In this document: in pieces, positions 1-46,325 of the stretch
How positions within the stretch are numbered: position 1 is the first letter of the stretch
How the letters are laid out: each line of letters begins with the position of its first letter
Assembly (NCBI GenBank): GCA_051008975.1
Contig: JBPCXA010000144.1
Coordinates: 1 to 46,325 of the forward strand
Length of the DNA stretch: 46,325 bases
Source of the DNA: Gammaproteobacteria bacterium
GTDB taxonomy: Bacteria > Pseudomonadota > Gammaproteobacteria > Tethybacterales > Persebacteraceae
Reading direction: 5' to 3'
Translations under genes and position numbers: made by a program
Notes under the pieces: generated by a model
Told to the model about the DNA's origin: nothing
The model's database searches: none
What the model saw: only the letters and a program-made list of their open reading frames with translations

Positions 1-127
1 AGTCGATCACGGTCGGTGAGTGGGGCTTCCTGATTGAGACGACCAAGTTCGAGGAAGATCTCTCAGCCGAGGACCAGACCAACCAGTTCCAGCAGATGCT
101 GCGCGATCAGATGCGTCTGACGATGGA
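1..127. repeat. Terminal overlap copy A (identical to 46199..46325)
   Basis: Compared base by base by eye. 127/127 identical. Confidence 0.95.
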
Positions 128-692
128 CAAGATGGTCGCCGATGCCCTCAAGACTACGCTCTACAAGTACATTCCGGTCTCGACCGGTGGTGTGTTCGAC
201 ACTGATGGCACGGCCTCGACCACAGCCGATATCAACTTCGCGATCGCCGATCTTCGGAACATTCACGATGAGCTGCGTGGCACCTTGAAGGCGCCGCCGT
301 TCCGTAACGGCCAATATGTCGGTATTCTCTCGACCAAGGCGGCGCGCGGCATCAAGAACGATGCCGAATACAAGGATTGGCTGGCGCCGACTTCATCGCG
401 TCCGCTGATCTCAGGTATGCTGCCGGCGGTGGTCGAGAACTTCGCGCTGGTCGAGACCAACCATTTCGATGCGCTGCTCAATGCCATCGGAACCGGCGGG
501 ATAGCCGGCGAGGCGATCTTCTTCGGCGCCGATGCGGGTTTCCTGGCGACGATCCAGGAGCCGGAATTGCGCGCCGGTATTCCCGAGAACCTCGGCCGGT
601 TCCGCGAGGTCGGCTGGGTCGGCACGATTGAGGCCGGCCTGACCTGGGACGTGGCGGCCAAGGCGCGCGTGATCCACGGAACCAGCGCCTGA
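1..692 (+). CDS. Major capsid protein, C-terminal part (gene wraps the circular junction; N-terminal part is 45964..46325)
   Basis: In phase with the ORF opened at ATG 45964 through the 127-bp overlap (a codon starts at position 3). Joined product is 308 aa. Directly follows the scaffold-like gene. ORF-track 96..692 is its tail. Confidence 0.75.
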   Translation, partial: SITVGEWGFLIETTKFEEDLSAEDQTNQFQQMLRDQMRLTMDKMVADALKTTLYKYIPVSTGGVFDTDGTASTTADINFAIADLRNIHDELRGTLKAPPFRNGQYVGILSTKAARGIKNDAEYKDWLAPTSSRPLISGMLPAVVENFALVETNHFDALLNAIGTGGIAGEAIFFGADAGFLATIQEPELRAGIPENLGRFREVGWVGTIEAGLTWDVAAKARVIHGTSA

Positions 693-717
693 TCGGACGG
701 CGATTGAGGATTGAGCC

Positions 718-1164
718 ATGATCAATGAATTCAACACTCTGGAAGTGGCCGTCGCTGATCTGAGCGCCACTGCCGATGTGCTCACCTTCACCCCGGGCGT
801 ACCGATCGATGTCGTGCGCTGGGGTCTGGTAGTGACGACGGTAATCGTCGGTGCGCCGGTTATCGCCGCCGACAAGCGGATCACCGCAGGCAGCGACACG
901 GGCCGCGTTAATGCGGCTGGCGGCACGCTGACGCCCGGCACGCTGGCCGCCGGCAAGGGTGGTTACATCGAGGCCGAGAATTTCGCGGCCGGCAATAAGC
1001 CCCTGGAGATCAATCCCGGCGAGCAGTTCATTCTCGAAGTCACGACTGGGGCCACGTCGGGTGCGGGCACGGTCTTCGTCGAGTATAAGCAGAAACCATT
1101 CCAAAGCGGGTCTGCAGCCGCCGCGAATGACCGGCTGACGCATATGACCGAGTTCACTGCCTGA
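718..1164 (+). CDS. Hypothetical virion protein (possible capsid accessory/decoration protein by position)
   Basis: ATG 7 nt after GAGGA. GC3-rich. 148-aa Gly/Thr/Val-rich beta-type sequence immediately after the capsid gene. Confidence 0.55.
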   Translation: MINEFNTLEVAVADLSATADVLTFTPGVPIDVVRWGLVVTTVIVGAPVIAADKRITAGSDTGRVNAAGGTLTPGTLAAGKGGYIEAENFAAGNKPLEINPGEQFILEVTTGATSGAGTVFVEYKQKPFQSGSAAAANDRLTHMTEFTA

Positions 1165-1253
1165 TTTGGACTGGCGTCGACCATGGGACTGGTGGCTGCG
1201 GACTTTCCGACGTAAGACGCGAAAAGACGCATTGCCGCTGAAAGGGAAGAAAC

Positions 1254-1469
1254 ATGAGTCTGTATGGATCGGTCCCTAAGGCATCCGCCGTTGTCGGCAC
1301 CGTCGCCAATGCCAATCTGACGGACAATTCCGGTGGGGCGGCGAGTGATACGATCGCCGTGATCGGCGCGACCTACGACCAAGCTGAAGTCCGCAACGCC
1401 GTGGCGTCGCTCGCCGCTAAAGTCAATGCGCTGCAGACGGAACTGAGAAAGGTGAACAGCATCAAATGA
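1254..1469 (+). CDS. Hypothetical small structural-module protein (71 aa)
   Basis: ATG after AGGGAAG. C-terminal amphipathic helix (AKVNALQTELRKV). Stop overlaps the next start (ATGA). Confidence 0.6.
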   Translation: MSLYGSVPKASAVVGTVANANLTDNSGGAASDTIAVIGATYDQAEVRNAVASLAAKVNALQTELRKVNSIK

Positions 1470-2044
1470 GCCTGGACCTCGACCGCGGCGTCACCAAACG
1501 CCAGCATCCGAACGGCATGCAAATCTGCATGTACAAGGACGATCCCGGTGTCTTCATGGACGTAAACGGCGGCCGGATCGCAAGCGAGCTTGCCGACGGT
1601 GCCGGCTTCCCGGTCGCAGCGCTCAAGGTCGAGCGTATCAAGATGCAGCGTTTCGCCGAGGCCAGAGCCAAGATCGAGCGTGAGTTTGACGAGAAGACGG
1701 CAGGCCTCGAAGCCGAGATCGAGCGTGAGTTTGAGCCGGTTCGGCCGGCCGGGGGCGAGGCGATCACTTCGGTGGCTTCGCAGCCCCAGGAACCGGTCTC
1801 AGAGGCTCCCGAGGGCGATCCGGCGCCACAGTTCAAGCTGCAGTATGCCGGATCGAGCTGGTACAACATCGTCAACCTGGAAGGCGAGATCATCAACGAC
1901 AAGAAGATGCGCCGCGACCAGGCCGCTGAAACCATGGCGCGGCTCGGCATCGAGGTCGATGAGCTGGCGTTCCAGTATGCGATCGATCAGTACAACATCG
2001 ACACCAAAGAGGAGAAAACCAATGGCGAGAAGGAAGAGGCGTAG
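1466..2044 (+). CDS. Hypothetical acidic protein (192 aa) with duplicated IEREF motif
   Basis: ATGA coupling to the upstream gene. KIEREFDE and EIEREFEP are repeated. Two hairpins follow the gene. Confidence 0.65.
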   Translation: MSLDLDRGVTKRQHPNGMQICMYKDDPGVFMDVNGGRIASELADGAGFPVAALKVERIKMQRFAEARAKIEREFDEKTAGLEAEIEREFEPVRPAGGEAITSVASQPQEPVSEAPEGDPAPQFKLQYAGSSWYNIVNLEGEIINDKKMRRDQAAETMARLGIEVDELAFQYAIDQYNIDTKEEKTNGEKEEA

Positions 2045-2048
2045 CGGC

Positions 2049-2124
2049 AGGGGCTGATTCCGCCAGGCTCTAGCCCTTGTTTTCGCGCGGTCGGGCGGCA
2101 TCGATGATGTCGCCCGTTTCGTTG
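2049..2124 (+). terminator. Two tandem hairpins after the capsid operon (partial terminator/attenuator candidate)
   Basis: AGGGGCT-N16-AGCCCTT followed by GTTTT. Then an 11-bp stem CGGGCGGCATC/GATGTCGCCCG (2092..2116, one G-T pair) followed by TTTCGTT. Confidence 0.45.
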
Positions 2125-2128
2125 AGGG

Positions 2129-2917
2129 ATGATCATGCCGGTGACGCTTGCCCAGATTAGAGCTCGGGTCCAAACTCATGTCGTCGATGTCGTCGATGAA
2201 ATCACGGCTGAATTCGATGGCTGGATAAACTGGGCGATCCGCGTCGCCCAGGAGACTCACAACTTTCGTGCCATGCAGGCCGAGCAATTCAAGGATACGA
2301 CCAAGAACGTTCGCTTGCTGGGGACCAAGTTCATCGATTGGAAGGACCGCCGGCTCGATCCCTATTACGTCACGCCGGAGGGCTCCAACATCAGGCTGTC
2401 ATGGGCGACCGAGGATCAGGCGCGCGAACGTTATGGTGAGAACACGACCCAGGATATCGGTCCGCCGAAAGACCTCGTCGAGCGGATCTTCTATGACGGC
2501 ACCAGCGATCTCGATCAGTTTCTGGTCTATCCCTTTCCCGACGCGCTATCGCGCCAAGTCGGGCCGGCACCTGCGGCCGGTGAATACCGCATCCTCATAC
2601 CCTACTATCGGTATTTGCCGACTTTGGCCGCTGATAATGCAAGCAATTATTTCACCGACAACTGGGACAACTACGTCGTCTGGCTGGCCGCCGCCCAGGC
2701 CTTGTTCCTGAACGAGTTCAACGAGAGGGCACTCGTCTTTTCTACCAAGGCCGGCTACGATGTCAGCGAGGGCGCACCGATCCTGAGCGGTACGCGGTTC
2801 CAAGGCGAGCTTGGGCGCATGATCAAAACCGACCAGAGAGGTCGCGTCGCCAACCGCCTGACGCTCGGCGTCAATCGCAATGCGGGCCGGTCGGGGCGCT
2901 TCAGGATGGTGCGCTGA
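2129..2917 (+). CDS. Putative head-tail adaptor / tail-tube-A-like protein
   Basis: 262 aa, first gene after the capsid-operon hairpins. GAGGG RBS favours the second ATG at 2135. Function assigned by position only. Confidence 0.4.
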   Translation: MIMPVTLAQIRARVQTHVVDVVDEITAEFDGWINWAIRVAQETHNFRAMQAEQFKDTTKNVRLLGTKFIDWKDRRLDPYYVTPEGSNIRLSWATEDQARERYGENTTQDIGPPKDLVERIFYDGTSDLDQFLVYPFPDALSRQVGPAPAAGEYRILIPYYRYLPTLAADNASNYFTDNWDNYVVWLAAAQALFLNEFNERALVFSTKAGYDVSEGAPILSGTRFQGELGRMIKTDQRGRVANRLTLGVNRNAGRSGRFRMVR

Positions 2918-3657
2918 TGACTCACCCGATCGACCCGACAAATCCGCTCGCTAACGCGATCGTCAGCCAATATCCGGCCAACGAGCGGGCGTCGCGCCAA
3001 GCAACCCAGGACAAGGTCGACGTTGACCATTTCGGTACTGATGTGCCCGACAGCGGCCGGCACAAGAAGGTCACTTGCAAGGTTCAAGGTTCCGATCCGG
3101 CGGCCGTCGCCGATACCTATCAGATGTATGGCAAGGACGTATCCGCCGTTGTCGAGATCTTCGGCCGGGCCGAGGGCGGGACGGTGTTTCCCTGGACCAA
3201 TGCCGGCGCGATCCTCGGTATCGTCTCGGGCACCAAAATGGTCTTCGTGCAGGCCGCGGCGCCGGCCGGCTGGACCCAGGATACGAGCCAGAACGACCGG
3301 GTCCTGCGGGTCGTCGACGACGGTACCGGCGGCGCCGTCGCCGGCAGCTGGACGCTGTCGGGCGTGACCGTCGACAATCATGTCCTGACCCAGGCCCAGA
3401 TGCCGAGCCACAGGCACCACGTCTTTTCCGCCGAGGATGCCGGCGCCGGCAATACGCTGGTCAACGCCTCGAACGCGACCATGGCCGAGAAATCGGCCGG
3501 CGGTGACCTGCAGTATCGTATGCAGCGTGCGACCGTCGAGGCGACCATCGGCCGTACCGACGAGACTGGCAGCGATAACAGCCACAACCACGGTCTTTCG
3601 ACCGACAGCTCATGGCGGCCGGCCTACCAGAACGTGCTGGTCGCGACGAGGGACTGA
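2917..3657 (+). CDS. Tail fibre protein with phage tail-collar-like domain
   Basis: TGATG coupling. Contains the pattern APAGW...RVLRVV...GG..GS...H.LT.AQMPSHRHH, typical of the tail-collar (MdpB-like) domain. Confidence 0.6.
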   Translation: MTHPIDPTNPLANAIVSQYPANERASRQATQDKVDVDHFGTDVPDSGRHKKVTCKVQGSDPAAVADTYQMYGKDVSAVVEIFGRAEGGTVFPWTNAGAILGIVSGTKMVFVQAAAPAGWTQDTSQNDRVLRVVDDGTGGAVAGSWTLSGVTVDNHVLTQAQMPSHRHHVFSAEDAGAGNTLVNASNATMAEKSAGGDLQYRMQRATVEATIGRTDETGSDNSHNHGLSTDSSWRPAYQNVLVATRD

Positions 3658-4022
3658 TGGCGAGGAACCACAAAGCGGCGTTCCGGTGTCGCAAATGTCC
3701 GGCCAACGGCAACCCGGACAGAGGTCTCTCCTGCCCGCTCTGGTGGGAGACCGTATGGACCAAGCCGGACGGCGGGCAGGAAGTCATCAAGTCCTGCGGC
3801 TACGAGCAGCTGCCGCTCTATCTGATCGAGGTCGTCAAGGCGTCCAACCGCCCCGCCGCCGCTGTGGAATCCATGCGTAATCAAGTCTTGGGCGGTCTTG
3901 CTAAATTTGCACAAGGCTTTCGTCCGCCTGGTTATGGTCATAAAATTCTCGAAGCCGGCCGGGAATTGGAGAAGGTGATCGAGGATGCCGCGAAGCCGCA
4001 GAACCGAAGTCCTGAGGCCTAA
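3657..4022 (+). CDS. Hypothetical Cys-containing protein (121 aa)
   Basis: ATG 3657 overlaps the upstream TGA. CRKC...SCPLWW...SCGY motif. In frame with ORF-track 3612..4022. Confidence 0.55.
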   Translation: MARNHKAAFRCRKCPANGNPDRGLSCPLWWETVWTKPDGGQEVIKSCGYEQLPLYLIEVVKASNRPAAAVESMRNQVLGGLAKFAQGFRPPGYGHKILEAGRELEKVIEDAAKPQNRSPEA

Positions 4023-6381
4023 TCTCGGCCTGTTCCTCGATCGTCCGCATTCCGTGGTGCCGCCGCGTGCCCTGATCGATTGCCGGAACGTCAGGATCAA
4101 GGAAGGCCGGATCCGGCGCGACAACATGGGCTGGGCCAAGTTCATCAACGGCGTTCTGCCCGGCATCGTCACGATGATCGACAGTTTCTTCAACCGGGCC
4201 GGCGGCGTGGTCGACATCTACGGCACGACGACCGATCTGTTCCGGTTCGATCCGGGGATTAACAAGTATCAGGTTATCACGCCGGTTTATAGTGCGGGCA
4301 CGGTTGTTATTAGCGACGGCAGTGCGACGGTGACCGGGACCGGCACGCTGTTCGATAGCGGCACGCCGAAGAATGTCAAGGCAACTGATCGCTTGATCAT
4401 CGGCACTGTTGATACTGAGGCGCTCGATCCGTTGCAGCCTAACGCCGAGATCGTGCAGAGCGTCGACAGCGATACCCAGCTGACGATGACCGCGAATATG
4501 ATGGTGCCCAATTTGTTTACCCGGTCGGAAGAACTTGATGATGCGGCCTGGACGAAGGATGGCGTCACCATAGTGGCGGATGACATTGCAGCACCGGACT
4601 TGACAGTGACGGCAGACAAGATCAACGAGACCGCGACTACTGGGCTTCATCGGATCACCCGTCAGCTGTCTCTGAGCGCTTTTACGTTTTATACATTCTC
4701 GTGTTACGTCAAACCTTTGGAGAGAACCGAGTGCAGGCTTCTCATGGCTGGTGTCGGAATATTTGAATCCGATACCGGGGTGACTTTTGATTTGAGCGCC
4801 GGAACAATTACTGCAACGGGCGCCGGAAGCAACGTCAGCGGCACGATCGCCGCCGTGGCGAACGGATTCTTTCGTCTTACCATCACGGCCGAGACGACAT
4901 TGGGCGGCGGTAATGCCGATATGGATTTGCGTATGTTCAAGGCTGGTGCGCAATCCTATCTGGGGACCGTTTCAGAAGGCTTGCATGCTTGGGGCTTCCA
5001 GTTTGAACAAGGGTCGGCTGTGACAATTTATCTGCGAACCGTTGCGACGGCACAACAGTACGACGGTCCCTATAAGATCTTCCAGGTCTTCACAGGCGAT
5101 AAGTTCGATCGCTGGTCGACGGAGATCTTCCCGGATGCGGTCAACGTGATCGGCGTCGACGGCGATCGATGGTACGCGACCAATGGGATTGACGGCGTGG
5201 TCGGCTGGGACGGGGCGACCGAGACGACTTATCGTGTGGCTGCGATCGGCATCACGCCCAAGGTTCTGGCGCTTTACAAGAACCGCATGGTCTACGCCAA
5301 CTTCGTCGATTCCGGCCAGGCCAAGCCCTATTCGATCAGGACCTCCGTGCCGGGCCAGCCGGAGGACGTGACCACGGCGCCCGCGGCCGAGTTTGTGGTC
5401 CATGACGGCGCTGACCCGATCGTCGATCTCTACCGGATGGGTGATCTTCTGGCCATTCTCTCCGAGCGCTCGATCGTGCTGGCCCAGGATGTCGATCTGC
5501 CGCTGCAGCTGATCTTCCGTACCGCGGTCGCCGGACTCGGCCCCTTGAGCCAGGGCGCAATCGCCGACTTCGGTGATTTCCTGGAGTTCCTCGGTCCCGA
5601 CGCTCAGTACCGCTTCGACGGCGTCACCGTCACCGAGGTCGGATTCCAGGTCTGGCGTGAGATCCTGCGGACCGTCTCGCCGAACCGGCTCGGCGCGATC
5701 ATCTCGCATTTCGATGAGGAGAACGGTGACCTGATCTGGGGCCTGCCGCTCTCGACCGATCCCGATGTCGAAACCGGTAACATCACGACCGGCTATGTCG
5801 AGCACTATCTGGAGCTGGTCGGCGAGGACGAGCAGTCGCCCGTGACGATACGCGATTTCCCGGCGACGGCGGTCGGTTTCGGTGCCCGCGAGACGACGTT
5901 GCGCTTCTCCGATATTCTGGATACCTGGGCCGACCAAAACTACCGTTGGAACGATCGTTTCTTCCTGGCCAACTTTCCGTTCAACCTGTTCGGCGACGAG
6001 AACGGCCAGATCTTCATCCTGAATGAGCTTGACAGCCAGGACGGCTCGGCCTTCGCTTCGTGGTGGCGTTTCCCGCGGCGTGCCTTCGGTGACGCCACGC
6101 GCAAGGGCATGGTGCGGCGGATCTATTCCTTCTTGGAGCAACTTGACGCTGCTGATTGGAGTTTGGAGGTGCGTCTTTATGGATCTGATTCAGTGGCCGG
6201 CAAGAGCAAGTTGCTTTCTACGTCGCTGTTCGATCCGACCTTCGCCGGCAACCGCTTCGTCAGTCCGCGCAAAGTCGCGCGCTATGGCGAGATCGAATAC
6301 TATGCGACCGGGACCGGCGTGCCGATCTCCTTCGAGGGCTATGATGTCGACTCGACGATTCACGGGGCGGGAATAAAATGA
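3985..6381 (+). CDS. Tail tubular protein B-like / nozzle protein with an inserted beta-sandwich (carbohydrate-binding-like) domain
   Basis: 798 aa, the size and position of podovirus tail tube B. The central segment (about 4510..5040) has the SE.F....W...AP.G...S.Y.K...NGF.R...G.Q.EQG pattern of phage lectin-like domains. Confidence 0.5.
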   Translation: MPRSRRTEVLRPNLGLFLDRPHSVVPPRALIDCRNVRIKEGRIRRDNMGWAKFINGVLPGIVTMIDSFFNRAGGVVDIYGTTTDLFRFDPGINKYQVITPVYSAGTVVISDGSATVTGTGTLFDSGTPKNVKATDRLIIGTVDTEALDPLQPNAEIVQSVDSDTQLTMTANMMVPNLFTRSEELDDAAWTKDGVTIVADDIAAPDLTVTADKINETATTGLHRITRQLSLSAFTFYTFSCYVKPLERTECRLLMAGVGIFESDTGVTFDLSAGTITATGAGSNVSGTIAAVANGFFRLTITAETTLGGGNADMDLRMFKAGAQSYLGTVSEGLHAWGFQFEQGSAVTIYLRTVATAQQYDGPYKIFQVFTGDKFDRWSTEIFPDAVNVIGVDGDRWYATNGIDGVVGWDGATETTYRVAAIGITPKVLALYKNRMVYANFVDSGQAKPYSIRTSVPGQPEDVTTAPAAEFVVHDGADPIVDLYRMGDLLAILSERSIVLAQDVDLPLQLIFRTAVAGLGPLSQGAIADFGDFLEFLGPDAQYRFDGVTVTEVGFQVWREILRTVSPNRLGAIISHFDEENGDLIWGLPLSTDPDVETGNITTGYVEHYLELVGEDEQSPVTIRDFPATAVGFGARETTLRFSDILDTWADQNYRWNDRFFLANFPFNLFGDENGQIFILNELDSQDGSAFASWWRFPRRAFGDATRKGMVRRIYSFLEQLDAADWSLEVRLYGSDSVAGKSKLLSTSLFDPTFAGNRFVSPRKVARYGEIEYYATGTGVPISFEGYDVDSTIHGAGIK

Positions 6382-6620
6382 CCATGGATCCGCTTCGTCT
6401 CATGATCACCTTGCGCCGCCAGAAGGTGATGTCGGCGGCATTGAACCGCCAGCGCGGCTTGACGCTCGAGCAGAACCACGAGATGCTGGTGCATCATGCT
6501 CAAAAGGATGATTGGCGCGCTTGCTGCCCGCATTGCGGCGAATACCGACGGGGCTCCCAGCAGGATCTGCTCAGAACCTCCTGCCCCAGCTGCGACCACA
6601 ACGCCAGCGACGCCGCTTGA
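6378..6620 (+). CDS. Small zinc-ribbon protein (80 aa)
   Basis: ATGA coupling. CCPHCG...CPSC motif. C-rich third codon positions continue through the overlap with the next ORF. Confidence 0.55.
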   Translation: MTMDPLRLMITLRRQKVMSAALNRQRGLTLEQNHEMLVHHAQKDDWRACCPHCGEYRRGSQQDLLRTSCPSCDHNASDAA

Positions 6621-7068
6621 GCTGGAAAATCCGATCTTCGTTCTGAAGGTCGCCAATCCGGCATTCTGGCTTCTGCCCGAGATACAGAATCTGCTGGACC
6701 GCGCGTTTGCCGGCGGCATTCCGACGACCGCGGGCATGGCCAAGCGCGGCATTCATCGGTTCGCCGGCTCGCCTTTCCTCGTGCCCTTCGTCGCCCGCGA
6801 CGGCGAGCGCTGGTGCGCGCTGGCGCTGGTCGTCCGGCCCATGAATGAGCTTCAGTCGGAGCCTCACGTATTCCACTTCTTCAACGACGGGCCACGCCAG
6901 GTGATCGAGATCATGGCTGCGGAGATCTCCAAGTGGACGCAAGAGCAGGGTTATAGTACGGTGCTGGTGGCCAACCGCCGGCCCGGCCAGGACGATGCCT
7001 ACCAGCGTCTCTTCGCGCCGCTCGGCAAGTTTGAGAATATCGGCACAATGTACCGGGTGCATCTCTGA
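6496..7068 (+). CDS. Hypothetical virion-module protein (weak GNAT-like pattern at the C-terminus); start uncertain
   Basis: The ORF is open from 6496, but 6496..6620 overlaps the better-coding 80-aa gene. The next in-frame ATG is at 6737. The tail ...EISKWTQEQGYSTVLVANRR...AYQRLFAPLGF... resembles an acetyltransferase fold only loosely. Confidence 0.4.
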   Translation: MLKRMIGALAARIAANTDGAPSRICSEPPAPAATTTPATPLELENPIFVLKVANPAFWLLPEIQNLLDRAFAGGIPTTAGMAKRGIHRFAGSPFLVPFVARDGERWCALALVVRPMNELQSEPHVFHFFNDGPRQVIEIMAAEISKWTQEQGYSTVLVANRRPGQDDAYQRLFAPLGKFENIGTMYRVHL

Positions 7069-7901
7069 TGGGTGATTTTCTCGGCGGATTGTTCGGCTCC
7101 GGCGGCGAGGAAGGGACACCTGGCGAGATCGTCGATGTTACGCCGCGGCAATTCGAGGAGCTGCGGCCGTTCATCCGTGACCTCATTCTCGGCATCTTCG
7201 ACGAGGAAGGCATCGGCTTCCCCGGTGAGCTTGTCGCACCGATTCGTGCCGACGAACTTGACATCGTCGAGCTGCTCGGCAATCGGTTCGGCAAGCCCGG
7301 TGAAAATTTTGCCGCCGGCCAGGATTTGCTCGGCCGGACCATCGCCGGTGATTTTCTCGATCCCGCGTCCAATCCGTTCCTGGCGGCGACCATCGAGGCG
7401 GCGGTTCGGCCGGCCAGGGCGGCCTTCGAGGAAGACGTTCTGCCGGCCCTGCAGCTCGGTTTCGCGGGCGCCGGTCAGCAGACCCAGGCGAGCGGCTCAT
7501 CGCCCTTCGTGCGCGAGGTGCGCCAGGCGGGCCGCGATCTGGAAAACACCATCGCCGATACCGCGGCGCGGATCTCGGCCCAGAACCTGGCCCGTGAGCG
7601 GGCGATCCAGGCCCAGGCGCCGAGCCAGGTGGCGCAGGTCGAGGCGCAGCAGATCAACAATCTCGTCAACGTGCTCCAGGCACAGGCTCTGCCGCGGTTG
7701 ATCGAGGATCTCGGTGTCGAACGGGGCTTGCAGGAGTTCCAGCTGAGACTGCAGCGTCTGCTTGCAGTGCTCGGTATCGGCGCCGATATCGCCTCGCCGA
7801 CGCCCGTGCTGATTCCTCCGACCGGTGGGGAGGCCGGCGCCGCCGGCGGTCTCGGTGACTTCCTGCTCGGCACGGCGGCGGTCAAGACGGCGTTCGGCTG
7901 A
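7068..7901 (+). CDS. Internal virion / ejection protein candidate (277 aa)
   Basis: TGATG coupling. Gly-rich N-terminus (MGDFLGGLFGSGGEEG). First of three consecutive large genes after the tail tube. Confidence 0.45.
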   Translation: MGDFLGGLFGSGGEEGTPGEIVDVTPRQFEELRPFIRDLILGIFDEEGIGFPGELVAPIRADELDIVELLGNRFGKPGENFAAGQDLLGRTIAGDFLDPASNPFLAATIEAAVRPARAAFEEDVLPALQLGFAGAGQQTQASGSSPFVREVRQAGRDLENTIADTAARISAQNLARERAIQAQAPSQVAQVEAQQINNLVNVLQAQALPRLIEDLGVERGLQEFQLRLQRLLAVLGIGADIASPTPVLIPPTGGEAGAAGGLGDFLLGTAAVKTAFG

Positions 7902-9478
7902 TGGTCAGGACCGTCGCTCGGGGAAGCACGCCGCCGGCCGGTCCGCCCGGCAATCCATTCGCCGGCGTCGGCGATGCCTCGCTTGAGATCATCAATCTAA
8001 TCGAGAACGACCGCACGATGGAGCGGCGGCGCAGAATCGCCGAGGCGATTGCCGCGGCGCTTCCCGCGGCGCCCGGCGGTCCTGCCGGTGTCGGTACGCC
8101 GGGCGGTCCGACGACATCCGCAGCGGGCACCGCAAGCGTGGTGCCTGGCACGGTCGATCCGGCGCGCAAGGCGCTCTTGAGTCTCTCACCGGAAGACCAG
8201 GTCAGCTTCTTCATCGAATCGCTCGAAAGCGATACGCCGATCGACGTTCTGAAGGGAGCGCTTGGCGGTACCGCCGTCGCGCCGGAGCTGACCAAGCTGG
8301 AGGAGCTGGACGCGGCGCGCCAGCGTGCGCTGGCTGCCGGGAACACGGAGCTGGCCGCCCGTCTGCAAAATCAGATCGTGAAGGAATCATCGCGCACGCG
8401 CAGCGAGCTGGCCAAGCTGCAGGACGATCTTGCGAGGGCTCAGGAAGCCGGCGAGACCGGTCGCGCCAGGCAGTTGCAGGCCGAGATCGCACGGCGCGGA
8501 CAGACCACCTTGACGCCGGCCCAGCGGACCCAGACCAGGCGGTTTCAGAAAGGCAGCGACGTGGTCGGCATTCGGGTCGCGGCAGCCGGTTCCGAGCAAC
8601 GCATCGACGCTCTGCTGGCCCAGGGCTTCCAGGAGATACCGGTCAGCGTACAGGCGGCCGATCCTGGGGTCTTCGAGCCGACCGCATCGGTCGTCTCGGG
8701 CGTGCAGGATGCCGAGATGGGCGTGCGCAATTTCCTGTTCGAATCCGACCGGGTGATCCAGACGTTGCGAACCGAAGGCGCCGCGGTGCTCGGCGCGGCC
8801 GGCAGCGTGACCCAGGCGATCAATGCGACCGCCTCGACGATCCAGGGTCTGCAGCAAACCCTGTTCGACAAGATTCCGCAAAATCAGCGTCTGTCGCCGA
8901 CCGCTTTCGTGATCATCGATGACGAAGGAAGAGAGACGGCCGCCAGCGTGACCGAAGTGCGCGATCGCGCGGTGGCCAATATCCGCCAGGAAGATCCCGG
9001 GTTCTTCGTCGAGCTGGCGGCCGGTCTGAGCGCACGCTTCGAGGGTGCCGCGATCAACGCCGCGATAGTCGAATCGAATGTCGTTTCGCTGGCCTTCGCC
9101 GCCGCCGCCGCGGCGGCTCAGACCGGCAGGGGCGTCTCCGACAAGGACATAGACCGCTTCATGACCCAGATCGGCGTCAGCGCTGACCCGGACGTGTTCG
9201 AGGAAGTCCTGATCGACAACCAGGAGCGCATGATCAACGGTCTCAGGAACCGCGTCGCGACGGTCAACCGGTTCGTTCCGCCTGGACAACAGATAACCTT
9301 TCCGAGTGATCTTAATCCGACGGCCCGGCGCGATCGGACGCCGGGTATCACCGATGCGGCCGGCCCGACGCCGACCTTGACGACGCGCGACGAATTCGAG
9401 GCGCTGCCACCGGGCGCGGTGTTCATAGACGGCAACCCGGATTCTCCGCATTTCGGCAAGCTGCGCAGGAAACCGTGA
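7901..9478 (+). CDS. Internal virion / ejection protein candidate (525 aa)
   Basis: TGATG coupling. Long Ala/Gln/Arg-rich helical segments. Function assigned by position. Confidence 0.45.
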   Translation: MVRTVARGSTPPAGPPGNPFAGVGDASLEIINLIENDRTMERRRRIAEAIAAALPAAPGGPAGVGTPGGPTTSAAGTASVVPGTVDPARKALLSLSPEDQVSFFIESLESDTPIDVLKGALGGTAVAPELTKLEELDAARQRALAAGNTELAARLQNQIVKESSRTRSELAKLQDDLARAQEAGETGRARQLQAEIARRGQTTLTPAQRTQTRRFQKGSDVVGIRVAAAGSEQRIDALLAQGFQEIPVSVQAADPGVFEPTASVVSGVQDAEMGVRNFLFESDRVIQTLRTEGAAVLGAAGSVTQAINATASTIQGLQQTLFDKIPQNQRLSPTAFVIIDDEGRETAASVTEVRDRAVANIRQEDPGFFVELAAGLSARFEGAAINAAIVESNVVSLAFAAAAAAAQTGRGVSDKDIDRFMTQIGVSADPDVFEEVLIDNQERMINGLRNRVATVNRFVPPGQQITFPSDLNPTARRDRTPGITDAAGPTPTLTTRDEFEALPPGAVFIDGNPDSPHFGKLRRKP

Positions 9479-9479
9479 C

Positions 9480-12236
9480 ATGCCCGACATCTTCGGTGGC
9501 GCGGAAGTCCTTGAGGACCCTTTCGAGGGTGCTCCGGTCGTCGATCAGGCGATTCCTCCGCGCGATCCGATAGAGACCGGGCCCGAATCGGCCCGCGTGC
9601 GCTCGCGATTCCCGATCCCTACCGTGGCCGGCGGACCCTTCGCCGGCACCGAGGCGCCGGATCCGCGCGGCTTCGTTGCGCAACCCACGGTCGGCATGAT
9701 CGCCGAGGAGTTCGGCATCTCGACCGAGGGTGCGCCGGCCATGGCCCGTCTCCTGGCCAACCTCGGCATCGGCAGCGGCGGCAGCGAGCAGGAGCTGGCC
9801 GAGGTCCGGGCCGGTCTGGAAAAGGGCTTCGCATCCCCTGTGGAAGTCAGGATCGGACCGGAGACCGGTGAGCTTGAGTTCCGCCTAAAGGGAACCGAGC
9901 GCTTCACGCTGTTCAACAGGCCGGGTCCCGATATCGGTGATATCGCCGCGGCCGGTCCGGATATCGCAACGGCGACGGTCGAGGTCGCCGCCGGACTCGG
10001 AGCCGCCGCCGTGGCATCGCCGACCGGTCCCGCCGGCATGGTGGCGGCGGTGGCGACCGGCGAAGTCCTGACCGCCTTCACGGCCGAGGTGGTCAAGCTG
10101 AACATCGCCCAGAGCCAGGGCCTGCCGATCGACGATGAGCAGATCTGGCGGCAGGCGATCCTGGTCAGTGGTCTGACCGGAGCCGGCGGCGTCGTGCTGC
10201 CGCTGGCGGCAAAGATCTTCCGGCGCGTCACCGGACAGCTGCCCAAGGCGATCGCCGACCTCGATCTGCCGGAAGTGCTCGCGACCCTGGAGCGCGGCGA
10301 GGCCGCCTCGGGCGACGTGGAGCGTCTGGTACGCGAGCGTTTCGGCCAGGAGCTGCACTTGACCACGGGTCAGGCGACGCGCGATCCGGTCTTCCTCGAA
10401 GCCGAGAACACAGCGATGCGCAAGAGCACCGGACGGCTTCTGCGTGATATACGTCTCGGCCAGGACACTACGGTCAACGCGATCCTCGATGATATCTTCT
10501 CGGCCACGACGCCCCGTGAATCGGAGTTGGCAGTCGGCCGCCGGATCAAGCAGTTGGCCGGCAGGACCGTCGAAGGCACATTGGCCCGGCGCCGCCAAGT
10601 CGCCAAGACCGCCGGAGATGTCGCCGACACGGCGCAGCAACGCTTTCTCGGCCTGGCCGACGTGCCGAGCGCTGCGGCCCAGGCGGCGCGCGAGAACATT
10701 GTCCAGGCGCGCAGCCGCGCGCTGCTGCCGTTCGACGCCGAATATGACGAGATCGAGGCATTCGGCGAGATCCCGATCGACCTCGCCACGGTGCGCAGCC
10801 AGGCGCGCGAATTCGGCGATGAACTGTCGGGCCTCATCTTCCAGTCGGTCCAGAAGGACGATCTGCCGATGATCCGTGAGGGACTCGAAGCCGGCGTCAC
10901 TGAAATCAGAAACCTCAGGTTCGGTACCGACGGCGTCCTGGAGTGGATCACCACAAGAGGCAGCGAGCCGGTTCCCTTGAGGATCGTGCAGCGGGATCTT
11001 TCAAATCTGCGCGATACGCTGAGGCGCGTCGACAAGGGTCTTTCGGACAAGCAGCGGCGCATCGTCCAGGGCTTCCACAATGCGCTTCTCGCGGCGCGCA
11101 ACCAGGGCCTCGCAGGCTCGGATAATCCGAATGCCTACTGGCAAGTCATGAACACCGAGAATCGTTACCGGATCTTCAAGGAGAACTACGACCGCGGCGT
11201 CATCGGCAACACGCTCTCCACGGTCGAGGGCGGCCAGTACCGCCTAGCGGATGAGCAACTCATCCCGCGCCTGCTGTCGCGGTCGAGCGAGATGCGCCAG
11301 TTCGTCGGTGTGCTCGGGGATCCGTCGAACGTCAACGGCAACATGGCGATCTTCCAGTTGAAGCGCGGTATCCTCGGTCTGGTCGAGCAGCGCCTTGCCG
11401 ATCGCCCGAGCGATACCGCCGAGGCGGCCGTTCTGACCGGCTTCCTGCGGCAGAATTCGGAATCCTTGCGTGGTATCTTCACGGCTGACGAGATGGCCGC
11501 CTTTTCCAATCTGCGCAATCTCAAGCTGGCGGCGAAGAGCGCCGACGATACGCTCGCCGAGGTCACCAAAAACGTCAACAAGACGCTCGCCCGGAAGGTC
11601 TCGCGCTACGATTCCAACGAGGTCGTCAACGAGCTGCTGAAGACCGAGAAGATCGACGATCTCAAGACCGTACGCAGCGGACTGAGGCAGGCGGATCCCG
11701 ATCTTCTGGCCGATTTCGACAATGCCTTCGCGCGGCGCATCCGCGACGACATCACGACTTTCGATAGAGGCAGCAACCGGTCGGTGACAACCTTGACCAG
11801 CCTTACCCGGTTCCTGGAAACGGGCCGGGTCGCCCAGGCGCGCGAGGTGTTCGGTGACCAGTACGTGAAGGATCTGGAAATCCTCACCGCGGCTATGGCG
11901 GCGGTCGAAGACACACCGACGGTGAAGGCCGACGATCTCGCCAAGGTGTTCAGGATCGAAACCGGCTTGCGCGGCTACGCCCGGTTCCTGCGTGTGCCGT
12001 TCCCGCCGCTCAGCCCGCGAGGCCGGGCGCTCACCGCGGTCACCGGCGTCGCCCATGAGGCGGCCCAGCGCCATCTCGCCGATGCGCTCGCCGATCCAGC
12101 CAAGCTGCATGATCTCGTGCAGCTCAGGACGACGACGCTTTCGAGCACCAAGGCCCAGGCTCTGCTCGGCGCGACCGCCGCTTCCGTCCTGATCGATCCG
12201 CCGGAGAGCGCTCTCAAGGGCATCATCGGGGATTAA
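9480..12236 (+). CDS. Large internal virion / ejection protein candidate (918 aa)
   Basis: Starts 1 nt after the upstream stop. Largest gene in the genome. Its position matches podovirus core proteins. I recognised no muralytic motif. Confidence 0.45.
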   Translation: MPDIFGGAEVLEDPFEGAPVVDQAIPPRDPIETGPESARVRSRFPIPTVAGGPFAGTEAPDPRGFVAQPTVGMIAEEFGISTEGAPAMARLLANLGIGSGGSEQELAEVRAGLEKGFASPVEVRIGPETGELEFRLKGTERFTLFNRPGPDIGDIAAAGPDIATATVEVAAGLGAAAVASPTGPAGMVAAVATGEVLTAFTAEVVKLNIAQSQGLPIDDEQIWRQAILVSGLTGAGGVVLPLAAKIFRRVTGQLPKAIADLDLPEVLATLERGEAASGDVERLVRERFGQELHLTTGQATRDPVFLEAENTAMRKSTGRLLRDIRLGQDTTVNAILDDIFSATTPRESELAVGRRIKQLAGRTVEGTLARRRQVAKTAGDVADTAQQRFLGLADVPSAAAQAARENIVQARSRALLPFDAEYDEIEAFGEIPIDLATVRSQAREFGDELSGLIFQSVQKDDLPMIREGLEAGVTEIRNLRFGTDGVLEWITTRGSEPVPLRIVQRDLSNLRDTLRRVDKGLSDKQRRIVQGFHNALLAARNQGLAGSDNPNAYWQVMNTENRYRIFKENYDRGVIGNTLSTVEGGQYRLADEQLIPRLLSRSSEMRQFVGVLGDPSNVNGNMAIFQLKRGILGLVEQRLADRPSDTAEAAVLTGFLRQNSESLRGIFTADEMAAFSNLRNLKLAAKSADDTLAEVTKNVNKTLARKVSRYDSNEVVNELLKTEKIDDLKTVRSGLRQADPDLLADFDNAFARRIRDDITTFDRGSNRSVTTLTSLTRFLETGRVAQAREVFGDQYVKDLEILTAAMAAVEDTPTVKADDLAKVFRIETGLRGYARFLRVPFPPLSPRGRALTAVTGVAHEAAQRHLADALADPAKLHDLVQLRTTTLSSTKAQALLGATAASVLIDPPESALKGIIGD

Positions 12237-12598
12237 TGCCGTTCAGCAAGAAGATCTTTGAGAATCTGAATCCCGTCGAGTTGGCTGTTCTCGCCATCAT
12301 GATGGTCGGCGCGACGACCGGCGTGACGATCACCAAGGATGTCTTCTATCCGCCGCGCGAATATCCCTATACCAGCATCGACGCGATCCGTGATCTGGCT
12401 CCGCTGGAGATCGCGGTCAAGAACCTCACCGGGGAGATTCGCAATCTACGCGAGCAGGATGAGAAGCTGATGACCGCCTTGATCGAGATCAAGGTTATCC
12501 TCGGCACGGCAAAGGAATTACCACCGCCGCCCTGGCAGAACCGGATCCGCGAGCTGGAACGCGAGATGGACCGTCACCAGCATTCCGGGGCGCGCTGA
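12236..12598 (+). CDS. Membrane-anchored coiled-coil protein (120 aa)
   Basis: TAATG coupling. One N-terminal hydrophobic helix (VELAVLAIMMVGATTGVTI) followed by a heptad-like helix. Confidence 0.6.
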   Translation: MPFSKKIFENLNPVELAVLAIMMVGATTGVTITKDVFYPPREYPYTSIDAIRDLAPLEIAVKNLTGEIRNLREQDEKLMTALIEIKVILGTAKELPPPPWQNRIRELEREMDRHQHSGAR

Positions 12599-13027
12599 AT
12601 GCCGGCGGCTTATAAAGAAACTCAATTCCGCGACAGGCTAACCAAGACCATTGGCGGCCCGATGTGGTCCAAGATAGAAACCGGGCTTTCGACGACCGGA
12701 GTGCCTGATCTCTATGGTATCGACCACGGCGTCAGCATCTGGATTGAATGCAAGATCGTGGCGGGACGCCGGCTGCGTCATCCGCTCAGACCCTTGCAGG
12801 CTTTTTGGCATCGTGAATATTGGTTGTCCGGTGGCCGCTCTCTGGTCGTGGCGAGCGAGCGACACAACGGCGGGCCGCGTCTTGGGCCACCGGTCGACCG
12901 AATCCATATCTGGACGCCCGGACACCTCGCGGAGAACGGTAGCATACCGCTCGACAACATCGATGTGGGATCGTTCGACGCGCCGTTCGATTGGCCGCTG
13001 ATCAAAAAAAAGCTATTCGAGGCTTGA
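12599..13027 (+). CDS. VRR-NUC / PD-(D/E)XK family nuclease
   Basis: GVPDLYG...SIWIECK...PLQAFWHRE...GG...VV matches the VRR-NUC signature. Lies next to the SNF2 helicase, a known phage pairing. Confidence 0.75.
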   Translation: MPAAYKETQFRDRLTKTIGGPMWSKIETGLSTTGVPDLYGIDHGVSIWIECKIVAGRRLRHPLRPLQAFWHREYWLSGGRSLVVASERHNGGPRLGPPVDRIHIWTPGHLAENGSIPLDNIDVGSFDAPFDWPLIKKKLFEA

Positions 13028-13053
13028 CGGAAGACATAACCGTCGTTTATGCT
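13024..13053 (+). promoter_or_regulatory. Sigma-70-like promoter of the replication operon
   Basis: TTGACG-N18-TATGCT, followed by a CTCCTC-N11-GAGGAG hairpin at 13052..13074. Lies in the only gap between the VRR-NUC and SNF2 genes. Confidence 0.55.
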
Positions 13054-13128
13054 CCTCATTCAAGTCACGAGGAGCAAGCGACGCCCCTTGCCGTCGTTGC
13101 GGTCTGTTCCCGAGAGAACGAGAGAACG

Positions 13129-13353
13129 ATGACCCAGATCACCGTCGCTCGAATTTGCCTGGGACGAGGTACGATGAGCGCTCCCGACTGGCGTATATTG
13201 CTCCGAAAATATATCGCATACATCCGATGGTGGGAGGGTTCTGACGGTTTGGTTACGAAAACATCTGGCGATCCTGATATCCCCCAAGAAGAATGGGATC
13301 TTTTAAAGGGCGTTGCGGAAGAGATCGATAGTGAAAAGAAGACGAGACGATGA
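13129..13353 (+). CDS. Hypothetical protein (74 aa) sharing its first 7 codons with the SNF2 gene
   Basis: ATG after GAGAGAACGAGAGAAC. Begins MTQITVA, the same as the gene at 13350. Stop overlaps the next ATG. The longer ORF-track version (12991) would run through a promoter. Confidence 0.6.
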   Translation: MTQITVARICLGRGTMSAPDWRILLRKYIAYIRWWEGSDGLVTKTSGDPDIPQEEWDLLKGVAEEIDSEKKTRR

Positions 13354-15026
13354 CCCAGATTACCGTCGCCCAGGGCAAGATCTACATCCGCACGCCGTTC
13401 CAAAACAAAGACCGGTGTAAGGCGATCAACGATGCTCGCTGGTCGCCGACGAACAAGTGCTGGTACTATCCGGCGACGCCTGCCACCGCGCGGGCAATCA
13501 TGACCGGCTTCAATGGTCAGCAAGTGAAAAGCGATGAAGCGTTCCAAGAACTTTTTGCAGAATCGGAGATAACCAGACATATCAACAAAGCACGTGATTT
13601 TGGCTTTCTTTCTGGATTGCCGGAGCCACGAAGTAAGACCAAATCCTGGGACCATCAAACGAAAGCATTTCATTTTTGCAAAGATAAATCCGCAACTATG
13701 CTCGCCTTCGAGATGCGCTGCGGCAAGTCCAAGACGGCGATCGATCTGGCAGTCCACTGGGATGCCCGTCTGGTTCTGGTCACTTGTCCGCTTTCGGTCC
13801 TGCCAGTGTGGTTTTCCGAATTCGGTACCCATGCCGCGGAGGATTATCGTGTTCTTTTACTGAGCAAAGGCTCGACCAAGAATCGAGCGCGCGAGCTTGG
13901 GCAATTCGTCGATCTCTGCCGTACGGCGAAATGCCGCGGCGCCGTCGTCGTCAACCATGAAGCTTCATGGCGCGAGGACATGGCCAAGGTCATCCTTCAT
14001 GCCGACTTCGATCTTCTGATCGTCGACGAGAGTCACCGTGCCAAGGACCGGCGCGGCAAGTTCTCCGGGTTCCTCAACAAGCTGGCGGCCCAGGTGCCGC
14101 ATGTCCTGGCATTGACTGGCACGCCGATGCCGCATTCGCCGATGGATATCTTCGCGCAGTACCGATTCCTCGATCCGGGCATCTTCGGCACGTCGTTCTT
14201 CAAATTCCGCAACCGTTTTGCGGTCATGGGCGGCTGGCAGGACAAGCAGATCGTCGGTTACCAGAACCAGGAATTGCTGTCGGAGCTGTTCAATTCGATC
14301 GCCTACAGGGTGAAGCAACGCGACGCGATCGACCTGCCGCCCGAAGCCGATATCGAGCGCTACTGCGAGCTGAGCCCGGAGGGACGGCGGGTCTACGAGG
14401 AGCTAAAACGCAACTTCGTCGCCGAGGTCAAGGGCGGCATCGTCACCGCTTCAAACGCCATGGTCAAGATCCTGCGTTTTCAACAGGTGACCAGCGGTCA
14501 TGTCAAGCTGGAAGACGGCAAGACAATCCTTATCGACGGTGGGGAGACGCCGCCCAAGCTCAAGCTGCTCAAGGAAGTAATCGACGACGAATCGGCGCGC
14601 AGCAGATCCGAAACCAGACCGTTGCATGTTGTCGTTTTTTGTCGTTTCCGCCGAGATCTCGATGAGATCAAGCGACTCTGCCAGTCCGAAGGAAAGTATC
14701 AGTACGGCGAGATCTCTGGCAGCCGGAAAGACCTGACTGAACAAGCGAAGATGCCGAGCTGGTGCGAGGTCATGGGGGTCCAGGTCCAAGCCGGCGGCAT
14801 GGGTATCGACCTGTCGCGGGCGGCCACCTGTATCTTCTATTCGACGGGATTGGCGCTCGGCGACTACGAGCAGTGCAAGAGCCGGGTGAAGAGCCATGCC
14901 AGCGCCGCCAAGATCACCTATATCCATCTTTTGGCGCGCGAGACCTACGACGAGACGATCCTGAAGGCGCTGACCCAGCGCAAGAACGTAGTCGAGTATG
15001 TCATGCAGCTGGCGAAGGGCACATGA
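13350..15026 (+). CDS. SNF2-family DEAD/H helicase
   Basis: Motifs CGKSKT (I), LIVDESHRAK (II), LALTGTPMPHSPMDIF (III), QAGGMGIDL (V), QCKSRVKSH (VI). Confidence 0.9.
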   Translation: MTQITVAQGKIYIRTPFQNKDRCKAINDARWSPTNKCWYYPATPATARAIMTGFNGQQVKSDEAFQELFAESEITRHINKARDFGFLSGLPEPRSKTKSWDHQTKAFHFCKDKSATMLAFEMRCGKSKTAIDLAVHWDARLVLVTCPLSVLPVWFSEFGTHAAEDYRVLLLSKGSTKNRARELGQFVDLCRTAKCRGAVVVNHEASWREDMAKVILHADFDLLIVDESHRAKDRRGKFSGFLNKLAAQVPHVLALTGTPMPHSPMDIFAQYRFLDPGIFGTSFFKFRNRFAVMGGWQDKQIVGYQNQELLSELFNSIAYRVKQRDAIDLPPEADIERYCELSPEGRRVYEELKRNFVAEVKGGIVTASNAMVKILRFQQVTSGHVKLEDGKTILIDGGETPPKLKLLKEVIDDESARSRSETRPLHVVVFCRFRRDLDEIKRLCQSEGKYQYGEISGSRKDLTEQAKMPSWCEVMGVQVQAGGMGIDLSRAATCIFYSTGLALGDYEQCKSRVKSHASAAKITYIHLLARETYDETILKALTQRKNVVEYVMQLAKGT

Positions 15027-15271
15027 TCAGCTTTGCCACCGAGATGCTGGATTGGTGCCTGGGACAGCGCATGAATGCCGTCAACCTCTTGATGAAAACT
15101 TTGTTCAAGAACGAATGCTGGATCGTCATGGCACTGTCGGAAGAGGAAAAAGCATGGGAAGCGCGCGGTAATCTGTCGCGAATGCAGCTGGCCGAGGTCG
15201 CCGAATACGTCCTTGACGTAGCGACTGAAGATTCGAGTGACGACGAGCCTGGCGAGACCGTCATGCATTGA
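15023..15271 (+). CDS. Hypothetical acidic protein (82 aa)
   Basis: ATGA overlap with the SNF2 stop. In frame with the ORF-track 14762..15271 tail. Confidence 0.55.
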   Translation: MISFATEMLDWCLGQRMNAVNLLMKTLFKNECWIVMALSEEEKAWEARGNLSRMQLAEVAEYVLDVATEDSSDDEPGETVMH

Positions 15272-15278
15272 GGAGCCT

Positions 15279-15560
15279 ATGGACGCCGAAGTTATCGATA
15301 ACCAAAATCCCTTGCGGGCGTGGCGTTTCAGTCATCATCCGGTCAAGACTCAAAGCCAGATTGCGACCCTGCCGGAGTTGTGCGTTACGGAACAGACCGT
15401 ACGCAACTGGGAGAACGGCAGGGTGTTGCCTGCCGAGCACCATCTCTATGCCTTGAGCCTAATCATGGGCAACCCAAACCTAGCGAGCGAATGGTATGCA
15501 TGGCGCCGCTTAACAATGGAGCAAGCTGATGGGAACCAAGAGACTCGTCGGGAAACGTAA
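15279..15560 (+). CDS. XRE-family helix-turn-helix protein (93 aa)
   Basis: GAGGAG RBS. TQSQIATLPELCVTEQTVRNWENGRVLP is a classical HTH_3 pattern. Confidence 0.75.
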   Translation: MDAEVIDNQNPLRAWRFSHHPVKTQSQIATLPELCVTEQTVRNWENGRVLPAEHHLYALSLIMGNPNLASEWYAWRRLTMEQADGNQETRRET

Positions 15561-16023
15561 CGATATCAGCCTGCTGCGGCAATACGCCAAGCTGATGGCG
15601 GCGAAGGCCCGCAAGGAAGACTCTCTGGAGCTGACCAAGGCCAATATCGAGGCAGTCGAGCTTCGAGTGTTGGACTACTTACAACGTCAGGGCATAAAGG
15701 CGATCAAGATCCATACCGGCAACGGCCAATATCGCAACGTGCAAGTACGCCGGGATCTCTGGCCCAAGAAGTTGGCCGACGATACCGGCGTTCAATTGAA
15801 AGCGCTCGAACTGGCCGGCCTCAAAGACAACGGTCAGGTTTCGGTTAATGTTCAGTCGCTCCGCGGCGTCATCAACGAAGCGGTGCTCGACTACCACAAC
15901 AATTCCGATGACGCCGACGCCGCAAGCAAGACGCCCGAAGAAATCCTGTGGACACGCTATCCGGCCTTGAAGGGTATCATCGGAATCAGTGAGGAATTCA
16001 CCGTGAGGGCGCCCAAGGTATGA
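15529..16023 (+). CDS. Hypothetical replication-module protein (164 aa; coiled-coil N-terminus, possibly Gp157-like)
   Basis: Uninterrupted GC3-rich ORF overlapping the HTH gene by 32 nt. The family guess is weak. Confidence 0.5.
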   Translation: MGTKRLVGKRNDISLLRQYAKLMAAKARKEDSLELTKANIEAVELRVLDYLQRQGIKAIKIHTGNGQYRNVQVRRDLWPKKLADDTGVQLKALELAGLKDNGQVSVNVQSLRGVINEAVLDYHNNSDDADAASKTPEEILWTRYPALKGIIGISEEFTVRAPKV

Positions 16024-16247
16024 CCAAGGTAGTTGCGCAAACGAATGATGACATCCACAAGATCTGGCGCGAGATCGAGGACATGCTGATCAGGATCCTG
16101 CCGGAGCATGCCGAGCAAATCAGTTTGCTCATGGACGATGAGAAGTTTCAGGGCTTATTGTTGTCCGCCGCGGCGCAGAATTTCAATGCCGACCAGACCA
16201 AGCGCCTGGTCACCAACGTTTTGATCTTGCGGGGTATGATTCACTGA
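16020..16247 (+). CDS. Hypothetical protein (75 aa)
   Basis: ATGA coupling on the 5' side and TGATG coupling on the 3' side. Confidence 0.6.
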   Translation: MTKVVAQTNDDIHKIWREIEDMLIRILPEHAEQISLLMDDEKFQGLLLSAAAQNFNADQTKRLVTNVLILRGMIH

Positions 16248-16546
16248 TGACTTGCTTTCCGCCGAGCGAAGCCCAGGATCATCTTTGCTGCGTCGACGGC
16301 TGCGGCGAACGAATCCCTGTTGATGAAAATAGCCAGTTTACCAAAATCGGCGTTGCCACAAAACGTGTCTGCGCTGGACCACGGTGCGCCGGCTGGCGCT
16401 GGGTCTACGGCGACCCGGCTGATTCCAAGACCATCGGCGGCATCCTGCTGCCATCAAATCTATGGCCCGGCTTCTGTGGACGGGCCGGTCCATTGACGCA
16501 GGACGCCTTGTCCCGCGCCTATAAGCTAGGAGAAAAAGGAGAGTAA
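16247..16546 (+). CDS. Hypothetical Cys-rich protein (99 aa)
   Basis: TGATG coupling. CCVDGCG...C...C...C pattern. Confidence 0.6.
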   Translation: MTCFPPSEAQDHLCCVDGCGERIPVDENSQFTKIGVATKRVCAGPRCAGWRWVYGDPADSKTIGGILLPSNLWPGFCGRAGPLTQDALSRAYKLGEKGE

Positions 16547-16548
16547 GC

Positions 16549-17289
16549 ATGGCACAAGAAATCGTCCCCGTGGCCGACTACGCGGTCATGAAGCGCGATC
16601 CCAAAGAGGTCGCGGCGCTCTTGAAGGAGAATCTCGGCGGCACCCAGATCGATCGTTTCGCGCTCGACCGGATCAAGATCCCGGCGGGCGGCGGCACGAT
16701 CTGGTCGGTACCGTCGCTGGAGGGCGACCAGGGAGCGAAATCGATCGAGGGCGTCGTGATCGACTGGTTCGAACCGCGCGCCTATTGGGCTACGTCGTTC
16801 GATGAATCCGGCGGCGGCACGCCGCCCGACTGCGCCTCAGAGGACGGTCTCACCGGCCGAGGCCAGCCCGGCGGTGACTGCGCCAAATGTCCGCTTTCGC
16901 AGTTCGGCTCCGCGCCCGGCAAGAAGAACGGTGAGTTCAGCCGCGGACAGGCCTGCCGTCAAGCGCGGGTGCTGTTCCTGCTGCGGCCGTCCCTCCTGCT
17001 GCCACAGGTCGTGATCTGCCCGCCGACCTCGCTCGGTGCCGTGCGCCAGTTCTTCCTTCGTCTGGCGTCCAATATGGTACCGATTTCGCGGGCGCTCTGC
17101 TCATTCAAGCTGGAAGAGGACCGCAACGCCGACGGCATCAAATATTCCAAGATGTTGCCTTCCATGGTGCGCCAGCTTGGCGATGAAGAGGCAGCCAAGG
17201 TCGAGAGCTACGCCAAGAACATGCGGCCGATGCTGCGCCAGGCAATCGATCTCCAGCGCGGGGACTTAGAGACGCCGCCGGCCTCTTGA
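16549..17289 (+). CDS. Conserved-looking replication-module protein with C..C..CP Cys cluster (246 aa)
   Basis: AGGAG RBS. PPDCASEDG...GGDCAKCP...GQACRQ motif. I could not name the family. Confidence 0.6.
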   Translation: MAQEIVPVADYAVMKRDPKEVAALLKENLGGTQIDRFALDRIKIPAGGGTIWSVPSLEGDQGAKSIEGVVIDWFEPRAYWATSFDESGGGTPPDCASEDGLTGRGQPGGDCAKCPLSQFGSAPGKKNGEFSRGQACRQARVLFLLRPSLLLPQVVICPPTSLGAVRQFFLRLASNMVPISRALCSFKLEEDRNADGIKYSKMLPSMVRQLGDEEAAKVESYAKNMRPMLRQAIDLQRGDLETPPAS

Positions 17290-17295
17290 TCTTCC

Positions 17296-18915
17296 ATGGC
17301 CGATCTGCCGTCATTGGAAGTGCCCGCAGTCGCGGAGCTGGCCCAGCATGACCAATGGGTTTGCTGGCGCGAGGTTGGCCGGCAAGGTAAGAAGACCAAG
17401 TTGCCATACCGTCCCGACGGTCGCATGGCCAGCGTGACCGATCCGAGTACCTGGTCTTCATTCCAGGCGGTGACATCGGCCTTTATCGATTCGGCCGACA
17501 TAAACGGGGTCGGTTTCGTGCTCAGCAAATCCGATCCCTATATCTTCGTCGATCTCGATAAGTGCATCAAAGACGGCAAACTGGCAACTTGGGCCGATCT
17601 GCTGGTGAGGCAAATTGATTCATTCACCGAGATCAGTCCAAGTGGCCGAGGCATTCATATCATCCTGAGAGGCAGCCTACCGGGCCGCTCGCGGCGAAAA
17701 GGTCAGATCGAGATCTACGATCGTGAACGTTATTTCACTGTTACGGGGGACTGCTATGCTCGCAGTTTAAACTGCGAGCGTGAATCGATCGAGGACAGGC
17801 AACCGGAAATAGCCGCTGTCTACCAAGCCCATATGGGCAAATCTTCGCCTGCGGTTAACACGGCGGCTCACAAGGGAAATGGCCAGGATCGCAAGGCGGA
17901 GCCATTCGAAGATCATCTCCAGGCCGCCCAGCGCGCGATCGACGGCGATAGCGCATTGCCGAATGGCAAGCTGGCGTTGTTGTTTGCCAATAGCGATCAG
18001 ACATTGGCGTGCTGGGCTAAGAAATCCGGGGACAGCAAAGGCTGGTCGGCTTCGGAATGGGATCTGTCATTGGCCAATCACCTGACGGCATGCCGATTCA
18101 CGCCGCAAGAGATCACCGTGACGCTGTTGGCTTATCGTGAGCGTCATGGCGACGAGCCGAAGTTGCGCGCCGATTACTATGCACGGACGATTGCGATTGC
18201 GTTGACCAATCCACTTGCGGGGGAAAACGATAAAGAACTGGAAACGGATAGTTCGGCGATTCTGCTGGATCCGACCAAACCGCCGGAAGAAGTCTATCGC
18301 GAAATCAGTGAGCTGTTTGGCATCGATCTGCGTAAAATGGAAATCTATCCGGGCATCGATACCAAGTTCAAGTTCTATGTCTTCGCCCGCAGCTTGATCC
18401 GCACGGCATCCGGCGCGGCGCGGCATTTCAGATCGCAGTCGTTCTTCGCCGATTTGATCATCAACTCCTGCTTCGTGCCGCCTAACAAGGTGAGCAAGCG
18501 ACGTTACGACCAAGCGATGAAAGCCCTATTGCACGTTGCCGATCTGGTCGAGGTCGGCGAAGATGCGACGGAAGAGGCCAATACGATCGGTTTATTCGAA
18601 AGCTACATGGAGGCGGCAAGACTACCGGCGGTGCTGGACAATGCCAACGAGGAAGAACGAATCACCTCCGGCAATCCTTTCTATCTGCATGGCCAGCTTT
18701 ATATCGTGCTCGACGATTTTCTGACCGCGGTGAAGAATTTCCATGGCGAGCGCGGCATGACCAAGCCCAGATTAGCGCGCATGATCAAGGAAGTAGGCTT
18801 CGAGCAAAAAACCGTGCCGAGCATCCGAAAGGACAAATCACGCTCGACCCGCAGCGTCTATGCCGTGCCCGAACAGCTGTGGCACATGGAATCGAAGGAG
18901 AGACTAGAGGCATGA
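17296..18915 (+). CDS. Bifunctional DNA primase-polymerase (prim-pol) with C-terminal primase-associated domain
   Basis: W.CW...KLPYRP...GVGFVL...FVDLDKC...ISPSGRGIHIILRG...EIYDRERYFTVTG are the archaeo-eukaryotic primase (prim-pol) motifs. Confidence 0.85.
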   Translation: MADLPSLEVPAVAELAQHDQWVCWREVGRQGKKTKLPYRPDGRMASVTDPSTWSSFQAVTSAFIDSADINGVGFVLSKSDPYIFVDLDKCIKDGKLATWADLLVRQIDSFTEISPSGRGIHIILRGSLPGRSRRKGQIEIYDRERYFTVTGDCYARSLNCERESIEDRQPEIAAVYQAHMGKSSPAVNTAAHKGNGQDRKAEPFEDHLQAAQRAIDGDSALPNGKLALLFANSDQTLACWAKKSGDSKGWSASEWDLSLANHLTACRFTPQEITVTLLAYRERHGDEPKLRADYYARTIAIALTNPLAGENDKELETDSSAILLDPTKPPEEVYREISELFGIDLRKMEIYPGIDTKFKFYVFARSLIRTASGAARHFRSQSFFADLIINSCFVPPNKVSKRRYDQAMKALLHVADLVEVGEDATEEANTIGLFESYMEAARLPAVLDNANEEERITSGNPFYLHGQLYIVLDDFLTAVKNFHGERGMTKPRLARMIKEVGFEQKTVPSIRKDKSRSTRSVYAVPEQLWHMESKERLEA

Positions 18916-19160
18916 CCGAGCGGATCACCGACAAAGAGCTGGATAAGTGGGAAAGGCGTGTCAAAGATGCGCGAACCATGACGCAGCTTGGTGTTGAATG
19001 CGAGCGATGTGTTCCAGCCCTCATCACCGAGATCCGCGAGCTGCACAAGGAGATAGAGCGGTTGCAACCTTTGGCGCAAGTTCACCTGGACACGAAACGG
19101 CGTATTCGTGAGGCGATAGGCGACCCGAGAACAGCCGTCATTTTGGAAAGCAAGCCATGA
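18912..19160 (+). CDS. Hypothetical protein (82 aa)
   Basis: ATGA overlap with the primase stop, and ATGA overlap with the next gene. Confidence 0.6.
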   Translation: MTERITDKELDKWERRVKDARTMTQLGVECERCVPALITEIRELHKEIERLQPLAQVHLDTKRRIREAIGDPRTAVILESKP

Positions 19161-19780
19161 CCACTGACCCGATAGAGCGCGCGTCGCGGGCGATGCGTGA
19201 GAGCGATTGGTGGTTTCTGCAGGATGACCAAATGTTATCGCAGACAGCCATCCGTGAGTATAAAGCCTGGCTCACCGAACAAGGCATCCCCATAGCCAAG
19301 CTCTTGAGCGAAGGAACCGACGTTGCGGACTTGCAGCGAAGAAAGGACGAAGCATACCACGAGCGCAATAAGGTTGTAGCTGTACTAGCTCGTTTGTTTC
19401 CTTCGGGAGTGGCCAAAACCAATATAGAGGATTGGAGCCCAGAATGGCATAGTTGTGTTTACATCGACTTACCAACCGGCCAAGTCTCTTGGCACTTCCA
19501 TGACAGCCAGACCTATTTGTTTGAAGGACTGCCAGCATATCAAGGTAAATGGGACGGGCATACAACCGAGGAGAAATATAACCGTTTATTCAAGCTCTTG
19601 AGCGGGGAGATGGTGGCAGTGACCAAGGATTTTCATGATCTATCAACACAAGTAGTCGCGGAGGCAAACGACACACCTTTGGTGCAACGTTGGTTGGCGG
19701 CACGGCATAAAGCCTTGTGGCAAGCCCGAGCCGACCAGGAGAGGAAGCGATGGAGTGGCAACCGATCGAGAGCGCGCTGA
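19157..19780 (+). CDS. Hypothetical protein with WDGH motif (207 aa)
   Basis: ...LPTGQVSWHFHD...YQGKWDGHTTEEK... pattern. GC content falls from here on, by eye. Confidence 0.6.
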   Translation: MTTDPIERASRAMRESDWWFLQDDQMLSQTAIREYKAWLTEQGIPIAKLLSEGTDVADLQRRKDEAYHERNKVVAVLARLFPSGVAKTNIEDWSPEWHSCVYIDLPTGQVSWHFHDSQTYLFEGLPAYQGKWDGHTTEEKYNRLFKLLSGEMVAVTKDFHDLSTQVVAEANDTPLVQRWLAARHKALWQARADQERKRWSGNRSRAR

Positions 19781-19953
19781 CAATAACTTTCCCGAAACGC
19801 TGCAGCGAGCCAAACTGCGAAACCGATCCGATCGTGCGCATTTCATCACGTCTTTGGTGTGCAAGACATGCAATCGGAGAAATCGAACGCGATGAACGAC
19901 CAGACTCAACTGCCGAGCGTAGGCGACGGCAAAAAACAACGGCGCCTCTTTAA
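19750..19953 (+). CDS. Hypothetical small protein (67 aa)
   Basis: GGAGAGGAAG RBS before ATG 19750. Codon bias decays in the 3' third, which overlaps the next ORF. Confidence 0.4.
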   Translation: MEWQPIESALTITFPKRCSEPNCETDPIVRISSRLWCARHAIGEIERDERPDSTAERRRRQKTTAPL

Positions 19954-20086
19954 ACAAGGAACCTGTAAAACCTGTAAGATTCCGCTGTACGGCTACAAAG
20001 AAGGCAGGCGCGATCAGTGTGGTCATGATGATTGTGAGGTCTACGATGCCGATCGGGAGTATGCACAGAACGCAAATCTTCGATGA
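19892..20086 (+). CDS. Small zinc-ribbon-like protein (64 aa)
   Basis: GGAGAA RBS. CKTCK...QCGHDDC motif. An alternative start exists at 19859. Confidence 0.45.
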   Translation: MNDQTQLPSVGDGKKQRRLFKQGTCKTCKIPLYGYKEGRRDQCGHDDCEVYDADREYAQNANLR

Positions 20087-20321
20087 AGTGAGCGAGCGAG
20101 GCGCAGCGAATTCTCCGCTAGGAATGGCATATTGGGCCGGCACCGGACCAACGGGCAAGGCGTGCAACGACTGCCGGCACTTCAGGCAAACATCATTGAG
20201 GAAAGGCAGGTGTCTAAAATTCCGGCCGATGACGAAGAGGCAGGCCCCGGTGTTCAACAGGTTTACTAAAGCTTGCAGGTATTTCGAGGATGCAACCATG
20301 AAAGGAAAGGCAAATGAGTAA
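20061..20321 (+). CDS. Small Cys-containing protein (86 aa)
   Basis: GGGAG RBS before ATG 20061. CNDCRHF...RC...AC motif. Confidence 0.5.
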   Translation: MHRTQIFDEVSERGAANSPLGMAYWAGTGPTGKACNDCRHFRQTSLRKGRCLKFRPMTKRQAPVFNRFTKACRYFEDATMKGKANE

Positions 20322-20523
20322 CGAAGACAACAGTTCCGGCGGCGGTGGCCCCCGCGAGCCGGCTTTTCATTGCACGCGCATTCATGTCATTCATCGGAAT
20401 GAGCAAGAGCGCCAGGATCGATGGAACATCGTCAACGGTTGGATGCAGGCCGGCGAAGTGCCAACAGACCCGCCTGATTGGGCCGAAATTCTGATCAATC
20501 ATGGCGGCGGCGGCGGACCATGA
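20314..20523 (+). CDS. Hypothetical protein with Gly-rich ends (69 aa)
   Basis: ATG overlaps the upstream gene by 8 nt. The stop overlaps the next ATG. Confidence 0.5.
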   Translation: MSNEDNSSGGGGPREPAFHCTRIHVIHRNEQERQDRWNIVNGWMQAGEVPTDPPDWAEILINHGGGGGP

Positions 20524-21101
20524 ATCTCGCACTTCTATACGACTTCGGGGGTAGCTTCTTCAACAACGGCTTCACGCTGTTGTTGATAGCTATCCTCGCA
20601 GTCTCTTCCCTTGCATTCAAGGCACGGCCTTCCCTTGCCGGTCTTGCCGCCATTCTACTTTACGTGGTATCGTTCCTTCTATCTAACATGTGGTTGTTGG
20701 CCGACGACCGCAATGCAGCGCTAAAACTCTATCAACTAGGCGCCTTCGTTGTGATCGTTCTCTATGTCGGGCTGTTGTGGTGTTTCATTAGGAAACCCCA
20801 ATTGTTAAAGCAAAACGATGTCATCGCACAGCTCTATTGGATCGTTCTTCTATTTGCCGAATTCGGCCAGGCGCTCGAATATATGGCCTGCCGAGTCTTG
20901 CATGACCCCTATACGGAAATCGAGCTGGCAAGATCGTGGGGAACAACCGTAAGCAAATATGCCTGCAGTCGTGCCTATGGTGAATTTGCTCCTTACGTGC
21001 TTCCGGCGATCACGACCCTATTTCTAGCGTGGCCGGCAGTGAGGGCGTATCAGGTATGGAAACAAACGACAGCATCTGGCGGGCGGTCTTCGGAACATTA
21101 G
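20520..21101 (+). CDS. Multi-pass inner-membrane protein (193 aa, about 5 hydrophobic segments)
   Basis: ATGA coupling. Successive 18-22-residue hydrophobic stretches (LLLIAILAVSSLAF, LAAILLYVVSFLLSNMWLL, LGAFVVIVLYVGLLWCF, LYWIVLLFAEF, VLPAITTLFLAWPA). Confidence 0.65.
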   Translation: MNLALLYDFGGSFFNNGFTLLLIAILAVSSLAFKARPSLAGLAAILLYVVSFLLSNMWLLADDRNAALKLYQLGAFVVIVLYVGLLWCFIRKPQLLKQNDVIAQLYWIVLLFAEFGQALEYMACRVLHDPYTEIELARSWGTTVSKYACSRAYGEFAPYVLPAITTLFLAWPAVRAYQVWKQTTASGGRSSEH

Positions 21102-21298
21102 GCGCCTTGGTCGGCATGTTGGCCATGTTGATGCGCACGATCATCATGAAACCGAATGGCAAATCACGCGAGCAGGAAATGTTGCGCCGCGATATCGATA
21201 ATATCCAATCGATCGTCTCAGAGATGCGTCGCGACATTGATCGGCTCTACACCCGACGCGAAATCGAGGAGCGGATTCAAAGAGAAAAACAGCAATGA
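21056..21298 (+). CDS. Membrane-anchored coiled-coil protein (80 aa)
   Basis: One TM (AVFGTLGALVGMLAMLM) followed by a charged helix. The stop overlaps the helicase ATG. Confidence 0.5.
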   Translation: METNDSIWRAVFGTLGALVGMLAMLMRTIIMKPNGKSREQEMLRRDIDNIQSIVSEMRRDIDRLYTRREIEERIQREKQQ

Positions 21299-22887
21299 AG
21301 GAATATCATGTCTATGGCCCGCCGGGCACCGGCAAGACTCGGCGCGCCGAACAGGATGTCGTCAGGGCGGCCGAGAAATTCGGCAAGGACCAGGTTTTGG
21401 TGACTGCATTTACGCGCGCCGCTGCCGCCGAGCTGATCGATCGCGATCTCGATATTCCGAAACGCAACGTCGGCACCTTGCATTCGATTTGTTACCGCGC
21501 GCTTGACCGGCCGATCCTGGCGGAAACCAAGACTGCCGAATTCAACGAGCTGCACCCTAACTTCGCGGTCGCCAGCGCCAAGGTCAATGTCGAGGAAGGC
21601 AAGATCGAGGCAGGTCAAACGAACGGCCAGAGCAATCTACTGCAGACCTATCAGCTGCATCGTGCCCGCATGACGCCGCGCGATGCCTGGCCGAGCGAGG
21701 CGGTCAGAAATTTCGCAAAACTGTGGGAAAGCTGGAAAAAGGATACCGGCTATTATGATTTCACCGACCTCATTCAAGCGGCACTTGACACGATGCCCTT
21801 CGCCCCGGGTCGGCCCAAGGTCGGCATTGTCGACGAGGCCCAGGATCTCACCGCGCTGGAATGTGCCCTTGTGCGGTCCTGGGGCATCGCCATGGAATAC
21901 CTCATCCTCATCGGCGACGACGACCAGTGCATCTTCGAATTTACAGGTGCTTCGGCCGCCAACATGGTCGGAGCGGCTTTGCCGCGAGAGCACAAACGGT
22001 TCCTGACCAAATCCCACAGGTTGCCGCGGAGGATATGGGAGTATGCGCGGGCGATCAGCGCCAGGATCGAACAGCGCCAGGAAAAGGAGTTCGAGCACAA
22101 TGGCACGGAAGGATCAGTCCATACCGCTTCATGCGGCGATTGGCGCCGGCCTGAAGCCATTGCCGACGACATGGAAGCTCGACTGGAGATTGGTGAACGG
22201 ATCATGGTGCTGGGTTCATGTGGTTACATGTTGGTGCCCCTTATCCGGGAGCTTCGTCGAAGAGGTCTTCCCTTCCACAATCCGTACCGGGTGACCCGCG
22301 GGGACTGGAACCCGATCAATCGCGCTGCCGGTTCGACCATGAACCGGATCGCCGCGTTTCTCAACGGCGCCGAGAACGTGGTGCCGAGCTGGAGCGTCGG
22401 CCAAATGGTCATGTGGACCGATCTGGTCAAGGCCAAGCATCTCCTGAAGCACGGGGGCAAGAAACGATTGGAAAAAATGAACGACGAATCGCCGGCGAGA
22501 CTGCTTGGCTATCATGACTGGCTGGAGCTGTTCGAAGAGGACCCATGGGGCTGGGATCCCTGCACATTGGACTGGCTCAAGGAGAATGCCTTGCCGAGCA
22601 AGCTGAAACAGATGGAATACCCGATGACCGTGGTCGAGAAGCATGGCCTGCAGACCCTGCTCGACCGGCCGAGGATCGTGGTTGGCACGATACACAGCGT
22701 TAAGGGCGGCGAGGCCGATACGGTCTACGTTTTCCCGGATCTTTCGACCCAGGGCAGCCTGCGTGCGCTCGATGCCGAGAGCGATCACACCATGCGGCTG
22801 TTCTATGTCGCCGCCAGCCGGGCTCGGCATAACCTGGTACTGTGCAGGCCGGCCGGGCCTTACTTCGCGAGGTTGCCTGATGCGTAA
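21295..22887 (+). CDS. UvrD/Rep-like superfamily-1 DNA helicase
   Basis: GPPGTGKT (Walker A), GIVDEAQDL, LIGDDDQCIFEFTGAS, SHRLP, TIHSVKGGEADTVYVF, YVAASRARHNLVL. Confidence 0.85.
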   Translation: MKEYHVYGPPGTGKTRRAEQDVVRAAEKFGKDQVLVTAFTRAAAAELIDRDLDIPKRNVGTLHSICYRALDRPILAETKTAEFNELHPNFAVASAKVNVEEGKIEAGQTNGQSNLLQTYQLHRARMTPRDAWPSEAVRNFAKLWESWKKDTGYYDFTDLIQAALDTMPFAPGRPKVGIVDEAQDLTALECALVRSWGIAMEYLILIGDDDQCIFEFTGASAANMVGAALPREHKRFLTKSHRLPRRIWEYARAISARIEQRQEKEFEHNGTEGSVHTASCGDWRRPEAIADDMEARLEIGERIMVLGSCGYMLVPLIRELRRRGLPFHNPYRVTRGDWNPINRAAGSTMNRIAAFLNGAENVVPSWSVGQMVMWTDLVKAKHLLKHGGKKRLEKMNDESPARLLGYHDWLELFEEDPWGWDPCTLDWLKENALPSKLKQMEYPMTVVEKHGLQTLLDRPRIVVGTIHSVKGGEADTVYVFPDLSTQGSLRALDAESDHTMRLFYVAASRARHNLVLCRPAGPYFARLPDA

Positions 22888-23455
22888 ACCAGTCGACGCG
22901 AGACCCAACTTCGGCCAGATCACCGGATCGAATCCGCGCGCGATCATACAATCGAGCAATCAGGTCGTGGCCAACATCACCAGACTGCTGCGCCGATACG
23001 GACGGCATATCAATCGCAACCCGGCGGGCCAGACGTTGGTCCTGGTGCATCGCAACGGAGCCAATCAGGCATCGATTGCGGGGACACCGACCCTGGTGAA
23101 TTACACAACGGCGGCGATCGACAACAACAACAGCTGGTTCGATCTGACGAGCGAGCGTTTCATCCCCAAGGTCGAAGGCTGGTACCTGCTGGCGGCGGCG
23201 GCCAAGTTCCAAACCCCGGGAGACGGTATAGTGATTCAGCAGCGACTGACCAAGAACGGCTCTACGGTGGTCGCTATTGCAGACGCAGTCCCCGGAGCCG
23301 GCGGTGTCAGTGTGTCGTGTCCGGCATGCCTGGTGATGGTCGAATTCAACGGCTCGACCGACTATGTCGAGCATTATGTCTTACAGAGCGGCGGCGGCGG
23401 TACACTACAAGGCGCCAGCGAATCGACCAGATTCATGGCTTGGCGGCTGCTCTAA
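22880..23455 (+). CDS. Beta-rich protein (191 aa), possibly a jelly-roll / C1q-like fold
   Basis: GAGG RBS. ATG overlaps the helicase end. F.PKVEGWYLLAAAAKF...NGS...VEFNGSTDYVEHYV pattern. The fold guess is tentative. Confidence 0.45.
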   Translation: MRKPVDARPNFGQITGSNPRAIIQSSNQVVANITRLLRRYGRHINRNPAGQTLVLVHRNGANQASIAGTPTLVNYTTAAIDNNNSWFDLTSERFIPKVEGWYLLAAAAKFQTPGDGIVIQQRLTKNGSTVVAIADAVPGAGGVSVSCPACLVMVEFNGSTDYVEHYVLQSGGGGTLQGASESTRFMAWRLL

Positions 23456-23712
23456 TGTAATACAATACGGCCCGCCCTGACCGCCGCGGTGATATAGTCG
23501 CCGGCTTGGACCAACTGAAAATCGAAATCAACCTCCTGATTCCATTGAATCGCCGATCCGCGTGCTAGATAAGCGGTATATTCGGCGGCCGACATGCTAT
23601 GGCGGCGCTGCGAGATATAACCGAGAATCTCGGCGTCGATCTGGCCATGGGAGGTCCAGGGCGCCAGCTCGTCGCCATTCCCGAAATGCGTTTGGAGCTT
23701 GACATCGGCCAT
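23452..23712 (-). CDS. Hypothetical protein (86 aa), solitary reverse-strand gene, probably leaderless
   Basis: About 80 percent G/C at third codon positions on the minus strand. Stop overlaps the stop of the convergent + gene. ATG lies inside the promoter-like inverted repeat at 23699..23747. Confidence 0.6.
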   Translation of the reverse strand: MADVKLQTHFGNGDELAPWTSHGQIDAEILGYISQRRHSMSAAEYTAYLARGSAIQWNQEVDFDFQLVQAGDYITAAVRAGRIVLH

Positions 23713-23728
23713 AAGTTATGTTTATGCT
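23699..23728 (+). promoter_or_regulatory. Sigma-70-like rightward promoter of the small-ORF operon
   Basis: TTGACA-N18-TATGCT, the same architecture as the promoter at 13024. Confidence 0.6.
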
Positions 23729-23747
23729 TAAACCAGTCGGATGTCAA
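23719..23747 (-). promoter_or_regulatory. Possible leftward promoter for the 86-aa reverse gene (would give a leaderless mRNA)
   Basis: On the minus strand: TTGACA-N17-TAAACA, then 6 nt, then the ATG. The -10 is poor (no terminal T). Confidence 0.3.
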
Positions 23748-23758
23748 GGGCAAGCTAT

Positions 23759-24181
23759 ATGAAACGCTGCATCTTCTGCGACGCTGAAATGAAGCCCACT
23801 TGGCGAATCTGCCAATCGTGCTTCAAGGTACAGCCGCGGCACTGCCGCGAATGCGGCACCGAAATTCATGAAACGCGGAGCTTGCAAGCGGAGACCTGCG
23901 GGCGAAATTGCATGCAACTGATACAGAACCGGCGCCGGCAGCGCGGCGCGGTTCTCTACGACATGTTCATGACCATGCGTTTTGAACGCGACAAAGCGGC
24001 ACAAGAGCAATTATGGTCGATCATGTGTCGCCAAGCCGCGCACTGGCGCGAGCAAGACGAAAAAGAGATTCACAAGGCACGATCATGGGGCGATCCGATG
24101 CCCTATGTCCAGCAGAACCCGTGGCTGAGACAGAGCACGACCAGTCACAGGATTAAGATAGGCGCATCGGCGCTGCGGTAA
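23759..24181 (+). CDS. Multi-CxxC zinc-finger protein (140 aa)
   Basis: CIFC...CQSC...CREC...CGRNC motifs. ATG 23759 is about 24 nt downstream of the predicted transcription start. An alternative ATG is at 23741. Confidence 0.6.
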   Translation: MKRCIFCDAEMKPTWRICQSCFKVQPRHCRECGTEIHETRSLQAETCGRNCMQLIQNRRRQRGAVLYDMFMTMRFERDKAAQEQLWSIMCRQAAHWREQDEKEIHKARSWGDPMPYVQQNPWLRQSTTSHRIKIGASALR

Positions 24182-24253
24182 GGAATTGCAACACCCTCCC
24201 CTTCCCCTGGCTGCTCGGCAGAGTGTGGTGGGTGGTGCCGTGATGGAGGAAAT

Positions 24254-24610
24254 ATGATGCAAAAGTATGGGCACAGGGCCAACGATGCTGCCCGGCAAAA
24301 CGACCCGAACAACAATTTTTTGTGTCAGGTCTGCGGCGAAAATGCGGGCTTCAACTGGAGTGATCTACACGGTGAGGGCATGTGTAATCGCTGCGGCATA
24401 CCATATAATTTAAAAGAAAAACCATTCAAAATCAATATTAATGACGAATGGGTACCTGTTTTCAAAAAATATTGGAAAGAGACCCAAGATTACATCGGTG
24501 CTGGTCAAATTTTGATTGAGCGAGATTACCCGGAATGCGTCAAAGGGATGCAACGATTTTATGCATGGCTTGGTGAACATCCTGAACACAAGCCAGAAGA
24601 ACAACCATGA
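24254..24610 (+). CDS. Zinc-ribbon protein (118 aa)
   Basis: GGAGGA RBS (the second ATG at 24257 is better spaced). CQVCG...CNRCG motif. Confidence 0.65.
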   Translation: MMQKYGHRANDAARQNDPNNNFLCQVCGENAGFNWSDLHGEGMCNRCGIPYNLKEKPFKININDEWVPVFKKYWKETQDYIGAGQILIERDYPECVKGMQRFYAWLGEHPEHKPEEQP

Positions 24611-24656
24611 CCCCCGACCAGGAACATTCTCGCTGGGCCGATAGAACGGAGATGAG

Positions 24657-25088
24657 ATGAGCGAAGTGAGCCCAAAAATGTTACAGGCATGTGCAAGGGC
24701 ATGGCGAAAGCGCGTCGAAACCGCAGAAGCCGAGGCCGCCAAGCTCCGGGCAGCGCTAGAAGCAGTGAATGCTGCAACCTACTCCCATGTTGACGGGCGC
24801 GACTTACTGGCCGAACTGCATCCGCGCAAGCAGATCGATATCGTGCGACGGCTAGACGCTAAAGAAACATGGTTCGAGGGTGATTGGCTTTCACGCCTGT
24901 ATGAGGCCATGAAGGTTGCCCGCCAAGCCCTCTCCGGCTCACCCGACCCCGTAGCTGAAGCAGAGCGGGCGGTGGTCGAAGCGGTGGATGCTGATTGGCA
25001 CCGGCCAACGGCGATAAGACTACAAGCCCTGCTGAAAATCTACGGCAACCTCGCCAAGCTCCAGGGCAAGGGGGAGAGTGATGACTAG
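24657..25088 (+). CDS. Hypothetical helical protein (143 aa)
   Basis: GGAGATGAG upstream of the ATG. Uninterrupted ORF. Confidence 0.6.
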   Translation: MSEVSPKMLQACARAWRKRVETAEAEAAKLRAALEAVNAATYSHVDGRDLLAELHPRKQIDIVRRLDAKETWFEGDWLSRLYEAMKVARQALSGSPDPVAEAERAVVEAVDADWHRPTAIRLQALLKIYGNLAKLQGKGESDD

Positions 25089-25278
25089 CCCAACTACGCC
25101 CGATGACATACGGGCTGCTGGATGGATGGTCGCGATCCACAACGACTATCATCAAGACGGCCAACTACGGACTTTTTGGCTTTTCACAAAAGCTGCATGG
25201 GCTGTGAAAGGCGAAGGACAGACCGATCGCGAGGCGCTTGATGTGGTTCGTAGCCAACTTGGGTTGCCTTCGCCATGA
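25081..25278 (+). CDS. Hypothetical small protein (65 aa)
   Basis: ATG 25081 (ORF-track GTG at 25078). Overlaps the upstream stop by 8 nt. GWMVAIHNDY...TFWLF...KGEGQTD pattern. Confidence 0.55.
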   Translation: MTSPTTPDDIRAAGWMVAIHNDYHQDGQLRTFWLFTKAAWAVKGEGQTDREALDVVRSQLGLPSP

Positions 25279-25703
25279 CCACAGCCCAACTCCGGGAGCT
25301 GATCGCCGAGATCGAGGCGCTGGGCGACAAGCCGCACACGCGGGAGCTGTCGGATCGGGTGTTGCTGGCTATTGGGTGGCAGAAGTCAACGAGCTTACGC
25401 GGGGCTGAAACTGCTCCGGCTGTCTTTTGGCGCAGCCCAGATGGCTCAACAGCGGGTTGGTCAATTAAATGCCCCGACCCCCTCGCCAACCTCCAGGACG
25501 CCACACTGACGGTGCCGGAGGGAACCACCGATATTTTGTTGAAATCGCAACTTATCCCTGCCCAACGTCATGATGTTGTTCTCTGGTCGCCTGTTGAAGG
25601 TGGCCATGCGATGTACATGGCCACAGCTTCAAACCCCGCCCGCGCCCTCAGCCTCACAAGCCTGAAAGCGGCGCTGGCAAAGCGGGAGGCGGAGGATGGC
25701 TGA
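25275..25703 (+). CDS. Hypothetical protein (142 aa) ending EAEDG
   Basis: ATGA coupling. Its 3' end is part of a repeated junction sequence. Confidence 0.6.
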   Translation: MTTAQLRELIAEIEALGDKPHTRELSDRVLLAIGWQKSTSLRGAETAPAVFWRSPDGSTAGWSIKCPDPLANLQDATLTVPEGTTDILLKSQLIPAQRHDVVLWSPVEGGHAMYMATASNPARALSLTSLKAALAKREAEDG

Positions 25704-25914
25704 GAATTTAGCGAGATGTGCCTGCGCTATTCTTCGGACAACCCGACCACTTAGCACCGACTTCCGCGAGCAGGTTGCTCAAATGGTCGAAGCCCTAGAC
25801 CAATGCATCTCTGAGCTTTCCATGGTTGAGCAGGTACACGAAGACAACGAGCAACCCTTCTATTCAAAAGGGCTCGAATTGGGGCGAAAAGCACTGGAGG
25901 CGGAGGATGGGTAA
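25696..25914 (+). CDS. Hypothetical protein (72 aa) ending EAEDG
   Basis: The start lies in the repeat GGAGGCGGAGGATGG, and the 3' end carries the second copy. Confidence 0.55.
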   Translation: MAENLARCACAILRTTRPLSTDFREQVAQMVEALDQCISELSMVEQVHEDNEQPFYSKGLELGRKALEAEDG

Positions 25915-26077
25915 TTTCAACGCAATCGTTGTATGCGACTGCGGCCACCAAGAGTTTCAGGTCGGGGTGAAAGTTGAAGGCTTCGAGAATCGTATCAAGA
26001 TGTTGGCTTGCGCTAAATGCGGCAAGGAGATGGAGGTACCATTCCAACAAGGCTCAGAAGAGACCGCCCATGAGTAG
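25907..26077 (+). CDS. Small zinc-ribbon protein (56 aa)
   Basis: ATG inside the second GGAGGCGGAGGATGG copy. CDCGH...CAKCG motif. Confidence 0.5.
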   Translation: MGNFNAIVVCDCGHQEFQVGVKVEGFENRIKMLACAKCGKEMEVPFQQGSEETAHE

Positions 26078-26330
26078 CCCAACGGCGGAAGAGCTTTCGG
26101 TCGAGCAGATGGTTCGGAACATCCTCGAAGCGCAGGGCATAGAGCAAGCTCAATCCCTTGCGTCTGGGGACATCGTCGAGGCGAGCAATTTGCTGAGTGA
26201 GTATCTGGCAGGAGTCGGAGTTGAGGCCCGCAAGGAAGAGCGAAGGGCTATCGCCAAAGAAGCAAGACGCTGGGGATTTAACTACTTCGCCCGGCACATC
26301 CGCGCCCGAGGCAATGAGGGAGAGGGTTGA
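26070..26330 (+). CDS. Hypothetical protein (86 aa)
   Basis: ATG overlaps the upstream gene by 8 nt. In frame with the ORF-track 25974..26330 tail. Confidence 0.55.
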   Translation: MSSPTAEELSVEQMVRNILEAQGIEQAQSLASGDIVEASNLLSEYLAGVGVEARKEERRAIAKEARRWGFNYFARHIRARGNEGEG

Positions 26331-26509
26331 TGGCTGAAAAGACATGCACGAACAAGACATGCACCAAAGCGCCGACCACAATACTCTTTTGGCCTGGCGC
26401 GGTACCACCGCCAGAATACTGCGATGATTGTGCAAAACACATGATGAAGGTCGCAGATACGATGGGCTGTCCGGTGCACCAACAGCCGCTGGAGGCCAAG
26501 GGAGGCTAA
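26330..26509 (+). CDS. Small Cys-containing protein (59 aa)
   Basis: TGATG coupling (ORF-track TTG start at 26327). CTNKTC...CDDC...C motif. Confidence 0.5.
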   Translation: MAEKTCTNKTCTKAPTTILFWPGAVPPPEYCDDCAKHMMKVADTMGCPVHQQPLEAKGG

Positions 26510-26570
26510 CCATGGTCATGGACGGGAAGGACCGGCTTACGAAACCAAAACAAATGATGGAGGAAAGACG

Positions 26571-27014
26571 ATGACCTATCTTCGCCTGACACTGATTCTG
26601 CTGCTGACGATGTCGCTCACACCGGTCGCATGGGCCGCATGCGAAATCGTGCCTGCCGGCCTCTATCAACTCTACGTTCAGGACGGCTTTACCAGGTGCA
26701 CAGTCGAGGTCCGGGTCGACGGGACAATTCGCAAGCAGCGAAGCTTTGACGTACCTTGCCGTGGCTCACAGGTCAACGGTCCGATAACCGGCGGCAGGCT
26801 GACCCTGTTCGAACCGCGCGGCAACCCGGCGGGCTTGGGTCGCTGCCTGATGGACGGCGTGATCAAGGTAAACCAGAGCGGCCGCATCGTGCGCATTCAC
26901 ATTTTTCAAGCCAATGCGACCAGCGTCGAGCGCGACAGTCTGGGCCTGCTTCGGGTCAACGGCTGGACCGGCTGGCTGAACAGCGGCCGGCTGTTCACTA
27001 TGATGCGGTTCTAG
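26571..27014 (+). CDS. Secreted protein with cleavable signal peptide (147 aa, 4 Cys)
   Basis: GGAGGAAAG RBS. The N-terminus MTYLRLTLILLLTMSLTPVAWA/A fits a Sec signal peptide with an AxA cleavage site. Confidence 0.7.
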   Translation: MTYLRLTLILLLTMSLTPVAWAACEIVPAGLYQLYVQDGFTRCTVEVRVDGTIRKQRSFDVPCRGSQVNGPITGGRLTLFEPRGNPAGLGRCLMDGVIKVNQSGRIVRIHIFQANATSVERDSLGLLRVNGWTGWLNSGRLFTMMRF

Positions 27015-27027
27015 CGTTCAAGACGAC

Positions 27028-27225
27028 GTGGCGCGGTTCCTGACGATCGTAGCAATCGCCGCCGTCCTCACCGGGGCCGGCTTCGCCTTCAGCTGCCGGT
27101 CACCGATCTTCGCCGGCGGCCGGTTGCTGTGCTGCTGCACCCAGATAGATGGCACGCTCTGCTGCCGTGGACAGTCCTACTGCTCGGGGATTGTTCCAGG
27201 CTGTCTCTGCACGGCTAAGGGGTAG
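27028..27225 (+). CDS. Cys-rich small membrane/secreted peptide (65 aa, 9 Cys), GTG start
   Basis: More than 80 percent G/C at third codon positions. N-terminal hydrophobic helix (FLTIVAIAAVLTGAGFAF) followed by CCC, CC, C, C.C. No convincing RBS. Confidence 0.45.
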   Translation: MARFLTIVAIAAVLTGAGFAFSCRSPIFAGGRLLCCCTQIDGTLCCRGQSYCSGIVPGCLCTAKG

Positions 27226-27682
27226 CGACGATGACCGTCAGCTGGCCTTCGGGATTGATGTTGGTCCCATCGGACAGCTGAAAGGTGCAGCTGCCGCCGG
27301 GTCCGGTGTATTCCATCCCGTTATGGGTCCCGGCATCGCAGATCACTTCCACGGTCAAGGGGTCGCCGTTGACCTCATAAGCGCCCGAGAGGTCGCGCAC
27401 ATTGCAGACAGTGGGCGTATCGGCCACCACGGTACATGCGATTGCGGAATTGGCCATGCCGGGAGCGAAATCGATCAGAGCCGCCGTGGGGATCGGCAGG
27501 CTCGCTGCAGGCGCGGGCGCAGTCTCGAGCTCCGTCACCCGAACCGTCAGAGCATCGAAGGCCGTCTGAAGATCGGTGATCTTGAGGTTGAGCTCGGCGA
27601 TCTCCTGCTCCGGCGTGGCAAAGACCTGCCCGTGGGCGGGAAAGGCGAGCAGCAAAAGCAGGCATAAAACCGGGATTCGCAT
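27215..27682 (-). CDS. Secreted coiled-coil plus beta-domain protein (155 aa)
   Basis: ATG 27682 lies 8 nt after GGAG. Signal peptide MRIPVLCLLLLLAFPAHG/Q, then a heptad helix (EIAELNLKITDLQTAFDALTVRVTELE), then a Cys-containing beta region. Confidence 0.65.
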   Translation of the reverse strand: MRIPVLCLLLLLAFPAHGQVFATPEQEIAELNLKITDLQTAFDALTVRVTELETAPAPAASLPIPTAALIDFAPGMANSAIACTVVADTPTVCNVRDLSGAYEVNGDPLTVEVICDAGTHNGMEYTGPGGSCTFQLSDGTNINPEGQLTVIVATP

Positions 27683-27686
27683 GGGG

Positions 27687-28019
27687 TTACTCCACAACAA
27701 CAGTTAGACCATAGCGCCGCGCAAGCGTTTCCGGCACACAGGCATAGAACATGCCATCCTGCACCCGCATATCCTTGAGGCGGCCCCAGGCCGCCAGATC
27801 GATGGTACAACCGAGCCTGGTGACGATCTCCGCCTCGGCGTCGTTAACCTCTTCGGCCTTGGCGATCGCGGCGTCCTTGTAGGTTGTCAGATCCGCGCAG
27901 CCCGTTAGAAGCGCCCAGGCGACCAAAAGAACGGCCCCACCGCCGGTCGGAACAGCGGTGGGGCCTGAGCAAGCATGACTCGAAGATCGAGCTGACCGTC
28001 GCACCAATGAAGACGCCAT
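27687..28019 (-). CDS. Lipoprotein (110 aa)
   Basis: ATG 28019 is preceded by AGGAGTGAAGG. The lipobox LLTGC follows a hydrophobic stretch (AVLLVAWALLTG/C). Confidence 0.65.
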   Translation of the reverse strand: MASSLVRRSARSSSHACSGPTAVPTGGGAVLLVAWALLTGCADLTTYKDAAIAKAEEVNDAEAEIVTRLGCTIDLAAWGRLKDMRVQDGMFYACVPETLARRYGLTVVVE

Positions 28020-28083
28020 CCGACCTTCACTCCTGGCTAAGAGCCGCCACGGGCTTATCACAGGACCGCCGCAAGCGCAAGCA

Positions 28084-28206
28084 TCAGCCAAAGGCGACGA
28101 GAGCCGCCACGATGACCAAAAAGGCGATGACCATGACCAGCCCGGCCCAGATCAGGCAACGTAGCAGGAAACCGAGCAGAGCCGCCAGCAAGACTGCTCT
28201 CGTCAT
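28084..28206 (-). CDS. Tiny single-pass membrane peptide (40 aa), not in the ORF track
   Basis: ATG 28206 overlaps the upstream stop (ATGA). Product MTRAVLLAALLGFLLRCLIWAGLVMVIAFLVIVAALVAFG is almost entirely hydrophobic. Confidence 0.5.
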   Translation of the reverse strand: MTRAVLLAALLGFLLRCLIWAGLVMVIAFLVIVAALVAFG

Positions 28207-28442
28207 CTATCGGCGTTCGATAAGGCGGAACCGCGGTCTGTGCTGACTCTGACAGCGCTCGGCTTGAACACACTCGACGCCTTCAAGAGCGAGCGTCCGC
28301 CGATGTAGGACGTAATCGGTATGACCATCTCGCCGAGAATATCCCAGGGGATGTTGACGACATCGCTGCCGTTGACGACGATGATCAGCGCATAGAGCAA
28401 TACAGCGCCGAATTCGGAGGTTTTCAGGCCAGGCTTTTGCAT
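28203..28442 (-). CDS. Small membrane protein, holin-like by size and topology (79 aa)
   Basis: GGAG lies 7 nt before the ATG. Hydrophobic segments FGAVLLYALIIVVNG and ILGEMVIPITSYIGG, with a charged C-terminal tail. Confidence 0.55.
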   Translation of the reverse strand: MQKPGLKTSEFGAVLLYALIIVVNGSDVVNIPWDILGEMVIPITSYIGGRSLLKASSVFKPSAVRVSTDRGSALSNADR

Positions 28443-28468
28443 ATTATAACTCCAGATTATTCAGCAAT

Positions 28469-28984
28469 CTATTCACGTTGACCCAGAAGAGCCTGTTCAC
28501 GCAAGCTGTAAGCATAAACGCGGCCGGCGAACACCGGATCGCTCGTCACCAGCTCGATCGCCGCCATCAAGGCTCCGAGAGCGGAATCCGTCAATGTCGC
28601 CTCATAGGTGGCGCCGCTGTCACGCCCGCCAACACTCTCATATCGCAGCACGTGCCCATCATCGCCAGACACCGGTTCGCCGGCCAGGGTACCGAGCTTG
28701 GCGGCGGTTCGCTGACCATATCTCAGCAACGGACCACCGTCGCAGTGATCGAAGACCGCCGAGGGTGGAATATTACAAAGTGCTACAAGCGCGTGCAGCG
28801 TCGAATCTCCGAGCGGCGCCTGGTACAGCACATTGCGCCGGCCGCGCAACGCAGGCCCGATAAAATAAAGGCCGATCGAGGCAATCGTGAGCCCCGATGA
28901 GGTCCGGGAGAGAATCGGACCGACGACGCCGAACGCCGACAGCAGCTTGAGTGGGCCGCGCCGGCCCTTGCGTGAGAGTTTCAT
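28469..28984 (-). CDS. Membrane-associated protein of unknown function (171 aa); first gene of the reverse cassette
   Basis: ATG 28984 after AAGGG (ORF-track TTG start at 29020). Basic N-terminus followed by two Gly/Ser-rich weakly hydrophobic segments. The C-terminal 110 aa contain DHCDGG and GDDGHVLRY. Confidence 0.55.
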   Translation of the reverse strand: MKLSRKGRRGPLKLLSAFGVVGPILSRTSSGLTIASIGLYFIGPALRGRRNVLYQAPLGDSTLHALVALCNIPPSAVFDHCDGGPLLRYGQRTAAKLGTLAGEPVSGDDGHVLRYESVGGRDSGATYEATLTDSALGALMAAIELVTSDPVFAGRVYAYSLREQALLGQRE

Positions 28985-29012
28985 GATTTGCCCTTGTTGC
29001 TCCGACGAAGCA

Positions 29013-29041
29013 ATTATCAAAAATTTTGGACCCGAGGTCTA
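29013..29041 (-). promoter_or_regulatory. Candidate leftward promoter of the reverse-strand membrane cassette
   Basis: On the minus strand: TAGACC-N17-GATAAT. The spacer and -35 are covered by repeat copy 1. Confidence 0.4.
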
Positions 29042-29085
29042 GGACTTCCGTATCGCGGGGCGAAAATTTTGGACCCGGAGCCTAG
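29020..29085. promoter_or_regulatory. Two 23-nt direct repeats (operator-like) in the divergent control region
   Basis: AAAATTTTGGACCCGAGGTCTAG (29020..29042) and AAAATTTTGGACCCGGAGCCTAG (29063..29085). 20/23 identical, 43 bp apart. Confidence 0.7.
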
Positions 29086-29225
29086 TGGTTCGCGACATAA
29101 CAACAATGAAGATTGTGATAATCGAAACCGGCGATCGCCTTGCACAAGCGCAGGCACGCGCCTGGGCGCGTTCCTCTTGACGGCCGCCGAGCCGAGCGAC
29201 CGCACTTAACATATGAAATATTATC

Positions 29226-29253
29226 TTGACCAGGAACGGCATTTATGCATAAT
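29226..29253 (+). promoter_or_regulatory. Sigma-70-like rightward promoter of the DUF932/pentapeptide operon
   Basis: TTGACC-N16-CATAAT, about 45 nt upstream of ATG 29298. Confidence 0.5.
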
Positions 29254-29297
29254 GGCAGTGCGGCCGAACCGGCCGCGAGCAAGCAAGGAGTCGGACC

Positions 29298-29489
29298 ATG
29301 AAAATCATCCTAGCAGTTGTCGGAACTTTGGCACTTATCGGGCACTTGTGGGTTGTCGGCAATGGAGTCGCCTATGAAGCCTATGAAAGCATTGCCTATG
29401 TAAGGGGATATCTCGGTTATTTCATAGCCACAGCGGCGGCTTTCATAGCCGGTGCGGTCGCTATGTTTCTTGCGACCCCGACAGAATGA
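29298..29489 (+). CDS. Two-TM small membrane protein (63 aa)
   Basis: AAGGAG RBS. IILAVVGTLALIGHLWVV and FIATAAAFIAGAVAMFLA helices. Confidence 0.65.
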   Translation: MKIILAVVGTLALIGHLWVVGNGVAYEAYESIAYVRGYLGYFIATAAAFIAGAVAMFLATPTE

Positions 29490-29570
29490 CCCAGCGGGAG
29501 CGACCGGCCGGCCCGGCCGGCCCGGCCGTTTCCGGTGCGCCACTGCACCAAACCAAAGGAGTAAGCAATC

Positions 29571-30845
29571 ATGACAACCGAAATCACGTTGAACCCGAAC
29601 GAGTACCAGGCGACCGAAAACGGCGCCTTCAAGGTCGGCAATCTCCATGCCGGGGAAGCCCGCATGGAAGTCTCTACCGCTTGGATGAACCGGCCGGATG
29701 ACGAGCGCTTTTGCTCGCTCGAAGATCTGCACCAGGCGACCAAGGCCAGATACGAGGCGAGCCGCGAATTGCGAATCGACAATCGCCAGGTCGAAATCGT
29801 CACCAATAAGAACCCCGGGACCATCGCCGAGACCAAGCGAATCGAATTCGGCCTGCCATCGGGCGACCTGGTAACACCAAGCCACTGGTCGTTCGGTCAG
29901 ACGGCGACCCTGGCCGGCGCCCCGCCGTCCTACCTCAGGACCTTGCCGGCGCCGATCGTCAGCGATGCGCTGACCTGGGGCTTGAGACGCAACCGGGAGG
30001 TCGAGCAAATCAAGGCTTATTATCGGCCGACTGCGAGATCACCGCAGCAAATGGTGACATCGATTCCGGTGCCTAGCCAGCTACACGCCATGACGGGGCC
30101 GGACTACGGCCGGATCCCGGACTTCGAAATCGTCCGCTCCGTCATCGACATCAACCAGCGTCCCGGCTCGGCCTGGAAGGTGCCCGGAGTGATGGATTGG
30201 CGGTCCCATGTCTACGATCCCCACCATCCGGTCACCAAGGAGACGACCACGCTTTTCGCATCGGACCGCGATGTCTTCATGTTCCTGGTCGACGATACGC
30301 GCCCGATATCGGTCGGCAAGCTTCCCGACGGCTCGGATGATCTCATGTTCCGCGGCTTCTATATCCGCAATTCCGAGATGGGCAAATCGTCGCTGGAGCT
30401 GGCGACCATGTATCTCCGGGCGGTATGCTGCAATCGTATCTTGTGGGGCGTCGAACAATTCCGCACCTTCAGGATGCGCCACAGCAAGTACGCGCCTGAT
30501 CGGTGGATCGACTCGATGGTACCTGCCCTCCGGTCCTATTCGGAGCGCTCAGCGGTCACTTTTCAGCAGGCGGTCGACGAGGCCAAGGCGGCCAAGGTGG
30601 CCCAGGATGATGAAGAGGCGCTGGCATGGCTGCGTGACAAAGGCCTGAACCGCAAGCGGGCGGCCGAGATCCTGACAACGGTCGAGCGTGAGGAGGGGCA
30701 TCCCGCGCGCTCGCTGTGGGACATGGCCCAGGGTGCAACGGCACTGGCGCGCGATATCCCGCACCAGGATACGCGCCTGGAGCTGGAAAGCCAGGCGGGC
30801 GCATGGCTTGCCGTGATCAAGACGCCGGAGTATGCTCGCGTCTGA
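29571..30845 (+). CDS. DUF932-family protein (phage/plasmid-like, 424 aa)
   Basis: AAGGAG RBS. LFASDRDVFMFLVD...FRGFYIRNSEMGKSSLELATMYLRAVCCNRILWG matches my recollection of the DUF932 core. Confidence 0.7.
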   Translation: MTTEITLNPNEYQATENGAFKVGNLHAGEARMEVSTAWMNRPDDERFCSLEDLHQATKARYEASRELRIDNRQVEIVTNKNPGTIAETKRIEFGLPSGDLVTPSHWSFGQTATLAGAPPSYLRTLPAPIVSDALTWGLRRNREVEQIKAYYRPTARSPQQMVTSIPVPSQLHAMTGPDYGRIPDFEIVRSVIDINQRPGSAWKVPGVMDWRSHVYDPHHPVTKETTTLFASDRDVFMFLVDDTRPISVGKLPDGSDDLMFRGFYIRNSEMGKSSLELATMYLRAVCCNRILWGVEQFRTFRMRHSKYAPDRWIDSMVPALRSYSERSAVTFQQAVDEAKAAKVAQDDEEALAWLRDKGLNRKRAAEILTTVEREEGHPARSLWDMAQGATALARDIPHQDTRLELESQAGAWLAVIKTPEYARV

Positions 30846-30867
30846 TATCTCCCATATCTCCGAACCT

Positions 30868-30897
30868 GGGGCGTCCTTCGCGGCGCCCCTTTTCTTT
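30868..30897 (+). terminator. Rho-independent terminator after the DUF932 gene
   Basis: GGGGCGTC/GGCGCCCC stem with a 6-nt loop, followed by TTTTCTTT. Confidence 0.65.
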
Positions 30898-30971
30898 GGC
30901 GATTCATCATTGATTAATAAACGGTATTTATGGTAATGGTGACTCTCCAGCAAGCATGAAAGGACAAGGTT

Positions 30972-31418
30972 ATGAAAAGTGGAAAGTATCAAATTGGGCC
31001 CGGAGCCGACTTAGGCGGAGCCGACTTAGGCGGAGCCAACTTGCGCGAAGCCGACTTGCGCGGAGCCAACTTGCGCGGAGCCGACTTGAATGGAGCCGAC
31101 TTGGGCGCAGCCGACTTGAATGGAGCCGACTTGCGCAGAGCCAACTTGGGCGGAGCCGACTTGAATGGAGCCGACTTGCGTAGAGCCTACTTGGGCGCAG
31201 CCGACTTGATCGATGCTGGCCAAGACCAGCGCGGGCATAGGCTGATCGCTGTCAAACACGACATCGAACCGATGATCACTGCTGGCTGTCGATGGCTGTC
31301 GTTGAGCGAGGCCATCCAATGGTGGTCGCAGACTAACAAATCGGCGGAATGTCTGGCAAAAGTCAGATTGATCGAGGCCGAGGCAAAAAGACGCGGTTGG
31401 CCCGTGAAGCAAGCATGA
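30972..31418 (+). CDS. Pentapeptide-repeat protein (14 repeats) with a 70-aa non-repeat C-terminal domain
   Basis: GADLG GADLG GANLR EADLR GANLR GADLN and so on. The A(D/N)LxG repeats are unambiguous. Confidence 0.9.
   Translation: MKSGKYQIGPGADLGGADLGGANLREADLRGANLRGADLNGADLGAADLNGADLRRANLGGADLNGADLRRAYLGAADLIDAGQDQRGHRLIAVKHDIEPMITAGCRWLSLSEAIQWWSQTNKSAECLAKVRLIEAEAKRRGWPVKQA
31002..31211 (+). repeat. 14 tandem 15-bp units (consensus GGAGCCGACTTGNNN) encoding the pentapeptide repeats
   Basis: Units counted directly. The core GCCGACTTG is identical or one mismatch off in every unit. All six frames are open. Confidence 0.95.
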
Positions 31419-31432
31419 AAGGAGTCGAAGTG

Positions 31433-31813
31433 ATGCAAATCACGAAAGCAAACGTGGCGGGCGCGTTCAAACGCCTGCACAAGGAGATGGGTTGGCCGGA
31501 TATGGCGCCGGTCAAGGACGGCAAGCCAAACCCGGGCGCGATTTCATTGGTCGAGACCGGCTATTACGGCTGGTCGATCGAGCAAATCATCAACAAGAAT
31601 GGTGGCGTTAAAACGCTTTTCGGCATGCCGTCATGGCCGACCAAGCGCCAAGCATGGGAAACCATGATAGCCATGGCTCAGGCAATCGAGCACTACAAGC
31701 GCCAGCAAGTCGAGCTGGCAACGGCGGCCGATCTTGAAAGCTGTAGCAACGAAGAGCTTGAGGCGGCCGGCGCGGTATACGACCGTACGATCGGCCAAGG
31801 ACTTGAGCCATGA
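31433..31813 (+). CDS. Hypothetical protein (126 aa)
   Basis: AAAGGAG lies 8 nt before ATG 31433. An in-frame ATG at 31415 overlaps the upstream stop and is an alternative start. Confidence 0.6.
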   Translation: MQITKANVAGAFKRLHKEMGWPDMAPVKDGKPNPGAISLVETGYYGWSIEQIINKNGGVKTLFGMPSWPTKRQAWETMIAMAQAIEHYKRQQVELATAADLESCSNEELEAAGAVYDRTIGQGLEP

Positions 31814-32196
31814 GCAAAACATGTCAAACGCTCGCCCAGTTGCGCAACCATGTCTATCCGTTCCCGGTCTATGAGGCGACTTTCGCCGACGGCACGACGG
31901 GGCGCCTTTCGATCTGGCAGCAAAACGGCAAGCCCTGGAGCTGGGCACGTCACCGAAAGGTAATGGCTACGTGTTTCGGCAAGACCGTCACAAGCGGCGT
32001 TATCCACAGCAAGGGGCTAACGGCGGTCGACCCGATGGGGTCGGAGGTCGCCAAGCCCAGGCGGATGAACACGCGGACCCTGGTGCGCGACCTGGTCGCC
32101 ATGGTCGAGATCAGATCACGGCAAGGCTACCAGCCGGTGCTCGACCAGGCCGACCAAACCAGATGGAACGAAGCCAGACGGTGGGCCGGGCCATGA
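31810..32196 (+). CDS. Hypothetical protein (128 aa)
   Basis: ATGA coupling. Confidence 0.6.
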   Translation: MSKTCQTLAQLRNHVYPFPVYEATFADGTTGRLSIWQQNGKPWSWARHRKVMATCFGKTVTSGVIHSKGLTAVDPMGSEVAKPRRMNTRTLVRDLVAMVEIRSRQGYQPVLDQADQTRWNEARRWAGP

Positions 32197-32273
32197 TCGA
32201 TTGGCAGAGAATGATCGAGCTGGCAACGCTCTGCGCGCTGGTCGGAATCATGGTCGCCGTTGTGGCGGTTTGA
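32193..32273 (+). CDS. Tiny TM peptide (26 aa), not in the ORF track
   Basis: ATGA overlap with the upstream stop. Product MIDWQRMIELATLCALVGIMVAVVAV. Last ORF before the intrinsic terminator. Confidence 0.35.
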   Translation: MIDWQRMIELATLCALVGIMVAVVAV

Positions 32274-32377
32274 AGCAAGCCCAGCGGAGTGACTTGCCCA
32301 TGCCATGACGGACGATTAAACTGATCCGGCCGGCGATCCTGCCGGTAACTCCGCGCTTGGAGTAATTGCCTGAAACT

Positions 32378-32404
32378 GACCCGGTTCCGTTCCGGGTCTT
32401 TTTT
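32378..32404 (+). terminator. Rho-independent terminator
   Basis: GACCCGG-TTCCGTT-CCGGGTC (perfect 7-bp stem) followed by TTTTTT. Confidence 0.8.
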
Positions 32405-32418
32405 GTGACCGATAAGCC

Positions 32419-32447
32419 TTGCAGAATAGGGCAGCATGCCCTATATG
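32419..32447 (+). promoter_or_regulatory. Promoter of the HTH-terminated four-gene operon
   Basis: TTGCAG-N17-TATATG (or N19-TATGAT), 15 nt after the terminator T-tract. Confidence 0.55.
32427..32443. promoter_or_regulatory. Perfect palindromic operator candidate TAGGGCA-GCA-TGCCCTA
   Basis: 7-3-7 inverted repeat spanning the promoter spacer and -10. Extra TAGGGCA half-sites at 32453 and 33307, and AGGGCA at 32821. Confidence 0.7.
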
Positions 32448-32488
32448 ATGTGTAGGGCAACGAAGGCCACTTGGGAAAGGAAAATCCG

Positions 32489-32812
32489 ATGCAAGACTAC
32501 TCAGACCCAGAACGCGAGAATGATCCGACTGCGCTGCCAGACATCGAAACTTTTCAACTTACAGCGCATGAAGTGGCCGAAAGCGTAATGTATGAGGAAG
32601 AGCAGTACGAATTTCTCAAGCGCCATGAATTCCGCCTAGCTACCATGAACTCAGCAACTCGTGAAGCCATGCTTGATGCGATGATCGAAGAATTGTCCAT
32701 CAACGGCGGATGGTTTTGGCATTCATGCTTCCCCGGCTGCCTACCTGACAGTGACCCGTTCGGCCCGTTCGAGACTGAGCAAGAGGCGCTTGAAGACGCC
32801 CAAGATGTTTGA
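32489..32812 (+). CDS. Small strongly acidic protein (107 aa), first gene of the HTH-terminated operon
   Basis: ATG after GGAAAGGAAAA. Visibly Asp/Glu-rich. WFWHSCFPGCLPDSDPFGPFETEQEA motif. Confidence 0.65.
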   Translation: MQDYSDPERENDPTALPDIETFQLTAHEVAESVMYEEEQYEFLKRHEFRLATMNSATREAMLDAMIEELSINGGWFWHSCFPGCLPDSDPFGPFETEQEALEDAQDV

Positions 32813-32855
32813 TGCAGCACAGGGCAACCAAGCCCACTTGAGAAAGGAAAATCCG

Positions 32856-33296
32856 ATGGAATGGACTTATACAGGAGACGTAAACCCTGAAAATGGCGGC
32901 ATGTGGCTTAACTTCGAAGGCTGGAGCAATGGCTATGCCGACTGCATACGTATCGTTGACCTTGACAGCGCTTGCGGCTTTACCGGTGCCGTCATGATCG
33001 AGCGACTGACGATCATCCGGCCACGCAATCGAAAAGAGCTGGCCGAGATTCTCGACGTTTGCGGCATGACGACCGTGGATCTGGTCGTTGACCGCGAGCA
33101 ACGCCAGCTGATCGTCGCACAATGCTGCGAGGCCTATGGCCTTTATGACCTATGCGAGGATTTCATCGGCCCGCACCGCGAGATTTTGCAGCTTGACCCC
33201 GCCTTTGGTCTCATGGAATTCGATGGCTGGAAAGCCGACAGAGCTCAGCCGAATGGCGACATCAAGGGTTATATTGAAGCCAAATGGCTCTATTGA
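32856..33296 (+). CDS. Small acidic protein (146 aa)
   Basis: Preceded by a near-copy of the gene-1 leader (32821..32858). Confidence 0.65.
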   Translation: MEWTYTGDVNPENGGMWLNFEGWSNGYADCIRIVDLDSACGFTGAVMIERLTIIRPRNRKELAEILDVCGMTTVDLVVDREQRQLIVAQCCEAYGLYDLCEDFIGPHREILQLDPAFGLMEFDGWKADRAQPNGDIKGYIEAKWLY

Positions 33297-33343
33297 CCAA
33301 GACCACTAGGGCAATCAAGCCCGCCAGAGATGGAGGAATCGAG

Positions 33344-33523
33344 ATGGAACGCGAATTAATCAAACAGCAATATCCTGGATTTACGGTTACATGTGACAAA
33401 TGCGGTTCAGATGAAGTCTATTTGCACATGAATACGCTAGGTTGGTCGCCTGAAAGTGGAGGATGGGGTGATGTTTCGCTGAGATGTGACTGTGGAAACG
33501 CGGTAATCATCATAGAGTCATGA
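33344..33523 (+). CDS. Zinc-ribbon protein (59 aa)
   Basis: GGAGGA RBS. CDKCG...CDCG motif. Preceded by a third TAGGGCAA box. Confidence 0.55.
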   Translation: MERELIKQQYPGFTVTCDKCGSDEVYLHMNTLGWSPESGGWGDVSLRCDCGNAVIIIES

Positions 33524-33699
33524 CCCCCGCTGACCTCAAATCCGCCCGCAAGCAGCTCGGTCTAACTCAAACACAGCTGGCCGAGCGCTTGCGCATGGGA
33601 AAGAACGGCGGTCGCACCGTTCGACGGTGGGAATCGGGTGACTGCCCGATCCCGGGTCCGGTCGAGGTAGCAATAGAATTTTTGTTACCACAAAGCTGA
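33520..33699 (+). CDS. Small XRE-type helix-turn-helix protein (59 aa), not in the ORF track; candidate operon autoregulator
   Basis: ATGA overlap with the upstream stop. Product MTPADLKSARKQLGLTQTQLAERLRMGKNGGRTVRRWESG... is a canonical HTH_3 pattern. Confidence 0.7.
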   Translation: MTPADLKSARKQLGLTQTQLAERLRMGKNGGRTVRRWESGDCPIPGPVEVAIEFLLPQS

Positions 33700-33888
33700 C
33701 GGACGCGGTTTAAACTGCCCGATTCTCCGGTCCTTAGAACATGGTCTGACAAGCTGGATGGTTTTCCCCCTGGACATATCATATTCGACTGTCAGAGGCG
33801 CACAATTGGGCACACAGGGGGTTGAACGGCTACACCAGATGCCGCAGACCTGGCATAGTGCTTAGCGGCCGCTCATTTCATCCGCTTT

Positions 33889-34270
33889 CCTTATATAGGA
33901 ATCTTGTATTTTAAGATTTAAAATGCAAATACATGTATTTATCAATGATATCAATTACCTACACTTACAGTTTAAAAACGTCTGCATTTTAAATTTAACA
34001 TGCAGTTTATGGTAAGCATGCATAAGGTTTATGGTATCGAGAACCATAAACGGAGTTTATTAATTCTGCATCTTAAATTTAAATTCTACGAAAACCAATT
34101 TAGCCCGGTTTAATTAACATGCAGAAACCATAAACGTTCAAATTCTTAAACCACATGAAACACGTTAAATATATTAAATCTACTATAACCGCCTGCAAAT
34201 ATGACCATTTAATTGAGAGTCTTATAATTGGTATATGTTTGGTTTAAATTTTAAATTTTCGTTTTTTCCC
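33889..34270. promoter_or_regulatory. AT-rich iteron block (candidate origin / packaging-initiation / promoter hub)
   Basis: Striking drop in GC relative to the flanks. No ORF. Repeated TTTATGGT/ACCATAAA (x4), TTAACATGCAG (x2), TTAAATTTAA and CTGCAT-N12-ATGCAG. Confidence 0.6.
34201..34228 (+). promoter_or_regulatory. Possible terS promoter
   Basis: ATGACC-N16-TATAAT. Promoter-like hexamers are easy to find in AT-rich DNA. Confidence 0.3.
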
Positions 34271-34306
34271 ATATAGTAAGAACGGCAAAACTGTGGGGAA
34301 CGAGCG

Positions 34307-34954
34307 ATGCAACTAGCAGAGCGCGAACGAATCAAGCGGGAGCTGCGCGGCAGCTCAAAACGCAAGCGCACACGATACGCCGCAAATCAGCGTTGCCTGT
34401 TCCAAACGACCAAGCTCGAACGGATCAAGGCATTCACGTCACCCTACAGCGCCGAAGCACTCCACATCGCAATCCTGGAGCTGGTCAAGGCCGAGTCACC
34501 AAAAGGCCGGCCGTTCGAGTATTGCCCGATCATCGCTGCCGAGATCTTTCACCAGCTCTGTCAGGGCAAGACGCTGTTCGAAATCTGCGACCAGCCCGGA
34601 ATGCCGATCGTAAATGCGGTCTACGTTTGGGTAGATCGGGTCCAGGACTTCGCTAGGGCGTTCGAACGCGCCAGGTATTATCAGGCCGACGGAATGGCTT
34701 ACCGGGCCATTCAAACGGTCGCAGAATGCCCTAACGACCGCGATGCGGGGTATGTTGCCAGGGTCAAGGCCGAGACGTTTCTGCGGGTCGCAGGACGGCT
34801 GAATCCGGCCAAATGGAGCGAACGCGGCGACAATCAGGCGCCTGTCAACATCTCGATCAACACGAATCTGGACCTGGCCAAGCCTGAATCGAAGCCAGAC
34901 GGCAGTTACGTGGTCACCTTGAACCCGGAAGAGATAAAGAAATCAAAGGACTAG
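34307..34954 (+). CDS. terS: Terminase small subunit
   Basis: ...IFHQLCQGKTLFEICDQPGMPIVNAVYVWV...FARAFERARYYQADGMA...NPAKWSERG matches the common HTH-type TerS pattern. First gene after the large non-coding region. Confidence 0.75.
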   Translation: MQLAERERIKRELRGSSKRKRTRYAANQRCLFQTTKLERIKAFTSPYSAEALHIAILELVKAESPKGRPFEYCPIIAAEIFHQLCQGKTLFEICDQPGMPIVNAVYVWVDRVQDFARAFERARYYQADGMAYRAIQTVAECPNDRDAGYVARVKAETFLRVAGRLNPAKWSERGDNQAPVNISINTNLDLAKPESKPDGSYVVTLNPEEIKKSKD

Positions 34955-35157
34955 CAGTTTATCAGCGCATAACAAACAATATGGAAACTGGCACTCCGGG
35001 GGGGCGGGACCCCCCTGACGGGTCCCATGGCATCGGCCGCGCGCTTTGCCCCACCCCTCTCCGTCCCATCTTCGCGCGCCCGAAAAAATTCTTCCCTCGC
35101 GCGGGAACATCGTTTATGGTCTAAGTCCGCGATTGACAGCAGAGGAGTTTTTGGCTC

Positions 35158-35415
35158 ATGAACATCGACCACGTCGCGGTCTTGGAGGCTCAGGTTGCCG
35201 AGTTGAATCGTTTGGTTTCCGGCATTGATCGCATGCAAAATGCTCACCACCGTTTGCTTGAGGCGCACAACGAGGCGGTTTCAGGCTTGATGGCGCTTGA
35301 GGCGCGGGTTCATTCTCTTGAGCTTCAGATGCGCCACGGCGATGCACTGGTTTCTGCGCCCACATCGATCGGTACTGCGAAGCTCGTACCGCAGGACAAA
35401 ACGGTCATCGAATGA
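35158..35415 (+). CDS. Hypothetical coiled-coil protein (85 aa)
   Basis: AGAGGAG RBS. Heptad-like sequence. Confidence 0.6.
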   Translation: MNIDHVAVLEAQVAELNRLVSGIDRMQNAHHRLLEAHNEAVSGLMALEARVHSLELQMRHGDALVSAPTSIGTAKLVPQDKTVIE

Positions 35416-35666
35416 CCATGACTATGTTCGAGCAGCTGCGTGCGCTTCAGGCCGATGTCGGCAGGCTGACCGGGCGGGTCGCCGCCTTGGAGCGGGGTGC
35501 CGTCGAACCGCCTTCGAATTATGGACGCCCGTCGGATTCTCCGTTCAAGAATTTCGACAGCGATGGTAACCCGATGCCGGGTTTCTGTCCCAACTGCAGT
35601 GTCTCGGCCGGTTCGCGTCATGCGTCGAATTGTGTTGAAGAGGGAGTTTTTCGGTCCGATGCCTGA
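35412..35666 (+). CDS. Hypothetical protein (84 aa), coiled-coil plus C..C...C
   Basis: ATGA coupling. Confidence 0.55.
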   Translation: MTMTMFEQLRALQADVGRLTGRVAALERGAVEPPSNYGRPSDSPFKNFDSDGNPMPGFCPNCSVSAGSRHASNCVEEGVFRSDA

Positions 35667-35880
35667 CGCCCCGACCACCAAGGCGGCGGCCGTGATGCGC
35701 GAGTTTGCCGGAGGCTCCCTCAGGTCCGGGTCCAAGGCGGGTCCTGTGGTAACCGATCCGGCTCAGGCCAAGGCGATCGCCATGAGCGAGAGCGGCCAGT
35801 CGCGGCCCGAGCGGAGGGCGACGCGCGGCTCCGCGCCGATGACGGCTGCGGAGATTGCGCGGGGTTTCAGGAGACTCTGA
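35659..35880 (+). CDS. DUF6496-like small protein (73 aa)
   Basis: VMREFAGGSLRSGSKAGPVVTDPAQAKAIAMSES resembles the H.FK.G.L.SG...KV....QAIAIALSEA pattern. Overlaps the upstream stop by 8 nt. Confidence 0.5.
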   Translation: MPDAPTTKAAAVMREFAGGSLRSGSKAGPVVTDPAQAKAIAMSESGQSRPERRATRGSAPMTAAEIARGFRRL

Positions 35881-36533
35881 TGGTTTTCGCCAATCCCTTT
35901 GACTTTGATGATGATGACGACGATCTGGAGATCGACGGCGGCGGCCTGCCGGCGCCGGTGATTCGGCCGGTAACCCGCGCGAGGCGCCGCCGCGGCGCGT
36001 CGCAGATTACCTCGGTGACGCCGGCCCGGCCTGAGAGGAAGCGGACTCGCGGCGAGCGGGTGAGGCGCAACGTGAAGCGTTTTCTCGGCGCGCCCGATTT
36101 CGTGTTGGAGGATGCGCTCGCCGACCGGCGCACGGCGCGCAACGAGCTTGCCGCTTTCGTCGAGAGCCGGCCGGCCCTGAACGATATCCGATTGCAGCGT
36201 TTCATCGCCCAGTTCAACCGTCAGCTGAACCGCGCCGAGAACCAGGCCGAGAGTGAGGCGGCGGGCGGTTCCGGTCTGTCCAATACACGTTCCCAGCGCC
36301 AGGCCCGGCGCCGTCGCCAGCGCCGCCGTGCGGGCGGCTTCCAGGGCTCGGGTGATATTGATCCTGATCAGCTCGACCGGGCGCTTGCCTTCGGTGCGCC
36401 CCTGCGGCTCGCCCTTGAGTTCGCCCGCGGCCGGGCCTCGCGCCGTGATCTGATCCTGTCGCGGATCCGGGGTGTTCCGGGCGATTCCGCGCCCGGTGTA
36501 TCGGGCGGCGGGTCGGCCGGCGTCGGGCTCTGA
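35880..36533 (+). CDS. Highly basic, low-complexity protein (217 aa)
   Basis: TGATG coupling. Acidic DFDDDDDD N-terminus followed by RRRR/RQRRR tracts. GC3-rich. Confidence 0.55.
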   Translation: MVFANPFDFDDDDDDLEIDGGGLPAPVIRPVTRARRRRGASQITSVTPARPERKRTRGERVRRNVKRFLGAPDFVLEDALADRRTARNELAAFVESRPALNDIRLQRFIAQFNRQLNRAENQAESEAAGGSGLSNTRSQRQARRRRQRRRAGGFQGSGDIDPDQLDRALAFGAPLRLALEFARGRASRRDLILSRIRGVPGDSAPGVSGGGSAGVGL

Positions 36534-37358
36534 ATGACTGGTCGGTCTGAGATCGTGTTGCTGACCGACAACGACCCATTTTGCTGCGACGTTTTGCGCG
36601 CGCGCGTGGCGGACGGCAGCCTCAAGGGTGACGTTTTGCAAAAGGATGTGCGGGAGCTGACCGGCGATGACCTTCGACCTTTTCGCCAAGTCCACTTGTT
36701 TGCCGGAATCGGCGGCTTCGCGCTTGCCCAGAAGTGGAGCGGATGGCCCGAAGACTGGTCCCTCGTCACCGGAGGACCACCCTGCCAGCCGACTTCCATT
36801 GCCGGAGCCCAAAGGGGCGAAGCCGACCCACGTTATCTCTGGCCGGAGATGGCTCGGCTTATTGAAGAACGACAGCCTGATTTCGCGTTGTACGAGAATC
36901 CTACTGGAACGCCCGAGCTGGCGATCGATCGAGTGCTCGTTGACCTGGAAAGCCTCGGGTACGAGGTCGGGGCATACGTTATTCCGGCTTGTGCCGTTGG
37001 AGCGATGCACCAACGGAATCGCTTCTGGATTGTTGCCCACTCTGGCGGCATCGGATGCACGAATGGCGCGAATCTTAACGGATCGTATTCGCAGCCGAGC
37101 ATATCGAACGTCGGGCAACTCGTGGCGTCAAAAGTTCAGGGAAACAGAGAGCTCCAATCTGATGCTCACCAGATCCCTTGCTTTGGAACTGGAATACCTT
37201 ACGGGCGAGAGGAACGAGCGACCTTTATTAGACGTGCACTTTGCCGAGAAGTTCATGGGTTACCCGACGAACTGGACCGAATTGCCGCCCTCGGCAACGC
37301 CATCGTCCCCCAGGTCGCAACCGTCGTCATGAAAGCGATGATTCGGGCAACGCGATGA
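36534..37358 (+). CDS. DNA cytosine-5 methyltransferase (short phage type, 274 aa)
   Basis: Motifs in order: LFAGIGGF (I), GGPPCQPTS (IV), YENP (VI), GAMHQRNRFWIVA (VIII), LGNAIVPQV (X). The stop overlaps the terL ATG. Confidence 0.8.
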   Translation: MTGRSEIVLLTDNDPFCCDVLRARVADGSLKGDVLQKDVRELTGDDLRPFRQVHLFAGIGGFALAQKWSGWPEDWSLVTGGPPCQPTSIAGAQRGEADPRYLWPEMARLIEERQPDFALYENPTGTPELAIDRVLVDLESLGYEVGAYVIPACAVGAMHQRNRFWIVAHSGGIGCTNGANLNGSYSQPSISNVGQLVASKVQGNRELQSDAHQIPCFGTGIPYGREERATFIRRALCREVHGLPDELDRIAALGNAIVPQVATVVMKAMIRATR

Positions 37359-38842
37359 CCGAGGAGATCCGCCGGGTCGATTTTCTGGCCAATCCGATCC
37401 AGAAGCTGTTCATCGAATCGCACGCCCGGGCCGATCTCTTCGCCTCGCGCATGGGCGAGGGCAAGTCGGCCGGCCTCTGCTGGGCCATCGTTTATCATAC
37501 CCGCCACAACCCGGGCGCGTCCTGGGCCTTCATCCGCGATACCTGGGAGAACCTGCGCGATACCTCGCTGGTCGAGTTCCTGCACTGGTTCCCGGCCGGC
37601 ATCTTCGGCACCTGGAAGGCGTCCGACAAGACCTATACCTGGCGCGGCAACGCGGTCGGCCTGCATGGCCGGGTCTACTTCCTCGGCATGGACGACGAGC
37701 GCGATTCCGCCAAGCTGCAGTCGCGCCCCCTGGCCGGGATCGCCATCGACGAGCCGGCTCCGGCCGCCGATTCGGTCGGTGTCTCGGAGATGATCTTCGA
37801 TGTCGGCTTGAGCCGCCTACGCCAGAAGGGCATGAACTGGTATGCGGTCAAGCTGGCGACCAACAACCCGGACGAGACCCACTGGACCCACCGGCGCTTC
37901 GTCGATCCCGGCACGTCCGGCTTCATGTGCTTCCAGCCCAAGGAGCAGGAGAACAAGCACAACCTGCCGCCCGGCTATTACGAGCAGCTGGCCAGCGACT
38001 GGGCCCACCGCCCGGATCTCCGGCGCCGCTTCATCGAGGGCAAGTTCGGCTTCCAGCAGATCGGCAAGGCGGTCGCCAAGGCCTGGAGCGATCAGCTGCA
38101 TCTCGCTTCGCAATTGCAGCCGATAACCCGCCGCGAGTTGATCCTGCTGTGGGATTTCGGGCTCAACCCGACCTGCGTGATCAGCCAGGTGACACCGGCC
38201 GGCGTGTGGAACATCCTTCAGGCTTTCGGCGGCGACGGCATCGGCGTCGAGGAGCTGATCGAGGACGATGTTCTGCCGGCGCTCTCCAAGGACTATCCCT
38301 GGGCGCTCGGCTCGAAGAAGCGCGGCAGGAAGGCGATGCTGCGTCATATCGGCGATTCCATGGGCAAGACGCCCGAGGCCTCGTCGTCGAACCGTTCCGC
38401 GGTCAAGACGCTGCGCCGCATGCTCGGCGGTTCCTGGCGCGACGGGCCGGTGCCTCTGGCCGACGGTGTCGGACCGCTCAACAAGCGGCTTTCCAAGGTC
38501 ACGATCGATGTCGACGGTCGGCCGATCGGGGTCATCCGGGTTGATCGCCTCAAGGCGAAGATCGTCTGGCACGCGCTGCGCGGCGGCTGGCACTTCAAGG
38601 TCTCCAACACCGGCATGGTTTCGCGCGAGCCGAACAAGTTGAGCGTTCACAGCCATCCCGGCGATTGCATGCGTTACGGTGCTGGGGTGCTGTTTCCCAT
38701 GGGCGATGCCGGATCGCGGCGCGGCAAGTATCGCAAGGCGGCCCATGCGAAGTATTTCGAGGCGACCGGTGCCGGCGCTCACGGGCGCGCAAGACCGGGC
38801 TTGATCTTGCCCAAGGAAACGCGCATCATCACCAGACCCTAG
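37355..38842 (+). CDS. terL: Terminase large subunit
   Basis: ATGA overlap with the methyltransferase stop. Walker A-like MGEGKSAG, Walker B-like GIAIDEP, and a nuclease-domain LLWDFG motif. 495 aa. Confidence 0.85.
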   Translation: MTEEIRRVDFLANPIQKLFIESHARADLFASRMGEGKSAGLCWAIVYHTRHNPGASWAFIRDTWENLRDTSLVEFLHWFPAGIFGTWKASDKTYTWRGNAVGLHGRVYFLGMDDERDSAKLQSRPLAGIAIDEPAPAADSVGVSEMIFDVGLSRLRQKGMNWYAVKLATNNPDETHWTHRRFVDPGTSGFMCFQPKEQENKHNLPPGYYEQLASDWAHRPDLRRRFIEGKFGFQQIGKAVAKAWSDQLHLASQLQPITRRELILLWDFGLNPTCVISQVTPAGVWNILQAFGGDGIGVEELIEDDVLPALSKDYPWALGSKKRGRKAMLRHIGDSMGKTPEASSSNRSAVKTLRRMLGGSWRDGPVPLADGVGPLNKRLSKVTIDVDGRPIGVIRVDRLKAKIVWHALRGGWHFKVSNTGMVSREPNKLSVHSHPGDCMRYGAGVLFPMGDAGSRRGKYRKAAHAKYFEATGAGAHGRARPGLILPKETRIITRP

Positions 38843-38873
38843 CTTTGGTTCGGGTGCTAAGCCTCCCTGTTCG

Positions 38874-38907
38874 GGACCGGGCCGGATCCCCCAAGCCGGC
38901 CCGGTCC
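38874..38907 (+). other. Perfect 12-bp GC stem-loop downstream of terL
   Basis: GGACCGGGCCGG-ATCCCCCAAG-CCGGCCCGGTCC. No T-tract follows. The loop CCCCC is complementary to GGGGG at 38909..38913. Confidence 0.7.
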
Positions 38908-38932
38908 TGGGGGTCTCTCTCGGAGAGCTTTC

Positions 38933-39295
38933 ATGGCGGTGCAACAAGGGCGTATCGTTGGGCCCGACAACTATGGAGTTGTCCGCGCCGTCTGGGACAA
39001 CCTCGCCGTCGGCGATACCGGTTCCTGGGTTTCCCTGCCGCAATCCTCCGATCTTACGGTCAACTGCTATGGCAATTTCGGCACTGCCGGGTCGATCGCC
39101 CTGGAGGGCACCGAGGATCCGGCTCAGGCGGCCAACAGCGAGGGTCCGCTGACCGATCCCCAAGGAGTCGACATCGCGATGACCGATTCGCGGCCGGAGC
39201 AGGTGCTCCAGGCACCGAGCTTCATCAGGCCGAACATGGGCGGCACCAGCGGCGGTGACATCACCTGTCGCGTATCGGCGCGGATCCCGAAATGA
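38933..39295 (+). CDS. Hypothetical beta-rich virion-module protein (120 aa)
   Basis: GGAGAG RBS. Confidence 0.6.
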   Translation: MAVQQGRIVGPDNYGVVRAVWDNLAVGDTGSWVSLPQSSDLTVNCYGNFGTAGSIALEGTEDPAQAANSEGPLTDPQGVDIAMTDSRPEQVLQAPSFIRPNMGGTSGGDITCRVSARIPK

Positions 39296-39774
39296 GCGAC
39301 TTCGTCGGGGCGCTGCGCAAGATCAGGAGCCTCAGGGCTTCCTTTGCGCCGCTGCTCGACATCGAGGAGACCCTCGATGTCGCAGTCAGGGCCGAGCGCG
39401 AGCTGGACCAGCTGAATCAACGCCTCATCGAGCTACGCCGTGAGAGTGAAGGGCTTGCCAAGTCGGTCGCCGAGGCCAAGGTGGGCCTGGCGCGGCGCAA
39501 CCGCGAGATCGCCGAGGAGCTGGCCAAGACCGAGCGCACCGCAGGCAACGAGCGACGGCGTCTGGCGGCCGAGATCGCGGCGCTGCAGGCGAGGTTGACC
39601 GAAACTATGGCAACCGGTGAAGCCGAGCAGCGCAAGCGCAGCGACGAGCTGCGCCGGCAGAATGCTGATCTGGTCGCCGAGCGCGACCAGCTGCGCAACC
39701 AGGTCGGCGATGCGCGCCGCTCGCTGGAGAGGATCCAGCAGGACGCTGGCCGGCTGGTTGCCCGTACCGGTTAG
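39292..39774 (+). CDS. Coiled-coil protein (160 aa)
   Basis: ATGA coupling. Long Glu/Arg/Leu/Ala heptad sequence. Confidence 0.6.
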   Translation: MSDFVGALRKIRSLRASFAPLLDIEETLDVAVRAERELDQLNQRLIELRRESEGLAKSVAEAKVGLARRNREIAEELAKTERTAGNERRRLAAEIAALQARLTETMATGEAEQRKRSDELRRQNADLVAERDQLRNQVGDARRSLERIQQDAGRLVARTG

Positions 39775-40079
39775 GGGGCTTTGATGACCTTGGTCACCGG
39801 ATCGTCGCGCTTGCCGCCGATCGTGCCGTCCCAGACGCGGTATTTCTGCCCGCACCGGATGCATTGCACGCCCTGGATGTCGGCTGCCGTGTCGTGCTCG
39901 CCGCGCCGCGGCGAGACGACCACCACGAAGGCCCGGCCCCGGCAATTCGAGCAGTCGAGCGGCAAGTGCTCCAGGTGGGGCAGGAAGATGCTCGCGGCGA
40001 TGCGTTTCGTGCTTGCGCCCGCCTTGGTCTTGGCGTCGCCTTTGAGGCCGGCGCTGAACTCTACGATTCGGGGTGCCAT
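39771..40079 (-). CDS. Reverse-strand zinc-ribbon protein (102 aa) embedded in the virion module
   Basis: About 90 percent G/C at third codon positions on the minus strand. CSNC-N28-CIRC motif. The competing + ORF 39781..40086 is Arg/Ser/Pro-rich noise. Confidence 0.65.
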   Translation of the reverse strand: MAPRIVEFSAGLKGDAKTKAGASTKRIAASIFLPHLEHLPLDCSNCRGRAFVVVVSPRRGEHDTAADIQGVQCIRCGQKYRVWDGTIGGKRDDPVTKVIKAP

Positions 40080-40082
40080 GTC

Positions 40083-40496
40083 ATGACCGATTTCAGTGAT
40101 TTCCTGGAGAACGAACTTCTCGACCACGTTCTGAAGGGACTTGCTTATACCGCGCCGGTGACCGTCGGCCTAGCGCTTTATACCGCGGCCACGACCGATG
40201 CCGGTGGCGGCACCGAGGTGACCAACGCCAACGCTTACGCCCGCCTGGAGGTCGAGGGCGCGACCGGCCGGACATTTTCGGCGGCGGCGGCGGGCACCAC
40301 GGACAACGACCAGGACTGGGACTTCGCCGAGGCGACCGGCAGCTGGGGCACGGTCGGCTGGCTCGCGATCGTCGATTCGATCACCCACGGCGCCGGTAAT
40401 TTCCTGTTCCACGGCGCGGTGACGACCGCCAAGGCGATCGCCAGCGGCGATACCGCACGCTTCGGCACCGGCAACCTGGACGTGACGCTCGACTGA
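40083..40496 (+). CDS. Conserved small phage protein, virion/fibre-associated (137 aa)
   Basis: FLENELLDHVL...YTAP.TV.LALYT...TD.GGGTEV....YAR...........WG.V....I.D....GN.LF.G pattern, recalled from many prophage fibre clusters. Confidence 0.5.
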   Translation: MTDFSDFLENELLDHVLKGLAYTAPVTVGLALYTAATTDAGGGTEVTNANAYARLEVEGATGRTFSAAAAGTTDNDQDWDFAEATGSWGTVGWLAIVDSITHGAGNFLFHGAVTTAKAIASGDTARFGTGNLDVTLD

Positions 40497-40524
40497 TCAA
40501 GTTGCCGAGGACTGGGAGAATCAC

Positions 40525-40827
40525 ATGGCGACGCTGACCGAGCTTTATGATCTTGCCAACAACAACCAGGGTCTGCTGCCCAAGGTCGTGAGTGCCGGTG
40601 TCATCAAGTCGGAGAGCATTCTCGGCGAGGTGACGCCCGGCGCCAACCGCCTGCAGTGGGCGATCGATACGCTCGATAAGCCCGGCAGCCGGGGCAACTG
40701 TCTGCTGAACTACATCTTGGCCGCCAACTCCTCGGCCACTGTGCAGCAGATCGTTGACGCTTTGGATCCATCGATTCAAGCCAACGTCGATGCGGCAATA
40801 GACGCCATCGTGCCAAGTGGTGCCTGA
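40525..40827 (+). CDS. Hypothetical virion-module protein (100 aa)
   Basis: GGGAGA RBS. TGATG coupling to the next gene. Confidence 0.55.
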   Translation: MATLTELYDLANNNQGLLPKVVSAGVIKSESILGEVTPGANRLQWAIDTLDKPGSRGNCLLNYILAANSSATVQQIVDALDPSIQANVDAAIDAIVPSGA

Positions 40828-41348
40828 TGGCCACGGGCGATGTCGATCTCCGGTGGGCGACGGATGTCGATCTCACGCTCGATGTTTCGACAGGCCCGCT
40901 TGCCAGCGATGCCAACTTGCTGGCCGGACGCGAGAGCACGGTGGTCGTTTCCTCGTCGCAGAGCTTCGTGGAAGATTTTCTGTTGTCGGGTCAGTTCACG
41001 ACAGGCACCGGTCCGACTGCTGACAGAGTTATAGAGGTTTGGGCTTACGCGCAGATCAGGGACACGCCGGTCTATCCCGACGTGCTCGACGGTACGGACA
41101 GCAACGAGACGATCACGTCGACCGGTATCAAGAATGCGGCTCTGAAATTAGTCGCTGTTCTCCCGACGGACGGCACGAACGACCGGGCCTATCTTTTCGG
41201 TCCGGTCTCGGTCGCCAGCCTGTTCGGCGGTATATTGCCCGAGCGGTGGGGCGTGTTCGTCGTCCACAACACCGGGGTCGCCTTCAATTCCACGGCTGGC
41301 AACCACTTCGTTGCCGCTGCACCGGTCTATAGCAACATAGCGGCCTGA
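40827..41348 (+). CDS. Hypothetical beta-rich virion-module protein (173 aa)
   Basis: TGATG coupling. Confidence 0.55.
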   Translation: MATGDVDLRWATDVDLTLDVSTGPLASDANLLAGRESTVVVSSSQSFVEDFLLSGQFTTGTGPTADRVIEVWAYAQIRDTPVYPDVLDGTDSNETITSTGIKNAALKLVAVLPTDGTNDRAYLFGPVSVASLFGGILPERWGVFVVHNTGVAFNSTAGNHFVAAAPVYSNIAA

Positions 41349-41349
41349 C

Positions 41350-43053
41350 ATGCGGCATCGGCGGCGTCACTTCAGGGCCCGCAATCACCCGCCGCTTTGG
41401 CCGATCCAGGTTAATCGTTCAAGCCCGCAGGCCCAAGGTCTCAGGTATTGGTGGCCGTTCATTCAGCAGGCCGAGGGCAGAACCGTCCGCGAGATGGTCC
41501 GCGGCAGCCACGGGACCATGGACGCCTCGATGGACACGGATTCCTGGGTCCGCAATACCTATAACGGCCGCGCGATTGATTTCGATGGAACGTCAGGTGA
41601 CGAGATCAACATTCCAGACGAGGACGGTCTCTCCCTGCCGGCGACCGGTTGCAGCGTTGTTCTCTGGTTCGAGAAGCCGTCCTGGGTCAGTGGTGACGGG
41701 TTTCTCGGGAAATGGAACAACTCGGCCCGCGAATGGCTTATTTGGACCGGCGGCACGGCGAACGAGGTCGAGTTCGGCCGCTACGTCGGTGCCACGGGGC
41801 ACTTCGCCACCGTAACGAATTCGGGCTTCTACAACGATACGCCGACGTTGGCCGTCGGGCGCACGAACGGCGCGGGTCAATTGCAAATCGCCGCCTGGAA
41901 CGCCGCCCTCGGCTTGCAGACCGCCACGGGGTCAACTCAGAGCTGGACCACCAGCGGATTTGAGGATCTGGTCATCGGCAACTATCGGGCGGGCGCGGCC
42001 CGCAACGTTGCGGCAAAGATCTGGGATGTCAGGATATACGACCGCTACCTGGCGGACGCGGATGTTATGGATATCGTCGACTATCCAAGCAATCTTGCCT
42101 GGAAGCCGCGCCGCGTGCTCTATTTCCCGGCTCCGGCCGCCGGAGGTGTCGTGACGTTCGCCGCCGGTCTCGACGGTAGCGCCGATCTCTCCGCCGATCT
42201 CGGCCTGGTCGCCGGTTTCGGCTCGGCCTTGAACGCCAACGCGACGCTGGCGCCCGATCTCGGCATGACCGCCAGCCTGGTTTCGAGCTTCAATGGCAGC
42301 GCCGATCTCGTTTCCTCGATCTCCCCTTTGCGCGGGTTGGTGGCCGGTCTCGTTGGCAGCGCCGACATGGCGGCCGATATCGGGCGGGTACGCGGTCTGA
42401 TCGCCGCCTTCGCGGGTGATGCAACTCTGGCGCCGGATCTCAGTCTGATAGCGAGCTTCCTTGCCACATTCAACGGCAGCGCCGATCTGGCCGCCGAGCT
42501 GGGTCGCTTGCGGGGCCTAGTCGCGGGGTTCAGCGCGAGCGCCGATCTGGTGGCCGACATCGAGATCGTCGCTGGCATCGTCGAATTGGCGATCACCCTG
42601 GCCGCCGCCGCCACCTTGGCGGCCGACGTGAGTCCCCTGCGCGGCTTCGATGTCGGTTTTCAGGGCGACGCCGGCTTGATAGCCGACATGAGTCCCCTGC
42701 GCGGTCTCGCCAGTGCCCTTCAGGGCGACGCCACACTGGCGCCGGATCTCAGCTTGGTCGCCAGCCTTACGGCGGCACTCGCCGGGAGCGCGACATTGAG
42801 CGCCGATATTACACCCTTGCGCGGTCTCGTCGCCGATCTCCAGGCCGGTGCAGTCATGACCGGCGATCTCAAGCGCCTTCGCGGGTTCGAAGCCGCGCTG
42901 CAGGGTGATGCCGATCTCGCCGCGCAGCTTAACGCGACTTTCGATCTCGCCGCGGCCCTGCTTGGCCAGGCCGTCTTCTCGGCAACGCTCTCCCTTGTGG
43001 ACGAACCGCCGGAAGGATCGTACATTCCGACTTTCAGACCGCGGAGACGTTAG
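41350..43053 (+). CDS. LamG/concanavalin-like domain protein with a long degenerate-repeat C-terminal shaft (567 aa); probable fibre/receptor-binding protein
   Basis: N-terminal half: AIDFDG.....I.........S...WF......G..FLGKW........G....V..........LVIGN........KIWDVRIYDR.L (Laminin_G_3-like). C-terminal half: about 14 copies of a 16-24-aa motif. Confidence 0.6.
   Translation: MRHRRRHFRARNHPPLWPIQVNRSSPQAQGLRYWWPFIQQAEGRTVREMVRGSHGTMDASMDTDSWVRNTYNGRAIDFDGTSGDEINIPDEDGLSLPATGCSVVLWFEKPSWVSGDGFLGKWNNSAREWLIWTGGTANEVEFGRYVGATGHFATVTNSGFYNDTPTLAVGRTNGAGQLQIAAWNAALGLQTATGSTQSWTTSGFEDLVIGNYRAGAARNVAAKIWDVRIYDRYLADADVMDIVDYPSNLAWKPRRVLYFPAPAAGGVVTFAAGLDGSADLSADLGLVAGFGSALNANATLAPDLGMTASLVSSFNGSADLVSSISPLRGLVAGLVGSADMAADIGRVRGLIAAFAGDATLAPDLSLIASFLATFNGSADLAAELGRLRGLVAGFSASADLVADIEIVAGIVELAITLAAAATLAADVSPLRGFDVGFQGDAGLIADMSPLRGLASALQGDATLAPDLSLVASLTAALAGSATLSADITPLRGLVADLQAGAVMTGDLKRLRGFEAALQGDADLAAQLNATFDLAAALLGQAVFSATLSLVDEPPEGSYIPTFRPRRR
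42150..42995 (+). repeat. Degenerate in-frame coding repeats (16/20/24-aa units) in the LamG protein
   Basis: Motif [AG].[FL].G[SD]A.L.[AP]D[LI]..(PLRG)[LF][VI] occurs about 14 times. A clear 60-nt duplication lies at about 42620..42740, and CTGGCGCCGGATCTCAG occurs at 42427 and 42736. Confidence 0.8.
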
Positions 43054-44865
43054 ATGCCCGAGCCTCTCGCCAGGGTCAATCTCGATCAGCCGGCGGATCC
43101 GGCTGTGCGCGAGGCCGAGCTGGCCAAGTTCGGCGGCAAGCAGTTCCTGATCAACCTGCTCGACGGCTACCGCAACGAGGCCGAGAACGATCGCAAGACC
43201 GGAGCCAACGCCCGCGATCAGGTCTGGGAGCAGAATTGGGATCTCTACTGGGGCCGCATCGCCGGTTACGAGGACAAGGCCTCATGGCAGTCTAAAGAGG
43301 TCATGCCGGAGCCGCAGCAGTTGATCCACAGATGGACCGGTTCGCTACTCGAAGCGCTGAATCAGCCGGGCAACTTCTTCACGGTCAAGGACGAGGGCGA
43401 CAAGGAAGACGATCTGACGCCGCACATCATGAAGTTCATGAAGCTGCTGCTGTCGGAATGCGGGCGCACCAGCGAAGGCTATCCGACCTCGATGACGCCG
43501 GTCCTCGAAGAGTGTTTCCTGTCCGGCGCGATCACCAGCCTGGCTTCATCGGTCACCTGGAAGCAAGGCCTGCTCGGCGGCTACGTCGCGTTCGATGCTG
43601 AGGATGCTCGCCAGTTGTGGCTCGATCCGAAGCGTCGCGGCATGTACCGCTTCCTGCGCTACCGGATCGACAAGCACGAGCTGGCCGCGATGGCGACCAA
43701 CCCAGAGATCTGGGATGTCGAGGAGATCAAGCTGCTGCAGGACGGCGGCGACAACGGAGTGACATTGGAACGTGAGCGCTCCAGCGGTCATACCCAGCAA
43801 GGCCGCGAATCGAAGCGCAAGGAGATCATCATCGATGAGTTCCTGGCGACCTTGATCAACGAGAACGGCGAGCTGGTCGCGCATAACCAGCTCTGCGTCG
43901 TCGCCAACGACCGTTTCCTGATTCGCGGGCCCGAGAAGAATCCCTTCGAGCATGGTCGCGACTGGGTCGTATCGGCACCGATGGTGCCGGTTCCCTTCAG
44001 CCCCTATGGCCGCTCCTACATGGAGAACTGGTCGTCGGTCGCGCGCACGTTCATTCATCTGACCAATCTCGTGGTCGACGGTGTCTTCACCACGGCGATG
44101 AAGTCGTTCGCGGTCAAGCCGGCTCTACTGGAGGACCCTGACGAGATCGAAGAAGGGATGCACCCGAACAAGCTTTGGCAGCTGCTCGACGATGCCGACG
44201 TTGATGAATTCATGAAGGAAATCGACCTCGGGCGGCTCGATCGCGTGGCGCTCGATGCCTGGACCGCATTCAAGAACGAGGTGCGCGAGGGCGGCATGCT
44301 GTCGGAGTTGAACCTCGGTCAGATACCGCCCAAGGGCGATATCACGGCGACCGAGATCACCGAGGTCCAGCAGGGCTCGACATCGGCGGTGCGCTCCATG
44401 GCGCGCTCGATCGAGACCCGCTTCATGGAGCCGAACCTGACCTTGATGTGGCACACCGGTTTGCAGCATTTCAACTTTGCCGATCCGCGGGTCATTCGTG
44501 ATCTGGGTGAGGACACCGCGCGCATGCTTGGCGCGCACGCCGAGGAATTTTCTAAACGGGTGATCCGCTTTCGGGTCACGGGCATCAGCGAGATCATCGA
44601 GCGCGGCCTCAAGCTGCGCCGGCTAATGAACTTTCTGGCGGTCATCTCGCAGAACGAGCAGCTGTTCCAGCAGTTCGTCGAGAAGTTCGATGTCGGCAAG
44701 CTGTTCGATCACATGGTTCGGCTGTTCGGCATCGATGTCGAGGCCTTGAAGCCGACCGAGCGCGAGCGGTTACTGCGTGCGGCCGGCGCCAACGGTATAT
44801 CGGCGGTCGGTCCGGCAGGTACGCCGGCCGCCGGCAACCTGCAGCAGGATACCGCATTACAATGA
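43054..44865 (+). CDS. Portal protein
   Basis: 603 aa. Starts immediately after the upstream stop. Lies just upstream of the scaffold and capsid genes. Confidence 0.7.
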   Translation: MPEPLARVNLDQPADPAVREAELAKFGGKQFLINLLDGYRNEAENDRKTGANARDQVWEQNWDLYWGRIAGYEDKASWQSKEVMPEPQQLIHRWTGSLLEALNQPGNFFTVKDEGDKEDDLTPHIMKFMKLLLSECGRTSEGYPTSMTPVLEECFLSGAITSLASSVTWKQGLLGGYVAFDAEDARQLWLDPKRRGMYRFLRYRIDKHELAAMATNPEIWDVEEIKLLQDGGDNGVTLERERSSGHTQQGRESKRKEIIIDEFLATLINENGELVAHNQLCVVANDRFLIRGPEKNPFEHGRDWVVSAPMVPVPFSPYGRSYMENWSSVARTFIHLTNLVVDGVFTTAMKSFAVKPALLEDPDEIEEGMHPNKLWQLLDDADVDEFMKEIDLGRLDRVALDAWTAFKNEVREGGMLSELNLGQIPPKGDITATEITEVQQGSTSAVRSMARSIETRFMEPNLTLMWHTGLQHFNFADPRVIRDLGEDTARMLGAHAEEFSKRVIRFRVTGISEIIERGLKLRRLMNFLAVISQNEQLFQQFVEKFDVGKLFDHMVRLFGIDVEALKPTERERLLRAAGANGISAVGPAGTPAAGNLQQDTALQ

Positions 44866-45164
44866 CCCAGGCGGAAAAAAAGCTGGCGCGCAATCTCGAC
44901 GCTGCCGCGCAAGGCCGGCGTGCCGGCAGCGCGCTCGAATTGATCGAGGAGGTGCTGACCGAGCAGCAGATGACGATCATCGCCCGCATTTCGGAGGCTT
45001 ACAAAACCGGCACCATCACGCCTGACAAGGCGCTCGCGTTCTGCGCCGATCTCGCCGCTGTGGACAGGTTGCGCCGCGATCTCTCAAGAATTGCCCAGCA
45101 TGGCGTCGCCGCCTCCAGGCGGGTACATGGAAAAACGTTGACTGGCAACGGCGAACATGCCTAA
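44862..45164 (+). CDS. Hypothetical head-module protein (100 aa)
   Basis: ATGA coupling to the portal gene. Confidence 0.55.
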   Translation: MTQAEKKLARNLDAAAQGRRAGSALELIEEVLTEQQMTIIARISEAYKTGTITPDKALAFCADLAAVDRLRRDLSRIAQHGVAASRRVHGKTLTGNGEHA

Positions 45165-45175
45165 ATCCTGGACCC

Positions 45176-45952
45176 ATGGATAGCCCGCACGATCGACCCG
45201 ACACGGCCTTTCCGCCGATCGGCACGGCGAAACAGCCCGATGATCCGCCGGCCGATAGTGTCGAGGCAAAGCTTGCCGCTTCCCAGTCTGATCTCGCCGC
45301 GACCCAGAAACGTATCGCCGAGCTTGAAGCGCGCGACCAGGAGCGGACCCGGACCATCGATCGGTTGATTCAGCGCGAGCCGTCGAGTCCAGCGGAGCCG
45401 TTGCCGCCACAGGACTCTTTGCCAGAATTGCCGAATATCACCGAAGATCCGAAGGGTTACGCCGAGGCTCTCCAGACGCGAGTCGCCAATGCCGTATCAT
45501 CGACTTTGGAGGAAGAGGGTCGCGAGGCGGACGCCAAGCGCCAACGTGAAGACGGCGTTACCAATCTTTGGAAATCCTTCGCGCAGCGTTATCCGGCGTT
45601 GGCCAAGGATAGTTTGATCGTGAAGGCGGTCGCCAACGAGGAATTCGGCGACATGCGGGCGGCCGGCTTCAATGATCCGATCGGCTCCGCGATCAAATCG
45701 CCGGACAGCTTTCTCGACAAGATTGCGGCCAAGACACGGGCGGCTTACGAAGAGCGCAACATTCCGATCACTGAGGAGCCTGGCACTCCGAATCCATCGC
45801 AACCTACGCAGCGTACCGTTGGCGTTGGTGGCGGGCGCAGCGGCAATTCTCCAGCATCAGTCGCGACGCCGCCCAACGATGGTTCGACCATGCCTGAAGG
45901 TTCGTTCATCAAGGATCTGGCGAAGCTTCAGGTGGAATCTGGATTTTACTAG
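45176..45952 (+). CDS. Scaffolding protein candidate (258 aa)
   Basis: Pro/Glu/Ala-rich helical protein directly upstream of the capsid gene. Confidence 0.55.
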   Translation: MDSPHDRPDTAFPPIGTAKQPDDPPADSVEAKLAASQSDLAATQKRIAELEARDQERTRTIDRLIQREPSSPAEPLPPQDSLPELPNITEDPKGYAEALQTRVANAVSSTLEEEGREADAKRQREDGVTNLWKSFAQRYPALAKDSLIVKAVANEEFGDMRAAGFNDPIGSAIKSPDSFLDKIAAKTRAAYEERNIPITEEPGTPNPSQPTQRTVGVGGGRSGNSPASVATPPNDGSTMPEGSFIKDLAKLQVESGFY

Positions 45953-45963
45953 GGAGTTTCGTC

Positions 45964-46325
45964 ATGGTCTGGCTCTGGGATGCACCGGCTGGGGTCTACA
46001 AGGACCACGCACTATCCTCCAATATCCGGCGGCAGGCGGCGGCCGATTCACAGTTCATGCGCTTCGTGAGGCCCGAGCCCGGGTATGGCCGCGGCAAGGG
46101 CCAGTCGATCACCATCACGCGTTACAGCCAGCTGCCCCTGGCGACCCGGGTCAACGAGGCCGACCGCCTGCCTACGGGACGGCCTTTGGTCGATACCAAG
46201 TCGATCACGGTCGGTGAGTGGGGCTTCCTGATTGAGACGACCAAGTTCGAGGAAGATCTCTCAGCCGAGGACCAGACCAACCAGTTCCAGCAGATGCTGC
46301 GCGATCAGATGCGTCTGACGATGGA
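45964..46325 (+). CDS. Major capsid protein, N-terminal part (continues at position 128 of the circle, i.e. 1..692 of this window)
   Basis: AGGGAG lies 7 nt before ATG 45964. The ORF runs off the window end with no stop. The last 127 nt duplicate 1..127. Confidence 0.75.
   Translation, partial: MVWLWDAPAGVYKDHALSSNIRRQAAADSQFMRFVRPEPGYGRGKGQSITITRYSQLPLATRVNEADRLPTGRPLVDTKSITVGEWGFLIETTKFEEDLSAEDQTNQFQQMLRDQMRLTM
46199..46325. repeat. Terminal overlap copy B (identical to 1..127)
   Basis: As for copy A. The length of 127 equals a common assembler k-mer size. Confidence 0.95.

Follow-up and report, generated by a model that had tools for sequence, protein, structure and literature searches.

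A candidate bidirectional promoter in a 46-bp divergent gap of a tailed phage genome

A complete tailed phage genome carries a 46-bp gap between an 86-aa reverse gene and a rightward operon of small ORFs, and we consider it about evenly probable that this gap is a pseudo-symmetric sigma-70-type bidirectional promoter, strong in the rightward and weaker in the leftward direction. In the sequence, a pair of extended-consensus −35 boxes (CTTGACAT) points inward from either side of one common −10 region. TTGACA-N18-TATGCT would act as a strong early promoter, read by the host primary sigma factor and driving the small-ORF operon, with a paralogous copy that would drive the replication module. TTGACA-N17-TAAACA would be weaker and would start at, or 1–2 bases from, the A of the ATG, giving a leaderless or near-leaderless monocistronic mRNA for an orphan accessory protein. 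Since the core promoters occupy the same DNA, one polymerase would exclude the other, and rightward transcription would win mostly, thanks to its better −10. The predicted outcome is low-level or conditional expression of the 86-aa gene, with no heritable bistable state. Such a site would fall into a described class of bacterial bidirectional promoter and would represent no new kind of biology.

Phage genome and its bin

The window (the whole 46,325-nt stretch of DNA analysed here) is contig C144 of a 2.35-Mb metagenome bin. An exact 127-nt repeat at both contig ends (1–127 and 46199–46325) indicates a circularly closed assembly of 46,198 bp, hence a complete phage genome, which is very divergent. 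Matches to PHROG and Pfam families identify a tailed phage, with head and adaptor proteins on the contig in addition to the landmarks listed in Table 1. The + strand holds nearly all genes, the exceptions being the 86-aa ORF and a cassette at ~27.2–29.0 kb; an earlier reading of this DNA made from the sequence alone (hereafter the sequence-only reading) had called the 86-aa gene a solitary reverse gene, which is correct locally but not genome-wide. By one test applied to all, a Shine-Dalgarno sequence is present in 16 of 39 phage genes and absent from the other 23.

Table 1. Positions in the window of the divergent gap, its flanking genes and selected landmarks of the phage genome.
Feature	Position	Strand	Remarks
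Tail protein	3985		PHROG/Pfam match
Paralogous one-way promoter	13023..13053	+	CTTGACG-...-CATAA-N5-GTTTATGCT; ahead of replication module
SNF2-type helicase	13350		PHROG/Pfam match
Primase	17296		PHROG/Pfam match
UvrD-like helicase	21295–22887		PHROG/Pfam match
86-aa ORFan gene	23452..23712	−	ATG at 23712; no Shine-Dalgarno; acidic product, pI 5.3
Left arm, CTTGACATC	23698..23706	+	Holds rightward −35 TTGACA (23699–23704)
Palindrome CATAA-N7-TTATG	23710..23726		Spans leftward start codon and both −10 regions
Candidate leftward −10	23718..23724	−	TAAACA (23724–23719, spacer 17) or AAACAT (23723–23718, spacer 18)
GTTTATGCT	23720..23728	+	Contains rightward −10 TATGCT (23723–23728); one of 8 GTTTATGST copies
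Predicted rightward start	23735	+	An A, 7 nt past the −10; predicted from the sequence
Right arm, CTTGACATC on − strand	23740..23748	−	Holds candidate leftward −35 TTGACA (23747–23742)
First gene of rightward small-ORF operon	23759..24181	+	140-aa double zinc-ribbon protein, basic, pI 9.5
Small terminase (terS)	34307		PHROG/Pfam match
Large terminase	37241		PHROG/Pfam match

The RpoB of the bin is only ~61% identical to that of the nearest named genomes, all Proteobacteria. In the rest of the bin, TANNNT ends 7–8 nt before the ATG in 61 of 747 confident genes, against a background of ~4–5 per position. These leaderless-type hexamers are nearly all TATAAT or TACAAT with no −35 consensus, and a Shine-Dalgarno-like sequence accompanies only 18% of these genes. 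A leaderless phage gene would be unremarkable with the bin organism as host. The link between the two is doubtful, because the promoter style differs, because the tetranucleotide profile differs (correlation with the bin of 0.71 for the phage contig and 0.88 for other contigs), and because a search for spacer-like matches between the phage and the rest of the bin found none. The bin may not be the host of the phage, and its abundant leaderless genes were excluded as support for a leaderless 86-aa mRNA.

Predicted promoter elements of the divergent gap

The rightward hexamers match the consensus at 10 of 12 positions with an 18-nt spacer, as is characteristic of a sigma-70-type promoter, and form the sole + strand match within 22500–25000. 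Among 462,180 site/spacer combinations ranked by a rough weight matrix for sigma-70 (the host polymerase may weigh the −35 differently), the site at 23699 stands 2nd in the genome and the site at 13024 stands 10th. Of 31 core positions the two promoters have 21 in common, including ten that lie outside the hexamers; both contain CTTGAC, CATAA six bases on, and GTTTATGCT five bases further. In the replication-module copy both a leftward −35 and a leftward gene are absent, so that it serves as an internal control for the two-way site. Transcription from the predicted rightward start would give a 24-nt leader to ATG 23759, with AAGGG (23746–23750) placed 8 nt before that ATG. The right-hand gene most likely starts there rather than at 23741, since without this start the first CxxC...CxxC zinc ribbon would be lost. 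For its product we found a match to phrog_20494 and homologues both in Microcystis phage yong2 and in the related contig L004.

The 9-mer around the rightward −10, GTTTATGST, has 8 genome copies where 0.27 are expected, a number that 0 of 100 shuffles reached. Its copies lie at 13045, 23720, 28519(−), 34005, 34027, 34051(−), 34135(−) and 35112, with a near-copy at 30926, and seven of the eight are non-coding. A TTGAC box stands 18 nt upstream of the −10 hexamer only at 13045 and 23720. GTTTATGST may be a phage-specific −10 or regulator site that divides early promoters, which have a −35, from later ones, which lack it. Copies without a −35 precede a pentapeptide-repeat gene or flank terS, those before terS lying in an AT-rich block. 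The rest of the bin holds 0.6 copies per 46 kb and no TTGACR-N17/18-TATGST site. A second element, CATAA-N7-TTATG, has 4 matches with at most one mismatch where 0.35 are expected; besides the gap, these lie at 13035–13051, within the paralogous promoter, and as one-mismatch copies at 30916 and 34045. Both recurring elements mark + strand promoters genome-wide rather than this locus specifically.

The sequence-only reading had judged TTGACA-N18-TATGCT a good sigma-70 promoter, and the hexamer match, the second rank, the paralogue and the enriched 9-mer all agree with it; as a predicted promoter, the rightward site is well supported and looks real. Together, the early promoters at 13023 and 23699 would provide a first outline of regulation in a phage that otherwise resists annotation, with the phage-specific 9-mer marking most of its other non-coding control regions. 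Scanning for the promoter skeleton gave no match in viral contigs and one in metagenome contigs (L090, 3223–3253). As this is a low-GC bacterial contig, we take it to be probably a chance or convergent match. On L090 a relA/spoT-like gene starts at the CAT of CATAA, and leftward TTGCGA-17-TAAACT-6-ATG gives the same two-way, leaderless-looking layout.

At the gap, the sole 46-bp divergent gap, lies a perfect inverted repeat, CTTGACATC and GATGTCAAG, with 33 bp between the arms. The repeat lies where the sequence-only reading had put its 8-bp cores (TTGACATC at 23699–23706 and GATGTCAA at 23740–23747), and is 9 bp long rather than 8. Each arm contains a consensus −35, TTGACA. The left arm falls within codons 3–5 (D-V-K) of the 86-aa reverse ORF, and the right arm overlaps the probable ribosome-binding site AAGGG of the right-hand gene. 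The 9-bp arm matches the extended sigma-70 −35 consensus, tCTTGACAt as reportedly given by Hawley and McClure in 1983, so that an operator is unnecessary to explain the repeat beyond its hexamers. We rejected an operator reading of CTTGACATC because its distribution in the genome is not regulon-like, with no further non-coding copy.

As a repeat, the element is unexceptional. Counting 9-bp inverted repeats with a gap of ≤60 nt gave 34 k-mer hits, compared with 19 ± 6 (maximum 35) in Markov-1 random sequence, and the 9-bp repeat by itself is within chance for this genome. TTGACATC has 3 genome copies where 1.4 are expected, and TTGACA is not enriched (14 copies on both strands versus 15.2 expected). 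It is the placement of the facing TTGACA pair, two of the 14 hexamers confronting each other inside a 46-bp divergent gap, rather than the repeat itself, that is unlikely by chance.

Leftward, the perfect −35 is followed by an optimal spacer of 17 nt, TAAACA, 6 nt, and the ATG of the 86-aa gene. TAAACA lacks the −7 T (position 6), consistent with the weak −10 already suspected here; the alternative AAACAT lacks the T at position 1 and would shift the start 1–2 nt into the ATG. Among the 462,180 combinations, the site takes rank 17 or 34. TAAACA is the reverse complement of TGTTTA, which is conserved in the rightward motif, and the one-way paralogue has TAAACG; the leftward −10 could be a by-product of the rightward motif. 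It ends 7 nt upstream of the A in the ATG, which is the modal distance among leaderless genes of the co-binned genome. Because TTGACA occurs just 14 times on both strands, we estimate the chance of a perfect copy at any of the few offsets that put the start on the ATG at ~1 in 1000. The −35/−10/ATG geometry is as the sequence-only reading described it and suits a leaderless transcript; a leftward promoter is plausible. The absent Shine-Dalgarno is weak, nonspecific evidence for a leaderless 86-aa mRNA, since the 23 of 39 phage genes noted above lack one too.

The two −10 regions do overlap, as had been proposed, their hexamers coinciding at the TA step 23723–23724, and the predicted starts at ~23735 (rightward) and ~23712 (leftward) are 23 bp apart, one of the registers described for bidirectional promoters. 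Such promoters account for ~19% of E. coli start sites (bioRxiv 10.1101/2020.01.31.928960), with acrR/acrA and soxS/soxR as examples (Warman et al., bioRxiv 10.1101/2020.01.31.928960; Nucleic Acids Res 2026, PMC12825309). Overlapping −10 elements in symmetric registers give starts 7–25 bp apart (PMC12825309; bioRxiv 10.1101/2020.01.31.928960). The commonest distance is 18 bp, with 10 and 23 bp frequent as well (PMC12825309), and a spacing of 23 bp is one of those found enriched (bioRxiv 10.1101/2020.01.31.928960). Like the bacterial promoters of Warman and Grainger, the predicted phage site has starts less than 25 bp apart, overlapping −10s with symmetric bases (here TA), polymerase binding in only one orientation at a time, a −35 of its own on each side to set directional strength, and a position between divergent mRNA genes, which is common for the class. 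It differs in that both −35s are perfect, whereas basal activity is weak in the E. coli examples that were tested, in that the leftward −10 lacks the −7 T, and in that it lies in a phage genome and its starts are predicted from sequence.

The two sides of a bidirectional promoter mostly fire independently unless one is strong, for example through an improved −35; steric exclusion, plus competition once the −35 is improved, has been demonstrated experimentally (PMC12825309). As both −35 boxes here are consensus, interference is expected. That RNA polymerase would occupy one orientation at a time, a further proposal of the sequence-only reading, fits the overlap of the core promoters and what has been stated for such promoters (PMC12825309). 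If both directions fire, the gap would be a clean natural phage example of a bidirectional promoter with two consensus −35s, a regime for which recent E. coli work predicted strong polymerase competition and which it did not find among native promoters.

A possible but clearly less probable explanation is that the rightward promoter alone works. The right arm would then be there by chance, or as a piece of the zinc-ribbon gene's 5' UTR and ribosome-binding region, and the 86-aa ORF would be read with a long leader from a promoter further right on the − strand, or would be unexpressed. Several observations agree with this: the leftward −10 is a poor one dictated by the conserved rightward motif, the repeat is within chance, the right arm overlaps AAGGG, and stronger leftward promoter-like sites exist at 24435, 24465 and 24429 in an AT-rich part of the gene at 24254–24610. 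The ORF, moreover, is an ORFan without homologues whose codon score is equalled by some spurious ORFs (below). Yet these ~24.4-kb sites may score well merely through base composition, and a rightward promoter on its own leaves unexplained a perfect, correctly oriented TTGACA with a 17-nt spacer exactly at the start of the sole local leftward gene. The leftward −35 is missing from the paralogous one-way promoter, and the ORF has gene-like codon usage, above all in its first 39 codons.

The stretch at 24400–24470 on the − strand, an AT-rich part of a low-GC3 gene, holds the top-scoring leftward promoter-like sites of the genome, among them 24435 (TTGATT-17-TAAATT), and these may act as antisense promoters or reflect base composition.

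The 86-aa reverse gene and its slot

The 86-aa ORF fills its gap exactly. ATG 23712 is the only available start, as an in-frame TAA lies two codons upstream, and the stop overlaps the stop of the upstream + gene. Using a codon model trained on ten long phage genes and compared with 23 genes outside the training set, we found that the ORF scores 0.277 bits per codon (log-likelihood ratio), against an average of 0.21 ± 0.23 for the held-out genes; 3 of 113 wrong-frame ORFs of at least 60 aa reach this score. The first 39 codons score 0.43, which argues that the N-terminus is coding. The gene caller of the source collection likewise predicts the ORF, and strand skews and RNY statistics were uninformative on it. 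By its coding potential, the 86-aa ORF is probably a real gene.

Homology searches revealed no relative of its product: none in about 15 billion proteins, no tblastn match among phage records, no credible homologue in a word-indexed search of 5.8 billion clustered proteins or in a full HMMER search over 1.8 billion representatives, and no match in Pfam, PHROGs, NCBIfam or PDB sequences. The sole non-self match, a 981-aa repeat protein (P0003), was discarded as unreliable, its E value of 6.5e-7 being the sum of five weak repeat matches at 28% identity. The same family and PDB searches agree with the earlier remark that the protein contains no HTH. Structure prediction, which had been proposed as a check on a regulatory role, gave a single-sequence AlphaFold2 model with a pLDDT of 41, which is unusable and does not back the idea of a regulator.

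Homologues of the helicase at 45–50% identity led us to five metagenomic contigs with the same order of the replication module. In four of them (L003, L004, L006 and L007) an array of small unrelated ORFs on the reverse strand comes immediately after the helicase, and in L008 one + gene lies between helicase and array; the position is therefore a variable accessory slot. None of the five carries the 86-aa gene, the junction or the promoter motif, and their small reverse ORFs at the slot (86, 111, 129 and 82 aa) do not resemble the 86-aa protein. The zinc-ribbon homologue in L004 (9214–9537, −, 47% identity) lies within the reverse array, indicating that its orientation is not conserved. Neither blastn against phages nor IMG/VR peptide scans with the helicase and the zinc-ribbon protein gave a match.

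Phage "morons" are lone accessory genes, each with a promoter of its own, that have been inserted between conserved modules. The 86-aa gene resembles them as an orphan single gene on the opposite strand with its own candidate promoter, and in its position at a module boundary, where relatives carry unrelated small reverse ORFs. In contrast to morons, it has no convincing terminator, and its GC content is like that of its surroundings. A candidate terminator at the convergent junction, 23467–23484, was not supported. Among the relatives, L008 has tandem iterons at 11340–11525, with CTGTTTCAAT repeated about five times and CGTCCTTGAGGCGTTCC four times, which look like a replication origin.

Possible competition, switching and RNA pairing

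Because both −35 boxes are consensus, it is conceivable, and in our estimate unlikely, that competition between the two directions works as a toggle. Bound polymerase would shut off the other direction, and a phage protein on GTTTATGST / CATAA-N7-TTATG would tip the balance, tying 86-aa expression to the early-to-late transition of a virulent phage. The combined element covers both −10s and marks the replication-module promoter and several −35-less sites ahead of late genes. Phage proteins that might bind it include an HTH_3-like ORF at 15237–15560 and an Aca3-like regulator near 33 kb. Were this true, a timing switch would arise from promoter symmetry and not from a repressor/operator circuit.

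More improbable still is the regulated bistable or mutually exclusive switch of the sequence-only reading, its direction set by the 86-aa protein or another phage protein acting on the arms or on CATAA-N7-TTATG. A leaderless precedent does exist in the lambda cI mRNA from PRM, and the layout is similar in that a small gene points away from the early operon and has an mRNA predicted to begin at the AUG. The palindrome covers both −10 regions and recurs at three further sites, and a centre-to-centre distance of 42 bp puts the arms about four helical turns from each other. Strong competition is expected from two consensus −35s, and competition is seen when a −35 is improved (PMC12825309). A protein on the central palindrome, however, would block both directions and not select one, the arms as extended −35 consensus make an operator superfluous, and CTTGACATC is without other non-coding copies that could serve as the reiterated operators of a lambda-like switch. 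Nor does the 86-aa protein, which is acidic and without HTH, family match or confident model, look like a regulator; searches of Pfam, PHROGs, NCBIfam and PDB found no HTH repressor beside the divergent promoters.

The contig also gave no match to tyrosine integrases (PF00589) or serine recombinases (PF00239), the two families searched, and thus shows no integration module; with neither integrase nor resolvase matched, a lysogeny switch is not supported. Lambda PR and PRM lie back to back ~80 bp apart and are coupled via three operators and CI/Cro. Here, by contrast, operators, HTH repressor and integrase were not found, and the −10 region is common to both directions, whereas lambda has no shared −10. 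Overlapping divergent promoters had been taken as a hallmark of phage switches, a view at odds with the ~19% of E. coli start sites that are bidirectional (bioRxiv 10.1101/2020.01.31.928960). The bistable-switch reading is unsupported, and the predicted bidirectional promoter would entail competition, not bistability.

Least probable, and very doubtful, is an effect at the RNA level, in which the arms pair in read-through transcripts from the replication module and hide the zinc-ribbon ribosome-binding site, leaving transcripts that start at the promoter, and so lack the left arm, to be translated. In the predicted fold the arms do pair, with AAGGG next to the right arm, and no convincing terminator lies between the upstream + genes and this region, but the stem has only 9 bp and closes a 33-nt loop, and we rejected the hairpin since its stability does not exceed that of shuffled sequence (z of −0.36 for the + strand, −0.81 for the − strand).

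Two further features were noted. A 23-nt repeat (13126–13148 and 13347–13369, 22 of 23 identical) gives a small ORF at 13130–13352 and the SNF2-type helicase identical first codons, MTQITV. Directly after the UvrD-like helicase, a 191-aa ORF (22880–23455) has weak PHROG matches to C-terminal parts of tail or virion proteins (E ~4e-4 to 7e-4); an NGSTDYVEHY-like peptide is common to it and the 798-aa tail protein. For a replication module, a domain of structural type is odd.

Follow-up and report, generated by a model that had tools for sequence, protein, structure and literature searches.

The window, 46,325 nucleotides of DNA analysed as a whole, is the complete circular genome of a very divergent, podovirus-like phage. 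An earlier note on this DNA described eight consecutive genes for exported or membrane proteins within it, including a five-gene cassette on the minus strand. The ORF positions agree with that description (Table 1). The island is real, but its description went a little too far: A, C, D, E, F, G and H are supported (seven of the eight ORFs), B is doubtful and G is only weakly hydrophobic. Six of the island ORFs were called by both of two independent gene callers, PGAP and Logan, which concur on the coordinates of A, C, F and H and place the starts of G and D differently. For A, C, D (core), E, F, G and H the codon score is best in the gene's own frame of the six. Good ribosome-binding sites precede A, C, D (ATG start), F and H, and GC3 lies between 0.66 and 0.76 except in H (0.48), so that the good ribosome-binding sites and high GC3 claimed for the minus-strand genes stand as to GC3 and, for the ribosome-binding sites, in C, D and F. 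The GC content of the block, approximately 0.59-0.63, is no different from that of the genome, and a second sequencing run (L002) assembled an identical block.

Table 1. Genes and sequence features of the island and its control region
Feature	Position	Strand	Description	Support
A	26571..27014	+	147-aa exported protein	PGAP and Logan; own frame best
B	27028..27225	+	65-aa Cys-rich ORF, GTG start	doubtful gene
C	27215..27682	-	155-aa exported coiled-coil protein	both callers agree
D	27687..28019	-	110 aa (ATG 28019) or 79 aa (TTG 27926)	Logan 110, PGAP 79
Hairpin	27923..27965	-	terminator-like, 13-bp stem	intrinsic-terminator-like
E	28084..28206	-	40-aa peptide, nearly all hydrophobic	Logan only; positive codon score
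F	28203..28442	-	79-aa small membrane protein	both callers agree
G	28469..28984	-	171 aa, first gene of minus-strand unit	start differs between callers
Control region	28985..29297		divergent, 313 bp	two back-to-back sigma-70-like promoters
Minus-strand promoter	29041-29013	-	TAGACC-17-GATAAT	sigma-70-like match
Direct repeats	29020-29042, 29063-29085		23 nt, AAAATTTTGGACCCGRRGyCTAG	2 matches vs 0.34 expected
Plus-strand promoter	29226-29253	+	TTGACC-16-CATAAT	sigma-70-like match
H	29298..29489	+	63 aa, two TM segments	both callers agree

The clustering of envelope genes is non-random. A crude hydropathy flag marked 17 of 62 genes and gave a run of five (p = 0.045). When N-terminal signals and TM segments alone were counted, permutation yielded p ~0.002 for a run of five among 10 of 62 genes and p ~0.00003 for a run of seven among 11 of 62. 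In the parts of A, C and D predicted to be exported, Cys is approximately threefold enriched, which is compatible with disulfide-bonded periplasmic domains. As the earlier note observed, the minus-strand block alone opposes a unidirectional genome, in which the only other plausible minus-strand genes are single ones at 23452-23712 and 39771-40127. Membrane proteins are also encoded at three other places (12236-12598, 20520-21101 and 21056-21298).

The plus-strand ORFs that flank the block differ in quality. A is the final gene in a plus-strand run of small genes; it follows a GGAGG ribosome-binding site, and its textbook signal peptide, MTYLRLTLILLLTMSLTPVAWA/A (..PVAWA/A), with a hydropathy peak of 1.89 at residues 6-24, bears out its description as secreted. 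The mature part holds four Cys. H, preceded by AAGGAG, has two transmembrane segments by hydropathy, again as described, and opens a rightward operon in which it is followed by a DUF932 gene and then the terminator at 30868-30889. B had been taken for a Cys-rich gene, which we do not uphold. Neither PGAP nor Logan calls it (the NCBI tags run directly from 07875 to 07880), it is absent from the searched protein collection, it has no ribosome-binding site, its frame is not the top-scoring one, and it shares 11 nt with the 3' end of C.

G is called from ATG 28984 (171 aa) or from TTG 29020 (183 aa). Its N-terminus is very basic and includes only two short, weakly hydrophobic segments rich in Gly, Ser and Ala (residues 14-26 and 28-46), parted by Arg27, flanked on both sides by basic residues and followed by RGRR. 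By our own count, Gly, Ala, Ser and Thr make up 45% of residues 14-46. The earlier label of membrane-associated protein is not confirmed: no Kyte-Doolittle 19-residue window reaches 1.5. Since the hydrophobic region has basic residues at both ends, the C-terminal domain may be cytoplasmic. That part is an alpha/beta domain of ~120 aa without a recognised fold; G, the sole enzyme-sized product of the block, has no PDB match and no muralytic motif. F carries one strong TM segment (residues 11-29), a weaker stretch (~36-52) and a hydrophilic C-terminal tail; it is holin-like in this architecture only, and no match was found in Pfam, PHROGs, NCBIfam, PADLOC or GenBank phages. The start codon of E lies on the TGA stop of F in an ATGA overlap, and this overlap, a hydropathy of 3.03 and the positive codon score agree with the coupled TM peptide described earlier.

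The five minus-strand genes were presented as one cassette; they do share a strand, but a strong terminator-like hairpin divides G-F-E from D-C. Its perfect 13-bp stem, with 11 G-C pairs, encloses a 7-nt loop, is followed by GUUCUUUUGG, and is the longest among the terminator-like sites listed in positions 1-40000; the predicted fold has an energy of -33.2 kcal/mol over 71 nt (z = -2.96). The hairpin sits in the putative signal-peptide coding region of D, and the codon score collapses across the 150 nt between E and the D core. The core, 27687-27926, is clearly coding (score +20.5); the 31-codon extension scores -17.35, below every in-frame 31-codon window of 15 training genes. If ATG 28019, which follows an AGGAG Shine-Dalgarno sequence, is the start used, D is the lipoprotein that had been proposed, with lipobox LLTG/C, Ala at +2 and two more Cys beyond the lipid Cys, and in a six-frame scan it is the only strong lipoprotein-signal ORF in the window. 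The proposal is weakened by the non-coding score of the extension and by the PGAP start, TTG 27926, which leaves no usable signal peptide. D has no match among GenBank phages, and no separate promoter for D-C was found.

The ATG of C lies 4 nt from the D stop, and its GGAG Shine-Dalgarno sequence overlaps the last codons of D. The signal peptide of C (..LLLLLAFPAHG/Q) precedes four clean heptads in residues 28-52 (a/d positions I28, L31, I35, L38, F42, L45, V49 and L52), a Pro/Ala-rich linker and a C-terminal domain of ~75 aa with four Cys. Structure prediction, a check proposed in the earlier note, was run on C and G with AlphaFold2: helix 24-54 of C is confident (pLDDT 76-90, the remainder < 50), in keeping with its description as a secreted coiled coil, and the model of G has a pLDDT of 42. 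Because the h-region is short (12-13 residues) and a P-A-H-G/Q cleavage site is present, C is probably released into the periplasm, a fate incompatible with being a spanin subunit.

G and H are separated by the divergent control region. Matches to its two promoters occur at chance frequency over the whole window. The 23-nt repeat is unique to this region within the window, and its first copy overlaps the -35 hexamer and spacer of the minus-strand promoter. The rightward operon is anti-defence-like, with DUF932, a pentapeptide-repeat protein and, further right, an Aca3-like HTH protein, and it contains intrinsic terminators at 30868 and 32378. An operator-like motif that accompanies the promoter 5' of TerS was not found near the island.

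Searches of Pfam, PHROGs, NCBIfam, PADLOC and PDB gave no match for the island products. A word-indexed search of 5.8 billion proteins with G, C and A returned self matches only, and an exhaustive HMMER search with G against 1.84 billion representatives found no credible homologue. That all the island products are orphans is strongly supported by these comparisons, and the earlier impression of novelty is confirmed. Structural relatives of the phage were found in 2 viral and 58 metagenome loci, which have TerL, portal and major capsid protein in common with it at 37-78% identity; none of them encodes a homologue of any of the eight island proteins. Non-structural modules are highly mosaic in this lineage. 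The 8.7 kb 5' of TerL in one relative (L050) is entirely plus strand. Another relative (L051, TerL ~49% identical) has, beyond its genes for tail and internal proteins, a canonical lysis cassette on the same strand, consisting of a 90-aa TM protein, an NlpC/P60 endolysin (PDB 6b8c, E = 5e-9), an overlapped i-/o-spanin pair with o-spanin lipobox VAGC, and a 2-TM protein. No homologues of these proteins were found in the window, where the equivalent position holds only 12236-12598, whose product has a TMD and a coiled coil, and nothing recognisable as a lysis cassette. The earlier statement that the genome has no recognisable holin, endolysin or spanin set held up: approximately 60 ORFs scanned with Pfam and/or PHROGs gave no match to these families, and no canonical cassette was recognised elsewhere in the genome. 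The 918-aa virion protein is likewise without a PDB match, and the scans revealed neither an integrase nor a partition system or CI-like repressor.

The interpretation that we tentatively favour makes the island an accessory envelope operon, specific to the lineage and transcribed independently, that serves for example superinfection exclusion or envelope remodelling. Such a module would load the host envelope with small phage proteins, apart from the virion and replication operons. The leftward promoter would read G, F and E, with F and E translationally coupled, and the hairpin with its U-tract would end or attenuate transcription after E, so that read-through would yield the tightly coupled D and C at a lower level. 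D would be a small Cys-containing protein, sorted to the outer membrane as a lipoprotein if its ATG start is used, and C a coiled-coil protein exported through Sec, its C-terminal domain rich in Cys; two further envelope proteins would come from A (exported) and H (two TM). Host RNA polymerase would transcribe the block concurrently with the operon of H, DUF932, pentapeptide-repeat and Aca-like HTH genes, and the 23-nt repeats over the leftward promoter would be a regulator's operator. The products would act in the inner membrane, periplasm and outer membrane and, like T4 Imm/Sp, T5 Llp, Cor, P22 SieA or HK97 gp15, might keep competing phages out, hide a receptor or change the envelope in some other way.

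Several lines of evidence point towards an accessory operon. A moron is defined as a block of genes that brings its own promoter and terminator (PMC3594210), and the block fits this definition because it lies on the opposite strand between a promoter-like sequence (29041-29013) and a terminator-like hairpin (27965-27923). The absence of the island from every structural relative found, the control region common to the block and the anti-defence-like operon, the secreted rather than anchored appearance of C and the Cys enrichment in the exported parts of A, C and D all suggest the same, as far as sequence can. Orphan status, extending to the enzyme-sized G, is usual among accessory or exclusion proteins, which evolve fast, and unusual for a muralytic enzyme. 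A and H are envelope proteins too, so the enrichment reaches past one operon. Against this interpretation, no homology to known exclusion or conversion proteins was found in PHROGs, Pfam, NCBIfam or PADLOC, the block resembles the genome in GC, unlike classic morons, and the promoter matches are no more frequent than chance over the window. Morons are usually expressed from a prophage, a context that is unsupported here, where the genome showed no integrase, partition system or CI-like repressor. Known exclusion systems also use fewer envelope genes than the five to seven seen here, the phage would be left without any identified lysis genes, and the genome's only lipoprotein-signal ORF would have to be something other than a spanin.

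A close rival, itself quite possible, is that the block is a non-canonical lysis cassette that replaces the canonical one carried by relatives after the tail genes. The earlier note had put forward both possibilities, a lysis cassette and a moron-type or exclusion module. F, with or without E, would be the holin/antiholin; D the outer-membrane spanin subunit; C, anchored by an uncleaved N-terminal segment, its coiled-coil partner, unless the distant 12236-12598 protein took that role; and G a membrane-tethered, SAR-like muralytic enzyme or a lysis regulator. The lysis gap in a complete genome, where the L051-type cassette is missing and 12236-12598 stands alone in its place, argues for this, as does the tight coupling seen in the F/E overlap and the 4-nt D/C gap. 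The composition of G residues 14-46 is SAR-like, but an orphan enzyme is unlikely, G has neither credible homologue nor muralytic motif, and its hydrophobic region, basic at both ends, may leave the C-terminal domain in the cytoplasm. Lipoprotein genes are rare in phages and are recommended as the first handle for finding spanins, for which three architectures have been described (PMC6139136). D, the only such ORF in six frames, has an Ala at +2 that agrees with outer-membrane sorting and two further Cys, and its tightly coupled neighbour C is, at 155 aa, a coiled-coil protein Rz-like in length; on the other hand, its signal-peptide codons look non-coding and hold the hairpin, and C, with its short h-region and good signal-peptidase site, is probably not inner-membrane anchored. 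The lipoprotein gene also lies upstream of its putative partner, while to our knowledge the i-spanin gene comes first in all three described architectures. Finally, the block is on the opposite strand, its sigma-70-like promoter is shared with an early-type region, and no regulatory motif common to it and the TerS promoter region was found.

It is unlikely that the island consists of two unrelated insertions in an envelope-gene hotspot and is not one functional system. G-F-E would then be a promoter-to-terminator accessory unit, and D-C, possibly with 12236-12598, spanin-like outer-membrane disruption genes or some other accessory pair, expressed by read-through only. The strong hairpin and the collapse in codon score fall exactly between E and the D coding core, A and H on the other strand show that envelope genes accumulate here irrespective of operon, and the lineage is mosaic; yet D-C has no promoter of its own that we could find, the five genes are alike in orientation, tight spacing and GC3, and no homologue of either half was found elsewhere that would show independent movement. 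It is very improbable that translation of GC-rich DNA has produced the signal, TM and lipobox features as artefacts and that several ORFs are not genes: B, the D extension, the single caller for E and the orphan products would fit, but seven ORFs score best in their own frame, ribosome-binding sites and start/stop coupling are good, two callers concur on six ORFs, a second run assembled the same block, and the clustering is non-random.

As in SAR endolysins and pinholins (phage 21 R21/S21, P1 Lyz), G has a weakly hydrophobic, Gly/Ala/Ser-rich N-terminal region and is followed by the 79-aa F, with two hydrophobic segments and a size of pinholin order; unlike them, an Arg interrupts the hydrophobic region of G, basic residues flank both its sides, and for the soluble domain there is no match to a lysozyme, an amidase or a peptidase, by family or by structure. 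The block resembles two-component spanins (lambda Rz/Rz1, T4 PseT.3/PseT.2) in having D, a small ORF with a lipoprotein signal, Ala at +2 and extra Cys, tightly linked to C (~155 aa), which has a hydrophobic segment at its N-terminus as well as a coiled coil; the T4-type o-spanin family, too, is not rich in proline, and it has conserved Cys (PMC6139136). Holin-size TM proteins (F, E) adjoin D/C, as in a holin-endolysin-spanin cassette. The island differs in that the lipoprotein gene comes first, C looks cleavable by signal peptidase, the signal-peptide region of D is of doubtful coding quality with a terminator-like hairpin, there is no recognisable endolysin, the block occupies the opposite strand of a region of early type, and its products resemble no spanin or holin family, nor the L051 spanins.

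Exclusion proteins (T4 Imm/Sp, T5 Llp, Cor, P22 SieA, HK97 gp15) often have their own promoter (PMC3594210). Known exclusion systems use one or two genes, whereas the island has five to seven; its products share no sequence similarity with them, and no lysogeny module was found in this genome. The likeness lies in the small inner-membrane, periplasmic or outer-membrane lipoprotein products (Cor of phi80/N15/HK022 and others), encoded outside the virion and replication operons and often orphan and lineage-specific. From morons such as HK97 gene 15 and lambda bor/lom, of which bor encodes a lipoprotein and lom a protein of the outer membrane, the block differs in being multi-gene, with a putative promoter and a GC content not distinct from its flanks, in a phage not shown to be temperate. 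It resembles them in its absence from related genomes, its own promoter-like and terminator-like signals on the opposite strand, and the envelope proteins that it encodes.

The cluster of ORFs A to H, which an earlier note had described as eight consecutive genes for exported or membrane proteins, was recovered at the places assigned to it there, and seven of the eight are credible genes. Two gene callers that are independent of each other, Logan's and NCBI PGAP, both called A, C, F and H; they chose different starts for D and G, and only Logan's called E. On a codon-usage log-odds score trained on 15 long plus-strand genes, the frame used by A, C, E, F, G, H and the core of D was the top-scoring frame of the six. 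B is doubtful, since it was called by neither Logan nor PGAP, its frame is not the best of the six, and it has no ribosome-binding site. The proposed coupling of F and E was borne out: the TGA stop of F overlaps the ATG of E in an ATGA. At the junction of D and C, 4 nt separate the TAA stop of D from the ATG of C, and a GGAG Shine-Dalgarno sequence for C sits within the last codons of D.

Positions of the island ORFs, their control elements and other features of the phage genome and of one relative
Feature	Position	Strand	Remark
A	26571-27014	+	
B	27028-27225	+	doubtful as a gene
C	27215-27682	-	
D	27687-28019	-	from ATG 28019, 110 aa; from TTG 27926, 79 aa
E	28084-28206	-	
F	28203-28442	-	
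G	28469-28984	-	
H	29298-29489	+	
Hairpin in D	27923-27965	-	
Leftward sigma-70-like match	29041-29013	-	TAGACC-17-GATAAT, 9/12 consensus
Rightward sigma-70-like match	29226-29253	+	TTGACC-16-CATAAT, 10/12 consensus
23-nt direct repeats	29020-29042, 29063-29085		
Hairpin in leader of H	29260-29276		
Short repeat between H and DUF932 gene	29495-29528		
DUF932 and pentapeptide-repeat genes	29571-31418 region		
Zinc-ribbon and HTH ORFs	33344-33699 region		HTH ORF 33523-33699
AT-rich stretch	33900-34260		
Small terminase (TerS)	34307-34954		
Large terminase (TerL)	37241-38842		
Minus-strand ORF	39771-40127	-	
Head-protein ORF	39864-40496	+	
Portal-like protein	43054-44865		
Terminal direct repeat	1-127, 46199-46325		
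Partial capsid ORF	96-692		
SU10-adaptor-like protein	2129-2917		
Tail protein	3985-6381		
Three large internal-type proteins	between 7068 and 12236		
120-aa protein	12236-12598		
Helicases and primase	between 12.6 and 22.9 kb		
Two membrane proteins	20520-21298	+	
Lysis cassette of relative (L051)	~11253-12929 of L051		read as reverse complement

Hydropathy and visual inspection were used to judge signal features. The N-terminus of A is a textbook Sec signal, made up of the n-region MTYLR, the h-region LTLILLLTMSL and the c-region TPVAWA/A. A Sec signal is also seen in C (MR, then IPVLCLLLLLAF, then PAHG/Q); there the h-region spans 12-13 residues and the N-terminal segment resembles a cleavable signal peptide. 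C also carries a four-heptad coiled coil, with I28, L31, I35, L38, F42, L45, V49 and L52 at the a/d positions, and its residues 24-54 were modelled as a helix by AlphaFold2 (pLDDT 76-90). E is a hydrophobic 40-aa peptide, F combines a strong with a weak transmembrane segment and ends in a hydrophilic tail (net charge +2), and H has two transmembrane segments. G is the weak point among these features: its N-terminus has two short Gly/Ser/Ala-rich segments, split by Arg27 and with basic residues flanking both sides, and no 19-residue window reaches 1.5. The predicted exported parts of A, C and D show a cysteine enrichment of about three-fold, which fits disulfide-bonded periplasmic domains. Around their first Cys, A (VAWAAC) and B (FAFSC) meet, by eye, a loose PROSITE-style lipobox and not the strict one; AWAC is a non-canonical o-spanin lipobox according to Kongari et al. 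(PMC6139136). The SPI-mature form of A has four Cys, and cleavage after AWA therefore suits A better than lipidation.

D is the only ORF with a strong lipoprotein signal in the whole genome (LipoSearch-like six-frame scan), and the call of D as a lipoprotein depends on ATG 28019 as its start. From this ATG, which has AGGAG just upstream, D opens with an n-region containing three Arg, the h-region AVLLVAWALL and the lipobox LLTG/C, with Ala at +2. The 31 codons added by this start have a codon score of -17.35; among in-frame windows of 31 codons in the 15 training genes the minimum is -16.8, and just 0.6% score -5 or less. The GC3 of the added codons is 0.40-0.47 versus ~0.75 elsewhere, and A and C have no comparable drop across their own signal-peptide codons. 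Inside the putative signal-peptide codons lies a minus-strand hairpin with a perfect 13-bp stem (11 G-C pairs), then GUUCUUUUGG (U-tract). Its stem is the longest among the terminator-like sites listed for 1-40000, and it folds with -33 kcal/mol over 71 nt (z = -2.96). PGAP starts D at a TTG within the U-tract; the 79-aa product, opening MVAWALLTGC, cannot carry a functional lipoprotein signal. The hairpin may be an intra-operon attenuator, and D may be a real lipoprotein whose signal-peptide codons double in that role; the lipobox, the Shine-Dalgarno sequence with its ATG start and an even Cys count after the lipid Cys favor export. Alternatively, G, F and E may form a promoter-to-terminator unit, with D not exported.

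An exact direct repeat of 127 bp at the ends of the window indicates a complete, circularly assembled phage genome of ~46.2 kb, and the phage is a tailed one. The identical contig is found in NCBI within the MAG "Gammaproteobacteria bacterium" (locus tags ACR2QC_07xxx), and it is also present in two Logan assemblies (SRR33949959 and SRR33949958). Among 50,697 GenBank phages there was no DNA match at near-identity or at distant sensitivity, and the large terminase shares no more than 28% identity with any of these phages; the genome is very divergent. A tRNA scan and an Rfam scan of the window returned no matches. One ORF near the left end aligns with only the last ~two-thirds of the ~316-aa major capsid protein of relatives, so the capsid gene appears to span the window ends. 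A minus-strand ORF with a GC3 of 0.84 and a good codon score overlaps the plus-strand head-protein ORF by 264 nt; the PHROG head-protein match of the latter begins only at residue 72, and the true start of that gene is therefore probably further downstream.

None of the eight island proteins matched Pfam, PHROGs, NCBIfam or PADLOC. In a word-indexed search of 5.8 billion clustered proteins, G, C and A matched only themselves, and an exhaustive HMMER search of 1.84 billion representatives yielded no credible homologue of G, its matches being low-complexity or repetitive only (for example, 9 short stretches in one 2087-aa protein). F and D had no tblastn matches among GenBank phages, and G, C, A and the 918-aa virion protein had none among PDB sequences. 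No muralytic domain was matched by G, A, C or D in Pfam, PHROGs, NCBIfam or PDB. AlphaFold2 single-sequence models (mean pLDDT 42 for G and 50 for C) were too poor for fold comparison.

Relatives were sought with three anchor genes. The UvrD-like helicase returned none, and the DUF932 gene returned 45 viral loci from unrelated phages, all of them non-syntenic and devoid of island homologues. TerL returned 2 viral and 58 metagenome loci that have terminase, portal, capsid, adaptor and tail genes in common with the window at 37-78% identity. These 60 loci have nothing in common with the non-structural half of the window, and none carries a homologue of any of the eight island proteins, indicating that the island is lineage-specific.

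One structural relative, IMGVR_UViG_3300028837_000761 (loci L050 and L051), is readable beyond its tail genes and there carries a canonical lysis cassette on the same strand. The cassette comprises a TM protein of 90 aa, an NlpC/P60 protein of 142 aa that is the endolysin (PDB 6b8c, E = 5e-9), an overlapped i-/o-spanin pair made up of a 116-aa TM-plus-charged protein and an overlapping lipoprotein ORF (lipobox VAGC), and an 89-aa 2-TM protein. None of these proteins has a homologue in the window. The idea of G as a diverged NlpC/P60 protein was rejected, as G and the relative's NlpC/P60 protein showed no similarity. In the corresponding position of the window lies only a 120-aa protein, which has an N-terminal TMD (14-32) and a CC1-PPPP-CC2 layout, a predicted architecture that is i-spanin-like. 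A VRR-NUC-like nuclease (assigned by eye) and then a helicase follow it. No lipoprotein ORF occurs within or after it in any frame, and an embedded o-spanin was ruled out by the six-frame lipobox scan. The earlier statement that the genome has no recognizable endolysin, holin or spanin held across ~60 ORFs, none of which gave such a match (Pfam and/or PHROGs). Within the replication module we observed two more membrane proteins that have no family match, the first of ~193 aa with about five hydrophobic segments and the second of 80-89 aa with a TMD and a coiled coil; they are alternative holin or spanin-like candidates.

Two sigma-70-like promoter matches, one directed leftward and one rightward, lie in the 313-bp interval that separates G from H. 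Because such matches, scored by consensus only, occur at chance frequency across the window, we treat both as suggestive. Matches at 10/12 were absent from 1-20000, and the three in 20001-40000 (23699, 29226 and 34201) each lie just upstream of a gene. Two 23-nt direct repeats, unique in the genome, also lie in this G-H gap; the first overlays the -35 hexamer and spacer of the leftward promoter, and from their placement the repeats look like an operator. As a phage-wide promoter motif they were rejected, being present only in this gap. The region between the convergent A and C has no terminator and no unusual structure.

Rightward from the gap runs an operon of H, a DUF932 protein (PHROG 1362, E = 2e-47), a terminator at 30868 and then a pentapeptide-repeat protein, whose gene consists of 13.9 tandem copies of a 15-nt unit. 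The DUF932 and pentapeptide-repeat pair is reminiscent of anti-restriction or leading-region genes. The leader of H contains a perfect 7-bp hairpin (GCGGCCG-AAC-CGGCCGC), and between H and the DUF932 gene lies a CCGGCCGGC repeat, a G-C palindrome in 2.8 copies. Further right, a 58-aa HTH ORF, preceded by a 59-aa zinc-ribbon ORF, matches the anti-CRISPR-associated regulator Aca3 best among PDB entries (E = 2.7e-6). In the AT-rich stretch beyond, CTGCATnTTAAATTTAA occurs four times (0.07 expected), and a 10/12 sigma-70-like promoter lies immediately upstream of the small terminase gene. The interval 33344-34260 may combine an anti-defense locus with the control region of a late operon or with a packaging/replication site, and the neighborhood to the right of the island is of early or anti-defense type.

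We favor, tentatively and at somewhat less than an even chance, the reading of the island as an accessory, independently transcribed envelope module. The minus-strand block opposes the other genes, and its promoter-like and terminator-like boundaries match the definition of a moron, which includes its own promoter and terminator (PMC3594210). The island is missing in all relatives, and every product is an orphan, including the sole enzyme-sized one. Its control region is common with the anti-defense-like operon, it has no regulatory motif in common with the TerS promoter region, the signal of C looks cleavable, and both of its strands carry envelope genes. Such a module would be a multi-gene, wholly orphan example of the exclusion or envelope-remodelling systems encoded by uncultured Gammaproteobacteria phages, a set that is poorly sampled; this would be useful, not surprising.

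That the island is a lysis cassette is a lesser but serious possibility, and the two readings remain close. The genome has no other candidate set, the relative's canonical cassette is missing from the window, and the block has all topological classes of a Gram-negative lysis cassette. In no frame is there a lipoprotein-signal ORF other than D; according to Kongari et al. (PMC6139136), phages seldom carry lipoprotein genes, which offer the best way to find spanins. However, the D-C gene order is inverted, C is likely cleaved, the start of D is doubtful, and an orphan muralytic enzyme is implausible. In its full form, which we consider rather unlikely, the island would be the phage's true lysis system, built of unrecognized parts (G, F/E and D/C) on the opposite strand, with the relatives' cassette displaced. 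G would then be a new membrane-tethered protein that degrades the wall or blocks its synthesis, F and E a new holin pair, and D and C an outer-membrane disruption pair with the lipoprotein gene ahead of its coiled-coil partner; the terminator in the signal-peptide codons of D would set the dose of D and C, and the whole would have replaced the NlpC/P60-spanin cassette of related phages. Were the island a lysis system, it would bring to light a new muralytic or lysis-effector protein as well as a spanin-like pair whose gene order is inverted, and it would be a case of non-orthologous displacement of a canonical cassette inside one structural lineage; this would be relevant to lysis-gene annotators and to those mining phages for new lysins.

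A block composed of two units is improbable. The clustering of envelope genes is unlikely by chance (p = 0.045 with a crude hydropathy flag; p ~0.002 to 0.00003 with N-terminal signals only), and that the signal and membrane features are an artefact is very hard to credit. On either of the two main readings, this is a complete 46-kb tailed-phage genome with no endolysin recognizable by current profile libraries.

Spanin genes may be embedded, overlapped or separated (PMC6139136). In a two-component spanin, the o-spanin is a small SPII lipoprotein (lipobox plus Cys) sorted to the outer membrane, with no Asp at +2; D in its ATG-28019 form has the lipobox and Ala at +2, but the added codons score as non-coding and carry the hairpin. 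As i-spanin one expects a type II protein of the inner membrane that has an uncleaved N-terminal TMD and a largely coiled-coil periplasmic domain; C has the coiled coil, but its N-terminal segment looks cleavable, and the 12236-12598 protein has i-spanin topology but lies 15 kb from D-C. The o-spanin gene is found inside or downstream of the i-spanin gene, whereas here D is upstream of C, and D and C matched no known spanin family (Pfam, PHROGs, NCBIfam) and had no significant similarity to the L051 spanin pair. Holins are small membrane proteins that have one or more TMDs and end in a charged, hydrophilic C-terminus, and their genes adjoin an endolysin gene; F has hydrophobic segments and a hydrophilic tail, but no recognizable endolysin adjoins it and it matches no holin family. 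The muralytic domain of endolysins, SAR endolysins included (lysozyme, transglycosylase, amidase or peptidase), was not found in the island.

The characterized exclusion proteins (Imm, Sp, Llp, Cor, SieA and gp15) showed no homology to the island (PHROGs, Pfam, NCBIfam, PADLOC). Expression from a repressed prophage is a further trait of morons; the window yielded neither an integrase nor a CI-like repressor. The distinct base composition of morons does not fit, since GC is 0.59-0.63 across 27-29 kb versus 0.57-0.59 in the flanks and ~0.60 overall, with an atypical GC3 (0.48) only in H. For the moron's own promoter and terminator the island has, as consensus matches only, the 9/12 sigma-70-like match and the strong U-tract hairpin, and as an addition relative to related genomes it fits, being absent from the 60 and the 45 loci. 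The island proteins appear, in these searches, to be new in sequence, and their kind is a familiar one, whether they form a module of orphan envelope proteins within a mosaic phage genome or a lysis cassette that has diverged.

Follow-up and report, generated by a model that had tools for sequence, protein, structure and literature searches.

An AT-rich repeat block upstream of terS in an uncultured podophage genome: a possible control region for late transcription

What does a repeat-packed, AT-rich block of DNA do for a phage when it lies immediately upstream of the gene for the small terminase subunit (terS)? The block that raises this question occupies positions 33889-34270 of a 46,325-bp stretch (the window), which is the whole of one contig from a 2.35-Mb metagenome bin. 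The initial annotation proposed that the block is a replication origin, a packaging-initiation site or both, and possibly the site of the physical genome ends. As detailed below, the block is real, and it is a cis-acting phage control region of an ordinary type that has some unusual details.

The window is a complete, circularly assembled podophage genome of 46,198 bp, because its first 127 bases are identical to its last 127 and the junction falls within a gene (45964 to 692). Its podovirus type is indicated by a GP4 gp80-like fibre and an SU10-type adaptor in the window, and by an SU10-type portal in its relatives. RpoB of the bin is at most 68% identical to that of Burkholderiales and other Pseudomonadota, and the putative host is a deep-branching proteobacterium, a phage-host linkage that rests on binning and does not amount to proof. 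Nearly all genes lie on the + strand. The terS gene (34307-34954, +) encodes an Sf6 gp1-type small terminase (Pfam PF20901, Sf6_terminase, E = 3.8e-20; Sf6 gp1 structures, E = 1e-13) with an extra, basic N-terminal extension of ~60 residues, and opens the packaging and structural cluster. It is followed by small genes and a C5 methylase gene, by terL (37355-38842, +; 495 aa), which ties the phage to an uncultured family, and by portal, head and tail genes. This late cluster of ~25 kb runs from 34307 round the circle to 13027. Replication genes for an SNF2 helicase, a prim-pol protein and a UvrD-like helicase occupy 13350-23455, and accessory operons follow them up to 33699. No integrase, ParA/B or protelomerase was found among the 71 proteins scanned, and an attP or partition site was rejected on that ground.

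The last gene before the block (33520-33699, +) encodes a 59-aa XRE/Aca-type helix-turn-helix (HTH) regulator (Pfam HTH_3, 1.6e-6, HTH_31 and Aca2_YdiL; PHROG transcriptional regulator, 2e-8) and closes a self-contained upstream cassette that has its own promoter and operator. Between this gene and terS lies a gene-free gap of 607 bp (33700-34306), with the block at its terS side. The block had been delimited correctly as gene-free, but the true gap is larger, taking in a left part of 189 bp (33700-33888) with a normal GC content (0.545) and no credible ORF, significant RNA fold or Rfam match. The claim that this is the only large non-coding region of the genome also needs qualification: no clear gap is larger, but 13028-13349 (322 bp) is gene-free too, and 19781-20477 contains nothing but ORFs that are short and weakly coding. 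Between the end of the block and the terS ATG there are 36 bp, and the description of the block as lying immediately upstream of terS is borne out, as is the identity of that gene through its match to PF20901.

The composition of the block sets it apart from the rest of the genome. Its AT-richness was confirmed (GC 0.277 versus 0.599 for the genome), and on the contig it alone contains 300-bp windows below 0.33 GC; in the whole bin there is one other such window, which is borderline and lies on a low-GC 4-kb contig. In duplex stability, too, the two lowest-ranking 100-bp windows of the genome fall within the block (-111 kcal/mol versus a mean of -154, with a standard deviation of 8.5). Hidden small genes were rejected as an explanation, because the ORFs inside the block reach 37 aa at most and none is preceded by a Shine-Dalgarno (SD) sequence, in keeping with the earlier statement that it carries no ORF. 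A search of the block for tRNAs and Rfam families, at the gathering or E-value threshold, returned no match, and the fold of the whole block as RNA was not significant (z = -1.7 and -0.8).

Within the block, a repeat core (33981-34136; GC 0.31) is set between two AT-rich flanks, a left one (33889-33980; GC 0.24) that contains the genome's least stable duplex window and a right one (34137-34270; GC 0.26) that carries sigma-70-like hexamer pairs. The core holds four copies of the 9-mer GTTTATGGT and two copies each of TCTGCATnTTAAATTTAA, TTAACATGCAG and AACCATAAACG. The sequence features listed by the initial annotation were all present, namely TTTATGGT at 34006 and 34028, ACCATAAA at 34043 and 34127, TTAACATGCAG at 33995 and 34114, the palindrome CTGCAT-N12-ATGCAG at 33982-34005, and the perfect 9-bp inverted repeat GTTTATGGT-ATCGAGA-ACCATAAAC, with its N7 spacer, at 34027-34051. 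Other repeated elements are TTAAATTTAA at 33989 and 34073 and a TTTAAAT run at 34243-34259. Two of the core copies of the 9-mer read rightward (34005-34013 and 34027-34035, +; 22 bp apart) and two leftward (34043-34051 and 34127-34135, -). The density of repeats is beyond chance, since none of 1000 dinucleotide-preserving shuffles reached the observed number of positions in repeated k-mers for k = 7 to 11. The TCTGCATnTTAAATTTAA pair (33981, 34065) and the AACCATAAACG pair (34042, 34126) share an 84-bp register, or ~8 helical turns; an 84-bp tandem duplication was ruled out, as 37 of 84 positions are identical, no better than at other offsets.

Two of these elements could also fold as RNA. The palindrome at 33982-34005 is predicted to form a hairpin of -6.7 kcal/mol (z = -2.4), and the inverted repeat at 34027-34051 a hairpin of -10.1 kcal/mol on one strand (z = -3.2) and of -10.0 kcal/mol on the other (z = -4.5). 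The second hairpin, a 9-bp stem with three GC pairs followed by GGAGTTTATT, was flagged as terminator-like, and is weak beside the terminator at 30868 (-16.6 kcal/mol). The inverted pair may serve as an operator, as a weak terminator in both directions, or in both of these roles.

Among the roles considered, transcription control is the sole one with locus-specific support, which comes from the genomic distribution of the 9-mer and from the need for a late promoter. Five exact copies of GTTTATGGT occur in the window, against 0.09 expected. Four are those of the core and the fifth lies in the gap downstream of terS (35112-35120, +), where it ends exactly 37 nt before an SD-preceded ATG at 35158. 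The broader pattern [AG]TTTATG[GC]T has nine sites (0.42 expected), eight of them intergenic. The genome's two cleanest sigma-70 promoters, TTGACG-N18-TATGCT at 13024-13053 (+) and TTGACA-N18-TATGCT at 23699-23728 (+), head the replication genes and the accessory-gene region, respectively; both have GTTTATGCT as their -10 region, with the 9-mer at 13045 and 23720, and their spacers are alike too. Another site, ATTTATGGT at 30926-30934 (+), stands directly after the -16.6 kcal/mol terminator hairpin and, like the copy at 35112, ends exactly 37 nt before an SD-preceded ATG (30972). GTTTATG(G/C)T is in this way an element that the block shares with promoters elsewhere in the genome and that, at 30926 and 35112, keeps a fixed distance from gene starts.

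Judged from these positions, the 9-mer probably marks the starts of transcription units, either as an extended -10 element or as the binding site for a promoter-acting regulator of the phage. Identity at nine of nine bases in five copies is more than sigma-70 -10 recognition alone would impose. Copies of the GTTTATGGT class, with GG instead of GC, have no consistent -35 partner when inspected by eye, which suggests that they may represent a second, factor-dependent (middle or late) promoter class. Because the 9-mer is found at promoter positions 13045, 23720, 30926 and 35112, it is not an origin-specific or TerS-specific site, and because it is common to promoter positions in GC-normal DNA, the block is integrated into the phage's own signal vocabulary.

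The second line of support concerns the late cluster itself. Three positions, 13024, 23699 and 29226, are the only ones at which a high-scoring -35/-10 pair is intergenic and upstream of a + strand gene; 45061 has a weaker match (9 of 12), located within a gene. None of the genome's high-scoring pairs supplies a canonical promoter before the ~25-kb late cluster, and a late promoter is expected in the gap because the cluster has no other promoter candidate and the cassette upstream is self-contained. Sigma-70-like pairs do occur there, including ATGACC-16-TATAAT at 34201-34228 (10 of 12; 79 nt before the terS start) and TTTAAA-16-TATAGT at 34250-34277 (30 nt before it), but the three matches in the gap are at the chance level of 2.7 in shuffles and alone prove nothing. 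The block repeats were also considered as sites of the neighbouring Aca-type HTH protein, a possibility that was rejected because the operator of its own operon is a different palindrome, TAGGGCAGCATGCCCTA at 32427.

The block is thus tentatively read as a transcription-control region that heads the packaging and structural (late) gene cluster, a proposal to which we would give a little under an even chance. Under this proposal, RNA polymerase would begin late transcription within the 607-bp gap, where the AT-rich flanks would melt easily and might provide UP-element-like contacts that replace the missing -35 box. GTTTATG(G/C)T would serve as the promoter-associated word of the phage, read by the polymerase as an extended -10 element or bound by a phage regulator, and its four copies, two per direction, would be packed in the core. 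The inverted pair at 34027-34051 could act as an operator and, as a weak hairpin, could block read-through from the Aca-type cassette. Against a late promoter at this site, the rightward 9-mers lie ~270-300 nt upstream of the terS start, which entails a long leader. Moreover, four copies in two orientations within 130 bp exceed what a simple promoter needs, and the arrangement fits a protein-binding array of any kind. The same DNA may have a second role as a packaging site or origin, alongside transcription control.

If the block were primarily a replication origin, its repeats would bind an initiator (perhaps the prim-pol protein or its C-terminal half), its AT-rich flanks would act as an unwinding element, and transcription from the promoter-like words might help initiation, as at a T7-type primary origin. 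This seems unlikely, although several features agree with it. Easily melted AT-rich DNA, as suits an unwinding element, adjoins the repeat core on either side (33889-33980 and 34137-34270), and no duplex elsewhere in the genome is less stable. The replication genes have no other repeat cluster in their vicinity, and a location away from them has a precedent in oriR of SPP1, which sits in the late region at a long distance from the genes for replication (PMC6316719). The repeats themselves, however, do not form an array of at least three to four same-sense iterons, typically of 17-22 bp and in helical register; there are only 2 + 2 copies, 9-18 bp long and in mixed orientation, although two pairs share the 84-bp register. 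DnaA boxes are absent, with no TTATNCACA within one mismatch in 33700-34310, and in place of a cognate initiator gene the neighbours are the Aca-type HTH gene and terS. The layout also departs from that of SaPI-type origins, in which iterons flank an AT-rich spacer and a helicase gene is adjacent, since here the AT-rich DNA flanks the repeats instead; no Rep-like, SF3 or SF4 helicase was found in the window, where Pfam gives only SNF2 and UvrD types. The replication genes are 11-20 kb away, and the 9-mer recurs at four or five other promoter-type positions.

Strand asymmetry was also examined for its bearing on an origin. Cumulative AT skew turns at ~34,987, beside the block, and none of 2000 block shuffles reached the observed range; this turn marks a major domain boundary, which counts as a point in favour of transcription control. 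The AT-skew maximum (~35.0 kb) and minimum (~10.4 kb) lie near the block and near the antipode of the block (11.0 kb), as would suit an origin, but these turning points do not discriminate between the readings because they coincide with the early/late gene boundaries too. GC skew was not significant, with 511 of 1000 shuffles reaching the observed value.

A pac or cosB-like site, at which TerS would assemble on reiterated sites beside its own gene and the terminase would cut nearby, so that the genome ends or the first headful cut would fall here, is rated as more doubtful than an origin. The block is directly upstream of terS, and its short boxes in both orientations resemble those of P1 pac, SPP1 pacL/pacR and the lambda cosB R sites. 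The 84-bp register of two motif pairs and the extra basic N-terminal segment of TerS are further points in its favour, and the overlap of pac with late promoters in SPP1 indicates that packaging could coexist with a late promoter in the same DNA. In P22/Sf6-type phages, however, pac lies within the terS gene. Adjacency to terS is not conserved, either, as at least 33 relatives have a helicase gene in between. The main box is present at four or five other intergenic sites, and the copies at 30926 and 35112 would have to be packaging sites out of place, as would the variants at 13045 and 23720. A-tracts are not phased at ~10.5 bp, as they would be in a bent, pacL-like segment. The combination of cosB R sites with an IHF site by cosN that characterizes a lambda-type cos region was not seen; a good IHF site is absent, with one 1-mismatch match (33949) and no exact site. 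The contig junction lies in a gene far from the block, and the assembly therefore gives no hint of ends at the block. Assignment of a packaging type (pac, cos or DTR) from terL was abandoned because its named phage relatives, at only 23-30% identity, are too remote. The generic features that suggested an origin or packaging site (AT-richness, short repeats in both direct and inverted form, and a location beside terS) are real, but neither function is specifically supported, and the two jointly are rated below transcription control, as a possibility to be taken seriously rather than expected.

Related phages indicate which properties of this locus are conserved. Relatives of terS were found neither in IMG/VR nor in GTDB genomes nor in a 5.8-billion-protein set, and GenBank phages gave no DNA match to the window. 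The terL gene has hundreds of uncultured relatives at 50-58% identity, many of them on 44-50 kb contigs; its profile has no PDB match, and the family terL has no Pfam match. Gap sizes in the family were taken from seven relatives in which called genes cover the stretch ahead of terS, and from tblastn positions in IMG/VR loci; a periodicity-based gap finder applied to IMG/VR loci was too noisy and was not used as their basis. A gene-free gap heads the packaging operon in all seven relatives with gene calls and is large (0.7-2 kb) in six. It measures 1994 bp directly before terS in L273; 1493 bp in L274 and 843 bp in L275, in both cases before an AAA_25 gene and then terS; 787 bp in L270, followed by two small genes, AAA_25 and terS; 727 bp in L082, followed by four small genes and terS; 698 bp in L272, where it is 73% GC; and 178 bp in L083, where it is a divergent promoter region.

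The position of the gap is shared in this family and its sequence is not. The relatives' gaps have no sequence in common with one another or with the window, and no tRNA or Rfam family was found in them. Each has short repeats of its own, and promoter-like hexamers and lineage-specific repeats occur at the gene-proximal end, which favours the transcription-control reading. In L270 the 9-mer AAGGGTGCC is present twice direct and twice inverted round a short AT tract, ~40 bp before the first gene, a layout that is the same as in the window, and in L083 the gap has TTGACA-type boxes at its gene-proximal end. None of the sampled relatives (terL 50-58% identical) has an AT-rich block before terS. 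The initial annotation had named hypervariability or absence of the region in close relatives as an outcome that would count against an origin or packaging site, and in the sampled relatives the block is indeed absent and the position hypervariable. Searches for the palindrome pattern elsewhere gave five viral and 100 genome hits in unrelated, mostly low-GC taxa, which are uninformative because this is about the number expected by chance in 596 Gb.

The AAA_25 gene, which in at least 33 relatives is interposed between gap and terS, encodes a protein that matches the helicase portion of primase-helicases and is of a replicative type. When 35 such proteins were combined into a profile, no AAA_25 helicase was found in the window (best E = 0.69). 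Because this search finds nothing, the phage appears to have lost the gene or never to have had it, and its gap abuts terS directly. The location of the relatives' large gap directly upstream of AAA_25 helps the case for an origin a little, whereas a phage without the family helicase weakens it. The relatives' gaps are GC-normal or even 73% GC, which argues that easy melting is not a conserved need.

The absence of the helicase and the turnover of the gap also bear on whether the block has a function at all. It might be filler, that is, lineage-specific foreign low-GC DNA that replaced the helicase gene, with repeats left over from small duplications and with incidental promoter activity. An AT-rich block occurs here in none of the relatives, among which the sequence at this position is completely replaced from one to the next. 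The phage has no helicase gene of the family type, and imperfect 12-nt direct repeats (GAACGGCTACAC / GAACGGCAAAAC, at 33824 and 34280) flank the block. These points agree with such an insertion. Yet the 9-mer is common to promoter positions in GC-normal DNA elsewhere in the genome, the repeat content is far above that of shuffles, a homologous element was not found in viral or genome collections, and 400 bp of useless DNA would rarely be kept in a phage genome. We consider filler quite improbable. A more elaborate proposal, and one held to be similarly far-fetched, is that the family helicase gene was swapped for a compact AT-rich element that would be both a late promoter and a transcription-activated origin, in which one phage-specific 9-bp word (GTTTATGGT) would mark every transcription-unit start and four face-to-face copies would recruit a DNA-opening factor for the prim-pol protein. 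If this were true, a single site would tie together the timing of late transcription, the start of replication and perhaps packaging, and no dedicated loader of a replicative helicase would be involved.

For annotation, the preferred reading of the block as a late transcription-control region carries a caution: an AT-rich repeat block beside terS is not automatically an origin or a pac site, as the repeat in this case is a genome-wide, promoter-linked word. That 9-mer also provides a handle for finding the putative regulator of the phage. More broadly, a big, fast-evolving gene-free region that heads the helicase-terS-terL module is a conserved landmark of a large uncultured podophage family, and this gap is a good place to begin when promoters, the origin and the genome ends are to be mapped.

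Comparison with known systems relates the block to several types of phage control region. Origins that combine iterons with a DNA unwinding element, such as lambda ori, SPP1 oriL/oriR and the SaPI ori with its Rep helicase, are similar in having short repeats beside easily melted AT-rich DNA, and the gap in the relatives adjoins a helicase gene. The window differs in that it has only two same-sense copies per repeat and no DnaA boxes, no initiator or helicase gene beside the block, and a repeat that is also found outside the block. The P1 pac and lambda cosB sites likewise contain groups of short boxes that face both ways, close to the genes for terminase; the window lacks an IHF site or GATC/Dam-type hexamers, and the adjacency to terS is not conserved in its relatives.

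Promoter-based systems provide a second set of comparisons. The primary origin of T7 consists of the promoters phi1.1A/B followed by an AT-rich stretch. The window likewise has promoter-like elements that adjoin AT-rich DNA, in a podophage with its own priming enzyme, but no phage RNA polymerase was found in the genome, and its layout is symmetric, with promoter-like words that face each other. In T4, early sigma-70 promoters have a -35 element, and late promoters are defined only by an extended -10-like word, TATAAATA. The window has a similar division, in which one word occupies the -10 region, two copies have a good -35 element (13024, 23699), and a second class without a -35 element stands before later genes (30926, 34005, 34027 and 35112). 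The word of the window differs from that of T4, and no gp55/gp33-like or MotA/AsiA-like protein was recognised in the genome; in addition, the inverted copies and perfect palindrome suggest binding by a dimeric protein, not by a sigma factor.

The A+T islands that stand out most in SPP1 correspond to transcription-control regions and to its two origins, and its pac site overlaps late promoters located ahead of gene 1 (PMC6316719). This is a precedent for a transcription-control region at the position of the block, and it shows that such roles can share one region. The two phages differ in that TerS of SPP1 belongs to another family, that the boxes, cut site and promoters of SPP1 were mapped experimentally, and that the repeated word of the window marks other promoters round the genome too. 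Like the block, the pac and PL1-PL2 region of SPP1, in which pac overlaps both the late promoters and the start of terS (PMC6316719), is an intergenic island rich in A+T that stands where the late packaging genes begin.

The ends of the contig overlap by 127 bases, positions 1-127 being exactly identical to 46199-46325, and the junction falls within an ORF that runs from 45964 to 692. The exact overlap and the uninterrupted ORF establish the window as a complete, circularly assembled phage genome of 46,198 bp, which was binned into a bacterial MAG. Cumulative AT skew divides the whole genome into two strong domains, with turning points near 10,400 and 34,990, and none of 2000 block shuffles reached the observed range. 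On the + strand, A exceeds T from ~14 to 35 kb, and T exceeds A over the remaining arc, from 35 kb across the contig junction to 8 kb. No signal was seen in GC skew over the whole genome.

The two best sigma-70 promoters in the window, at 13024-13053 and 23699-23728, are paralogous and follow the common pattern gcTTGACn-N5-CATAA-N5-GTTTATGCT. In both, the spacer CATAA(c/g) repeats part of the -10 word, a variant of the 9-mer repeated in the AT-rich block upstream of terS, in inverted orientation, so each promoter may also contain a small operator. The 23-nt sequence at the start of the SNF2 helicase gene (13347-13369), ACGATGACCCAGAT[C/T]ACCGTCGC, has a near-identical second copy 221 bp further upstream, at 13126-13148, within the 322-bp gap that follows the promoter at 13024. 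In the replication region, the only ORFs in a stretch of ~700 bp (19781-20477) are short (45-100 aa). Their codon signal is weak, and two have a common AGGAAAGGCA leader; the stretch represents either a series of very small genes or another non-coding region.

In the bin of the putative host, GTTTATGGT occurs just downstream of TATAAT-type promoter boxes at C59:7895 and C55:9963, both in AT-rich intergenic DNA. This placement may be coincidental, since the bin-wide count of 16, excluding the phage contig, is only about twice the ~8 given by a rough base-composition estimate. Another contig of the bin, C152 (3974 bp), has a GC content of 39% vs 60% for the bin and transposase-like text in its ORFs, and probably represents a binning error or a mobile fragment.

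Among uncultured relatives of the phage, the packaging operon is preceded in L273 (7245-9238) and L274 (2429-3921) by gene-free stretches of 1.5-2.0 kb and normal GC content, an unusual length for 46-kb phages; searches of these stretches revealed neither tRNAs nor Rfam matches, and the sequences are not similar to each other. At least 33 family members (among relatives L003-L081, L270, L274, and L275) carry an AAA_25 gene, RepA/DnaB-like and of primase-helicase type, directly upstream of terS, e.g., L270:7374-8483. A profile search of the window phage found no AAA_25 homolog (E = 0.69), and the helicases recognised there are of the SNF2 and UvrD types only. The palindrome TAGGGCA-N3-TGCCCTA overlaps the promoter of the Aca-type cassette, a self-contained operon upstream of the terS-proximal gap, at 32427-32443, and recurs in relative L272 (6248-6264), ~40 nt ahead of the terS start. 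This recurrence suggests that the packaging operon can be directly controlled by the same regulator-operator system as the cassette.
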